Shown: positions 1-64,000, counted from the stretch's first letter. The stretch: 64,000 bases of DNA from Thalia democratica (GCA_965202585.1 OZ241833.1:23746001-23810000); one strand, 5' to 3'. Numbers and translations: made by a program. Notes: a model not told the origin generated them from the sequence alone.

Positions 1-104
1 CTATTACAGACATTATAAAAACAAAGTTAAGAAGGTCAAGTTAAGCAAGCGCAGAAGTGAAGGGTACGGTTTTGTTATTGAAGGCGGAAAAGAAGTTAAT
101 ACTG
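1..104 (+). CDS. WHRN: Whirlin-like exon, start of PDZ1 (partial)
   Basis: Frame 2 gives YYRHYKNKVKKVKLSKRRSEGYGFVIEGGKEVNT; phase-1 donor g|gtaagt. Confidence 0.85.
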
Positions 105-3100
105 GTAAGTTTAATTAATATTTTAAGTTTTTAACGAAACTGTTAGTTAATTTTTGTTTTCTTTAGCTATTCACATAAAATTTATAAGGCTTTTGGTAAG
201 TGTTTTTTAAAATTAAGCCTTTATGAATGTTTTATAACCAATATTTAGGTATGTACAAGCTATTTGTGCACAATTTATCACACAGATTAGTTTGCAAAGT
301 TTATAAGTGCCAGTTTTATTATTGTGCATCAAGGTTTAGTTTTTACATAATTACCTTTTTCGTTTACTACCCAATGATTCAAACACATCATAAGTTTTGC
401 TATGCTTTCAAAGTTTTTAAGAAATAGTGTTTGAAATTACTACTAAAACAGTGGAATTAAACAGTTGCTCTTGCAAGACAAGTTTACTTTTACTAAAATA
501 GTAATAAAGTTGTTTAAGTATTGGAATTTTTTTTTCCTTAATGCAATGCTTAGTTTTACCCAAAGGGCTTAATGAATATGATTTCTGATTGAATTGAATA
601 TGATTTTGTTACTCATGAGTTTTTTGGGTCAAACCAAGTATTGCCTTTGACTTTGATAAAATAAATTTTGGTTTTTATCTTCTTAAATTTATTTAAATTA
701 GAAACTTAAACATTATAAACTAATACAAAAGGCTTATTATAAATAACTGATAACACAAACATACTTTATCTTTAACTATGGATTTAATGAATTTTTTTTA
801 AATACTTTGATCAATTTAGAATGCGTAAACTTACTCATTTTGATATTTTTTAAAAATAATTTAAACTAAGTTGTTAGAATAACATAATCTTAAATAAACT
901 TCTTAGTACATAGACTAAAGTTTTCCGGAATATTACAGTTCCAGTTTGACTACTTATTTTTTAAGAAAGCTTTTGGACTTTATTATAATTGAATAAGTAT
1001 TGTATATGTTTTAATAATAAATCTGTTTAATATTTCAAGCATTATCGATATTCTTTTATGCTTTTTAAATCTGGAAGATTGAAAAAGTAGAAATATCTAA
1101 AGATACGACTTATGTTTCTTAAGCATGAGATTAATAAGCTTATCTTATAGTTTAAGACCATAATTGGTCCACCTAGTTTTTATAAGTTAGTCTTATTTTG
1201 TGATTTTTTTTCTTTGCTACCAAATTTTCTTAAACCTTAACTAAATTCATATTATATTTTTAGAGATATGAGATCAAAGTTGATGAATTTAATATTTATG
1301 CAAAAGACAAAAAAGACTATTTTATTTAAATTTATCTCATCCTTCCTTTCATAAAAGTTATTCTTCAAAATTATAAACTTTACTCATTATTAATTATTCT
1401 TTAAATTACTTGTGGAGAGTTTTATAATTATATTTATTTTTTAGTTTCTATTAGCATTATTAATTTATTAATATTTAATTTTTCGGTATTTTTGAGAACT
1501 TTAGTATATATATTTTTAAATTTTATACACATAAAAGTCAACACCCCACATACAAAAGTTTTAACAACATTAAAAGAATTTTTCCGAAAAAAGTTCAAGT
1601 CTTCAGCTCAAAAAACAAACTAGTAGACACACTTTCAGTAAAAGTAGGTCAATACGTTTGTAAAAGAAACTTTTTAAACATAAATAACTATACCCTAATT
1701 TATAATTTTCTATAAAAAGTGCCTTATTTTTCATAGTTTTGAGTTTCATATTAGTCTAATGTTATTTTATTAGAATTAATTTCTTAGCCACCCTTAGCAT
1801 TAACATTAACTTTGGAAATATCTAAATCTTGATTTACTTTGTACTACAATAAAATTTTTGTTTTGTTTTTTAAAGGGCTATAATATTTTTTTTGTTCTTT
1901 ACTTTATTCTCCATCAAACTAGGTTCTTAGTTATTTGTAAACTTAACTGTTTAAAGTAGCTGTTAAATTTTATTTCATACAAAACTTTCTTGTTAGGAAT
2001 TTTCGTCTCAGAAGTGGACAGGTTTTCTGCGGCGCACAAACAGGGTTTGTCCAGAGGAGACAGAATATTAGAAGTTAATGGGATTTCATTGAACAAAAAG
2101 ACTTCTCACAACGAAGCTGTAAAGGTAATTTAATATTTTTGTAACCTACAATAGTTCATTATTTTTTTTAAATTGTGCTGTATTTAACTACTTCTATTTA
2201 AAGTAAGTTGTAATTAAAAAAAAATTGTTAAAAATTTAAAAAATAGTGTATTCAAAATGAATATTTGAAAAAACAATAATGACAAAGGTGTGCAAATTTT
2301 TCTCTTTTTTAGTTATTGTATTGATATAGTTTTGTTTTAAAATTGCTTTTAATACCTTGAGTTTAAGTAGAATCAAAAATGTCTAATTTTTTGTCATTTT
2401 TTAGTAAATATAGTAGTTTATACTGAATCATGTTTTGAAAAGTGTCAAAAGCTTTGTTATTACGATAAACATTTATTAGACTTTTTTCTAAAACAAAAAA
2501 AAAATACTTCATTATTTTATGGTTAGCACAAAACTCATGTTATCAAATGCTATTTTGCTTGTTAGAAATATTTGAATGTTTAAAAATAGCTAAAATTATT
2601 AGTAAAACAACAATTTATGAAGTACTTGAATAATTGAAAAATGACTCATACTTTGTGTTGGACTAATAACACACTTCCACTAAGTTTTAAAATATAGGTA
2701 ATTCAAGTAATAGAAAAAGTTAAACGATAAATTTCTGCTTTCTATAACTTATTTTAACCCAGAGAACCGTACTTCACGTTTTAGTAAATTCAATACTTTA
2801 CAAACTTTTGATTTTATTATTTATTTGTTTTATTCATTCATTTGTTTATTTATTTTGTATAAACGAACTTGTTTTGTATGGAACGCCAATATAACCAGTT
2901 TATAATCATTGAACATGTATAAATATTAATAAAAAAGCAACAAAAAACTTGAACTTTTAATAAATTTTAGAATATTCCTAAACTTGTAGCATAAAAACAA
3001 AGTTTAAATTACAATTGACTTCAAAAGTACCTTATTTGTAAACTGTTTTGCAACTTTTTTATATATTAAATTAATTTTAAATTGTAGATTAAGATTATGT

Positions 3101-6100
3101 AAGTTTTTAGTGTATTACAAATATACGTTTATAAATTTGGAAAGGATTTCAATTTTATTAGGTTATATTTATCGAAACATATTTATTTGTAACAAATAAA
3201 GTTATCCATTAATATGAATGTATTTTACAAAGCAAATATGTTTTGTTATTTTGTACTTAAACAGAATTTTTTAAAAGTCTATTCAAAACTAAAGTATAAA
3301 TTTTTATAGTTTTTAAAAGTAATAAATCTTCCAGGTAAAAAAAATATTTATAAAACGTTGCTGTATTTAAAGTTAATGTTACTAAAATTACTGTTTGATA
3401 TTTTTAATTTAATATTAAGTAGATAGTTATTTATCGCGTAGTAAAAAAAAATTGTGAGTACAACAGTTTTCTTTCAAAAAACTATACCATAGAACTTGTT
3501 TTGAACTATAACTTTACACACACTAAATAATTTATAACATCAAAACTTCCCGTACAAAGATACACAATAAATTATTAATGCTATAACTATTTTGTTTTAC
3601 TTTTTACTACTTGCGTAGGACGCTAGCAACATACTTTAGCTTAGTTGACTTTTTTGAAAACTTAGGTTGAAAACTTTTTTGTTTTTTACATAGAATACGT
3701 CGTATAATATACTTATTAAATTTTTATTTTGATTTTTTTTAAATATAAACTAACTGAAATTACAATTGAAGAAAAACATGACAATGTTTTGAAGTAAGGG
3801 GCATTCTTTTATTAATTAATTTAGTTTCATTAAGTATAAAAACATGTTCAGAACTTCATTAAGAATTTAATAACAGTCTAAATCAAAATTATTGTTCCCG
3901 CCTCAAACATTTAGACATTGATAAAAGAAAATTAGAACATTTTATCAACCTTATATTTGTTCCAGCTCCTAAAAAGTTTTAAAAGGATTGAACTGAAAGT
4001 TGTGGTTGGAACTTCTTTTGAAAATTTTGAAAAAAGATCTAAATGTAAACAAGATTTTGAAGATGAAATTAAGGGAGCCAAGTCTTTGACTAATGGTAAC
4101 GAATCTACAGACATTGAAAAACAAGTTTGTAAATAAAGTATAAATGTTCAAAACTTAAGTTTTTGCTACTAAATAATTTTAACTGTTGCTATTCTGTTTT
4201 TTGAAAGAAATATTTTTTTAGACTTTTATAGATTATTGCTGATAAAAGTCCTTTTTTATTTTTGTCTTACAAATTCCAGGTGACTTTAACGCCGTTGGAA
4301 GGCCAGCAGCTGGGTTTTATGATCAGGGGAGGGAGTGAGTTCGGCGTGGGAATTTTCATAACTGGCGTCGAGCAAGGTTCAATCGCTCAAAAGAACGGAT
4401 TGAAGGTGGCGTTTGATCGATTTTTAATTAAGTAATCTAGTTTAAAAAAAGTGTTACATCAACAAAATTATGTTGTCTATGATTTTTTTAAAATTTAAAC
4501 TTATTATCATGGTATGTTTTTAAATTTTTTAAGGCTTTGTTATGCAAACTAAGTTTCGGTCATAGACCTCGTCAGATTTTTTATTTGACCGAAACTTAGT
4601 TTGCATAATAAAGTCTTGAAAGAAAAAATATATTAATCAACCTCTAGTAGTTGAGATCTCTTTATTTGTTTTCTTAAAATCAAAGCATATAATGTTATTA
4701 TTGTTTTAGGTTGGTGACCAAATAATTGAGATAAACGGAATTAATTTTGAAAACAACTCGCACAAGAAATGCGTTGAAGTGGTTAAAAACTCTGCAAAAT
4801 TGCAAATGATAGTCAAGTATAGAGGTAGAGTGCCGCAAGTAAGTACCATAAACAATCTTGAGTTTCTTATTTTCTATCGGTTTCTTTTATCCTAAGAACA
4901 CTATTTGTAGTTAACATGCTTTATTTTATTTGTGTTTAGTTATTTAAAAAAATGTTTTTTAAAACAGCTTGTTAAATTTTAAAAGTAGTATGCTCAGACT
5001 AGGGGTCGGAAAACCTGCAAAGCAAAAAGTTTTATCCTGCGACGTGCTTTATAGCCTTAAAATAACTAGTTTTGTAGAAGCAATGTTCAGGCTTTTTATA
5101 ATAAAAGTTTACAAATATACACTTTTTTGGTTATAAATAAACAGCTCCCTATTTTATATTTATTTTATTATACGTTTGCTCTTAAATATAATTTTTTTTA
5201 TTAAAATATTAATATTTTAAATTGTATCATTTAAAAAAAATACTGTGACCCACGAACCTGGCTTAGACACATGTTTAAGTTTGAGTAGGTTGATTTTTAA
5301 AGATATTGAGCTTTATTTTCAAATATTAAATTTTTTTAATTTTTAGTTTTTTATGTTTATAGTCTATACTTGTTCTAATGTTATTTTTCAATGAGACCGG
5401 ATTGTTGAAGTTTTAGTGTTATTCTAGTACTTCTTCAGTTTTATCTTAAACTTTAAGGTATGAATTTAAAGATTGTTCTTTTGAACTACACTGTTTTGAA
5501 TATTTAGATTTTTTTCTTTAGAATATCTTTTGTATCAACAAAACTTGGATAAGTTTTATAAATATAAAAGTTTGAAAATTGTATATTTCAAAAAAAAAAA
5601 CAAAGCTAAATTTACTTTTAATTTTTAATGTTAGTATATCAAAGTTTACACTTACTACTCTTTATGTTCAAAACACCATTGACTAAGAACTAGTTTTGTA
5701 AAGTAGTTGTTATAAAACTTTAAGTTTAACTTACAGGAAGTTCAGAGAAAAAGATGTTCAAACAATAAAACAACCCACCATAAACAAAACGACAATAATA
5801 ACGTCATAGACTCGTTAGCAAATCGGCTACATAACAGCTTAACCATGGATGGTGTGACTTTAGACGACAGAAAAATAAGTGAAACAACTGATATTTTACA
5901 TAGCTATAATATTGGTGAAACCGACGTTTACGCATTAGCAGAATTCGTTTGCAAGTTGCAAAATGAAAAAGTTGGTTAAAAAAGTTTAACATCATTAACT
6001 TGGTAGAACTAGTTTTTCGTAGTTTTGAAATTGTAACTGGTTAATAATCTAATTTTTGTTAAATAATTTGTTTACTTTTGTTTTTATTTTATTTTTTTAT

Positions 6101-9100
6101 GTGATCAGTAATATTGCAGGTTAATATAAGGGATTTAAAAGAATCAAAAAATAAATTTAGCAATTTGATGAAAGGTATACGAGATAACTTTTCAAAAAAT
6201 TTTAGTTTCTTTTTAGATATACTCAGTAAAAAAATTGTCAAACTGCATTTAACCATTAAGGCCATAGGGGGGGTCCACTTTGTTTTTTACAACTTGATCT
6301 TATTTTGTAGAATTTAATCTGAGCTATCAGACACTTTTAACCGCTTAAAAAAACTCAAAGTAATTTTTGAGATATAAGCGATCAAAGAAAGGGCGTTCAA
6401 TAGGTTCCTTATGGAAGGCAAAAACTAAAAATGCGAAAAAAGACTATTTCACTAAAAATCTATCTCCTCCTTCATTTTTTGAGTAATCTTTCTCAAATTT
6501 TTACAGAATGTGTATCATTAAACTTTAAAGAGATCTATTGTAGGAATTTTTTTAATTTTTAGTAAAAAAAAAACTATTGTCAAAAAACTACCCTTTTTTT
6601 TAGTTTTTTGTGGATAAAATTTTTATTTTTCAAAATTAAAAAAATTCCAACATTCAGATTCTTCAAAATATAAAAAGGAACATTTCCTAAAAATTTTAAG
6701 TCTCTAGGTCAAAAAATGAAGGAGGAGATAGGTTTTTAGTGAATTTTAAAATTTCCGAGAAAATTGACCCCAAAAAATTTGCGGTCCATACGTTTATATT
6801 GGAAAATTTTTACAAAAAATTAAATATCTCAAAAGATAAATGATATTTTTGAATTCTATAAAAACTGGCTTATAGTTTGTACTTTAAGCTTTCATATAAA
6901 AGCCAAAGTTAATTTTAGTAAAAAAAATGTTGGACCCCCCCCCCCCCCCCCCTATGGCCTTAAAGTACATTATAAATGTTATGAATAGTTATAAATGTTT
7001 TACAACAAAAATTTTACCAGAATTAAGTTAAAAATCTCTAAAAATATGTCTCTATTAAGCTTTTAGGCAAAAGATCTCAAAAGTTTACGATTAACTTTTA
7101 TTTTATTCACCACCTAGGTTTACTTCTTGATTTCATTTTTGATAAGTTGTTTGTTTTCATGTGAATATATAAGTATTTTATAATCTAAAAACTAGTTTGT
7201 ATACTTAACCAAAACTAGGTCGTTTGTTTGTAAAAAATATGTAAAAAAAAAATTGAAATTCAGTTTAAGTATTATGATGAGTTAAGAAATGTTGTAAGCA
7301 TAATAAATTTAATAGCTTAGATTCTTTTAAACATACTAAATCAGAGTAGTTGTTTAATTTATATCTCAGTTTTTAGTAAAAATTAAATTAACTTTAAAAG
7401 AATCAATAGCTTCATCTTAAATAAACTATACACTCAAAAGTGCTTTTACACTAAGAACTTTACTTTCATTAGTAAGAATAAATATCAAAACGTACAAATT
7501 TCAGGTTGTTTCAGCCGTGCGAGGGCAAGTGAGAAACTGCGATGCTGCGAAATTTAACAAGGCTTTGTCGAACTTCCGACAAAGCAACCAGACGCTCAGC
7601 ACTTCGTTTACAAGTTCCAACGAAGAGTTTCGCGGCGATGCGACGAGCAACATGCAGAGCGCGCCGATAATCCAGTTTCAATCTCACCGCGATGAGCTGC
7701 TGGAAAAAATTAGATCGATTGGAAGCTGCAGAGAAAAGTTTGAAACTGAGTTTTCAGATTCTTCTCAAAATTTTCCTTCCAACTCGGGAAAGTCTAGAGT
7801 TTCAAGCGTGTACAACGTTGTATCGTTTGTCGATGAAGAAAGTATTAATTTTGAGAGAAATAAAAACGTTTTTGAAAGAATTCCCAAGCCAGCCGAAAGA
7901 AAAATGAACAGAATCAGTATCAACAAGCGAAAGATGTCGCATTTCAATGGTAACAAGATTCAACCTGTAAATTATGGTGTTTTTGAGATTAATTCTAATA
8001 ATTACCCAACGTCCGTCAACAATAACAATTCAAACGAATGCAAAATCTTGCAAAACGAACCAGATATGGATCTTTTACATTTTGATGATGAAACACAGGA
8101 GCCAAGTTTGAATTGCAGGTAATACTTACATAAATATTTTAAAGTGTTATAGTATATTAGACCTCACGGTGAGCACCTGTGCACAGTAGTTTAAAAAAAA
8201 TTGTTTCACTGTGCACAGAAAATTTACCAAGGTTAAAAAAAGATTACAAGTGACGTTTATTCTGTCCTTTTGCGTTATAAAAAGATAATGATAACATAAA
8301 TTAACAGTTATTTGCACGTTGTTTGTATGTTAAGAAACTTTAAATATAAAAAAGTGTTTATCAATTTTAGTTTGCATATTTTATAGTTTAGTGTGCTCAG
8401 CTTTTGAAATTGTTGATAACCACTCATATAGACTATGTGATTTTTCAAATTTAGCAAAGTTATAAATGATTTCTTAAAATGTTTTAATTTTGTATTTGTT
8501 TTAAGGAAATGTGGTAGCTTTTATTGAAAAATATATAGCACAATAGCTTAAGTAGGTTGTCTAGATTTATTTACTTTCTAAGTCAATATTGATTTAAGTT
8601 TTTTTTTAAGTTAAACTACTCAATTTACTGATAATCAAGTTAATTTTATAATTTTTTACCATTATTTTTTAACTTCTTATAGTCAATATATATATTAACT
8701 TGAAAATTAAAAGGTATTCAAACTACCCAAAAAGTGTTAGCTGCAGAAGAATGAATTGTTCTGAATATGTACAGGTTTCTATTTTTAATTGTTTACTTCA
8801 TTGAATAACTTTTTTTACACCCAATCGATTAAATTTTCTAACTGATTATCTATAAGCTTTTTTCAGCAACTAGTTTGTTTTAAGATTACTAATTTCTTTT
8901 TAAAGCTAATGAAGCATAGTTAAAGAAATTTTTGTAGTATAGTCTTTCATTCAGAAAACATTTTCAAACTACGAGAAATTATAAATTGCAATACTATACA
9001 TCAAGTCTTTTGAAACTCAAGTATTAACTTGTAATTCTAAATTTTTACTGTACATAAATAAAGCTTATTAAATATGGTATTTTTTTAAATACTACTATTT

Positions 9101-10899
9101 TATAGCTAGTCTAGAAATTAGAATTTTTATTTTATGTTGCAAGTTTGTTCTACCAATAAAAAATTTCTAAGTATAAACATTAACAGTTTTTTCAAAACAA
9201 CAGGGTGGCCACTTAACCTGGAATCGTGGAAAAACCTGGAATTTGACTTAAAAAGCTTAAAAAACCTGGAATTTGATAAAATAAATTTTTTTTTGGAAAA
9301 ACCTGGAGTTTTGAACAAAAATCAGTAAAAAACTTGGAATTTCAAACTGATTTGACGTGTTTAGTTGTGAAATATCGATTTTTCTTACAAATATAAGGAC
9401 AAAAAATACAGATAAAAAATTTTTGTCATCATCAAACATTTATTTTATTTAAAACATATATAAAGGAGCTTTACAGTATATTTTTAATGTTGTTATACTA
9501 TTTTACACAGTTTTTTTTTTAGATTTAATTTTTAAACTTTTTAATTTAAACTAAAAATTGACCCAAAAACGTCTACTTTCAAATACCTGGAAGAAATTTA
9601 AAAAAAACTAGTGGCCACCCTGAAACAATCAAAGATTATCTAACAGTTTTTCTAGTATTTTATAACTTTGGTAGCAAGTGAAAAACTAAAAAAAGTTCAA
9701 CTAACTACTGACAGCACACAACTTAGTTACCTAAACGTTTTAATCATCTTTTCAAACGAGATCTATAGACTTAAACAGTAATTCAGGATGGTACAGTATT
9801 GAAATAATAAAATATAATCCTTAATTCCTTTTGATCCTAAACGTACTTATCTAACCCACCAACGACTTTATATAAAATACCTTTAGAAAATTTAACCAGA
9901 GCATTCATCACTTTAAATTTATGCCGATTTAGCATCTAGTTAGCTTTAGCTCAATTATATTACAAGCATTGTATAATTGGAACTCAAAAGACAAATCTAA
10001 TAACTGGTATAATAAACCTTTATAGCTGATGTAGTAAAGTATACTTAATGTTACTAGTATTTTTTATAAATAAAACTTGAAATCAAAAACTTTTATTGTT
10101 AAACTGATTAAAAAGAAGTCAATTTTTTAAATTTGTAAGTTTATTTTTCTCTTACTTATAATTGAAATATAAAATACCTTCAGACTCCTAATTTAGACGA
10201 AAAAGAAAAACTGACTGTGTTTAAAACATCGAGGAATTTAGGAATCAGCATTAAAGGTGGCACTCGACACAGACTTCCAATAATTGCAAATATACAAGTT
10301 TGATTGTTACGAAAATTTTATAACCAGTTTTATTAACTCGTGTGCAGTTATTTGACTATACCATTAAACTACTGATGTAGTGTTAAAAAAAGAAGTAGTT
10401 TTAGAAAATTCACAAAAGTATAGAGCTTTTAATGTTCACATAATAGTACAATAAGTCTGATTAACGTTTCAACCAATTTAAAAGTAAAATGGGAACATTA
10501 AAACTTTTTTTTTTAGATTTTAGTTTTTAGCTAGCTATTTACAAAACTACCCTTGTTTGATGGGTGAATACTTTTCACAGACTAGTAAATTAAAACATGA
10601 CACATAGTTGTAACCTTGAATTATATATAATTTCCTCTACGAACCTGTGTAATATTTGTTTTTGAATAACATTTTATTAACAATGTTTTTTTATCAGACT
10701 TTTTTTTTAATGAGGTAACTTATCATCGTAACAGCCTGGAAGTTGTGCTGACAAATGTTCTCAGCTGAAGGTCGGACAGATCTTGCACGAGGTAAACGAG
10801 AAGTCTCTCGAAGGTTTGCGGCATGAAAGTGTTGTTTTGACCATCGCTGAAGAGTTCACAAACACTGAGAAGGACTTTATACAACTTGTTGTGAGTTAA
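1..10899 (+). CDS. WHRN: Whirlin-like multi-PDZ scaffold (PDZ1-PDZ2-harmonin-N-like domain-linker-PDZ3), 5'-truncated by the window; gene-level model
   Basis: Phase-consistent GT-AG chain: <1-104, 1997-2124, 3966-4124, 4280-4405, 4710-4838, 5737-5970, 7505-8118, 8714-8774, 10184-10297, 10735-10899. Motifs GYGFVIEGG, LGFMIRGGSEFGVGIFITGVEQGS..GLK|VGDQIIEING and LGISIKGG..LPIIANIQ|PGSCADKCSQLKVGQIL..IAEEF..KDFIQLVV resemble whirlin PDZ1/2/3 as recalled. PDZD7 is the paralogous alternative. Confidence 0.85.
1997..2124 (+). CDS. WHRN: Whirlin-like exon, PDZ1
   Basis: ttag|..aag|gtaatt; GIFVSEVDRFSAAHKQGLSRGDRILEVNGISLNKKTSHNEAVK. Confidence 0.9.
3966..4124 (+). CDS. WHRN: Whirlin-like exon, end of PDZ1 plus linker
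   Basis: ccag|..caa|gtttgt; LLKSFKRIELKVVVG..EKQ, phase 0-0. Confidence 0.8.
4280..4405 (+). CDS. WHRN: Whirlin-like exon, N-half of PDZ2
   Basis: VTLTPLEGQQLGFMIRGGSEFGVGIFITGVEQGSIAQKNGLK, phase 0-0. Confidence 0.92.
4531..4618. repeat. Intronic inverted repeat (23-bp perfect stem, 23-nt loop)
   Basis: ttatgcaaactaagtttcggtca (4540-4562) is the exact reverse complement of 4586-4608; flanks aaggcttt/aaagtctt extend the stem. Confidence 0.85.
4710..4838 (+). CDS. WHRN: Whirlin-like exon, C-half of PDZ2
   Basis: VGDQIIEINGINFENNSHKKCVEVVKNSAKLQMIVKYRGRVPQ|gtaagt. Confidence 0.92.
5000..5260. mobile_element. Degenerate hAT (Charlie/Buster-like) MITE
   Basis: Starts taggggtcggaaa, ends ..acctg; flanked by near-identical 8-mers gctcagac/gcttagac; same left end as 14787-15092. 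Confidence 0.6.
5737..5970 (+). CDS. WHRN: Whirlin-like exon, start of harmonin-N-like helical domain
   Basis: ttacag|EVQRK..ILHSYNIGETDVYALAEFVCKLQNEK|gttggt; 78 open codons. Confidence 0.8.
6260..6959. mobile_element. Non-autonomous TIR element with TTAA target duplication and GG..CC termini (Kolobok-like)
   Basis: TTAA|ggccatagggggggtcc ... ggacc(C)nctatggcc|TTAA; internal 31-bp inverted repeat 6450-6480/6711-6741. Decayed relatives lie at about 1290-1390 and 13030-13110. Confidence 0.8.
7505..8118 (+). CDS. WHRN: Whirlin-like exon, end of helical domain plus low-complexity linker
   Basis: ttcag|VVSAVRGQVRNCDAAKFNKAL.. (ORF 7517-8122); phase-2 donor ag|gtaata. Confidence 0.85.
8714..8774 (+). 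CDS. WHRN: Whirlin-like small linker exon (inferred)
   Basis: The only candidate I found that bridges phase 2 (8118) to phase 0 (10184): aag|g-YSNYPKSVSCRRMNCSEYVQ|gtttct. The acceptor is weak. Confidence 0.5.
9201..9622. mobile_element. MITE with 12-bp TIRs cagggtggccac (hAT-like termini)
   Basis: Perfect TIRs at 9201-9212 and 9611-9622; aaacaa on both flanks; internal tandem aaaacctggaattt motifs. Confidence 0.8.
10184..10297 (+). CDS. WHRN: Whirlin-like exon, N-part of PDZ3
   Basis: TPNLDEKEKLTVFKTSRNLGISIKGGTRHRLPIIANIQ|gtttga. Confidence 0.9.
10735..10899 (+). CDS. WHRN: Whirlin-like exon, C-part of PDZ3 with stop codon
   Basis: PGSCADKCSQLKVGQILHEVNEKSLEGLRHESVVLTIAEEFTNTEKDFIQLVVS*; TAA at 10897-10899. 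Confidence 0.88.
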   Translation, partial: PGSCADKCSQLKVGQILHEVNEKSLEGLRHESVVLTIAEEFTNTEKDFIQLVVS

Positions 10900-12604
10900 A
10901 GCTGAATATAGAACTGTGAAATTATGTTCAAATTGATTTTATTTTATTTTTAAATTTTTATGCTGTTGAAGTTCTATGCTACTATTGATTTTTGTTCAAA
11001 AGAAAAAACTGAAGTATAAAACATTGTGTTTAATTGATTCTACTTTAAAAAATCAAATCTTTAAATCATTGTGTAAAAATTACTATAACCATTTAGTTTT
11101 ACTATTTTTATACCGATACCATTTTTAAAAGCTTTGGGGGTTTTACCAAAAGTACATTTAAATATAGTACATTTTAATCTTTTATAGGAAGATACTTTCG
11201 AATTTTCTGATTGATCAGTTACTTTTTCTCTATTAATACATATGCTTCAATATGTTTTTATATTTGTTATTGATTTCTAATTTTTAGTTTATTAATTATA
11301 GAGTAACAACTTTAGTTGTTAAACTTAATGAGACTGTCATTCAAAATAGCTTTGCATTTACTTACTCAATGTAAAAATCTAATTGATATAAATTACCTTT
11401 CTAAAATATCATCCGCATTACAATTTACACTGTTCATTTAAAAGTTTTAAAATATTGTATATTATTTAGGTTTAATACTAAGTTTAAAGCATACAAATAG
11501 TTTGTTGTAAATATCAATTTGGTCAAGAAAATTTTCTTTATGTTGTTCAGTTTTTATATTTTTAAACATGTATTCAGAATGATTTCAGACTTCAAGCTGC
11601 AATTATTCTTAACCTATTTTATTTCGTCCATTAATTTGCATGTTTTTTATCTAATTTACGTTTTTAATGTGTCTCAAAAATTTTAACTTTTCATTTAAAG
11701 TTATTTTGAATACTGTAATGTTGTATTTTTTTAATTTTTAGTATTGTCTGAAAATTTATGGTACTATAACAATTTTAAAGTAAGCGTAGAGTTTACTTTT
11801 TTTAAATGATAAATTTTTGTTGTTAACTATTTCGAACTTTGTTTTTCTTAATAATGTTTACATGTAAGCTTTTGTTTGGTTGCTACAATTCAGGTAAAAT
11901 CAAAGTTTGTTTCAAATAACAAGGTTTCAAATAAAGTATAGATTATAATTTCTTTTTAATGATTGCAACTAAAAGTTCTTTTTGTATATTGAAATAGTTA
12001 CCATTATCTATAACAATTATCTATTAAATATATTTAATCAATGTAAAGTATGAATTGTTAATAATGTTTTTTAAACAAACGAAACGAAGTTTGCTGTAAT
12101 ATAACATCAAAAATTTAAAGTACTCAGTTTGTTGAAGTTATATACGCATTCATTCCGCAGAAAAACGTCGTTAGTTTTTTAATTAACTGAGTATTTTTCA
12201 AAATTGTTGTCTTATGTAGCCTTGATTTGAAGAAGGAGTGGGCAACTTTTTGATTTGGCGAAATTACTAAAATAAATCTTTTGCGCGCTAAATTTCTTAA
12301 AAATAAGTCTTAGCTGGCAGCTTAATTTTTAAAAGTAATGTATTATGAATAAAATTGCAATGTAGCAATCTAGTTTAATAAGCACTATTGTGCATTAAAA
12401 ACAAAACTAAGAGCATATTTAAATATACTACTTTAAAAAGTCAAAGCTATTAATTTTTCACTAGATTTTTAAATTTAATAAATACGTTTCGGCCCACTAA
12501 CCGTACATTGCTCACTCCTACTTTAAAGACTTATTTGATTTGTTTTAAGATTTTTTGAAGGTTTTTATCTTTAAATACTTGATGTAGAAAAACTTAATTT
12601 TATA

Positions 12605-13266
12605 CAGTCACCTCTCGCGAATCTATGCAAATTGTGTCCACACTAAAAGTGCTTAACTAAACGAGAGGAAGAAAATAAACTTACTATGTTGGCTATTTTC
12701 TTATGATGAATTTAGTTATATACAGTATAGTGACTTTCCCACTGCTTTTATTCAAGCTGTACGTATATGTGAAAAGCTTTTTAGTAAATCAAAACTATCA
12801 AAGATTGAACTTGTCTTGCATGTTGTTAAAGGAAGATCTTTCTTTAATACCATGATAGACAAGTTTAATCTTAGTTGGGCAAGAAACAAATTAGTAGAAA
12901 TATGAGATTTGTTGAGTTGATATGAAACTCTATGTCATAAATAATTTATTTGAGGAATTGAAAATAGTATTTTGTTTGATTTAAAGGTATGAAGAAGTAT
13001 TAAGATACCTAAAATATAAGTAGCAAAACCATAGAGTTCAATAGGTTTTTATGGAAGGCACAGACTAAAAACTTAACATCTCTATTTTATTAAAAATCTA
13101 TCTTCTACATCTTAGAAAGTTTAATTGAAAAAAAAACACATTGTTTACTTAATCATGCAATAAACTTACAATATGAATTTTTTTTTTCAAATTATTACTT
13201 AGTATTTTTTGAAAATTCTAAAAAATGTAGTTAAACGAGAGTGCGTAGATTCGTGAGAGGTGACTA
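12605..13266. mobile_element. Tc1/mariner-superfamily (Tigger/pogo-like) MITE
   Basis: ta|cagtcacctctcgcgaatct ... agattcgtgagaggtgacta|ta; subterminal aactaaacgagag/agttaaacgagag. Confidence 0.75.
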
Positions 13267-14786
13267 TAATGTGTAATTTTATGTTTTTGTTTCTAAATGA
13301 ATTTTCTAATTAAAATTGTTTGCATAAAAAGGCTCGCTCTTTTGCTTATTCTGCCAATTGATAAAATGCTGCTTGTTTTGCTGCAATAATTTTTAAGTTA
13401 TTTATGTAGATTGTAAAAAAAATCAAAATACTGTGTAATTTTAAAAGTTTTTAATTAGTTATATAAGAAATCATATGTTCAAAAATTAAAATAGAACTTT
13501 ATGACTTATAATGTTTTCACTCAAGTAATATTTTTGTTCTAACTTATAAAGGGAACTTTTAAGTAATGTTACTCTAGTAAGGTCAGGAAAATACAGTTTA
13601 ATGTTATGTGGTAACCTTGCAATAGCTTGTATATCGTACTAAGATTTTGTACCAATGTTGATTAAACAGAGAATTTATAAACACTTTTGATCTACCATGC
13701 ATATTAATGTGTTTTTGCTTTACATTTATGATTTTTAAAGTATGTGAAACATTTTTAAAATTAATTTTACGTGTTACAAGTTTTGGATTGTTTTTTATGT
13801 GTAAAAATTAATAAAATACAAAAAATAATAAAAGGAGTGTTTTTTTTACTAAATATAAAATGTATAAAAAACTAAATTATAAAGAAACTATTATGTAAGC
13901 TAAAAGACATAAAGTTAATGCTTTATAGCAGTTTTCTAAGCTTCTGATTATTTTTTTACCATATTTCACTTGTAGAAAAAACCTCAATTTTCATGTTTTG
14001 CTTTCTGTGTAGTGTTTTTTCTTAAAAAGTTACAAAAAATATAAGCACATATTTAATTGTTAATAATTTCAATATGGTTTTAAAAATGTTAACTTAACTG
14101 TAAGTATAACATCGTATAACTCTTTTTTTGTTTAGCCAAAAGATTATACCTTAAATTCAAATTAGTAGATTAAATCTAAATTTTCACAGTAAGAAAAAAG
14201 TAAACAAATTAATATCTTAAAATAAAGTAAATAATTTTATAAGCAAAATTATGTTCTGTTTGTATAGTTTAAAATATATTAAACTTTTTTAAAAAATTTA
14301 GGACTATATTGTTAACTTTTTTATTAATATCAGTTTTACTTTACTTTTAACTTACACACTTAGTAAATACTTTATGTCACGAAGTTTAAAAGTTGTTTGT
14401 AAATAAGATTAAAATGTAAGATTTAGGCAAATTAATTTTCTGGTAAACACAGAAAAAAAATCTATACTAAATATTATTTTAAATAAAAAATTTAGTTAAA
14501 TGTCGATAGTAAAAATAGTAATATATAAGTAGATCACAGTGAAAGACAGCTTCATTAATCTAAGTACATTTGTAAAAAACTAAGCTTCAAGAGTAAAAAC
14601 AAAACATGCATATTAGGACCAAGCTTAAACTCGAAATTAAGAGACTACAAGTTAAAGATCATAAAATTAAATTGGCTGCTAAGTAAAAATAAAAATCATA
14701 ATAATAGATACATATGAGTATGGTGACATAAAGTGATATCAATTTTTATAACTGTATTAAACAGTAAAAACACTTTTAGTGTAGAC

Positions 14787-15092
14787 CAGGGGTCGGAAAC
14801 TGGCCCTGAAAGCCAAAATATGCGGCCCGCGAATTACTTTTCAGCTCAAAAAACTAATTAGAAATGTTTCTGTGGTGAAAGCATAAAGTTAGACTTACAA
14901 TTTAATAGTTACTACTTCTCTATTTATGCTTGTTTGATCATGTTTTGGTGTAAAATAGTATTCTTATGTTGATTACTACAAATATTTTGAAATAACTGCG
15001 GCCCACACAAGACTTTTTTTAAACAGTGCGGTATGCGAGCAGCTTTTTCTCGGAAAGTAGACCCGTCACTTAAAAAAGGCTTCCGACCCATG
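14787..15092. mobile_element. hAT (Charlie/Buster-like) MITE
   Basis: TIRs caggggtcggaa/ttccgacccatg; perfect 8-bp TSD gtgtagac (14779-14786 and 15093-15100); internal gcggcccgc motifs; related fragment at about 21870-21910. Confidence 0.88.
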
Positions 15093-15558
15093 GTGTAGAC
15101 ACATGACAAACACAAAAGGTTCATAGTTATCATCTTTTGTATGATTTTTGATAAAACTAGTATAAGTAAGTGTTAAACTTCTATACGATTTTTATTTATA
15201 AGTAAGATTAGTTTTATTCTTATATTTATAGTGACCAAATAGTGTTTTCTTACACCAGGTCCTTTGACCAAACCTTTAACCTTTGATTTCTTTGGCGCGT
15301 TAATCTTACTAGCACTTATAAGTTAAAAAAAGCTACTATTTTTGTGATTTAACTGAAAAATGTTATTGTAAATTGAAAAGTTAAAGAATATTCTCTCGTA
15401 ATTAGACTTTAGCAACAAAAATAAGTTTAAAAAAATATTACAATTAGGGACTTAATAAAAAAAGTTTGTTATTACTCTAAGTTTTTCGATCTTATTAAAA
15501 CTTGTAATAATAATTAGTGGTTATATAAAGAAACGCGATACTTTTAAATTTTTTTAAT

Positions 15559-15920
15559 CAGTGCTGCCAAAAAACCTGGAATTTGAGAAACTTTGAAGAA
15601 AAAAAAAAGATAGTCTGGAATTCTTCACAAAAATCTCTTAAAATCCTGGATTTTTAAACAGTTTTTTGACTGTAAAACAGTGAATTTTTGATTAGGTAAG
15701 AAATATCTATTATAATTAATATTTTTTTAAACATTAAAAATTTTATTTACTATGAAACACTTTTAAAGTAGATTACAATATCTTTTTGGCATTTTTATAC
15801 TCTTCCAAGAAGGTTTTTACCTTCTATTTAATTTAACGCTAAAAATGGACAAAAAACTTGTACTTTCAAAAATCTTGAAAATTTTAGAAAACTTTGAAAA
15901 AAGTCTTCGACGCAACCCTG
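15559..15920. mobile_element. Older copy of the 9201-9622 MITE family
   Basis: Shares aaaacctggaatttga motifs and ends gcaaccctg; the left TIR is degenerate (cagtgctgcc). Confidence 0.6.
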
Positions 15921-17616
15921 TTTATAAAAATATATTTTTAAGTTAGTAAAAATAACTTATGAATTCCAAATGTTTAAAATTGCTCTTTGAATCCTTATTG
16001 TGAGTTTTTTAAAATAAAAGCTGACTAAAACTAAATATTACAAATTTTTAGTTGCTGAGTCTAAAAGATGAAAAGTTTTAATATTTTTACAGATAATACT
16101 AGACCAGAATATTGAGACTAAGTAAATCCAAACAAACTTATGATAAGCATTGTATGTCTTACTAGTACTTTTTTTAGATAAATTATACATCATTTACAAC
16201 AAAACTTGATATTATAATTGGATGGATATTTAGTTATAGTTTAAATTATACATTATTTATTACAGCGTTTTTATTTATCTTATGACTTTAAAAACGATCT
16301 TAGCTCAATAGTAATGCTATAAAAAAGAACAAACTCTTTAAAGTAATAATAAAATAAGAATAAAAAACTAATTTTATGTTGAAAATAAGTAATGAAAGAC
16401 AAAATAGCTTTAAATATTTATTTAAGATTTTGAAAATATTAAACTGTTTTGGTTCTGTTTACAAAAAATACTATTGGGGTTGATTCTGGGTGAATTCAAC
16501 GTTGTATGAAGTCCAGATTTGACTAAGACCGAAAGTATACTTAGTAGAATACTTAGTTCAAATTGTTTAAGAAATTTGATTGTTCACTGTTTGTTTTAAT
16601 TCTGCTAGAAACTTTCAATAAGAAAATAACAAAAAATTAGAATAAAATTCGGCAATTTTTAAACAATAAGTTAAACAATAGTATTTTTTAATTTTAAGTC
16701 TTTGAAATTAAATATTTTCTCACTTCTGTCGACAAAATCTTAGTAACTTTAGAAACTAAAGTCAATATTACTAATGAAGTAAAAGTAATTTAAAACAAGT
16801 CTTACTTCATTACAAATAGCGAATAAGGCTAGCCTAATTTGTTCATACTTTTTTTATAAGGATTCAGCACAATGTTTTTAGAGACTTACTAAAATCTTGG
16901 TTGTTTTGTTCTTTCTTTTTTTTTGTCATGAGCACATAGCTTGGGGGACTTTTGATTATAACGAATGTGATGAAAGTTTCAGTAAATAAAAGTACAAGTC
17001 TGAAAACATAAAATTAATCAGGAAAATTTTGTATAGACAAAATAGGATGAAATTAGGAAAATTAATATATAAATAATATATGTTAAAAGAGGTTGAATTT
17101 ATATAACAAAGGCATCAAAAGCTATAAAATGATCAAACATTTATACTAAACTTTATTATTTTGTGTTAACAGTTACTGTGTTTTTATTTATTTTTAAATA
17201 AATATTTACAGTAAATACATTTTCACGGCTGTTAGCTTGTTTTTAATATAGTCGTTTACTACTTTTAAAATATTATGCCTTATACATAAATGTAACAAAG
17301 TTCTTAAAAACGTAAATAATATGTAACAAAAAGATATAATACAGAATTAGTTTTAAAAAATAAAACTATTAATTACTTTAAAACGCTCTATACATTTAAT
17401 TAATGAAATTAAGTTGTAAAATATTTTTAGTAAAACTTTAGATATTTGTTAGAGATTATATTCTTACTCTCCATACTTTACTTTTTCAGGACTCTTAGCA
17501 TAAATAACTTTAAACAAGTATCAATATAATAAAAAAGACTGTGAAACAAAAAAAAAACTGTATTCTTTATATAATGTCAAAGTTTTTATACTAATACTTT
17601 TTTCCCTTGCTCACAG

Positions 17617-17652
17617 GTGCTAGGTAAGTTTAAATGGAAATGGGTTTTATGA
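17617..17652 (+). other. Orphan splice unit: candidate alternative terminal exon of the whirlin gene (VLGKFKWKWVL*) or 7-nt microexon (17617-17623)
   Basis: Branch-like ctaat (17591-17595), pyrimidine tract tttttttcccttgctcacag, then gtgctag|gtaagt. Phase-0 readthrough ends in TGA TAG TAA. Confidence 0.45.
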
Positions 17653-20601
17653 TAGTAATACTTAGACACACACTATTTTCTTTTTTTATTGTAGTTTTAT
17701 TCTTATATAAGTTTTTTTACATACGTAAGTTAACTTTATCGAACGAGTTTTTAAGTTGATAAAGTATTAAACATCATAAGTGTAACTAAAACTTTTGAGC
17801 TATTTTTATATTTGTAGAATACTGAAGTAATTGTTTAACGCAAACTATACATCAGTGTAAGTGTTTGTATGAAACTTTTAAAATTTTATTTACATTAAAT
17901 TGGTTTTTTCATTTGAGGTTATTAAATCTATTAATACTAACTTGACGAGCAAAACCATAATGAGAATTAAATAAATTTACATTATATTCAAATATCCTAT
18001 ATCTACCAAATAAGAAAGGAAAAATTAAGACGTTTAGAAAAATTTCAGTTATAACTAATAAATATAAACAATACTAAAAATATTATTGTTAAATAAATAT
18101 TCACAACTGTTTAAGTTAGAAACTAGGATATTCATAAAAATTTTTTTTTAATAATTTTAAAAAGAAAATACCACTTAAAAGGATGTATTTAATATTCAAT
18201 TATTTTCTTGAACATTTTTTTATTTGGAAAAATAACAACTGACTTTAGTTTATAAAGATTAACTCAAGAAAAAAAAAAAAGAAAAAAAAAAATAAAAATG
18301 CGAAGGTTAAGAAAAAATGCCTTTAATTTTAGTAGTTAAATATAATTTTTGCTTTAATTTTTGCAAAAAAAAAACTATTTTAAAAGTTTAAAATTAAGTT
18401 TAGTATAACGAATTTATTCCAATAATTGTTTTAGTCTAAGAACTTTTTGAATTATCAAAAAAATTACGGTTTAAAAAAGATAAACGTGTTTTTTAAAGTA
18501 ATTTTCTTAAACCGACATGAGTAAAACATCTTTATGTAAAGTTTGACAGTTATTTCTTAAAATAGAAAGCTACATAAAATATAAAATTCAAGGACTTCTT
18601 CTAAAAAAAACTTCTACGATTGACATTTGTGACTACACATAAACACGCAAGTTAGTATCGGCTAATTGTAGATCGTTACCATTGATTTTTTGATACTTAT
18701 TCAAAATCATCTCTTCATTGATTGTTCGTTATGATCAAAATAATAGAAGTTCAACTTAAAAGAAAAATTGGATGGAACTACAATCTACTCAGTAGTTCAA
18801 CGTCTTTTATTAATTTGTTGTATTTGTTAAGTTACAAAAAGCTTTATATGTATAAATTATTAATTTGAAGTTTTTTTCTTTAAGCTAAAGTTAGCATTTA
18901 CTTTGGTAATGTTGAATATATAATATTTCGATACGTCCCAAATGACATGTAAAAAGTTTTTGTAGTTATAAGCTTTATTTCCTATGAAGGGAATTAGTTG
19001 AAACATTAGTTTTAAAAACCTTTTTAAGATATGCAAAATTGAGATTTTATACTATTAGGTAATTTTATAAATGAATAAAAGTTTTATTTTTAATATGGGT
19101 TTTAAAAAGTACAAATATCTACATACACATAATCTAGAGCTATTATTCAAATATTAATTTTTAACAAAACAAAAAACTTTAGATAGTTTTATTTATCAAA
19201 CTTTCTTTATTTATCTACAAAGTTTGTTTTATTATGTTAAAACATGTTTCTTTATTAAATCTAAAAAATCTGACTAAAATATATTCATGTAAAAATTTTA
19301 TAATACGTGACTAATTTATGTAAGAACTTATTTAAAATAACCAACAGATTTGATTTTAACTAAAAATTTAATAAAAAGTAGTTTACTGCAACGTAGTACA
19401 TGTAAGTTATGTCTACAAAATATTTAAAACAAAAAGGATAGTTAAAAAAATGATACAAAAAGTAAACTGTTTTAAAAAAACACAGTTTACTTGCTTGTTA
19501 TACATCTTTTTTTATTTGATTGTATCTGATTATTCGTTCTCACCTCATGTCATTTGATGCCAACAAATTAATGAATAATTAATTTTTTATGATCTTATTA
19601 CTAGCGAAATCACAACATAAGGTTTTATGACTAACATATGAGGAAACAAAGAACTTTTACAGTTGGATTTTGAAAATTTTGTTAGCTTTATGTGTGATTA
19701 AGTTTTAAGCTACACTATCTATAAAAACAAAGAAAAACAAACTATTTAATTACAAACTTTCAAGTTTCGCCTGAGTTTATTAATTTAGGTTATAAATATT
19801 CGCTTTATACAACATTGCTTTTTGTTTATAGTTTTTGGTTTAAGAACGGAATATTGTTTTTTTGATTAGGTCTTACTTTAAAGACAAAGTATTAAGAAAA
19901 GTAAAATTACTTAAACTAGTTGAAATTTTGTTATAGTTATTAAAAATACTCTTTTAACATTTAACTAAACAAAATAGTAATTTGGTAATTTAGTATTACG
20001 GAGTTACAAAAAGTTTAGAGTAGTTTAAAAAGCTAGTGATTTCTAAGATTCTTGTTTTGAATTTTTACAGAAAAACAAAGCAAAAAGCAACCCAATTTCA
20101 ATTTTTACAGTGTTTAGATTTGCATTTTCACCCTTAAAATTGGTTAAAAAATCAATGATAAGTCTGTTAACTTCGAGTGATGTTTGTGAGTTAAATTTTC
20201 GAAAAAACAATGGCGTGCGAGAGAAATTCAATTTAGTGTTTCGGGGTTTTTTTCTTCGCATACGAAATTGTACGTTTTTTGTAATACAGTTTTTGACAGT
20301 CTTAAGCTTTTCAAAGTAATTAAATTTGACTTAATCTTAAATGCAAGGTAGTTTTAGAGAGGATTTTTCTATTGCATTTAGCTTTTTTTAGATAAGTATA
20401 TAGTTATGTTTTAATGACATAAATCAAAGTCTATAAAGTTATTTAAACTACTCTATATTATTCAGATTTTTTAAATGTGTACCAAATAAACTATTTATGA
20501 AAAAAAAAAGTTTTGCTTCACATAGGCTAGTTTCCAGTATCTTTATAACTTACTCATAAAAAATTCAAAGTTAATTTTGAAAGATTTAGAAGTTCAATGA
20601 C

Positions 20602-20671
20602 ATGAAAGCAGCAATCTTCGCAGTATTTTTTTGTTATTTTGTCGAAGTAAAATCAATTTGCATTCTAGCTG
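20602..20671 (+). CDS. GPI-protein exon 1 (signal peptide)
   Basis: ATG..MKAAIFAVFFCYFVEVKSICILA g|gtaagt, phase 1. Confidence 0.8.
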
Positions 20672-23600
20672 GTAAGTCTAATTTTAATTAATTTCTTTAG
20701 ATTATAAGTGCTTGCATGAGTATATAAATTTTGGTTTTTGAACTTATTTAATTTTTATGAGAGTAAAAAATGTTTTTAGAATATTAACCAAATCAAGTAT
20801 TTAACCATTAACGTAGTGAAATCTGAAGTTTAGTATTTCTTATTTAACGTAAACATTGCAATACTATTATACTTTGTAGATCTTATTTCAACTTAAAGTT
20901 TATAGTTTTTTGAAAACAAAATAATGCTCTGAATATTAAAATCTTTACAAAAGATAAAGTTAAGTTTAATAAAAGTTAAATCAAAAAGCAAAACTTTAGC
21001 AAAAATGATTTATAAAAAACTTTTTAATATAAAATTGTAGTCTATGCAACTCTTAAAAATATTTTTTGTTTGTGTTGATTTTTAAATGTTTACTTAAATC
21101 AAGACCAACTATTTAAAACTATGAATGGCATGTTAATCTTAACTTCTTTTGGTATTTATAAATTTAATACTTATAACTAAAAATCTATATTGCTTATTTA
21201 TGATAAAGTCATCTTCAAAAATTTCTCTAACATCAGTTCATGAATTTAATATCTTATACTAAAATTGGTAAAATGCATAAATGTAAAATACTTAGGTTTG
21301 CGGCTTAACTTTAAAAACTCATAGAAGTTTAGTTGATGACTAAGGTTAAATTCATACATGTAATAATAAAACTCTAAAAGTAAGAAATTTCTGGACAAAA
21401 AAACAGTTTCTGATAAAATGAAAGTTTTAAAGTTTTAATATGCCAAACAATGTAATAACTCTTAAGAAGGTTAATAGACTATAACTCAAATTTAACTACT
21501 TTTCACAACTACTCTTTAATGCTATTTACGAAATAGAGATCTATAATTATTAAATAATTGTTATTTAATAGAAACTAACTTTATCATACTAAACAAACAA
21601 CTAAGTAGTCTAACTAGAGAATAAAAAAAAACATAAAGAAGTTTAAAATTTACTTTTTTTATTGCTAGTTTTATGTTTTTTTATTTGTTTTGTCGTTTAT
21701 TAAATTTTATTTATTTATTTTTATTTATATAAATGTTTACATAACTTTACTATGTTAATAACACTAAGAAGCAGTTGTGAAATAAACTTATGATTTATTC
21801 AAATCTGTTAACAAAATTAAAGTTTATAGCAGATTAGCTTTTACATATCTAAAGTAAAAGAAAGCAACCTACGGCCCGCCGAGCAAAAATGCTCAGCCCC
21901 TTGACCTATTTTTTAGCTCAAAGATAACTTTTGCAAATAGTTGAAACTGAGTTATTTATACAAATTGTTTTTTCAGTGTAATAAAATATGTTGAAAATTT
22001 AGTTTCAATGCACAGTAGCGTATATAAAAGTTTTGTTTTTTAGAGTTACAAAACAATATTGCATAAGTTTTCATAATTATGTGACCTATTAAGAATTGTC
22101 TGAAAATTTTACTCACCAGAGACTTTTTCTGATGATCTGCCCGCCGACTTGTAAATTTCTCAACCCTCATCTAAAGCATAAAATATTTTTGTTTTTCACA
22201 ACTTTTACTAGAAACTAAATTGCATAAAAAGTATTGATTAAATATTGAAGAAAAGTGATACCATTGAATGTCTTTTAGTGTTGTTATTTTGTTAAATACA
22301 AATAAAAAAATTGTTAATATACTCATTTATAGCCTATATTGAAACTTTTATAACCAAAATAATCACTATTCTGTGTAATATAATTAATAGATACACGGGC
22401 CTATAATAAGAAATATGGCGGAATTATTCTAAACAGTATATTAAACTAACCAATATTAAAACTATGCTACAAAAGTAGTTTTATTCTTTTTAAAATGTAA
22501 AATCTTTATGCTAAAAACCAGGGTATTAATATTTGCATCCAAATCACGTTTAAGCATAGATACTTTAACCATTAAAAACTACATTCGTCCAAAGTATTAA
22601 AAAAATTCTACTTTTAAAAGAAAACAGTGGCGCTAATAATAACTAGCGTAGAGATAAAATTAAAGCAAAATAAATTGTTTACTAATAAAATATAAACATT
22701 AAATTGCAATTGATCAATGTTTTAATTTGGCACTATACGTGTTCATAGATCAACATTTTCATTAAATGTATAACGTTTTTTGATTATAATACTAAATAAA
22801 AGTTTTATTTAGAACTTGAATTTTACTTAGTTCTATGTTTAATATGAATATGTTCTAATATGACTATTTAAAATATAAATTTAAGTATTTGTTAACAAAA
22901 AATCGTAGTGAAACAAGTTCACTGGAATATAATAAAAACAAATTATACAGTAATCTTCCTATATTGTACCAAATATGTTTCTGTGTGTTAACGGATTAAC
23001 ACATTTCAACTGGGAAATGTTTTTCCTTTCTATTCATAACCCAGTTGAAGTGTGTTAATCCGTTAACACACAGAAACATATGTTGGTACAATATAGGAAG
23101 ATTACTGCTCAATTTGTTTTTATGTTCTAATATGTTAATACAAAACCGTATTACCTACTTGTATTCACATAAAGTACAAACTAATGAAATTAAATTTACA
23201 CTGTGCATATGTGCCTTTTAGTTAACATGCAACTAAACTTTTTTCAGCTTACCTAAGAAAAACTTGATTTAAATACTTTAGATTTTTTTAAGGTATCAAA
23301 AAAGCAAACAAACTATATTTACAACATCCAGACCATTTTATTAAAATAGTATTATTTCATTCATGATAAAGAAATCAAATAGTAAAATTTTAAATCAAAC
23401 TTACTTTCTACTTGTTTAAGATCTTAAAAAACTATAATTAACTACGTTACTCCTATTATTGTTAACATGATAATATGAAGAAAAAAAAAATTGAACTAAT
23501 GTAAACATATTATATAAAAGAAAGACTAACGGACAGTTATAAAGCTTGATATCATTTTAACTTACATAGAATACTTATTATTTTGATACGGTCGTTACTC

Positions 23601-26600
23601 TTTTACTAGGTGAAAAAAACAACAAAAAGCGTTTGACTGATGCTAGTTCAGAAAATCAACATGTGCGAAGACTACGTCAGCTGTACAACTCCGACGTGTC
23701 CGAGATTCTGTCTTCCTACTTTCTGAGTGAAAAGTGCACGTATGAGCGAACTATGGCGAGTTTGAGAGACTGCGAGTCACAATTTTACACGGACTTGCGA
23801 ATGAACCCTAGCATAAACTGCGAGTGAGTTATGAGTGATACAAATGTTTAACTAAAAATTTGCAATCCTAATCTCTGTGGAAATTATGTGATACTTTTTG
23901 TCTTTGTGATAAAAACTCTTAGTTAGCCTTTTATTTATTTTGAATATCTTTTTTTAACACTATTGTTTTCTAGTACTTTAGCTAGTCATATAAGTTACTA
24001 GTATAGTTACTATAGCGTACTATAAGTTTTACTTTTTTTTTAATGTGAATGTTAAGTGAGTGTTAAAGTATTATGTGGAAATACTTTTGCTTGATAAAAA
24101 ATAATTGCTTACCTACTAATACTTAAAAAAAATTATATTACAAAAACAAACAGCTAGATTTTTTTTTTTAGTAAAATATTATAAATATAAAACGCTCATA
24201 AAGGTTTGTATGTCATTTTTATTTTACTTATAACTTTAAACCTATTTTTTGTACAAAACTTATTAAAGTATAAAACAATAAAATTATGTTTTAAAATCTT
24301 AAAATTATGTTGATTGTATAAAAAAAATTAATTCACGTACTTTAAAGTTTTTTAAAGTAAGAATGAATAAGTTTTCTTACACAAAAAAAAAGTATACAAA
24401 AAGAGTAGGTTTGGCTTCATGTTTAAAAAATAATTAACTCGTAATACTGTCTAACAGACAAACACTGAAATGCTCAAGTTTAGATCTAAAATTTATCTAT
24501 TTATTTTAAATTTATTTACGTATAAAACTTGTCTTGAGGAATATTTAGGTTAATCGAATTATATATTTTAATGTTTAAACCTTTTTTTTTTGTAATCCAG
24601 AGTTTACATGACATGAATAACAGTTTCATTTTTACTAAAATCGCTTATATAATTGTATCATTCCATATCAATAAAAACTATGAATTCATTTATTAATATT
24701 TTTGTAAATAACGTTTTTTTCTGTCTTACTTGTTAATTTTTAGTTTCTTTAACTTTAAAACTTGTTTTTAGGAATATTTATATTAATAGAATTATATCTT
24801 TTAATGTTTAAACTATTTTTTTTGTAATCCAGAGTTTACATAACATGAATTATAGTTTCATTTTTACTAAAATCACTTATATAATTGTATCATTCCATAA
24901 TAATAATAACTTATAGTTTAATTATTTATATTTCTTAAATAAAGTTTTTTTCTATTTCCACTATTAAAAACACTAAGGAATGTAAGGTTTTTTTTTTCAA
25001 AAAAAAATAAATTAAAAAAGTTTATAATAAACTAGTACATACTTTTATTTAAAAAGTATTGCGTATTTTAATGAGAATATATACTAGACAGCACGTTGAA
25101 GTTATGGAAAACTGCAAAATAACAAAAATGCTAAACTGTACGGGTGGTCTTGGTGGACCAGATGTAACAGGTCCAGTAACAGAACCTACAAAAGAAATAG
25201 TAGATTCATACTGCAAGCATGGCTCTTTGTACATTGGAAAGTTTGTTGTTTTTAAACATGTATTTTGTTTTCTGCAATATCATTAGTTTCTGATAGTTTC
25301 TTTTAGCAACTTAAAGTAAGTTTGAAGAGTAAAATATAAAATTTATTTGTTTTACTAAGTTCACTGCTAGTAATGTAAAATAGAAGTACAATTAATTTTT
25401 GATTTTAGTATTTTAATAATACATCTTTAAAAAAAAACTCTACATTGTTGAAAAAAAAAGTGAACACAGATGTCTACATACGTTAAAAGTTTGCAAAACA
25501 CGTATCTTAAAACTTTTCTCTACTGCAAATTTATATGTAAAACAGTTAAAATCAATATAACAGTGTTTATTTACCAATAAAAACTGCTTCTATTTTCTTG
25601 AAACAAACACTAAAGCTAATAAATTTGTATTTATAAATAAGATTACTTGTAAAAATCACTACTAACCCTTACAACTTATAAGTATTCAATTAAACTAATA
25701 GATCTGGCTTTCATGAACTTTACATCAATATTCAAAAACGAATGCTAAGTAAAAACAGTTAACATATCTTTATGACTAACAACAAAGCAGATATAAATGT
25801 AGAATTGTACTTTTTGGTTTAGTTTTTCAAATGCTGTCTAAATCTTCCTTGTTTATATTAGTTTTTAAACGTTGCACTAACTAGCGTAAAGACTTTAATA
25901 AACGACTATTGTGAGAAAAGTTTTTAAACAATGTGAAATAAAAGTTATAAACTTAGATACTTAGATATAAGTATTTACGAGATGGCTACTTCGATAAATT
26001 TATAATCTTTTAATAGGTTAGATTTTGAAAACAAATTTATTTTTAATTACTTTTAAAATTAAAACAAACAAAAGCTTAACTTATCGTAAAAAAAGTTATG
26101 TGTTTAAAACTGATAAAACCCCTTTTTGGGCAGTTGTAGTAAGTCGGATGCAATAACTAGTAAGGGGCAAAAGAGAGCAGTTTTAAGTTTTGGACAGTAA
26201 GGTGACAGCAACTAACTTATACCAATCCTGTTTTAACTCAATGCTTTAACTTTAAGATTTAATTTATTGTTTACGTTTTCTAATTTTTGTTAAAAGGAAC
26301 ATTTAAGCTTAGTTAGAATAGTTTTTATCGTGTTTACAGTATTCGAAATAATTTTACTAGTTGTTTTTTTGTTAATTAAAAACAATGAACATTTTACGTT
26401 TACAAACAATCAAAAAATGTATAATAATTATAAAAAGATTACAAAATATTACATCAAACTGTTAACCTATTTAATTTATCCTGAATTTCTAAAACCTTTT
26501 TTTTCTTATCTTAGCGATAACAGAGGAGGTTGCACCAAAAACTACGAAAAAAAGTCACGTGACTGCACGGTCGAGTTCACACGGCGATTCCTCGAAGACA

Positions 26601-29600
26601 TGTACGATGATCGGTTGTGCGATTTGTACGAAAGATCGCGCAATTGCGTGTATGACGTAGAAGAACTGGAGTGTTACGACGACGACAGGAACATAGTCAG
26701 CGCAAAGTTCGCCCACAAGTACATTTATCGGTAAGATGCTCTTCTGTACTAAAATATAATTGTTTTAAAATGTATACTTTATATCGAACAAAAATAAGTT
26801 AAATTAAGTTCTTAGAGTATTTTGTGTTTAATAAACATATTTTGTTGTAGTTGAAATGGAGCTAAGTAACTGTTGTTGATGATTAACTTAAATAATAATT
26901 TTTATGTGACTAAGTACTTAAATATAGAATACTAATAAAATTGTACATTTGTTTTAAATACGCTATTAAGGACTAGGACAAAAATATTACAAACAATTTT
27001 AAGCTACAAGCAATAAAATTGAACTTGAAAATCAAAATTAAGCTGTAAAACGCAATTATTACACAAGTTTAACGATTTATCAAGGTCTTTTTTTTTGCTT
27101 TTGAAGATTTAAAAGGAAACCAGTGTACTTTAGGTAAGGATAAAGACTTTTTGAAAAACAAAATTAAGAAAATGTAATTAATTATAGTATGGCAATGATT
27201 TTACTAAATCAATACAGCGAAAACGAAAACTTACCAGAGTTTTGATAAATTTCATTTTTTGAGTTAATCTTAACCAAAAAGCAGTAGATAAAATTGATTG
27301 TTTTTTTTTATACTTTTGAATGCTTTACCTGTTTATATTTCACTGTTTTTAAAGTTAACATCTATAGGACTATGATAAAAAAATAATGCTTTAAAACAGT
27401 TACATATTTTCGATTAACTTTTTGACTAAGGCAGTAAAGTAATTCAAACGCCTTAAAACGGCGCATTTAATTTTCCCAACCGCAGTATATTCATTAGCTC
27501 AAGCAAGGCTTATAATTGCCAGCCACCCACGAGGTTCTGCGCCTTTTTAATCGCTGAGTTGAAAATTTATTTGACTTTTTGTCGATATCGCTACAGCACC
27601 TAACACCTCGCTTCCTCTCTATTTTCCCAAGCCTCTGTGTGCATGTTGAATCGATTACAATTGCGCCTGGGGAAAGTTGTTGGAAGGACCAGTTAGCGAG
27701 CGTGTTGCAGAGGTGCTAAGTGTCACTCCCGTGCTCGGGCTAATTGCTGTTTATCCGTTTACTGTTTGTTAAGCTGTTAAGTGTGGAAGCGATTTTTGGC
27801 ATGACGTCATGCATCTTTTGAGAGTATGTTTCTGAGACGTTTGAGTTTTAAATAGTTAACTAAACTTGCATTATTGGAACATTTTGAAAAAATTCACTGA
27901 GTATCGTAACATGAATGTTTATAAATTTAATGCAAAATATAAAACATTTTACTTTTTACTAACTAAAAAAAACTGGAACTTTGCTGGTGGATATTTAAAA
28001 TAAGTTTTTGAGTTAATGCATCTTTTTATTATAATTTTACACTTGTTATAGTGTAACTAAATAACAACAAAATTGTTTAATGTAGAGCGAGCAACTTTAT
28101 AAATTATTTACTAAAGCTAAACAATTTTTCTTTTTTGACATTTTCAGTCAAAACCGTTACTATAGTTAATTTAATCATAATAAGCTTAGCGTTAATATTC
28201 AAAAAATAGCTTTTATATGAAGTGAAACATATTTTACATCTTAAATAGCATTTGTTTTAAAAATGAGAATAGTTATTCACTATATATAAAAGCTACTTAA
28301 ACATTAAAATGCAAAGCATAAAACTATTACTAGTTTTAATATAATTACTTACTTTTACTAATATGAAATATATAAACATTAAAATTATAGTTTAACACAT
28401 AAAGAAATGTAAGGTTATTTAAATTTATAAGTTTGAAAAATATTAAATTAATAATCAATAAAACAATCAGATTTTTAAAGAAAAATTTTTATTAAAAAAC
28501 AAATTAATTTTTATTAAAACTTGGTATTCATGAATTGATCTGTTTATTAAGCTGTCCTCAAAGATATTCAGAAAACTTTAACTCTGAGAGCAAAATGCTT
28601 ATTTTTAAAATATAAGTCTAAAAACTTGAATATGCAGCAGTATCTGTTCAGTAACTAGGTACTCAACAATGATGTTTTATATATTTTTTTAGTATTGAAA
28701 ATATACAAAGTTAAAATGTATACGCTTGTTTTATTTAAAAGAATAACTAAAGTACATTATGTATGTAACTGTTAGAAAATTGAATGTGTTTTTATTTATA
28801 ACTTAGTTTCATTAGCAAAAAGTAATAAACTTATATCGAAAAACAATTTCTAAAATTAAAAAAAAAAACTCGTCAGTAATTAAGAGTTTTATATATAACT
28901 TTTTATTTAACGTTGAAAACATTATAACCTTCAGGACTTTCATAAATAAAAATTGATTATCAACTTAAAACAACTTTTTGATTGTCTAAAAATTTGAGGT
29001 AATTAACATTTTATAATTATTATTCTAATACTTCTTGCGCTAACTAGTTAAATAATTAATTTAAAATGTAAGCAAAAGTAAATAATTATTTAAGGCAGAT
29101 GTAAATTAGTTGTTATGGTGTTAAAGTTTTGAAAAACAATAATATAAATGATATTAAAACGCCACAAAATAATTTGAAAATAAACTATTTACAAAATTTC
29201 TTCCAAAACATTATTTAATACTAACATTAAAAAATTAAAAATGTTCAAAAAAAATACGTTTAATGTTTGCTAAACTTTTTTTCGATAAAAGTTTCAATCA
29301 AGTAAAATACTATTACTTGTTTTATTTTAATATTTTACGTTTAAAACACTTACATAGATTACTAGGAATTTTTCTACCTCATATCATTAAAAAGTTATAT
29401 TTGTTTACTATATTGGATTAACCTTCTTTTTAAAATAAGTTATAGAAGACTTTAAAAAGAATTATTACAACTTAATTTTTTTTTATTATAACATATTACA
29501 TAATAATTATATATATAATAGATGTTAAAATTCGTGTGATGTTCTTATTTGTAAGTGTTGAGACTTGCTTAGAAAATAGTTAGTATAAAACATACTAATC

Positions 29601-31652
29601 TTGAAATTGAGGCTGTTTTTGATTTTTATAGTGATTTAAAAATGAGGATTTTTGTAAAAAATGAACGTTTTAACATAAGTTTTTTCAAAGTATAAAGCTT
29701 ATTTGTATTTAAACTTTTCATACCAAAAGTTAATCGGTTTCAAATCTTGCTTTGAACATATTTGGTTTGTTTTGAACATTTCAAACACAGCTTTTTTGAA
29801 CACATATATTTAGCACATTAGCTATAAACACAAATAGTAAATAGCTGACTTTTTTCAATTTTTTTACAGTTTGTTAAGTCAGAAGTTTTCAAGAAAGCAC
29901 GTTGTCTTATTTTACCGCATAAAATTTCCTAGTATTAGACTGTTTGTGTTAATTTGTATGAAGTAAGTAAAAAATTTATCATTGTTGATATATTATATAT
30001 TTCATTTTCAAAAATTATAAATCGTTATAATTTTTTTAAACAATACAACAATTTTGTATTTGTTTTAACAAACTTATTTTCTACAAGATAATAACTTATT
30101 TGTTAAAAAAACTTATATTATGATATTTTTTGTTAATTATTAGGGTAAATCTCATTAAATTAAAAAATATCTTTTTTTTTGAGGAAATCAAAGAAAAAAA
30201 AACCTTTTTTTTATGTTTGCAAAGTTGTTTGCTTTCTATTATTACAATTTTAGACTTGGACAATTATTCAAGAAAAAATATATTTTAAAATAGAAGGAAA
30301 TTTTTTGTTGTTAATATCAGTATTGTTAAAATTATTATTGTTTTTTTCTGATTAAAAGCACAAAATTTACAATACTTATATTCATGTTTTCATTTTTAAA
30401 GGTTAAGTTCAGTTATTGTAAAAATCTCTTCTTTAAAATTCTTAAAAATTTTTTACAATAGTTTATTTAACTATTCAAGTGTAAAACTATTTTAACTGCT
30501 CAAGTTAAATTATTAGATAAAATGAAAATTACGTTTTTAGCACAAAATACTTATAAAAAAATTTCGTAAAAATATATCTGCGTATTACATTTTACTTTCT
30601 TTGAAAAGGTAATTCAAGTATTTATACGTTTGTTATTAGTGTTGTTTATCTCCTTTTAAAAGTTAGTTCAAAGTTATATATATTTTTTAGTTCTTATGTT
30701 ACTAAAAAAAAGATTAATAGTACATTATAAAACACAAAATTTAGTTAATTTTCGTTTAGTTTTATTTTCTTTTATTTTTCATTACCTTAAACTGATTGTT
30801 TTACTACTAAAGATTTAAATATTTAAATAATAAAAAAATATGTGTAAAAGCTCGTGAGAAAATTTATAAGCATGTGGTGTACGACTCAAAAACCGAAAGG
30901 TTTCTTTGTGCACCAGGTCTTTAGACCAAACTTTTTGAGCGCTTTTTTTAACCGTTCAATAAACAATACTAAATCGAGTTACGTAGCCAAAGAAAACATT
31001 AATTACAATACTTTAGTAACAGAAAAAAACTGATCATTTTCTTAATATTAAAAAAACTATTATAAGATGAGAATACTGAACTCAATTTTTTAAACTTACA
31101 AAAGTTTAATATAAAGTTTTAGAGGTAATTATTAATAGTTAAAAAACTCTTTTTATTCTAGTTGTTTAAATTTGTCACGTCAAAAAAAGATTTATTTTGC
31201 TGTTTAATTATTGTGTTTATAAAACAATGTTTCTTTTTTGATCTTTACGAAAGATTAGCTAACATTTATTAAAACATTTATAAGACCAGTAATCTAAATA
31301 AGTTGAGAAATAACATCGAGAGTTTTGCAAATCTGAGGTCCAAATTTAAAGCTCATTTTTTCACAGCTGTTGGAACCCACACTGCTTTATAATAACTGAC
31401 AAGAAAACGAACTACGACGATTTGTTGAGGGGAATATCAGATAACTGCTCCGTCAACACGGCATACGAGTTTTTTCCTCAATTCATATCGAAACCAAGCA
31501 CCACCACTACTACTGCTATGATGACTTTACTCAAAACTAAAAAGACAAAACTGGCGTCACTTGCTGCAGAAACAGAAAACTTGTCCACGTCAATAAGCTT
31601 CTCTTTTAAAACACTGTTTTTTATTTTGATGATACAAACTTTTATTTTATAG
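20602..31652 (+). CDS. Uncharacterised 312-aa secreted, probably GPI-anchored, cysteine-rich protein; gene-level model
   Basis: Phase-consistent exons 20602-20671, 23610-23823, 25088-25240, 26515-26730, 31367-31652 (939 nt). Signal-peptide-like MKAAIFAVFFCYFVEVKS, two Cys modules, PSTTTTT stalk, hydrophobic terminus SFSFKTLFFILMIQTFIL*. Confidence 0.85.
22948..23107. mobile_element. Foldback element/MITE with ~67-bp near-perfect inverted arms
   Basis: cagtaatcttcctatattgtacc..ttcaactggg / cccagttgaa..ggtacaatataggaagattactg; CAGT..ACTG ends; left flank TA. Confidence 0.8.
23610..23823 (+). CDS. GPI-protein exon 2 (propeptide plus start of Cys module 1)
   Basis: ctag|GEKNNKKR..RRLRQLY..EKCTYERTMASLRDCESQFYTDLRMNPSINC ga|gtgagt. 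Confidence 0.88.
24539..24957. repeat. Tandem duplication, two diverged units with ~232-bp spacing
   Basis: Both units contain ttttgtaatccagagtttacat..agtttcatttttactaaaatc.cttatataattgtatcattccata. Confidence 0.85.
25088..25240 (+). CDS. GPI-protein exon 3
   Basis: ctag|QHVEVMENCKITKMLNCTGG..DSYCKHGSLYIG aa|gtttgt, phase 2-2. Confidence 0.85.
26515..26730 (+). CDS. GPI-protein exon 4 (Cys module 2)
   Basis: ttag|DNRGGCTKNYEKKSRDC..RLCDLYERSRNCVYDVEELEC..YIY cg|gtaaga. Confidence 0.88.
27440..27850. promoter_or_regulatory. GC-rich non-coding island in intron 4 of the GPI-protein gene (candidate enhancer or structured RNA)
   Basis: Clearly GC-richer than the flanking intron with no convincing ORF; nested hairpin 27595-27717; palindrome gcatgacgtcatgc at 27799-27812. 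Confidence 0.5.
30872..30964 (-). repeat. Dispersed ~100-nt repeat family, copy C
   Basis: Reverse-complement homologue of 57672-57780 and 63084-63186. Confidence 0.75.
31367..31652 (+). CDS. GPI-protein exon 5 (stalk plus GPI-signal-like tail)
   Basis: tcacag|CWNPHC..SDNC..PSTTTTT..FFILMIQTFIL*; phase matches exon 4. Confidence 0.85.
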
Positions 31653-31886
31653 TAAAGACTAAAAAAATTTTTTTAAACATTAAAAGCCTATGGATCTAAG
31701 TTTAAGTTACATTGTTTGTCTGAAAGATGTTAAGCAAAACTTTTAATTTAACTGTTACATATATAACAAATATACTGATGTTAGTTAGTTTTAAACATCT
31801 TGTTTATCTTATATGTTTAAGGCAATATTTTCTAGATGATATAGTTTTAAGAGGATCGTTTTAGTTTCAGAATGAAATTTTTTCTA

Positions 31887-31892
31887 AATAAA
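31887..31892 (+). terminator. Candidate polyadenylation signal, GPI-protein gene
   Basis: AATAAA about 235 nt after the stop; this hexamer is common in AT-rich DNA, so support is weak. Confidence 0.3.
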
Positions 31893-34498
31893 AAAATCAA
31901 ACTGCAACATCTTAAATTTTATCAAATTATTTTTTTCTCTTGTTTTAGAACTTCAATTTAAATTTTTTATCTTACAGTACATATTTTCAATCAAACGTTT
32001 TCTTTTTGTTTTTTTTTTTACTAAAAAACGGATTTACCATAAGTGGCAACAACATTTTTTATATAGCTTAGCAATAAGTGAATGAAAAAAAAAAATGATT
32101 AAAGTGTTTATTAATTAAATTAGATTTATTTCAAAACAGGCTTTTTGAAATATAGACTTGCCTACGCCCAAACTAAACTTTATGAAACAATTTTAGTTAA
32201 TTCGTATCAATTACTTCAATTTTAATTATACCTCAATTAAAAGAAATATTAAAGTAAAGCATGCTAAACTATTTTTAAAATTCAAAATTGTAAAATCTGC
32301 TAATCAATATAATTTACTTAAAGATAAACAAGGTGGTGAGCTAAATAAAGCTAATGTGTCAAGTTACATTCGCTTTTGTTGGGAAAAGTTTTTATAAATA
32401 TGTTTTAACAGCTCTTTAATTGTTAACAGATCCCACATTCTTATTTATCACTTTATATACTAGTGGTTGACGATAAGGTTAGATATTGCGCGGCCGAATA
32501 AACCGCTTTACCACATGTAACCGACTTATTTTAAAGTTTTTTTTGCTACCAGTAATAAATATTTTTTTCTAAATTAGACATTTTTGTTAAAAAACTAAAA
32601 AGTTTTTATAGTTGTACTGATTAACATTTATTTATTAAAAAAACCTTGATATAATATGTTGTTTACTTTAATTGTTAATTTTTAGTATATATCTTAACTT
32701 ATAAGATGAATTCTAGTAAAAAAACCATTAAGAAGTTCTGAAAACATAAATATTTTTGAAAGCAATTTTAACTTTTTTTATTGTAAGATATTAAAAACAT
32801 TTTAACATAAAGAAAGACCTATAAACCTTTAAACCTTTAAAAAACTAAGTAAAATCTTAAAAAACTTAACCTTAAGTTAAATTATCGAACAAATAGGTTG
32901 CATTTATTCATATTTAAAAAGCAATAAACAGTTTTTGTTAGTTTATCAACAATTAAGTAAACACTGAGTTCATAACTGTTTTACTCAACAATACATTTAA
33001 AGCTTATATTTACTTTTTTATAATCGAATGCTTCTAAAGTCATATAAACTAGTATATGAAACAAGATAGCTAGGTTCTTTTTAAGCAAAGTGTCATCATT
33101 AACAAAGCTGACAAAATATTTATGTGTATGTAGTTATTATAATAAGTTTAAACACTTAAATTTAAACCTAACTCAATCTTTTTTTTTAGTTTACATTGCT
33201 GCCTTACTTTAAAAGAAAAAATTATATCTATTTCAAGCTGTTGTACAAGCATTTTTATCAGTAAATATAAAATGTTTCATTTATACAAAATTAACATAAA
33301 CACAATGTTACACTTCAGACGTACTTTTTACTGAATTTCTTAATCATTTACTCAAATTAAAAAATACTTAAACACAATAGCGTAAATGAAGTTTTGATAA
33401 ATGGCAAACTTATATTCTTTAATATTTTTAGAGTATTGTTTTACTTTTAAAAGTATTCGTGATAAATATTGAGAATCTCTAATAAATATTGTAGCAACAA
33501 GAGCAACAAAAAAAAACAAAAGCAGTCTTTACAAAAAAAAAAAAGTTTTAACTATTTACATAGTGTGCTCAGAATTTAGTATCAGTTAATTTGATTTCCA
33601 CTGTGTTTAAAACATTTAAGAAAAACTAAACAATTGGTTTTTGTGTGCCTATGTACAAAGTAGTGTGCAGAGACCAATTGCTTGTCTACATAAACTGATA
33701 GAAGTAGTTAAGTGTTTTTTAAACTGGTAAACAGATATATTTCTAAAATCTTTTTTTGCTAACTTTAGGAAGTTATAACATATTCCATTTTATCTGCAAA
33801 TGCCATTAAACTGTAATAGCTATGATTTTTTGTTAGAAATATGTAAACAAATAACGAGCCCAAAATCTTTTTATTCATTTATCTACGGTGTAAAGTTTTT
33901 AAAAGCTAGTAAAGTTAAGGTTTAAATAACGAATAAGTATAAATAAAAATATATACTTAATATTATAAGTTTTAAATTTAACAAAATATATTCATATATA
34001 AAGTTACTAGCGACAAAAACACTGTTTAATGACATGTTAAGTAGCTAGTAAATAAAATTACGTTCGAAGCCAATAAAGAAATTACTTAAAGTTTTTTATA
34101 AGGTTGAACAACAAGTAATGTTCGGAAAAAACAAAACATTTATCCTTAACTATATGTTCAAATCGAACTAGCTCTATTTTGTATTTCAAAACATTTTTAT
34201 TTGGATAGAACATTTGTTAACTTTGCATTAGTTGAATTACCTTTTTCTTTTATTGTCTGACTTAAACTTTAAAAAAACTATTTTAAATGATTTAGATGAA
34301 GAAGTTATTAAATGTATATAAATAATAATGATGAAGTTGTCGCATGCTTTTTTATGATGTATCAATTTAATTAGATGTTGAAACTTAACTTTTAGATAAT
34401 AGTTTAACAACAAGTTAATTTTAGTTTGATAACTGTAGTTAAGTATAAAAGTATATAAACAGACTACTGGCTTGATTGATTGAAAATTACAGTGTCAG

Positions 34499-34504
34499 TT
34501 TATT
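34499..34504 (-). terminator. Candidate polyadenylation signal, LLTP gene
   Basis: AATAAA on the minus strand about 210 nt after the stop; weak support. Confidence 0.3.
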
Positions 34505-34711
34505 AAACAGAGAAAAATTACGCCATCATTTAAAGTATGATGCAATAGCAATGACGGAACGAAAGAGACAGTGATAGAGAGGTAATGCTTCCGTGGTGAC
34601 CCATGGAGTCACACGTTAAAAAACGATAAATTAACAAAAAAAATTAAAAGGAATCAATTAAAATTCAGTCGGTGAGTTTTTAGGTAGTACGTCAACGAAA
34701 AGCCACGATGA

Positions 34712-34840
34712 TCATTTCTGGCAAACAGTTTCCGGTTCACCGGTTTCCTCGTTCATCCGACAGGTGCAGCTTTGAGAGTTGACGTTTTTGATGTTGGCGG
34801 ACATGTAGGTGGTCATGTGGGTGACTAGCTCACCGGATTT
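34712..34840 (-). CDS. LLTP exon 21 (terminal)
   Basis: KSGELVTHM..QSCTCRMNEETGEPETVCQK*; TGA at 34714-34712. Confidence 0.88.
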   Translation of the reverse strand, partial: KSGELVTHMTTYMSANIKNVNSQSCTCRMNEETGEPETVCQK

Positions 34841-37800
34841 CTAAATTAAAAAGTGAATATGAGTTAAAAATACGAGTCAGTTAAAACATTGTTCAAAACA
34901 CGAGTTAAAGTAAAGTTAAAAAATTTGCAGTTGTCAAAGTTGTGCAACTGTAATTATTTAACATGTATTTTATGCTTGCACCTTAGTTTGTTGAATTTTG
35001 TAAAGCTTTAAAACTCTTACCATGTCTTTACCGCTCCAAACAGATCCGTTCGAGTTGATAGCCATGTCTGCGCAACTGTCTTCGCTCGCCTCCACAATTG
35101 AGCTTCTGTCTGTTTGTTTGGATTTTTTGGCGAACACATCACCGGAGCTGTAACCGTAAACCTGAAGGAAACATCGAATAGTTAGACTTGAGAAAGAAAT
35201 CAAAACTTTGAAAAAGGCTTAAAAACATAAATTTTATATGGAGTTTGCTTTATAACAAATAGACGAAATGTTTGGTCAATAGTCCGCGTAAAACATCCAA
35301 GTGTTTTATAGATTAAGTCTTTTGACAGTTAGAATCTAAGGACAAAAAAGATAAAAGACTTACCTTGTTGTCTGATGTGCTCTCAATTGATTGAATAGGC
35401 ATGTGATGGAACTGAACTTTTTTGCTCACAAGGTTGCTTTGAACTTGGCTCGACTAAAGAAAGATAAAAAAATAAAGTTAAAAAACAAATAGACAAACAA
35501 GTTCCTTAAAAAATACTATGCAATTGTGGTTGTTTTTTGTTTGTTTTAACGCTATAAACAATGTAATTTACTTTTTTTAAAGTATAAACTTTATTAATAT
35601 TTTTACAAAATAAGAATTACCATTGGGTTAGATCCGCACATGTCACAGGACAAATGGAGGATTACTTGCTGAGATCCGGCTCTGAAAGGAAGCTTGCTTG
35701 CAAAATTAATCGCATCAACTCCGTTGGCTGATACATCGTTTGAACTCAAGTCTATTCTTCTGATCACTTTAGATATGTCACCCTGTTTGAAGTTGAAATG
35801 TTATTTTTGTGTAAAGTACTACGTTTATTTTTATATTGTTTTTACACAGCTAGATTCAAGCAAAGGTTTTACATAGTAGCTAATTTGAAAATGTTAATTT
35901 ATAGCAGGTCAACACCAAGTATTTTTTTAAAAAGTTTATTTTTCAGAAAATTACAACTTTTGTAACTAATGTCAAGTCATTTTACAATAACTTTCAACCT
36001 TTAATGTTAGTCTTTATCTCAGCATTGAAAATATGGCTCGCTATTTATTGATTTAAAAAGTTTAAACTTACTCTTCTGCTAGATGAAATCTTTCCTCTCA
36101 TAGTGAATGAATGAGGCTCATTGTTGGCACCTGGACCTCCATACCCAACAACATAATATTTAGTGTTTGGTAATTCCACAGATGAGAAAGACTGTGAAGA
36201 CTGCTTCAAGAATTTTCTCAAAAACTTGCTCAAAGAGCGAGAGTGCTTTCTAAAGAAAAAAAATGTATGTTTAAGTATTTAAATGAACACTAACAAACAA
36301 AACATAAAAGTTATATGTAACTTAATAAGAAAACTTTAAAATAGAAAAGAAACGAGTCAAATTTAAATTTAACAATTAAAATATTTTACCAAACAAAATA
36401 GTTTCAAAAAAGGTAAGCTATTTGAGTATATTAAGTAAAAATTGAAGCAAATAATTGTGTAAACAGATCTTTAAATCAATTTAGGTTGTCTATTTATATA
36501 GATTTTTAAAGTTTTCAAAAACCTTAGACAGCTGGATTCTTGAATGACAAGTACAACGTCAACTGATCCAGTTTCCGCCTTAGTTGATTCTCCAACTGCA
36601 AGCGACATTCCTGTAGATTCATCAATACACCTCAAGCAGTCGTTTGGCATAGCAATATCCACGCCTTGCAGCTTACAAGTGAGCTGGTAGGCCTTAGCAA
36701 CGTTGCACATCTGGGCAGCTTCGACATGGCACATTTCTTCAAAGGCAGCTGCAGAAACAACAGGGAAGCAAGACACAAATGGAGATGTCATAGAAGTAAA
36801 GAGTGATGAGCAGGCACTTGATGGTTCCGAAGTGTACCTCACCGTGCTAGCAGACATACACATTGACGATGTAACCTGTTTACGTTTTAGTTTTTTGTTA
36901 GTAAATACATACTTTTAGCTGTTTATACAAAATAGATCTAAAGTCTACAAACATTAAATGTTCGATTTTAAAGTTATTGTAGAAGTGTTTTTCGTTTATG
37001 TTTATAGTTTATTGTTTTACTAGTACACAAACAAAGTAAAACTTGTATAATTGTTTTTTCTCAAAACAAAAGAATAATTTTTACCTCCCAAGATCTCGCA
37101 AAGTCTTCAACACTTCTCTCCAGTTCACCGTCGGGATTGACAAAGTCGAAGGCTGGCTCGTTATCGAAGACACCGAGAAGACCTCCAGTTGAAGCAAAGT
37201 AGAACGGATTGATTTCAACAGAAAGTAGACCAGTATTTTTGTGGTATTCAACATTCAGGTCATCGTTGAATGTCAGTTTGATTACGCTACCAACTTGTTT
37301 GACGTTCTGTAATAATAATAATTCTTTAAATTTTATGTAAACAACTTAAAACTAAAACATTTTTTTTATCAAAGTAACTGTTTCTTAACTACTCAAGAAT
37401 AAAATAATTGTAATCAAGACAGTAAAACTATTGTATATAATAAATTGTAAATTTAATAAGAAAGATTTTTGTGTACAGTTATTATTAGTATATTAAATAT
37501 CAAAACTTACAAGTCCCTTTTCTGAAATGATTGGAAGAATAGCATTTTGGTTGTTGTACGCTACATTTCCATTAGAGGTAATGATAACGCTTTCACTTCC
37601 GATTCTAATATCGTAGGACGGTGTATCTTCTTTGTAGTTGATAAGGATGGTGAAGTTTCCACTGCTACCATCAGTTGCTAGTATGTGGCTACTTTCACAA
37701 TCACTCTCAAAGTCAAAGTGACGTCCATCAAAAGTACGGAAGTTCTTAAAGTCCGATACAAATGCTCGTCCCTATTTAAAACAACCATAAGCCATTAATA

Positions 37801-40800
37801 AGATAGAACTACTTTTATTGAGACGAAAAATAGTTATAGAAAAATTTGAACTGTTGTTTTTTTACTTAACAAAAAATTAATAAACCTTGAATGGAGGAAT
37901 GTGCTCGATGATTGGCAAGTTCAAGAACGCCTTGGCTCTGTAGTAGTTGTTCACGTAAAGCTGCACGACCGGCACGAACTTGGTGAGTTGATCGATCATC
38001 GCGGTGTCTCTCACCCACTCATTGATGTTCGACGGCTCAGGTGAGCTCAAAAAGTCGACGTCGGTCAGCTGTAAAAAAATTTGCTCGCCATCAAATTCGT
38101 TTTCTCTACCAGCTGTATTTACGGTCAATGACTTTTTAAAACTCACAAATTCGACGTTAAATAAAAATGATATTTTAAAGTTTTTGCTGAAAACCAAAAA
38201 AAAATTGTGCTTTTAAATTTTTATAACGTTTTTTACTTAAACATAATTTGCACGAAATATACTTTCATTAATTTAATCACCGACCTTGATAGAGAGCGGA
38301 ATCGTGATAACAACGTTGTCGTTCGTCACAAGCACCAAGTCTTCCAACGGAATGCGAATCAGCTTGAACATGTCGCTGATGCAGCTTGAGACGTACTCTC
38401 CAGCTCTCTCCACTCCGTCTTCGATGATTTCAACCATGACGTCGCCAGCGTTGAAGCAATCGAGAGCCAGCTTGACTGCGTTGAGCTTTTCCTTGATCAC
38501 TTGGTTTATGCTTTCAACCGTTTGTGACTTGTAGTGCTCAATGACGCTGTCCAGCGGTTGTGCCAAGAAGTTGTTGAGAACTTCGATGTAGCTAAGGAGA
38601 TCAACAACAGTTTCTTTTACGAGCTCTCTAAGATCTGATTCTGACTCTTCAACAGTGTCCAAAAGATCACTCACATATTCTTGACTTTGATCTTTCATGT
38701 TGTTAACTAATAAGACCATCTTTTTGAAAACGACCAGGACGTTTTCGTCGACTTGATTGCTTCCAGATACGAAGCTTGAAATCGAGTTCACAATATCAAT
38801 GACGTTGTTAGCAAAACTTTCGGTGTAAGTGTCAAATCTGGCTGTAACCACGCTCAATACATTTTTGAAGAAGCTTGAAAACTCTGGGTTGGCGTTCAAC
38901 TCGATCTTTATGAATTTTTCGTCTACGATGCTGATGACAGCTTCTGCTATTTGAGTTTCAACGTCGGATAAAGTACTAGACAAAGTCAAACTTGCCTTGT
39001 TTTCGTTGACGGCTGCTGCAAGGTTCAAGGTGAAAACACCTTGACTTCCAGAGTCAACTCCTACAAATGCAACGAAACTTTGGCTGCTTTCCTCAACTCC
39101 GTACAACAGTTTTACATCTGAAATACTTTCCTTCAAAAGGTTGTGCACTATGTTGCTGATCTCGCTGAGAATTTGTTTCGCGTCAACGGTAACAGATACA
39201 GGAGCTTTACCAGGTTGCAACCAAGTCAGCGAGATTGTTCCGTCTTCAGTGTTGTAAATGGTATCCAGCTCCCAGTTTTCGTTGTCAGCTCCCTTGACGT
39301 TTGTCAACGATGCTTTGAATCCCTTTTCTTGTCCTTCCTGGACGATCACAAAAGAAGCTTGGAACTCAGTTTCAGTTGACGGGCAGTGGACTTCAACGGA
39401 GAAGGCGTTGTTGGCGACGCTGTACTTGCTTTCGAACAAGGGACTTTCCATTGTTGAGCACTCGACGACGAGCGAACCGTCAAACGAATCCGATCCCTTC
39501 TTCCAGCTCTTTCTGACGGAGACGGGCGCTTGGAGGAACTCGTTGTCGAAGGTGGTCGTCACTCTTACGCCGTTGCGCCTCTGCAGCACGTTGACCTGCA
39601 TCTCGTTGCGCTTCGGCAGCTGCACTCCGAAAAGGCTGACGTCGTGGGGATGCGCGACCTCCACGCCCATGTCGAAGCGGTCGGTCCTGGAAGAGCTGGC
39701 CGCGTTCGTTTTCACGGCGAGCTTGTACTGGTCGAACTCGTCCACGGTGAGCGTGTAGCTGCACGACGGGTAGGAGAAGTCGCCCGCTTGCCACGCGCTC
39801 AACACCAAAGAACGAACGTTGAAGAACTCGGACAGCGGTCCCGTTCGAATGACGCTTTCGGTTGTGTAGTTGTAGCTCGTCGGAGTGTCGTCGCGCGTCA
39901 TTTTCATTCCGAACACCACGGCTGGGTAGCTGTTGATCTGGACAGATGTTTTGGTGTCCACCATGTTTTCGTTGGATGCGAATCCGTTTTCAAAGTCAAA
40001 GTAAACTGGTTTGCTGAGATAGTAGTAGAAAGGCAGCGCTGAAACGAACTTAGCTTTAACCTTATAGCCTTCGCTGTTTTGTTTGAGGCTGAAAGAGCTT
40101 TCAATTTTAGTATAGCCCTTATCCTCAAATGCAACTGCTAACGCAGGATTTCTCAAATCGAAAGTAGTGTTCAAGGAAACCAAAAATTTACCACGAATTA
40201 CATATGGAACGTAACGAAATTGTACCACAGAAGTCATTTCTCCTGTCTCATCGTTGTAGCCAAAGTTTATTAAAACAGCATCACGGTTTTTCACTTGAGC
40301 AGTTATTTTTGTTTCAAACGCATTTTCGTTTTCATGTTCTACACCGTAACTTAAATAAAACAATTCATCGGAAATTCCATCGGTTTCTTCGTTAATGACC
40401 AACTTCCATCCTTCCTCGAAAGGTTGAACGCTTGCTGTATATTTCTTGTTTTCTGTTCTGTATTCTAAACCATACCTGTCTTGATCTACGTTTTCTAGTG
40501 TGTACACACTTACACGGCCACCGTATCCATAATGGACAATGATACGTTCACTATAACTTAGATTTATTTCCGATTCAATGCCGTTGAACTTTGTTTCAAC
40601 GTAAGTATCGGAAACGTTCGCTTTAATCATGACATCCAAGTTTACTAGTTCAGAGTTTACATTAATAATAGCTGTTCTTGAGTCTTCGGAGCTATCGTAT
40701 GAAACTGAAGATGCAAAGTCAAAGGTGTACAGTGTTCTAATTATTCTAAGAGGTCCATTAACATTAACTGAAGTAGCAAAGTGACCTAGGTCAAATTCTG

Positions 40801-43800
40801 TGACAGCCTCAAAGGTGAAATTTTTGTTGATGTTTCCAGTTGTTTGAATACCATTTTCAATGCTAGTAAGTTCTACTTCGAAGTTATAGATTCTTGGGAT
40901 GTCTAGCATGCAGGATACTTTATTTTCAGAAGTTTCAAACTTGAAAATTTCATCTTCATCCGCTTGCAGAAGAATAGAAGTATAAGGTGTTCGGGTATAC
41001 TTAAAATTGACAGTGTCTTGATAAATGAACGGTAAGTTTTTAGCTTCAAGGGTGACTTTTGTGCCTGAAACTTCAGCATCAGCTGACATAGGTATTCCAT
41101 ATCTTACTAAAGCTGCTTTGGCAACATAACTATCTGAATCGTGTACATAGTTTATTTCCATGTCTCCTTCTACGTATTTTCCGAAGTTAGTTGAAGACTT
41201 AAACGACTCGAGGAAACCGTTGACATCATTTTCTAGGTAAAAGTCAAAACTTACGTCACTGTTCGGTATAAAGCTTTGTTTAAGCAGAAGCTTGTAGTCC
41301 AGTGATTTTTCGTCGATGTAAAAAGTTGACTGCATGTCTACGCTGGAATCATCCGTCGAAACCTTCAATGAGTGGGAGTTTTTGTTGGTGTCCTCATCGT
41401 ATGAAGCAGTGTACGACAACTTGTAGTTTTGCGGGTAGTCTCTTACTCGTCTGGGTAAGTCGAGCTCCACGTTCACACTTCCGTGTTTTGCTTCAAAAAC
41501 GAAAAGTGACTGTTTGTTTAAGTCGACCTCAAAAGAAGCTTCTGCTACGTAGCCTTGATAAGTAGCGTATTTGGGGACGGCATCTATTTTCATGTCGAAA
41601 AACTTAACTACCATAGGGTAACTGTACTGGTAGACTTTGTACATAGAATCTTCAACTTCATCAGTGCTTGTAATTTCTCCGAGGTTAAAAGCGAATGCGT
41701 TCTCTTCGTTGACAGTGTATTCGACCTTGAGAGCCGCAGGGTGGTTGTTGTAATAAAAGTTAAAGTCGTTGACTTCCGAATCTCCGAGTTTGAAGTTCAC
41801 CTTGAGCTCAGCGCTTTCTCGTTTTTTGATCATGAGCGAACCGGTGAAGTAGTTGTTTTTGTCATGCTGAGAGCCTTCGCTGAAGTTCACTTCGTAAGTG
41901 GTGGAAAGGTCGTCGTTGGCTTTGTTGCCCGACAGCACGACCAGCCTTCGCTCGCCGTTGTAGTTTTCCGTGATGCTGAGCTTGGCTTCTTGCGAGTTTG
42001 ACTCGGAATCGGCCGTGAGCGCGTACCTCATGTAGTTGCCGTTGTTGACGGCAGCTTCAAGCCTTCGGTAGTAGTCGTACAGTTTGAAGCTGACGGTAGA
42101 CGTCGTTGACGGATCGATGAACTCTCTCAAAAACTCGTTGTTGTGGTTGAAGTCGAGTTTGAAAGCGACGGAGCCTTGTTCGTGGTTGACGTTGTAGAAC
42201 GATCGAACGTTGTAGTACATGTCGTTCACGCTGTAACGCCCGGTAAAGTTTTTAGAAGCCATGTCTAAACCAGCGTCAAAGTTAAGGTTTAGTGGGGTTG
42301 TGTAGTGAGTTACAAAGTTGTTGACACTCACAACTATTCTCGGTGTTTCTGAAAAGACGTCGTAATCGAAGCTAATGACAGACTCACCTTGCTTTTTAGT
42401 TGTGAATCTTAAGTCAAAGTTTCCGAAATTTCTGTTGAGACGAGTTGTTAAAGAAACAGCGGTTGGTACATACATTTCTAGTTCAGGAATGCTGTGAGAT
42501 AGGCTGAGAGTGGAATCGCTGTTTTCGTAAGTAAGAGTTCTTTCATCGCTGTCAATTTTCAATGAAACTTCAAAATCTCTTGAAGAACCTCTGAAAGATA
42601 GTGAGACCGTACTGGGGAAGTCTTTGAGCTCAGGGAGTTCTTGTCTTGCTGTATAAATGTGGTTTTCAGTGTCAAAGTCAAAGCTTATCAGTCTTTTAAC
42701 GTCGTCAACTGAAACTGAAAGTTCACCGTTTGTTGTCGGCAAGAGTCCACCGGTGACACGCACCTCTACGTCATAAGGTATGAAGTATGGAGTCAGTGCT
42801 TCGAAGTTGTGCTGGAAGCTCAATGTACGGTTTTCAACATCGACGGCTGCGTTCAGCGATCCTCTGAATTCGCTGACCAAAACCGTCAAGTCCGCTTGAT
42901 AAGGAGACTCGAGGAAAACTTTAGTAGAAAGGCCGAGCGGAGAATAAATCATGGAACCCGAGCGGAAAATGTTGTGCTCAATATTGATATCAAAATCGAA
43001 ATTTCCCTGCATGTCTGTTTTCCTGCTGGTCTTTACGATCAAAAACAGGTCGTTAAAGTTAAGCGTGAGCTCTACATCAGCCAAGCTCTTGTATTCAACT
43101 TGAACGTTCATTGATTTAGGAATGAAGTCAATTGGAAGATCGTGTTCCAGTGAAAATTTAAGCTGCTTAACGTCAGCTTCAACGGTCAGTGTGCGGGTAT
43201 TCTCGTCGAGTTTCAAAGAAGATGTCATCTTAGGATTTTCGTACCCTCCCTCGAAAGAAGCTTCGAACGAAGCTGACTTGGGGATTTCGTCGACGATGCT
43301 TTGCTCGACCGTGACAGAAATGCTTCCCTGTTCAGCAGCGAGCGAGCCGATGAGCTCAAGCGCATTTTCTCCGTTCAGCTCAACGCTCAAAACACTTTCG
43401 CTTGCGGACGGTTTGAAGGAAATAGCAACGGTCGACGCTTTTCCTTTCACAACCTCGATGTCAACATTAACTTCGTTGTCTGGAGACTTTGTTAGCTTAA
43501 AGCTCAGTTCTGAAGGCAGAACTTCAGTTTCAAAAAGCTGGTGGATTTTTAAGTCTACCTCATCAACGGTGATTAAGCCCTGCACAGAAGCGTGTTTCTC
43601 TCCGTTTATTAGCAGCTTTATTTCGTTGTCTTCTTTGTTAAATGAAAACTCGGCTTGACTTTCAAAGTTTAGTCTCGCTGATTTGATATCTGCAGAAGCC
43701 TTGAGCTTTGGTATTGGACCTAATTCAAAAGCTACTGACGCTGTCTCTTCGCCGTAAGACGCAGCTAGAGAGGCAGATGTTTCTCCTACACCGTAGTTAC

Positions 43801-46800
43801 TAACGAATTTAAATCCCATCGAGTTTGGAATGTCCATAGCGTTTAGAAGCGAGTTTTCATGTACAAAGGATGCACTAAAAATTAAGTCGGAAGGCGAATA
43901 TCTCTTGTATAAGTTCAAAGTGTGAGAAAGTACTTCTTCACCAAAAGTGACGTTGGCGCTGATCAAAACGCTGCCTCTATCACATTCACCGAACATACGT
44001 CCTTGCAGATAGTTTGGAACTTCGTAGGCCTCTAGCTCCTCGATATCGTGAGACAAAGATCCTGACACAGTAACAGATTTATCGGTGAGTTCCCAGCCGA
44101 GGTTCAAAGCGACGGTGTTTTGAACATCGTCTCTGTTGAAGACCAGAGTAAGGTCTTTTCCGTCTAATTGCGCTTCAGCCCTCAAACTGAACGGAACTTG
44201 TAAGCTCTTCCATTGCTCATTGTCGTGTTTCAACTCTGCATAGACGACTTTCTCATCACTGTTTATACCGTTTTTGAAAACAAAAGTCAAATCATCCGAG
44301 GTTGTTACTTCCATTGTGGTGTCTATCACAAGAGGCTTGTTGGCATCACCGTTGTAAGTCATAGTTATTGAAATGTCTTCTAACAAATCCGGATTCCATT
44401 CTTGTTTCAACTCTGCATTGATGACGTGAGTGTAGGAACTGTCCTCTCTCTCGGTTACAAGATCTGCATCGAAGTTTACCATAGTTTTTCTTCCAAGTAT
44501 GAACTTGTACGACACCTGAGGATCGACAGTGTCTACTTTACCGGACAACTTTACTCTTCTAGGGAAGTTCGGAGAATCTTTGACAAAGCTTTGAGTCATT
44601 GCAAATTCTGTCGCGTAGAGGCCGTCTTCAGCTTCAATTTCGTAGCCAATTTTAGCGTCTTTGTTGTCCACGCTCAGACGAACTCCTGCTTTCAACCAGT
44701 TTTCTTCCCTAAATATCTTTACCTTCATTTTTTTAGGAAGATATTCTGCAAACAAAGATTGTTCGTGCTTGTAAATAATTTCAGTAAATTGGGAGATAGA
44801 ATCTCCATCGTAGCTGAGTTCAATTTCGACTTCTTCTTCTCTTTCTCCCCACAGACCGGTCGCAGTAAGGAAGAATTCCGAGGGCAACAACTCATACTTT
44901 CCTTCAATTCCCATCACAGTCGGGATTCCGTACTCTTCCAAGATGACGAAACTGTGTTCAACTTTGAAGATGAGCTTTTTGGAAGCGGTGATGAAGTCGA
45001 AAGTCACGTCAATGCTTTTTCTTTCCGTGTCGTACAGCACGCTGATGTCGAAGTCGGATCCGGTTTGAACAACTTTGACAGACATGTTCGCAGGAACACC
45101 GTAATCGAGCATTAGACCAACGTTGTGTTCAAGCGAAGTGTAGAACGAACTGTCGTACGGGTTTTTGGTCAACGCAAAAGCCACGTGCTGCTTTTCCTGC
45201 CCGTAAGTCCAACGAAGCGTAATTGACTTGTAAACAATGTCTGATTGCTCATCGGATCCTGAAATGTCGATGCCATAGCTGAAGTTCTTTGGCAGCCACT
45301 CTTCTTCGAAATCGTGCTCTCCTCCAAGCTGGAAGTTCCAGTTGAACAACTCAGCTCTCAAAGAAATTTCAGCGTTGTTAACAAAAGTAACGTCTTCTGC
45401 GTTGAGCCTAGGGTACTTTCTTGTGACTGTCGTTACGAGTTTTGTTTGAGTCGACGCGTCGTTAAGATTGAGATGAATCAAGTTTCGTGACTCGAGCTGA
45501 ACAAACGACGGAACCTTCAAAAACATTCCGGTTTCTGGGTTGTTGAGATTGTTTTCAACAGTAATGACAAGTATGTAGTTGTCATCATACAGTTGCGGAG
45601 CTACTTTAATAGAAGCAGTGTATGGTCTCAAACCATCCGTATCTAGAGATCCAGAAATTTGTGTGTACTGTCTGGGAACATTCTTGAACTCAATACCTAG
45701 ATCGAAGTTCGGCTCGCCCATTGAATAGGCGACAATACCGCTATTTACTCTTGCACTCGTTGTGAGAACTCCTTCGCTAGTAATTTTTAAACCAGCATCT
45801 AGGCTTAGGCAAAGAACATCTCTCACATGACCCAGATTTAGAGATGCTGCAAGGTATCTTGTGCTGCTAAAAGAAGAAGCTTCTAGATTAAAGCTTATAT
45901 CTTTTGGAATATAGAGACTATCATAGTCGTTACTGTATGTATATTCGTACAATTCTGTAGAAAGACCCACTTTATCGTTGTAAGAAGGTTTTCCAATAAC
46001 CATTCTTAGTTTTTCATTATGGACCGGTCCATCGTCACCTTTGTAAGACGACACATATTCGTTGGTGTACGCGTCAACAGTAATAAAAGACGTGTTCACT
46101 TCTAAGTTAGTGTAAAACTGAGCAAAGATGTTTTGATAGTACTTATCTTGGAATCTAAACTCGTTAGGTTGAGGATAAAATCTTGTTTGTTCGTGCACAT
46201 ACTTGTATTCATCGTACTGTACGATCATCAAGCTTTTCACGTCACCAATCGAAAACTTGAAAGAAAGTACTTGTGGCAACAGTTCATTGAAGTTTTGGTT
46301 GAACACGATGTTTAACTTGGTGAACGGGTTTGCATCTAGATCGAAAACTGCCGTGGCGAGTTTATCGTTTGCTTTACTTTCGAGTATGATAAGCGAGGGC
46401 TCAAACTTGAATTTAAGATTGTATTTTCCGTACATTATTTCGCAGTCTGAAGAATAATCAATGAGCATATCCACATAGTAAGGGGAAGTAATAGTGTGGT
46501 GGAAGTCAACCGAGGTTGTTGATTCGTTCCAAACAAGTTTCAGGCTTTGGGTCGACTGATCGTCAGCTTTTCCAAAAAGTTGGTAAACTTGGTCCTGATA
46601 CTGGACTTTAAAATTAAACAAACCCATGTATCCTTCTACGTTTTCAATATTAAACTGATTTGTGTCAACATCAACACCTGCAATAACTTGGACATTTGCT
46701 GGGTCCAAATTAACAGCTACTTTAGTGTGGGGTATGTCTGCACCTACTATTTGTTTATCTCCGCCAAGAACAGCTACGCAGTAAGGATACTTGTCTGTGT

Positions 46801-49800
46801 TCTCACAATGTGCATCGAGAAAAACCTGTTCCTCGTTTATTTCCAAAGCAGTGGAAAGTTTGTTGTTTTCAGAATCTAGCTCAACCAATAATGAAGTTTG
46901 TCTTGGAACAACAGCAAACTGCGGGATGTCGTTGCTTAAAGTAGCAACAAATCTGCCTTCGCCGATTTCGACTTTCGTTGAAATCTTTTTGTCATCAACA
47001 TTCATTTCTCCTTGAACTCCGTCAGAAGTTTTAGACAAAGTAACCGCGAAAGACTCTGGCAGTTCGTTAAACTTGTCGTTGTCTACCACAAACTCAATTT
47101 TGTCCGCTGCGTTTGTAATTTTAACCAGTATGACGTCAACGTAGTTAACTACGTACTTGTTATCTCCTATAGAAAGAATCATGCTGTTTTCTTCGGGTAT
47201 AAATTCAGTCAACATTTGGTTCATCGAAAGCGTTACTTCTTTGTTGTAGCTTTCGACGTTATCGTCATACGATAGACCGAATTCAAATGCCTTGCGGTTA
47301 TCTTGCTCGTAAAAAGAGTTAAATTTAATCATAGAACCTTCAGTAGTGTAAACCGTTTTAGCTTCAACATGTTGGAAGTAGGGCAATGCGGTGGTAGATA
47401 TTTCAATACCAGCTTCAAATCTCGAGTCCTCGTTGTTTTGGATGTTTGTGCTGTGGGTAGTAACTAGTTCAAAAAACCTGTTTTGACTCCACTGGTCGGC
47501 AAACTCAACCCTCGTTCTAAAGCGACTGCTTTTATCCAAGTTTTCTAAGTCAACATTAGCCGAGTACTTGTTACCTAAGGCCATGAACACTACTTCACTT
47601 TCAAACCCTTCTTCTGAAAACGAATGGTCCAAGTTTAGTATTGCCGGGTCTCTTATATAACTGGATCTCAGCGTGTTAGTGCTTGTGAAACCGTCTCCTG
47701 GGTAAGTGTGCACTGAACGTAAGTCCAAAATGATCTCGTCCCCTCCCCTTACCTGAACCTCAACGGCTTTTTTGTTGACAAGATTTTGTATTTGGGCGTT
47801 GGTGTCAAACTGCATGCCGCGACCGCCATCCAGTTTACCCGAAACTCTGTACACGCCTGCAGCCGTCTGCTGAATGTCGTTGATGAGCTTCAGCTTCAAC
47901 CAGGGCGTCGGGATGAGAAGAACCATCGACTTGTGCAGCAGGCCGTTTTCCTCGGTGCTATCTTGGAACAACACTTTCAAGTAATCGTCGTTGTCGACTG
48001 AGAGGCTCATCAGCACGTTTTCGGGGTCGAAAGCGAGTTTCCAGTCGAGCGACTTTCTGTAGTCGAGCTCGCTCAAGTCCAGCTGAAACTCTCCGCCGAC
48101 CGACGTTCTCGAGTCGGAGGATCCCTGCGTGCTGAAGACGTTTTTCACGCTCACGTACTTGCCGTTGCTCTTGTCCAGCGCGTTTTCTCCGTACGCGAAC
48201 GACGCCGTCGTGGTGACGGCTTCCTCGGTGACGGCGTTGTCGGTGCTGAACTGCGCGTTCAAGCTCGGGTACTGCGACGAGACGAACTTGAAAGCCATGC
48301 TCTGCTCCTCGTCGGATATCTTTCGCTTGTGCACGAACTTCACGCTGATAAAATGAATTTGTAATAAAACATTTCTTTCTTAAAAAAAGTACTTATTGTT
48401 TATATTATAAGCAAAAAATCAAAAAACCTTTCTTCGTCTTGACCCATTGTTGAGTATTTAAGAGTAGCCGCCCAGTTGTCTGGTTTGTTTTTGACATACA
48501 GCGCAACGTCTGCGCTGTTTTGGTAAACCCCCGGAATTGCAACTAGAGCGCCTCCTCTAACTAAGAATCGCTTGCCTCCTTCGTTTGATTCGTCGTAAAG
48601 ACCAACTAGAAAAAGTTGCTTGTAAATACAATTGTATAAATAAATTTTTAACTTTACTGATAAAAATAATTCGGTTTATCTATGAACAAATAACGTATTA
48701 CAAACCTTTGAATTCAACTGGCTCGCTTAGGAACCCGATGAAGGACGAGTTGAACGAAATGATCTCTGACGGTTTGTAAGCTCCGGCAACGTGAACTTCA
48801 AAATTTTCACCGAAACCAGTGGAAATGGTCGAGTCCAACTTCAAGCTCGGTGTTTCTTCGAGCGTACCGTCGACGAATGTAGTCTAAGTTACATATTTAT
48901 AAGCTAAGTAGATTAAACTTAAAAAAAAAATTAAGTTGTTTTCAAAACCAAGTACAAGGCGAATTTTAAATAACATAAAGTAATAAACATCAAAATAAAA
49001 CACGAGTCTACTAACTTTCATTAACTGTTGCTCAGTTCCATTGTTGTTCATGTTTACGACAACTTCATGACTGTTTCCAACTTTGTTAAACTGCGCGCTA
49101 AGCTCCTGGCTGAAAGTTTCTCTTCTTTCCCACGGATACGTGATCGATGACGTAAGCCTCCCTTCGTCTTTGCTCATCTCAAACCTCATCTGATGACGTA
49201 AGTTACTGTACTCGTCTGACGTATCAAACACGATGTCTCCCATCAAGTAGGCGGGCACGACGCTGTCTTCGTCAGCAACGTAGTCGTAGCTCATGTCCAA
49301 AGAGTAGTATTCGCGACCGGGTGCTGAGTTGAAGTATACCTGGTAGAACGTCACTCCGTTTTGAGGAAATAATGAGTTTTCTGAAGATTTTATTTCACAA
49401 ATTTCTTCACCAAGGAAAAGATCGAAGCAATTTCGTTGTACGTCAACGTCTTCATAGTAATAGTAACGATAATCATCAACTTCTTTAAACTGGTTTTCAA
49501 CCGTCTTAAGCTTGTGAGAAAACTTGAAAACAGGGAAGTAATGTTCTGGTGTTCCAATTCTCATAGAAAACCTTCTTGAGCTGGTTAAGTCAGCAACTGC
49601 AGAAAGCTTCCACGAGTTAAGAGCGCTAGATTCGGTTTGAATTCCTGTAGTTGTGATATGAGAATCAACTGTCATTGCTGCATTGAAAACGACTGATGCT
49701 CTCGGATAAAACTCTGCATTGACTGACAGCTTAGGACTTGTGCTTAGGAGAGCGCTTAGGTCCATTTTACCAGTTCCGTAAAAAGAAAGGTTGGCCGTTC

Positions 49801-52800
49801 CGTTAACTACCATTTTTAATGGTAGACCAATCATTGTTGGCAAAGTAACATCTGTGCTAATCAACATCATATCTTTGTGGTATCTGAACTCACGGCCACT
49901 AGCAATGTCACTGACAATAGATGACACTTCGTCATTTACCTGTTGGTAAAAATTTGGGTATTTGCTGTTTCCGTATTTCATTTCATTTCCAAACATTCTC
50001 ATGTACCAGGAAGCGCTGAACTGATCCTTTTGCACGTTTGACTTGTACTTGTTAGTGGCTGCTTTAACGTTTGAGTCAGAAGCGAAACTGTCTATTTCCT
50101 CATCTGCTTCGGCATTCTCATCTTCTTCCTCAGGCTCGTTGGAACCGAAAATTTTACCGATCCCGGTGTTTTGTAAGAAAGTTTTTTCTTTCATAATGTC
50201 TTGCAGAATATTCTCAACTCCTTCAACACGACCTCCAATTTCGAAAATGTTCACAGCTTGCCCGAACAGTTCAAGAGTTAGGTTTAGGGACGCAGCTCTT
50301 GGAACAAATGACTTTGGTGAAAAAACTATGTTGGCATCACCATTAATACCAGCATTGAGTACTTCCGAAAAGTAAGACGTTTCATAGTTGTGAGAGTATT
50401 TTCTTGGGTCGAGGTCGTGAACTTTCATAAACTCAGCTTCAACTAGGTACGGTTTAAGATAACCTTTGAGAGGATCGCTTGAAGAAATAAGATTTCTTAT
50501 GTGGGTTGATACAAAACTAGACATTTGCAAGCTAGGCTCATCATCCATCATTACAATGAGATTTGACATAAAGTTTGTAGTTGGGCACTTCATGCTGGTT
50601 AAGTATGCGTTTATGCGTATCTCTGAATCTTGGTTAGAATCAAAAACGAGATTTTCAAAAAACTTAGTGGATCCACAAGGCATTCTTCTCAGAGCTTGGA
50701 TGGCAGCAACCCTTGTTTCGACGTCGTTACGGTCTTCGGTTGCACAGGATGCAACAGTACTGACAGAGTTTGCGGTACCAGCGTTACCAATAGCTCTCAA
50801 TGCAAGAATTATTTCTTGCTTTCGTTGGTCGTTAGGTGTGAAGCAGTTGTTACCCAGCTTCTTTTCAAAAAAACTCAGGGCATCGTTTACTGAGGTATGT
50901 CTAATACAATTTTTTTGTGAGTTGCAGATTCCGTAAATAACTGATCCAGTTGTCAAGTATGATTCTTCCTTCAATCTACCAGATTCCAACACATCCTAAG
51001 AAAAATATTTATTAATATGATTATTAATTAGTTTTGTTGAAATAGTTTTTTATCATAGAAATTATTTATTTATACTTCTTTAGCAATTGAAGTACATATA
51101 GTCATGTTTATTATATCGCTCTAATCACAGCAATGACTAACTACGAGTCCTTCCAACATTATAGGTGTTGGGTTTGAAACCAAGTTGATGCTAATAAGCC
51201 AGTCAAGGGAAGCTGAATCGTCCAATACGCCTTGAGCAATCAGTTTCGCACCAAACTGCACACATCCTTCTTCGCCGCAGTACTTGAGTGCATCCGTGAA
51301 TACGTGCCTGATGAAAACAAAACTCTTTTAAATTGTATTTTCTTTAATTGTATAACTAGCTCTAGTTTGTGTTTTCAACTAAGCTAGCGTATCTTAAAAT
51401 ATGTGAAAATGTTTTTTGTGTGCACATTTTCAACTTTTACTAACTACATAAAATAGCTCTAAAAGCTCATACTTGATGACGTCATTATGAGTAGGACAAA
51501 CGCCTTCAAGTGATTCGTACGCTTGAGCGATTGCCGCACCATCCAATTGTCTCAAGTGATAAACCATATGATTGAACTTTCTGCTCATCTTATTGTAATC
51601 ATAGAAATGTTGATGGAGGAATTCACACATTTCAAAAAGGTAGCTTTTGATTTGAGAAATGTCATTTTGCTTTTCAGAGGTAGATTCTTCTTCGAATTTT
51701 AAATCACTTTGACGTGTTTTGTATCCGGAGTTAACTGTAATATTTTAGCTTATTCAAAAATTCTTAGTTTAACTGTTTACCAAAAAAAGATTTAAATAAA
51801 TATCAACTTAATTAAAATTTTATATGATAGCTGATTTTTGTTATATATTTGGACTTACTATTGTTAGACATGATTGGTTCTCTATCAACAAATTCAACAG
51901 TTTTAGTAGCACTAGTTCTAGCTCCGTTTTGTTCCGAGCTGAAAGGGCGGAACACGTGCTCTTCATGACAGTTTACTTCAGTAATGACGTCATTCTTGAT
52001 TGTTTGAACACACCTTTGTTCTTGGTGCATGAGACGCTGACGTTCCTAAAAATATATCGTTTTTGATGAACATTGATAAATTTATAAACAGTATATAAGT
52101 TAATGGCGTTTTAAAGAAAATTTAAAACAGGTTAAATTATTACAAAAAATAATTGTTATTTTTACTTTAAATTTTTAAGAAAGCTATAAAAGTTTTGTTT
52201 TACTGATATTTAATTTAACGCTCAAAAAAAACTATTTATTTTTAAATTTAGAAAAATTACAAAAAGCATACTGAATCGCTGTCGTAGGAAGTAAATTGAG
52301 AAAATAGCAGCATTTTACTCTGTTCTTGGCAAGTTTCAAATTGTTTAGTTTTAGTTACTTCCCTTGTGTTGGAATCCAAGTAGTTAACATCATAACTAGA
52401 TAAACATTCACCACTGATATCAGTCTAAACAAAAAATACTTGTGAGTAATTTTTATTTGTATTTTTCAATGTAATAAATTTGTTAAATGATAACATTACG
52501 TAAAATTAAGTAATAAGTCATTTTTTAGAAATATCTGAAAAATAGTATAACTAAAATAAGCTAAAATAGAATAAACAGCTCACTTCTTTGTACATTCCAG
52601 AATCATGGGACGAAGAACTCTGTAAGGAGGACAAAATACCCTTCTTAATGTTCAATGCCCACTCTGGGTCCTCGTTGGACGCACAAAGCTTACCAATTTT
52701 GCCATCATTGAAAGCATAGGTGAGAGACTCAAGTTGTAAAGTCCTCGACCAATCTAAATAGTCCAAATATGGCTGATCTGGATTGCTCATGTTTGCAAAC

Positions 52801-55302
52801 AATATCTGTGAAAGTTTAAAGCTTTAACAACTTGATGCCAACAGTTTTTAAATATATATTTATTAACTTACGCGCAATGTATGCTCACAAGGACTTATTA
52901 TGTCCAACGCACACTTGGCTTGGATTGTTACTTCACTGAGTTCATTGAAATTTTCTTTTGATTGAAAAAACGATGATTGGACATTTGCTCTGTAGTTGTA
53001 GTTGTAGGTGTAGCCAACTTCGTAGTTGAAGTTTGAGCTCAATGTTTCTAAAAATGTTTTTGGTCGATAAGTAATACATTGCGTAAGTACTTTCACATTT
53101 AAATGAAATATAAACTGAACTAAAAAACTTTAGTAACAGATTTTTATAAATGTAATAAATATGTTTACTAATCAAGTATGTTATTTAAATAGTTGTAACA
53201 AAATTATATTGAATTTCGTAAGAAATGTTTTGATTGCTTTAAAAAATGGTGTTTGTACATAAATTAGGTTTAGAATAACAAAAATGTAGAAATATTTTTA
53301 AAGCTTAAGATTTTGTATGACTGACCTGGACATGTTATTGAGCATTCTTTATCCACTGATTCTGTAAATTTTTAAAAATAGTATTAGTAAAAAAATTATA
53401 GACAAATGTTATAAAATCTCAAAATCTTTTTTGTAAAGTCAAGATATTTTAATATATTTCGACTATTTAATTAATGCTAAACTAATAAATACTCTATAGA
53501 AATGTCGCTATTAAAATACTTATAAACTTTTAAATAGATTTCATTTCTATATTGTTTTGCTCAAGTTTATTACGTTTTTTGTGGTTTTTATTTACATGAT
53601 ATTTCAAAATTTAAGCACAAGTTTGTTGAAGAGAACGAAAACTAATTAAGATAAATATTTTTTCATTTGTAATATTTGTTTTACGGCAGCGTTTTCTCTC
53701 ACAGCAACCTTTGCTCCGAACGCACTTTCAGATAAGCAAAAGTTCATATCTACGAAAAACAAACAGATGCGTCAAAACAAGTTTGATTTGCGATAACAAA
53801 ATAAACTTTGTTATTTGTGCAATTTTGAACTTAACCTTGTAAACATTCGTTTAATTATCAAATGTCATCAAATTTATTTTTATACAGTGTTTCAGTTATG
53901 AACAAAGTGTTATGAAATTTTTCAATCACCATAAACTTGTTTACAGAGCAAAGACCAAAACAACTGTAAGAAAAAACACAGTTGCAATTAAATTAGTTAT
54001 GTAAAATGGTTTTTGTTGATTTATATAAATTTTTAAAATATTTATTTTAAAATAATAGTCGAAATTATTTTTATGAGAAAAGTAATACTTTAGTTTAAAA
54101 ATAATTGTTTGTTATGATTTTTAATTTCCAGTAACATCATGATGTAATTGTTCAATAAAACAGCTGAATACAAATCTTACAAAAATTTAAATCTATCAAA
54201 TTTTTGCATATTGCTTAAAACAAGTCTGGTTTGCGAGTGAAAAACAATCTTTGATATTATTTTTTTGTATTTTTTAAACTTAAGCTTATAAACAATCATT
54301 TAATTGCTAAAACTCATCATTTTTAAGCTTATCTTTTAAACTAGACTTCATTATCAACTATATGTACAACTTTTAAAGACTCTCTTAAATGTTTTTAAAT
54401 AAAGCTAAAACATTAAAACATTACGACAAAGTTTAGCGATTTTAAGTTAATGTATTTTTTACACGCTTGTACTTTTTCTTTTTTTATTTTAGTTTTTGGT
54501 TGATATAAAAGTTTAAAGCTAAAACTCAAAAAATATATTTATAAGCTAGCTAGTTACTTAAATTTCTATTTTTTTTTTATGTTTCAGAGTAGTTGTATAT
54601 TTAGAAACTTTAATTTGAATTATTAAAACAAGCTGTCATTGTTTTAAGAAAAATAGCTAAAAAACAAAAACCCTTAGAATGCTATATATAAATATATATT
54701 AAAACTTTAAAAAGTTTCTGCAAACAAGTTTAATTTTCAAAAACAAAATAATAATTGATATTTGCGTAATTCTGAACCTAACCTTGTAAACAGTCGTTTA
54801 ATTACTAATTCTCATTAAAACATTTTTTTTTCTACGTACTTTAAAAAAAAAATATGTACAAACTTTATAACTTATATCTAAGGATTTTTTTTTTATTTAG
54901 AAAATAATAACTTCTAATTTTGACCTTTTTATTTACTAATTAAAAATATAAGTTTATAGCAGTAAAATTGAAACAGTTAACTTCTAAAACAAAAAAAGGG
55001 TATTCAATTTTTTTTTAGTTAGGTTTCACTTTAATTTAGTTAATTTTCTATAAAACTTAACAAATTATAAACATAAAACACTGAGTCTTCTACCCAAATA
55101 ATATTTAAAACATGTTTCAAATTTGTTGCAAAATATAAAAAAACATTAATTTTTTATAAAGTAAAACTTTAATCATGAAAGCTTAAGATAACTTAAAATT
55201 GTATATTTTACTTTAATAAATAAAAAAATGCTTACTGGCTAGCCCTCTACTTATTAGCACTCCTAAAACGAGTAGACTAATTGTTAAGGCGTGAACTCTC
55301 AT
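34712..55302 (-). CDS. Apolipophorin/apoB-type large lipid transfer protein (LLTP), ~5127 aa: signal peptide, lipoprotein N-terminal (Vitellogenin_N) domain, DUF1943-like region, long amphipathic beta region, helical cluster, VWD, Cys-rich and vWA-like C-terminus; gene-level model
   Basis: 21 phase-consistent exons: 55302-55236, 53361-53326, 53047-52872, 52805-52584, 52424-52272, 52045-51859, 51734-51473, 51307-51142, 50995-49016, 48883-48706, 48605-48428, 48344-38285, 38068-37886, 37771-37511, 37306-37085, 36875-36523, 36249-36072, 35782-35621, 35453-35364, 35161-35021, 34840-34712. They sum to 15384 nt (5128 codons). LLTP motifs: WALNIKKGILSSLQ, ETDISGEC, LRAIGNAG, RVAAIQALRR, SEIRINAYL, DPRKYSHNYE, FVPRAASLNLT, PTMIGLPL. 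VWD motifs: FRTFDGRHFDF..C and GGLLGVFDNEP..DF. Confidence 0.93.
35021..35161 (-). CDS. LLTP exon 20
   Basis: VYGYSSGDVF..DSCADMAINSNGSVWSGKDM|gtaaga. A weaker in-frame donor at 34982 is also possible. Confidence 0.85.
35364..35453 (-). CDS. LLTP exon 19
   Basis: SSQVQSNLVSKKVQFHHMPIQSIESTSDNK|gtaagt. Confidence 0.85.
35621..35782 (-). CDS. LLTP exon 18
   Basis: ..GVDAINFASKLPFRAGSQQVILHLSCDMC..|gtaatt. Confidence 0.9.
36072..36249 (-). CDS. LLTP exon 17
   Basis: ..NTKYYVVGYGGPG..EPHSFT.., phase 2-0. Confidence 0.9.
36523..36875 (-). CDS. LLTP exon 16 (C8-like Cys-rich segment plus start of vWA-like domain)
   Basis: ACSSLF..FVSCFPVV..FEEMC..CNVAKAYQLTC..VDVVLVIQESSCL. Confidence 0.9.
37085..37306 (-). 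CDS. LLTP exon 15 (VWD, C-part)
   Basis: ..INPFYFASTGGLLGVFDNEPAFDFVNPDG..SVEDFARSWE|gtaaaa. Confidence 0.92.
37511..37771 (-). CDS. LLTP exon 14 (VWD, N-part)
   Basis: GRAFVSDFKNFRTFDGRHFDFESDCESSHILATDGSSGNFTIL.. Confidence 0.92.
37886..38068 (-). CDS. LLTP exon 13
   Basis: LTDVDFLSSP..IIEHIPPFK|gtttat. Confidence 0.88.
38285..48344 (-). CDS. LLTP exon 12, giant 10,060-nt exon (amphipathic beta region plus helical cluster)
   Basis: Uninterrupted 3356-aa ORF; acceptor tatcag|c at 48345/48344; donor aag|gtcggt at 38285/38284. Confidence 0.93.
48428..48605 (-). CDS. LLTP exon 11
   Basis: GLYDESNEGGKRFLVRGG..GQDEE ag|gttttt, phase 1-2. Confidence 0.88.
48706..48883 (-). CDS. LLTP exon 10
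   Basis: TTFVDGTLEETPSLKL..PVEFK g|gtttgt. Confidence 0.88.
49016..50995 (-). CDS. LLTP exon 9 (1980 nt; alpha-helical domain plus DUF1943-like region)
   Basis: Core of ORF 48884-50992; ttag|DVLESG..QQLMK|gttagt. Confidence 0.93.
51142..51307 (-). CDS. LLTP exon 8
   Basis: HVFTDALKYCGEEGCV..PTPIMLEGLV|gttagt. Confidence 0.9.
51473..51734 (-). CDS. LLTP exon 7
   Basis: NSGYKTRQSDLKFE..KFNHMVYHLRQL.., phase 1-2. Confidence 0.9.
51859..52045 (-). CDS. LLTP exon 6
   Basis: ERQRLMHQEQRCVQTIKNDVITEVNCHEEHVFRPFS.. Confidence 0.9.
52272..52424 (-). CDS. LLTP exon 5
   Basis: TDISGECLSSYDV..VTKTKQFETC..DSDS|gtatgc. Confidence 0.9.
52584..52805 (-). CDS. LLTP exon 4
   Basis: ILFANM..EDPEWALNIKKGILSSLQ..YKE|gtgagc. 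Confidence 0.92.
52872..53047 (-). CDS. LLTP exon 3
   Basis: TLSSNFNYEVGYTYNYNYRANVQSS..SPCEHTLR|gtaagt. Confidence 0.9.
53326..53361 (-). CDS. LLTP exon 2 (36 nt)
   Basis: ttacag|KSVDKECSITCP g|gtcagt, phase 1-1. Confidence 0.8.
53819..54818. repeat. Pair of ~55-bp diverged direct repeats in LLTP intron 1 (53819-53873 and 54763-54818)
   Basis: tgaacttaaccttgtaaacattcgtttaatta versus tgaacctaaccttgtaaacagtcgtttaatta. Confidence 0.7.
55236..55302 (-). CDS. LLTP exon 1 (signal peptide)
   Basis: MRVHALTISLLVLGVLISRGLA a|gtaagc; phase 1 fits exon 2. Confidence 0.85.
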
Positions 55303-55413
55303 TCTTTTTGTTCAGTTCTTCTTGAATTTAAATACTTTATATTCACTTGTTTTCTATAAAATGAACTGATCAACTTTGTAAAACTTGTGTTTGACTTGGA
55401 ACAGATTTTATTC

Positions 55414-55445
55414 CTTATATACGGTGAAATTGAACTTTGATACAG
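55414..55445 (-). promoter_or_regulatory. Candidate LLTP core promoter: TATA box plus HNF4/DR1-like site
   Basis: Minus-strand TATATAAG (55421-55414) about 110 nt upstream of the ATG, with gtatcAAAGTTCA (55444-55431) about 10 nt further upstream. Confidence 0.45.
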
Positions 55446-57671
55446 AGCATGTGACTTAAAATAATGTTTTGAGAGAGAAGTCGCAGCTTCAAAAAAAAAT
55501 ACAACCGTAATTGCATAATGCGGAGCAACTAAATCAATTTCGAGAACATTAAAAAAATGTTTTTTATTTATATGTTTTAAAGTCTATGGACTTTGAAACG
55601 CATGAAATTGTATATACGTACGTATGAAGATATAAATAAAATATATTAATATAAAACAATTATTTATAATTTATGTGTTTGTTCTTTTTTAAAACAAGAT
55701 AAATTATCACACAAAGCTTTTTTTACTAGTAAAATTGGTGTAAACCATTATATAGACTTTTTTTGTCTTGATCGTATTAAGTCAAATAAGTTGTTTATGT
55801 TTATGGAGCTTATATAAAAGAAGTTTAACTGTTTAATTATTTGGAAACGTTAAAATTATAATTTCACAGATTTTAGTCTTAAAAAGGTCATAATAAATTT
55901 AAAAGAGTAATAAACTTTTTGTTTAAACTAGAACAAACATTTTATAACAAATTTGTTAAAAACATGTACATTTGAAAACTATTTTTTTTGTGGAATATTT
56001 ATGTAAAAAACTTAGTATGTATAACTTTTTTATTAATTTTTTTTTTAATTATGTGAGTAAGCTATATTATACAAAATTAAATAACTGGATTAAGAAATAA
56101 ACTAACAACAAAACGTTCAAAATTTGTTATGTCACAACTATAAAAATAAACTCAAAAAGTTATGAAAACGTGACAATCATAACACATTAACAGTTAAATA
56201 TTTTTAATTTAAAATGTTAAAAAGAATTGTTTAGCTTATGTATTCTATTAAAACTATTCAATTAAAAAAAATTTTAAAGCTTGTGGTCGTAAAACTGGTT
56301 AGTTTAATTAAATTTTTAGAACTGAAACTTTTTTAATTATATGTAAATAAAAACCGTAGAGTAGAACAATTATACTTAGAAATTTGTAGATAATAAATAA
56401 ATAATAGACAGATATTTTTAACCTTTATCAAATAAAAACAAATACTTTTGTTAAAATTAATGCATTTGTGTACTAACCTTGTTGCTAAAGCAAATAAATC
56501 AAAGTACAAACTAATAATTGTAAAATATTTTCAATGGGTAAACAATTAGGTGATTATTTGTTCAACTATTACTTAATTCTATTTTGTCGTTCACTTAACA
56601 AGGTAATTTAAGTATGATAGCTTCTAGATACTTCCTGATTCGCTCAACATCAACAATTTCACTTATCGTTTAAAGCAATTCTCCTAGGAAATATTACCTC
56701 ATTAATTTTTATTTGTCATTTATTTAGCAATAGTCTCATATAAACAAACATGTTTTAAAATGTATATCTAAATGAAAAAACATATTATGTGTCTGTAAAC
56801 AAAAACTCGATTGAAAACGCAAAAAAAAAAAGATATTGTTGTATCTTATAAAGGTATATAACTTTAAAACTCAAAACTTTTAACATTTTGGAGTAAAATT
56901 AAAGCTGATATGATACTTGAAATTTAAGTTTTAATTACTACTTAAAATAAAATATTTTATAAACTATTTAGGCTAACTATGTAATGTACTACATTTTATC
57001 CTAATTAGTCTGCCAACTGCCATAAACTGGTTTCTAAACTATAATAATTTTAAAGTTTGATAAATAGTTTCTGACCTAAAAATATAAACTATTAAAATAA
57101 TTTTATTATAATAATAAATAACAAGCTCTTTATAACTGTAAAGACGAAATTGATTAATAAATAATTGGTTTGTATTTTTTCTGAATTGAAAATTAAATAA
57201 ATCTTAATTTATAACTATTTTTATTAACAATTTTATCATTTTTTCATATTTCTACTATCTATATAAAAAGAATTCTTAATATATTAAACTTATTTAAGTA
57301 ATTTTCAACTTTTAAATAGTGTTTATATATTTCACTCATTGCGTTAATTTTTACATGATTTTCGGTTGTAAGTTAAAGTTTTAATTAAAATATATTTATT
57401 GTATACAGCTAAACATGAAGCTTAAAGTATGTTTTATAGATAAAGGAAGCAAAAGTAAATTAAATGCAACAAAACGTTGAAAAAAAGATATAGATCTAAA
57501 CTTTTATACTAATTCTATTGCTTCATTAGTGTAGTAAATATTTTGTATTAGATAAACTTATGTTATACAATTTAAAAGTATATAGATAAAAAATATCTAA
57601 CTTTATTTAAAAAATTTAACTTGTTTCATTTTTTTAGTAATCAGAAAAATATTTCCAGTTTTCCACAACAG

Positions 57672-57780
57672 TTTATTAAACGACAAAAAAATACGCTCAA
57701 AATATTTGGTCCTAGGACCTAATGCATGAAAAAACCTTTCGGTTATAGAGTCCTACACCACGGTTACCTTTAAACGTCTT
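57672..57780 (+). repeat. Dispersed ~100-nt repeat family, copy A
   Basis: tttattaaacg..cgctcaaaatatttggtcctaggacc..aacctttcggttatagagtcctacaccac. Confidence 0.75.
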
Positions 57781-60700
57781 GTCAAGGCTTTACAAAGCAT
57801 TTTATCATTGATCTTTGTCATTTTTTGTTAAAAAATTTAAATAGATCCTTTAAAGTATAGTGCACTCTTTTTAGTTTAGAAGTTAATTAATAAAAAACTA
57901 TATACAACAATAGTTAAGTACAAAAACATTACATATTAACACCAAGTAAGAACAGTTTTTTTTTCATCGAATAATAGTTGAGTGAAATTTTCAAATATGA
58001 TTGATCACCATATATATTTATTAAAAAATACTCGCTTTAAAACCTTAAAAAAATTATATTTTATGTAAGACAAAAACTTTACTTAGTTTAAAATGTTCGA
58101 TGTAATTTGAAATACGCACGTTGCACAAGTAAAAATCTTTATTAGCAAAAATCGTAAGTTCCACGCAGATATTGATTAAGATTAATTGTAAAAAAAAATA
58201 TAATAAAAAAAGAAAAAACTTATTTTTTTTAATTTAGGTTGCATAAAAACCATTGTAATTAATTTATTAGAAAATTTATATAAATATTTAATACAAGTTT
58301 ACAGAATTTTTTAGAACATGTGTAAATACGCATGGTTTTGTTTATGTAGAAAAAGGAGGTAGAGATAATTAGAAAATCAATAGAAAATAATTATTGCTTA
58401 CCTTTGTATAATATGCTTATAGTTTGGTCTAAAATTTTGAAAATAAGTATAATTTTACAAATAGTTTTAGATTTTATTAAGATAGTTATAGTATATTATG
58501 AAACAATGCTAAAATTAATAAAAAACTATACTAGCACTTTATATTTCTCTATAGATTTCTATAGTTGTTCATTTAACCTTTGTACGACTACTATACCGAG
58601 ATTTTTCGTTGAACAAAAGTTATTCAAAAAAAACTCATAAAACGGTTATTTTTATTTACAATAAATAATCTTTGAAGAATTTTTTTTGTTTAAAAGTACT
58701 TTAACTTCAGTAGATAACGTAGGGATTTTAAGAAATAGTATGCTTACTAAACAAACTGTATAAAATGTATACACCTATATTAACAAAAAAGCTGTTTGTT
58801 TGATCACCGGTATATGTTATAAAGTTTTAATACTTAAATACAAAACAGTTTTTTAGCATTACTTAAATCCAATCTGTTTCAAAATTTACTCTTGCCTTAA
58901 AGTACAATTTTAAAGATGATTTTTCTATTTCGATCATTTGGACAAAACTAACCTTTGCAAAAACAATTAAACAATAAATGTTACTTTTATTGCTTTACCA
59001 CATTGAAAACTATAACTGATTGACTGAAAACTAGTATTATAAAAAAGAGTAAAGGTTTAATAAAATGTTGTTTGTGATATATCAAGATCATTAAAAAAGT
59101 ATTTTGGAGTATCAACTTTATAAATATTATAGATAAATAACTAATTTAAGCTCAGTTGTTGTTTAATACAAGTGTTTGTTAAAAACATGAGATAAGAAGT
59201 TAAGAAATATATATTGTTTTTGAAATAAACAACTACTTTCTTTTTATTTTAGAAAGTTATATATTTTAAACACAAGTTATTATTTGGTTACAATATTTAT
59301 AGAAAAATATAGTTTATGACTTAACCTTAATTGTATCATATACTAAGTTAGCTATCAATTTAAAAAGCAAAAAATTTCAAAAGTTTTGTATTTGTTCTGC
59401 CATGAAAAACAGCTATTGCTGCAACAAAGTTAATTTGTGAAGTTAATTTAGAAACGCAAAAAAAAGAAGAAACTATCAGAAATGTTTATAAGTTATACAA
59501 AAAGTATTTCTTAAAGACTATAAAATTTTTAAAATAGTGGAAAACTAAAGAAGTCTGCAAATACATGATTTCGGGTAAACAAGCATTTTGCTTATTTGCA
59601 TATATTTATAAAAAATAATATTCCAATGACTGGAAGTCGTTGGAAAAAGTAAAAAGAGCAAACAGGAGTTAAAACCAATATGAACTCTAAAATTTTTTAA
59701 GGTAACTTACTGCTGAGATTTTAACCACAAAAGTTAAGCGAGTACACTGTATTACGCTTTGTGGTATTTTTAAGATTGCAGGCTTATTGGTTGTTTGCAG
59801 TTGTATTTAACTTTTATTTTATGCACTAGTCTAATTTTAAGGTATTAAACATCATGTTTGTTATTTAAAATAGTCGAACTTATCATCTTAATTTTTTTTT
59901 TATAAAAAACTTGTAGTATAACTTTTAAAACAAAAAAGTTTTAATAGTACGAAATTATGGTTTAGAACTTTTATTTTGTTAGTTTGAATTTTTTTAACGT
60001 ATCATTTTTAAAACTTTAACGTATTTGTATTGGTCACTAACTATGAAACATGGCTTTATTAAAACATGGCTTTATTTAAAGTAAGGGCTTTTGTAATAAC
60101 AACCAAAAAATTTAGAAAATAAATTTTTTATGTAAAAAATACTCTATCCTAATGATTTATTACCTTCAAACCAAGTTAGTAAACGCATTACAAAAAACAG
60201 GCTTAGGCATGTAGAAAACATTTAATAACAAAATAATCATTTTTTTTTTCTTTTTAATAGCAGTTTTAAAAGTTTTTTTTTTTTTTTATAAACTATTTAA
60301 AAATTATTTCAAAATTTCCACTTTTCTTTTATTTACTCATCTATATAAACATAGCTGTTTTGTGACTAAACAAGTATATAATAATTTTCTATAAAAAATT
60401 ATCAAGTTTGAATTAACGTTAGCGTAAAAAATATTTTTTTAAGCGAATTGAATATAGTTATTTAAACTTATACTTAACTAGAACAAAAAAATTCTGATTG
60501 ATTTATTCTATAAAGTTAGTAAAGTAAACAACTTAATAAAAGAAGTTCAACTACTTTTATTTCTTTAAATTGTTGGTGTATTTAAATTTTGCAGTATTAG
60601 TTATTAATATTACACCATGTAATTTTGTTAGTAGCATTTAAAATGTTTTATACAGACTAAGATAGGTTTACTTTTTTAAGCAATGAAACAGACTAGTCTA

Positions 60701-61588
60701 ACAAATAAAAATAAAGTTGTTACCATTTTAATATTTCTAAGTATATCAATAAAATACGTAATAAGTACGTTATAACAAAAAAAATTTCGTTTTACTTGAT
60801 TTTCTCTTTTTTGTATTAACCATATAAAAACATTATATTAATTAAGTCTTACAGTTTTATAAAAATAATTCGTAAAAGTTTGTTCTAGTTTAGTATAAAG
60901 TAAATCTTTAACTTTGATAAAACTTTGTACGATAATAAGAAAGACTATTAATCAATTATTTGAGAAAAAATTGTTCAAGTTTTTCATAAGTAGAGATTTT
61001 TCATTTTTCGGATTTTTTAAGTTAAAAATACTACATAGCTTTTATTATTAAATGTATAAATATAATGCAAAAACTATCATAAAAAAAAAAACTACCATAC
61101 TTACTTTTCTATAACAATACAATATCATAATAATTTAATAGAGTAGCAAAGTTTAAACATATGGTAAGCACAGAATTAAGAAAAATAAAATATCTTAAAA
61201 TGTTAACAATTTTACCTTAATTTTTTATAACTTTATTTAGTCACTTTTAATCTATTTATCGTCTTACTTTGCGCTAAAATATATAAACTGTTTTAAAAGT
61301 TTACCTATATGAACTTAGCTTGTACTAAAAAACTGAACAACTTTTGGTATATAAAAGATAAAATACGTTTTTAATTCTATATAAAGTTTTATTATTTTCT
61401 TTTTTAAAGAATAATCATTTTTTTTTTTTATTTAAAAAACATCAGTTGTATGTATCACGATTAAAACAATGCTTATACAAATAAGAAAACAACATAAAAT
61501 TCGTTTAAAAAAAATTGCGGTTAAAAACACAAGTAACAAATTTAACAAACTACTACTCGAGCCGTAAAAACTAAATAAACTTTCAGCT

Positions 61589-61834
61589 TCAGTTTCTCGG
61601 AAGCAGGGTGGCGGTGTGGATGACGACCCCCTGCGAAGTGACGAACTCGACCTTCATCTCCCGCTCACCCACCTCGCAGTACGTGAACGCCGCCTTGCCG
61701 TGGTCCAGGTAGTTGGTCCAGAAGAACTTGGTGTCCTTGTACACGCCGTCCAGGTGCTGCAGCTTGTCCTCGACCGGCGACGTGGCTCCGGTGACAAAGT
61801 AGTGGACGCCGCCCGACCCGGGCGACTTTATGTG
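61589..61834 (-). CDS. ACP5: ACP5-like terminal exon
   Basis: gcag|HIKSPG..LLPRN*, 82 codons including the stop, very high GC3. Confidence 0.88.
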   Translation of the reverse strand, partial: HIKSPGSGGVHYFVTGATSPVEDKLQHLDGVYKDTKFFWTNYLDHGKAAFTYCEVGEREMKVEFVTSQGVVIHTATLLPRN

Positions 61835-62991
61835 CTGCGGAAGAAGTAAGGGTGTTAGCTGAGTGTCATTTCAACTTGAACGCAGAAACGTGTACGAATG
61901 TCATTTCAACTTGATCACTTAGCGGTTGTTGTAATATACGTTTGAACTTGTGTGAGTTATTTCGATACAGTCGATTGAAGTAAAATGAGTTCAAAACTTA
62001 CCTTTGTGGTAATGTATTGCATAACAAAATAAATGAGTACAAATATTAGTTTTATGTGTAATTTTTGTTTCTATTTCAAGTTTAGTAGCTTTATGTGTTT
62101 ATTTTTTAATATGATTATAAGTTGCTTTTGTTTATGAAGCATTTTTGTATGTAAGAAATTCTTTACTACAATTAAAGGTTTATTGATAGTAAAAATCTAA
62201 ACTGTTTAAAAATTACTTTTTACTAAAATGTAAAAAAATGGTTTAGCTGCTTTAAAGTATTTTTATAACTTTAAAAAAAATTCAAACATAAGTTATAAAC
62301 ATTATATTAAAACAAAAAAATTAAACTTAAAAATCTATTATCTAATAAAAGATACAAATACACAATTAAATGTATTTTAAAAGCTTGTTAAGTTTAATAT
62401 AGGCAAACAAAACAGAAGTTTTGTAGCATAAGCGTTTTTAGTTTACTTAAATAGGTAAGTATTTTAATATGGCAACTTTGCTTTTGATATGTATTTATAT
62501 GCATTAAACAAGTTGATATACATTTTTATGCAAAAATTTTCCTGTTAATAAGTGAATAAGAAACGTTTTATTTACAAAAAGTAATTAATACTACAGCCAA
62601 GCTAAATGCTAACAAAAAATTTTTTTTTATGGTTCTAGTTGAATTTTTTTAACAAAAACAAACCCTTAACTAATATAGCAACAATAATAATTTTTTTTAT
62701 TGTGATAACATAGTTTTTTTTATCAGAACATATAAACTTTTATATCATCAGAGTGTATGAAACCCAGCGAAACGTGAAGTTGTCAAAAAATCAACGCTTA
62801 CTGTTTAATAATCAATTTCAAAATACTGCTACTGTTGCACAACCTGCATGCTGTGATCATGGCCGCTCATGTAAGCCGAAACCCGATATCTTTCTAGTAA
62901 GGGTTGCAACCGTTCCTGCAAGCACTTTGTACTTCCGTGCATGCCGCCAGAGTAGACTGGGTAGTGACCGGCTACTATCAGATAATCTGAA
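61589..62991 (-). CDS. ACP5: Tartrate-resistant (purple) acid phosphatase type 5-like, last two exons; 5' part lies outside the window or was not found; gene-level model
   Basis: Exon 62991-62844 gives SDYLIVAGHYPVYSGGMHGSTKCLQERLQPLLERYRVSAYMSGHDHSMQ, with the metal-ligand motifs VAGH and GHDH. Exon 61834-61589 gives ..VHYFVTGA..AAFTYCEVGEREMKVEFVTSQGVVIHTATLLPRN*. Confidence 0.88.
62844..62991 (-). CDS. ACP5: ACP5-like penultimate exon
   Basis: aacag|..cag|gttgtg; AGHYP and SGHDH motifs. Confidence 0.9.
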
Positions 62992-63083
62992 CTGTTTGCC
63001 AAAAGTTAAAAAAAGTTGTTTATTTTTTAAAATAATACCACAAATTAAGTGAGTAAAAGTTATGAGAAGCATTGTTGTTATTG

Positions 63084-63186
63084 TTTATTGAACGAAAAAA
63101 AGCGCTCAAAAAGTTTGGTCTAAGGACCTAATGTACGAAAAAGTCTTTCGGTTATCGAGTCATACATCAGGATGCAGTTTAACGTT
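63084..63186 (+). repeat. Dispersed ~100-nt repeat family, copy B
   Basis: tttattgaacg..gcgctcaaaaagtttggtctaaggacc..tctttcggttatcgagtcatacatc. Confidence 0.75.
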
Positions 63187-64000
63187 ATTATTAAAGCTTA
63201 ATAGTTGTTATCTTGCATACAATTAACAATTTTTAGAAATATTTTTAGTTAATTTTTATAAAAAACATAAACAAATGGTATATTAACTTTTAGTTTGCTT
63301 ATTATATTATGAGTCTTATAACGGACCTAAAATAAAAATAATGTAATCATTTTCGCTGTATAGCTTTTAAAGTTAGCCATTGTAATTGATTTTAAAAGCA
63401 TACGCTTATTTTAGAAATAATTTTAATATTTATAATTTAAACAATTTCTTACTATAAACTAAGCGATTATATGCAAAATAGATAATTTATACAAACAAGG
63501 TTTCTTACAGTTAACTACAAAAGTTTTAAATTTACTATTTAAGAGCAAAGTTTAATATTAAAAAGTTTGTTGTACAATAATTTTTAGTTTAAATACCAGT
63601 TGGAAATTTTAAATAAAAATAATTTTGAAAAAGTTCTGAACAGTGTAAAAGTTTCATGTAAACAAATCGTTAACATGTGCGTGTTTTCTATTTTTAAATT
63701 ACTTTTTAATTTTATTTCAACACATGTTGTTGTTTAAGTATTGCTGACTTTATTTTAAAATAACAAGTGAAAACCTTCAACATAACATTAAGCTTTTGGC
63801 TTTGAATAAAACAACTGTAGTTTTAAATTTAAATAAAATTTAAAGAGATAAACTTTTAATCGAAGATACTAGGCGAAATAAAATATAACATTATCGCATA
63901 AGTGTGTGTGTGTACAAAAACAAACATCTTGTTTTCATCTTAATTTCACGGAAAGCGAAATGTCACATGAGCAGGCGCGCGCTTGAATGAAAACAGCGTT

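Follow-up and report, generated by a model that had tools for sequence, protein, structure and literature searches.

Internal repeats of apoB-100, including proline-containing amphipathic beta stretches, were reportedly recognised from sequence by Yang and co-workers in 1986 (Nature 323:738, in the reference list of PMC2873297). Those repeats were defined in human apoB before structures were available, and the general idea of internal repetition is old; no unit of four strands with a His/Gln-Asn/Asp...Pro connector is, to our knowledge, among them. In lipovitellin, sheets form a cavity that encloses the lipid, and we know of no long belt or repeat of this type in that protein. The belt of apoB100 is a long continuous antiparallel amphipathic sheet that follows the Vitellogenin_N and open beta-sheet domains, is encoded largely by one giant exon and has strands of 11 residues on average; the account in PMC11839476 describes nine large inserts, and neither a regular four-strand unit nor a His/Gln-helix-Pro connector is described there. 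The VWD domain is missing from apoB (PMC8545670). In arthropod apolipophorin-II/I and the crustacean dLp/HDL-BGBP precursors, Vitellogenin_N and the open beta-sheet are likewise followed by a long beta region; apolipophorin carries a C-terminal VWD, and a furin site separates the two apolipoproteins of apolipophorin-II/I.

The window (the whole stretch of 64,000 nucleotides of Thalia democratica DNA analysed here) contains a gene whose product, as judged from its domains, is a secreted large lipid transfer protein (LLTP). GC content was 36-46% across 38-52 kb of the window vs. ~22-25% in the flanks. The gene was composed as follows:

36474-53096, minus strand: LLTP gene as far as traced, with exon order Vitellogenin_N, open beta-sheet, giant exon, VWD, C8-like (Pfam per exon)
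52866-53096, 52554-52802, 51815-52030 and 48884-50992, minus strand: pieces of Vitellogenin_N (PF01347), matching consecutive parts of the profile
48884-50992, minus strand: exon with the end of Vitellogenin_N (PF01347, 2.1e-24) and the open beta-sheet domain (PF09172, 1.9e-51)
38273-48343, minus strand: giant exon, open over 3,356 codons, encoding the beta-belt and then a C-terminal stretch (ORF list and translation)
37496-37771, minus strand: first half of VWD, in its own exon (PF00094, 29.4 bits, cut-off 22.9, profile positions 7-96)
37064-37345, minus strand: second half of VWD, in its own exon (PF00094, 29.0 bits, profile positions 94-155)
36474-36914, minus strand: possible C8 domain exon, weak (PF08742, E 0.006-0.018, below cut-off)

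PF09172, which lies after the helical part, was matched over profile positions 1-296 of 303, and lamprey lipovitellin 1LSH was the only solved structure matched by the sequence of the N-terminal lipid-transfer module (6e-16). Contigs from marine RNA libraries spanned 41000-46999 of the giant exon with no joints, and all their indels were in-frame. The C-terminal stretch of this exon, after the belt, looked helical by eye. Both halves of the VWD, split over two exons, scored above the cut-off. A VWD at the C-terminus is shared with apolipophorin; with its VWD and weak C8 the gene differs from apoB. Unlike APO-type LLTPs, the window protein had no detected DUF1081 (PF06448; none at E ≤ 0.1 in the giant exon or at E ≤ 1 in any of eight aligned family segments), and it was bigger, with 3,356 residues from one exon; unlike apolipophorin-II/I, it had no furin consensus (R-x-K/R-R) in the two large exons checked (702 and 3,356 residues). 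PF21013 (the LOC400499 family of uncharacterised chordate proteins) was matched by the relatives P0001 (1.4e-9) and P0004 (7e-6) at the start of the giant exon, upstream of the repeat array; it had no match in the window protein, and the family was not found in the genome. Among ESM Atlas clusters, those closest by features and by shape had this domain in 17-18% of their members.

In a preliminary description of this DNA, a connector of His/Gln, short helix and Pro had been read as recurring between beta strands of the giant exon. Its 16 instances were all recovered in the minus-strand translation of 38273-48343, each where it had been placed: 14 core copies at giant-exon residues 1007-1965 (window 42449-45325) and two outliers at residues 468 and 680. 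The long gaps between them contained missed or degenerate copies (at about residues 1311 and 1540, and at 1790), giving ~17 connector sites in total and, with these included, a mean period of ~59 residues:

42449-45325, minus strand: core repeat array, residues 1007-1965, ~17 connector motifs and ~68 predicted strands
41594-47026, minus strand: wider zone, residues ~440-2250, matched more weakly when a profile of three units (residues 1042-1220) was compared with the full-length alignment by hhalign; outlier motifs at 468 and 680
46889-46942, minus strand: outlying copy TLSNDIPQFAVVPRQTSL (motif search)
46259-46306, minus strand: outlying copy VFNQNFNELLPQVLSF (motif search)
45275-45325, minus strand: connector 1, GGEHDFEEEWLPKNFSY, His and Pro invariant in 7/7 family members
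45077-45136, minus strand: connector 2, SLEHNVGLMLDYGVPANMSV, in the model His ends strand E67-74, then helix 77-81
44906-44965, minus strand: connector 3, KVEHSFVILEEYGIPTVMGI, H, F and P invariant in 7/7
44720-44770, minus strand: connector 4, KHEQSLFAEYLPKKMKV (motif search and family alignment)
44546-44602, minus strand: connector 5, AMTQSFVKDSPNFPRRVKL, Gln kept in 6/7
44372-44434, minus strand: connector 6, AELKQEWNPDLLEDI, overlooked earlier, ~residue 1311 (AELKQEWNP); canonical form in relatives (VQDFVENDVFP), 26-nt DNA match with connector 7
44177-44236, minus strand: connector 7, ELKHDNEQWKSLQVPFSLRA, His 6/6
44000-44059, minus strand: connector 8, SLSHDIEELEAYEVPNYLQG, His-Asp 6/6
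43811-43870, minus strand: connector 9, SFVHENSLLNAMDIPNSMGF (motif search, model and family alignment)
43685-43738, minus strand: degenerate connector SVAFELGPIPKLKASADI, ~residue 1540 (FELGPIPKLKA), His/Gln gone and Pro tail retained
43499-43549, minus strand: connector KIHQLFETEVLPSELSF (motif search and family alignment)
43265-43312, minus strand: connector TVEQSIVDEIPKSASF (motif search and family alignment)
43103-43153, minus strand: connector SLEHDLPIDFIPKSMNV (motif search and family alignment)
42908-43084, minus strand: complete 59-aa unit (residues 1754-1812) that includes a connector of its own, IEHNIFRSGSMIYSPLGL, at ~1790 (IEHNIF...SPLGL); the relatives P0001, P0002 and P0004 lack it, an indel of one unit
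42761-42820, minus strand: connector SFQHNFEALTPYFIPYDVEV (motif search, model and family alignment)
42599-42652, minus strand: connector TARQELPELKDFPSTVSL (motif search and family alignment)
42449-42505, minus strand: connector SLSHSIPELEMYVPTAVSL (motif search, model and family alignment)

The strict pattern of the preliminary description occurred nine times in the giant exon vs. 0.12 ± 0.37 in 1000 local shuffles, and a core pattern 11 times vs. 0.31. When the pattern, derived from the window only, was counted in relatives 19-25% identical, 8-13 copies were found (≤0.4 expected), and 0-2 in the same relatives reversed. Irrespective of the motif, the mean best local self-alignment exceeded that of shuffles over the whole exon (z = 5.7) and over residues 960-2040 (z = 7.9), and in leave-one-out tests of unit HMMs six of 14 units outscored everything in 20 shuffled exons. 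Profile self-comparison of a six-sequence alignment by hhalign gave off-diagonal matches at shifts of ~63, 120, 243 and more, with scores of 255-127 (E 1e-29 to 5e-14), as compared to 13-17 for column-shuffled profiles and 85 for forward against reversed. Shuffled scores, against which it had been proposed to judge the repeat, were thus far exceeded, with a repeat length of ~60 residues. No Pfam family and no solved-structure (PDB) sequence was matched by the unit, in agreement with the earlier statement that it has no named domain; the repeat of 59-residue units in the giant exon is real and uncatalogued.

Two separate AlphaFold2 models, one of the window protein (model 1) and one of a ~22% identical paralogue on contig C1 (model 2), were of low confidence (mean pLDDT 51.6 and 61.5; input alignments of 8-9 sequences). 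In both, the predicted unit comprised four antiparallel strands, with His/Gln at or beside the C-terminal end of a strand and Pro 2-3 residues ahead of the next one, which is consistent with the modular belt suggested earlier. In model 1, 10 of the 12 intervals between the connectors previously described held 4, 6 or 8 strands; another held 7 or, if a broken strand is counted twice, 8, and the last was too poorly modelled for counting. Both countable intervals of model 2 held four strands. An even number of strands between connectors would place all of them on one edge of the belt. The short helix that had been expected after His/Gln was predicted in about half of the connectors (4-6 residues, 7/13 in model 1), the other half being without it. 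In the unit alignment apolar and polar residues alternated strictly, His/Gln fell in the apolar phase and apolar residues downstream were spaced as in a helix; side-chain orientation was inferred from this phase alone.

Foldseek placed human apoB100 first (9E9R and 9EA7, E 4e-8), supporting at the level of the models the apoB-type amphipathic belt proposed at the outset. The only low-rmsd matches of VIA-align were also apoB100 (9COO, Z 9.1, 3.7 A over 171 residues; 9BDE, Z 7.1, 5.1 A over 257), and neighbours in AlphaFold DB and ESM Atlas were apolipophorin, BGBP and vitellogenin fragments. The window protein resembles apoB100 in the length of its strands (~8-12 residues), in their continuous antiparallel arrangement and in the giant exon encoding them. 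In contrast, no sequence similarity between the two belts was detected when profiles were compared with PDB sequences (profiles A1 and A2 did not match apoB100 at E ≤ 10).

Searched against the 802-Mb genome, the unit profile matched only three LLTP genes and a duplicate contig, and it did not match the N-terminal module of the same gene. The three paralogous genes had belts of unequal length; a neighbouring paralogue was without ~residues 1275-2395, and a clean 59-residue indel, with a motif of its own, separated relatives. Belt length varies between relatives and paralogues by unit-sized and multi-unit blocks. Within residues 1000-1970 of seven proteins 19-38% identical, seven of the nine invariant columns were motif positions, and His was kept in 6/6 or 7/7 proteins in four units. 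By this alignment the connectors are the most conserved positions of the belt.

Alternating apolar and polar strands by themselves beat simple shuffles (reversed controls scored 85-121), and the repeat could in principle reflect the composition of an amphipathic beta-rich protein. Such an artefact, or chance, is ruled out by the motif counts in five independent proteins (9-13 vs. ≤0.4 in shuffles and 0-2 in reversed sequences), by the excess of forward over reversed self-comparison and by the conservation of motif positions across relatives. A different possibility, which we regard as rather unlikely, is that the units have no common ancestor and the same register-setting His/Gln-helix-Pro connector was selected repeatedly in a long amphipathic meander. 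Pairwise identity between units of the window was just 7-26%, eight of 14 units were missed by the leave-one-out HMMs, and when the motif columns were deleted the directional self-comparison scored 136 vs. 121 in the reversed control, so that the strands alone provide no evidence for common ancestry. For intra-exonic duplication, as originally proposed, the full profile is directional (255 vs. 85) and the motif-deleted one is no better than its reversed control; homology of whole units by duplication is no more than plausible. Nevertheless, such convergence does not sit well with unit-sized indels, one of them carrying its own motif, with the two discrete length classes of the motif or with the turn residues Asp-Asp/Asn that recur in register after strand 2, and arrays of this kind usually arise by tandem duplication. 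Repeats at the DNA level, said to be invisible, were indeed absent in general, but adjacent units 6 and 7 share one 26-nt match with a spacing of exactly one unit (177 nt), a further point against convergence.

As to function, the preliminary description had suggested a pH-sensing His that releases lipid in endosomes or yolk granules, together with a number of units tuned as a ruler of particle circumference. His is invariant in at least four units across proteins 19-25% identical, 12 of the 17 His of the region occupy the motif site, in lipid-facing phase at the putative belt edge, and the unequal belts of three paralogues in one genome fit a ruler, as does the scaling of apoB length with core circumference in apoB truncations (Spring et al., 1992, as cited in PMC11839476, ref. 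33). We nonetheless consider this combination improbable. Many units have the non-titrating Gln instead of His, in units 4 and 5 it is Gln that is conserved, and Leu, Met, Val and Asn are also found, which indicates that a titratable group is not needed at every site; across the family, units mostly occupy collinear positions, and copy number thus appears largely fixed rather than tuned. That the connector mainly serves as a docking or processing site along one edge, recognised for example by a receptor, by a partner in lipid transfer or by a chaperone during co-translational lipidation, seems very improbable to us: conservation peaks there, K or R follows Pro in 17 of 35 copies and the predicted one-edge placement would suit multivalent binding, yet no partner is known, the exons checked lack a furin-type site and the motif is mostly apolar and predicted within sheet-helix packing.

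The region is thus probably the lipid-binding beta-belt of an LLTP, a continuous antiparallel amphipathic sheet in four-strand units of ~59 residues, each with a connector that would set register and cap an edge, arisen by ancient tandem duplication. In each unit two hairpins would be followed by the connector, with His or Gln closing strand 4 in the alternation phase of the apolar, lipid-facing residues. Asn, Asp or Ser would then occupy the place of a helix N-cap, 7-11 residues would form an amphipathic helix (one to two turns) or a loop, and a hydrophobic residue with Pro would open strand 1 of the next unit. Connectors may in this way fix strand register and cap or anchor one edge at the lipid-water interface. 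The repeat refines the apoB-type belt and does not define a new kind of protein, and the particle-size ruler is, as a concept, already established for apoB truncations. In this LLTP family, units duplicated in tandem before its members diverged would have let the belt grow and shrink through the gain and loss of hairpin pairs.

The whole array of motif copies lies in the giant exon (38273-48343, minus strand), a single open frame 3,356 codons long. The same gene comprised the following further features:

Exons upstream of the giant exon, minus strand: Vitellogenin_N and open beta-sheet domain
37496-37771 and 37064-37345, minus strand: von Willebrand D domain, split over two exons downstream of the giant exon
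Exon downstream of the giant exon, minus strand: C8, weak match

Over the gene the GC content was 36-46%, vs. 21-25% across most flanking sequence. Together with the set of domains, this indicated a large lipid transfer protein (LLTP), secreted and with a domain order like that of apolipophorin, from which it differed in that a Pfam search detected no DUF1081 in the gene. Lamprey lipovitellin was the only sequence match of the N-terminal module among solved structures, and the two large exons contained no furin consensus site. Positions 41000-46999 were spanned by contigs of RNA libraries from marine plankton at 90-99% identity (most at least 95%), without joints and with indels of 3 nt only; thus the giant exon is uninterrupted and probably transcribed, bearing in mind that RNA-library contigs may include DNA contamination. 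With respect to the window, environmental RNA-library contigs had gained 3 nt in one place and lost 3 nt in another (45681 and 45961), both in frame, in keeping with coding constraint in natural populations. Viewed by eye, the final ~300 residues of the exon (residues ~3050-3356; 38276-39196) resembled amphipathic helices and not strands, recalling the helical insert at the C-terminal end of apoB100.

The preliminary description had quoted 16 peptides as copies of a motif (here called the connector), in which a His or Gln is followed by a short acidic helix and a Pro, and all 16 were present at the positions assigned to them. The strict pattern occurred nine times in the exon vs. 0.12 times expected from 1000 local shuffles, and a core version of it 11 times vs. 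0.31. Since the pattern was built from the window sequence itself, other proteins provide a fairer test: five relatives and paralogues with 19-25% identity contained 4-13 copies each, whereas their own shuffles gave at most 0.4 and the reversed sequences 0-2. The motif is thus real, being enriched both in the window exon and in distant relatives, where its copies occupied conserved alignment positions.

As self-BLAST of the exon culls contained hits and returned the identity match alone, chunk-wise Smith-Waterman self-comparison was used instead, and the internal repeat signal was significant against local shuffles (z = 5.7 over the exon as a whole, rising to 7.9 in its middle part). Of 14 units, leave-one-out HMMs recovered six with scores exceeding the highest seen in 20 shuffled exons. 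When a six-sequence alignment was compared with itself, profile against profile, long off-diagonal alignments appeared at shifts of ~63, 120, 243, 305, 363, and 425 residues, with scores from 255 down to 127, in contrast with 13-17 for column-shuffled alignments and 85 for a forward-vs.-reversed control that preserves composition, strand alternation, and periodicity. Weaker matches of a three-unit profile were spread over residues ~440 to ~2250. As the preliminary description had anticipated, no named domain corresponded to the unit: none of eight family segments matched Pfam, and sequence searches with the region profile and with the unit profile found neither apoB100 nor any other solved structure. 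The PDB sequence matches of the unit profile to nanobody frameworks were all above E 0.1 and were dismissed as chance.

The alignment of 35 copies of the ~59-residue unit displayed strict alternation of apolar and polar residues in four strands, with the His/Gln closing strand 4 in the apolar phase. The next residue was Asn, Asp, or Ser in 31 copies; apolar residues at helix-typical spacing came after it, and then an apolar residue and Pro. Judging from sequence phase and not from coordinates, the His/Gln would face the lipid side. Seven of the nine columns of the region that were invariant in seven family members were motif positions. An N-glycosylation sequon (N-x-T) was rejected as a general feature of the motif, as it appeared only in relatives, in two orthologous units, and was absent from the window.

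Two AlphaFold2 models were obtained, one of window residues 1000-1970 (model 1; mean pLDDT 51.6) and another of the matching part of a ~22% identical paralogue on contig C1 of the same genome (model 2; mean pLDDT 61.5); given this low to moderate confidence, we trusted secondary structure alone. Both models agreed on the picture of the unit. The His/Gln was predicted at or beside the C-terminal end of a strand (in model 1, for instance, E124-133, E424-433, E487-498, and E841-846), seven of the 13 connectors of model 1 had a helix of 4-6 residues after it, and in both models the Pro stood two or three residues ahead of the strand that came next. In model 1, the 12 intervals separating the 13 connectors listed in the preliminary description contained, in order, 4, 4, an uncountable number (pLDDT 30-40), 7 or 8 (a strand there is broken), 4, 4, 8, 6, 4, 8, 4, and 4 strands. 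All ten clear counts were even, an outcome of about 1 in 1,000 by our own arithmetic if parity were random, which means that in the predicted sheet every connector would lie on the same edge of the belt. The two countable intervals of model 2 had four strands each, and each eight-strand interval of model 1 harboured a degenerate or missed connector (residues ~1311, 1540, and 1790).

When the model was compared with the PDB by Foldseek, human apoB100 from LDL ranked first (9E9R at 3.8e-8, 9EA7), and 9BDE was also listed. The only low-rmsd matches obtained with VIA-align were segments of the apoB100 belt (9COO, Z 9.1, 3.7 Å over 171 residues; 9BDE, Z 7.1, 5.1 Å over 257 residues); porins and LptD, which held the top ranks by Z, were rejected as generic meander matches with an rmsd of 15-21 Å. 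The modelled fold thus supports the apoB-type belt proposed earlier. Such belts were first seen at the atomic level in 2024 and have been portrayed as a featureless run of ~120 strands with inserts, and internal repeats in apoB-100 have reportedly been described since 1986, by Yang et al. (listed in PMC2873297). The apoB100 belt is described as having 120 strands, on average 11 residues long, and nine inserts, with no regular unit mentioned (PMC11839476), whereas the window belt has a four-strand unit with a connector. We conclude that this sequence-structure repeat, part of a belt of the apoB/apolipophorin type, is real, conserved, and uncatalogued.

The nearest ESM Atlas clusters were unnamed eukaryotic proteins, and one chordate cluster carried in part PF21013, an uncharacterised chordate family ('LOC400499 family'); the clusters nearest by features and by shape also carried it. 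In two relatives, PF21013 matched residues 10-252 (P0001) and 5-226 (P0004), which correspond to the start of the giant exon (~47600-48340 in the window). The family was found neither in the window protein nor in the 802-Mb genome. PF21013 may be related, in a way so far unrecognised, to the beta-sheet regions of LLTPs.

The preliminary description explained the array by duplication within the exon and saw no repeat in the DNA. The latter was true for nearly the whole array, the sole DNA-level trace in the exon being a 26-nt direct repeat (44223-44248 and 44400-44425; 88% identical) that encodes AELK(H/Q), the start of two adjacent connectors, with a spacing of 177 nt, equal to one protein unit. 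As for duplication, once the motif columns were deleted from the alignment the best off-diagonal score dropped to 136 while the reversed control rose to 121; therefore, the directional signal came almost wholly from the connector motif, and the strands, as read from the alignment, would supply a generic amphipathic pattern alone. On the other side stood a clean 59-residue indel (residues 1754-1812) that carries its own motif and is missing in three relatives, further indels between relatives clustering near 30 and 56-62 residues, and the 26-nt match between adjacent units, all of which support common descent of whole units. Descent of whole units from one ancestor seems plausible and the most economical reading. 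The unit profile had no similarity to the N-terminal module of the gene, so nothing pointed to the open beta-sheet domain as the source of the belt.

Exhaustive phmmer search retrieved seven proteins only, all of them unnamed and from marine metagenomes or metatranscriptomes. A word-indexed search gave one matching protein with residues 1000-1970 and nothing with residues 1-700 or with alignment A4, and a metagenome locus scan with a single protein was also blank; such blank results say little. In all six frames of the whole 802-Mb genome, the unit profile matched LLTP genes only:

Window gene: unit-profile match
G000:C941:2678-13259: short contig with a copy almost identical to the window gene, equal to it in unit scores and Vitellogenin_N matches
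G000:C9:23861353-23868144, plus strand: second LLTP gene (loci L008 and L010), unit-profile match
G000:C1:63109882-63116301, minus strand: third LLTP gene (locus L012), best unit-profile score, the gene itself being outside the training set of the profile and the 96%-identical P0006 inside it

The C941 copy probably represents an uncollapsed haplotype, not a true duplicate. The second gene lies ~51 kb beyond the window end, on the strand opposite to the window gene. Its giant exon (2,264 codons; 40% identical overall to the window protein) kept units 1-5 and presented ~270 residues instead of residues ~1275-2395. The third gene has a 2,140-codon exon with the same units and lacks residues ~1770-2270 of the window protein. 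It shared 96% identity with P0006, from a marine-metagenome assembly, and 92% with a metatranscriptome fragment of the Tara type; therefore, the species or a close relative is common in ocean samples. Unit positions were mostly collinear across proteins 19-25% identical, indicating that the array is old and its copy number mostly stable.

Histidine was scarce in residues 1000-1970 (42434-45346), with 17 among 971 residues, 12 of them at the motif site at the end of the fourth strand of the unit. The proposal that this His drives pH-dependent lipid release agrees with its invariance across the whole family in units 1, 3, 7, and 8, but His and Gln swap freely at several units and Gln is itself the conserved residue in two, so that the proposal is weakened. 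Our preferred mechanism is that the connectors would set strand register; they would also cap or anchor one edge of the belt at the lipid interface, and belt length would change in steps of hairpin pairs.

With 68 strands over 971 residues, the belt of model 1 averaged ~14.3 residues for each strand, and the textbook spacing between strands is ~0.48 nm; one unit would then add ~1.9 nm of belt, and the ~850-residue gap between the two neighbouring genes would amount to ~28 nm. That unit number could act as a ruler of particle circumference is reasonable, by analogy with apoB, and is not a new concept, the scaling of apoB length with particle core circumference being established (Spring et al. 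1992, as cited in PMC11839476, ref. 33). A broader scenario appears rather improbable to us, namely that the unit would be an ancestral block of LLTP belts generally, that the three paralogues, with belts many units apart, would specify distinct size classes of lipoprotein, and that the invariant interfacial His would sense pH or phospholipid head groups and thereby control loading and unloading.

The known picture of LLTP function is unchanged by the repeat. A unit readable from sequence would provide a register for modelling other LLTP belts, would let belt length be counted simply from sequence, and would define residues to mutate in studying how belts stay in shape on lipid. Within one animal, the three paralogues, whose belts are long or short, represent a natural experiment on belt length vs. 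particle size outside vertebrates.
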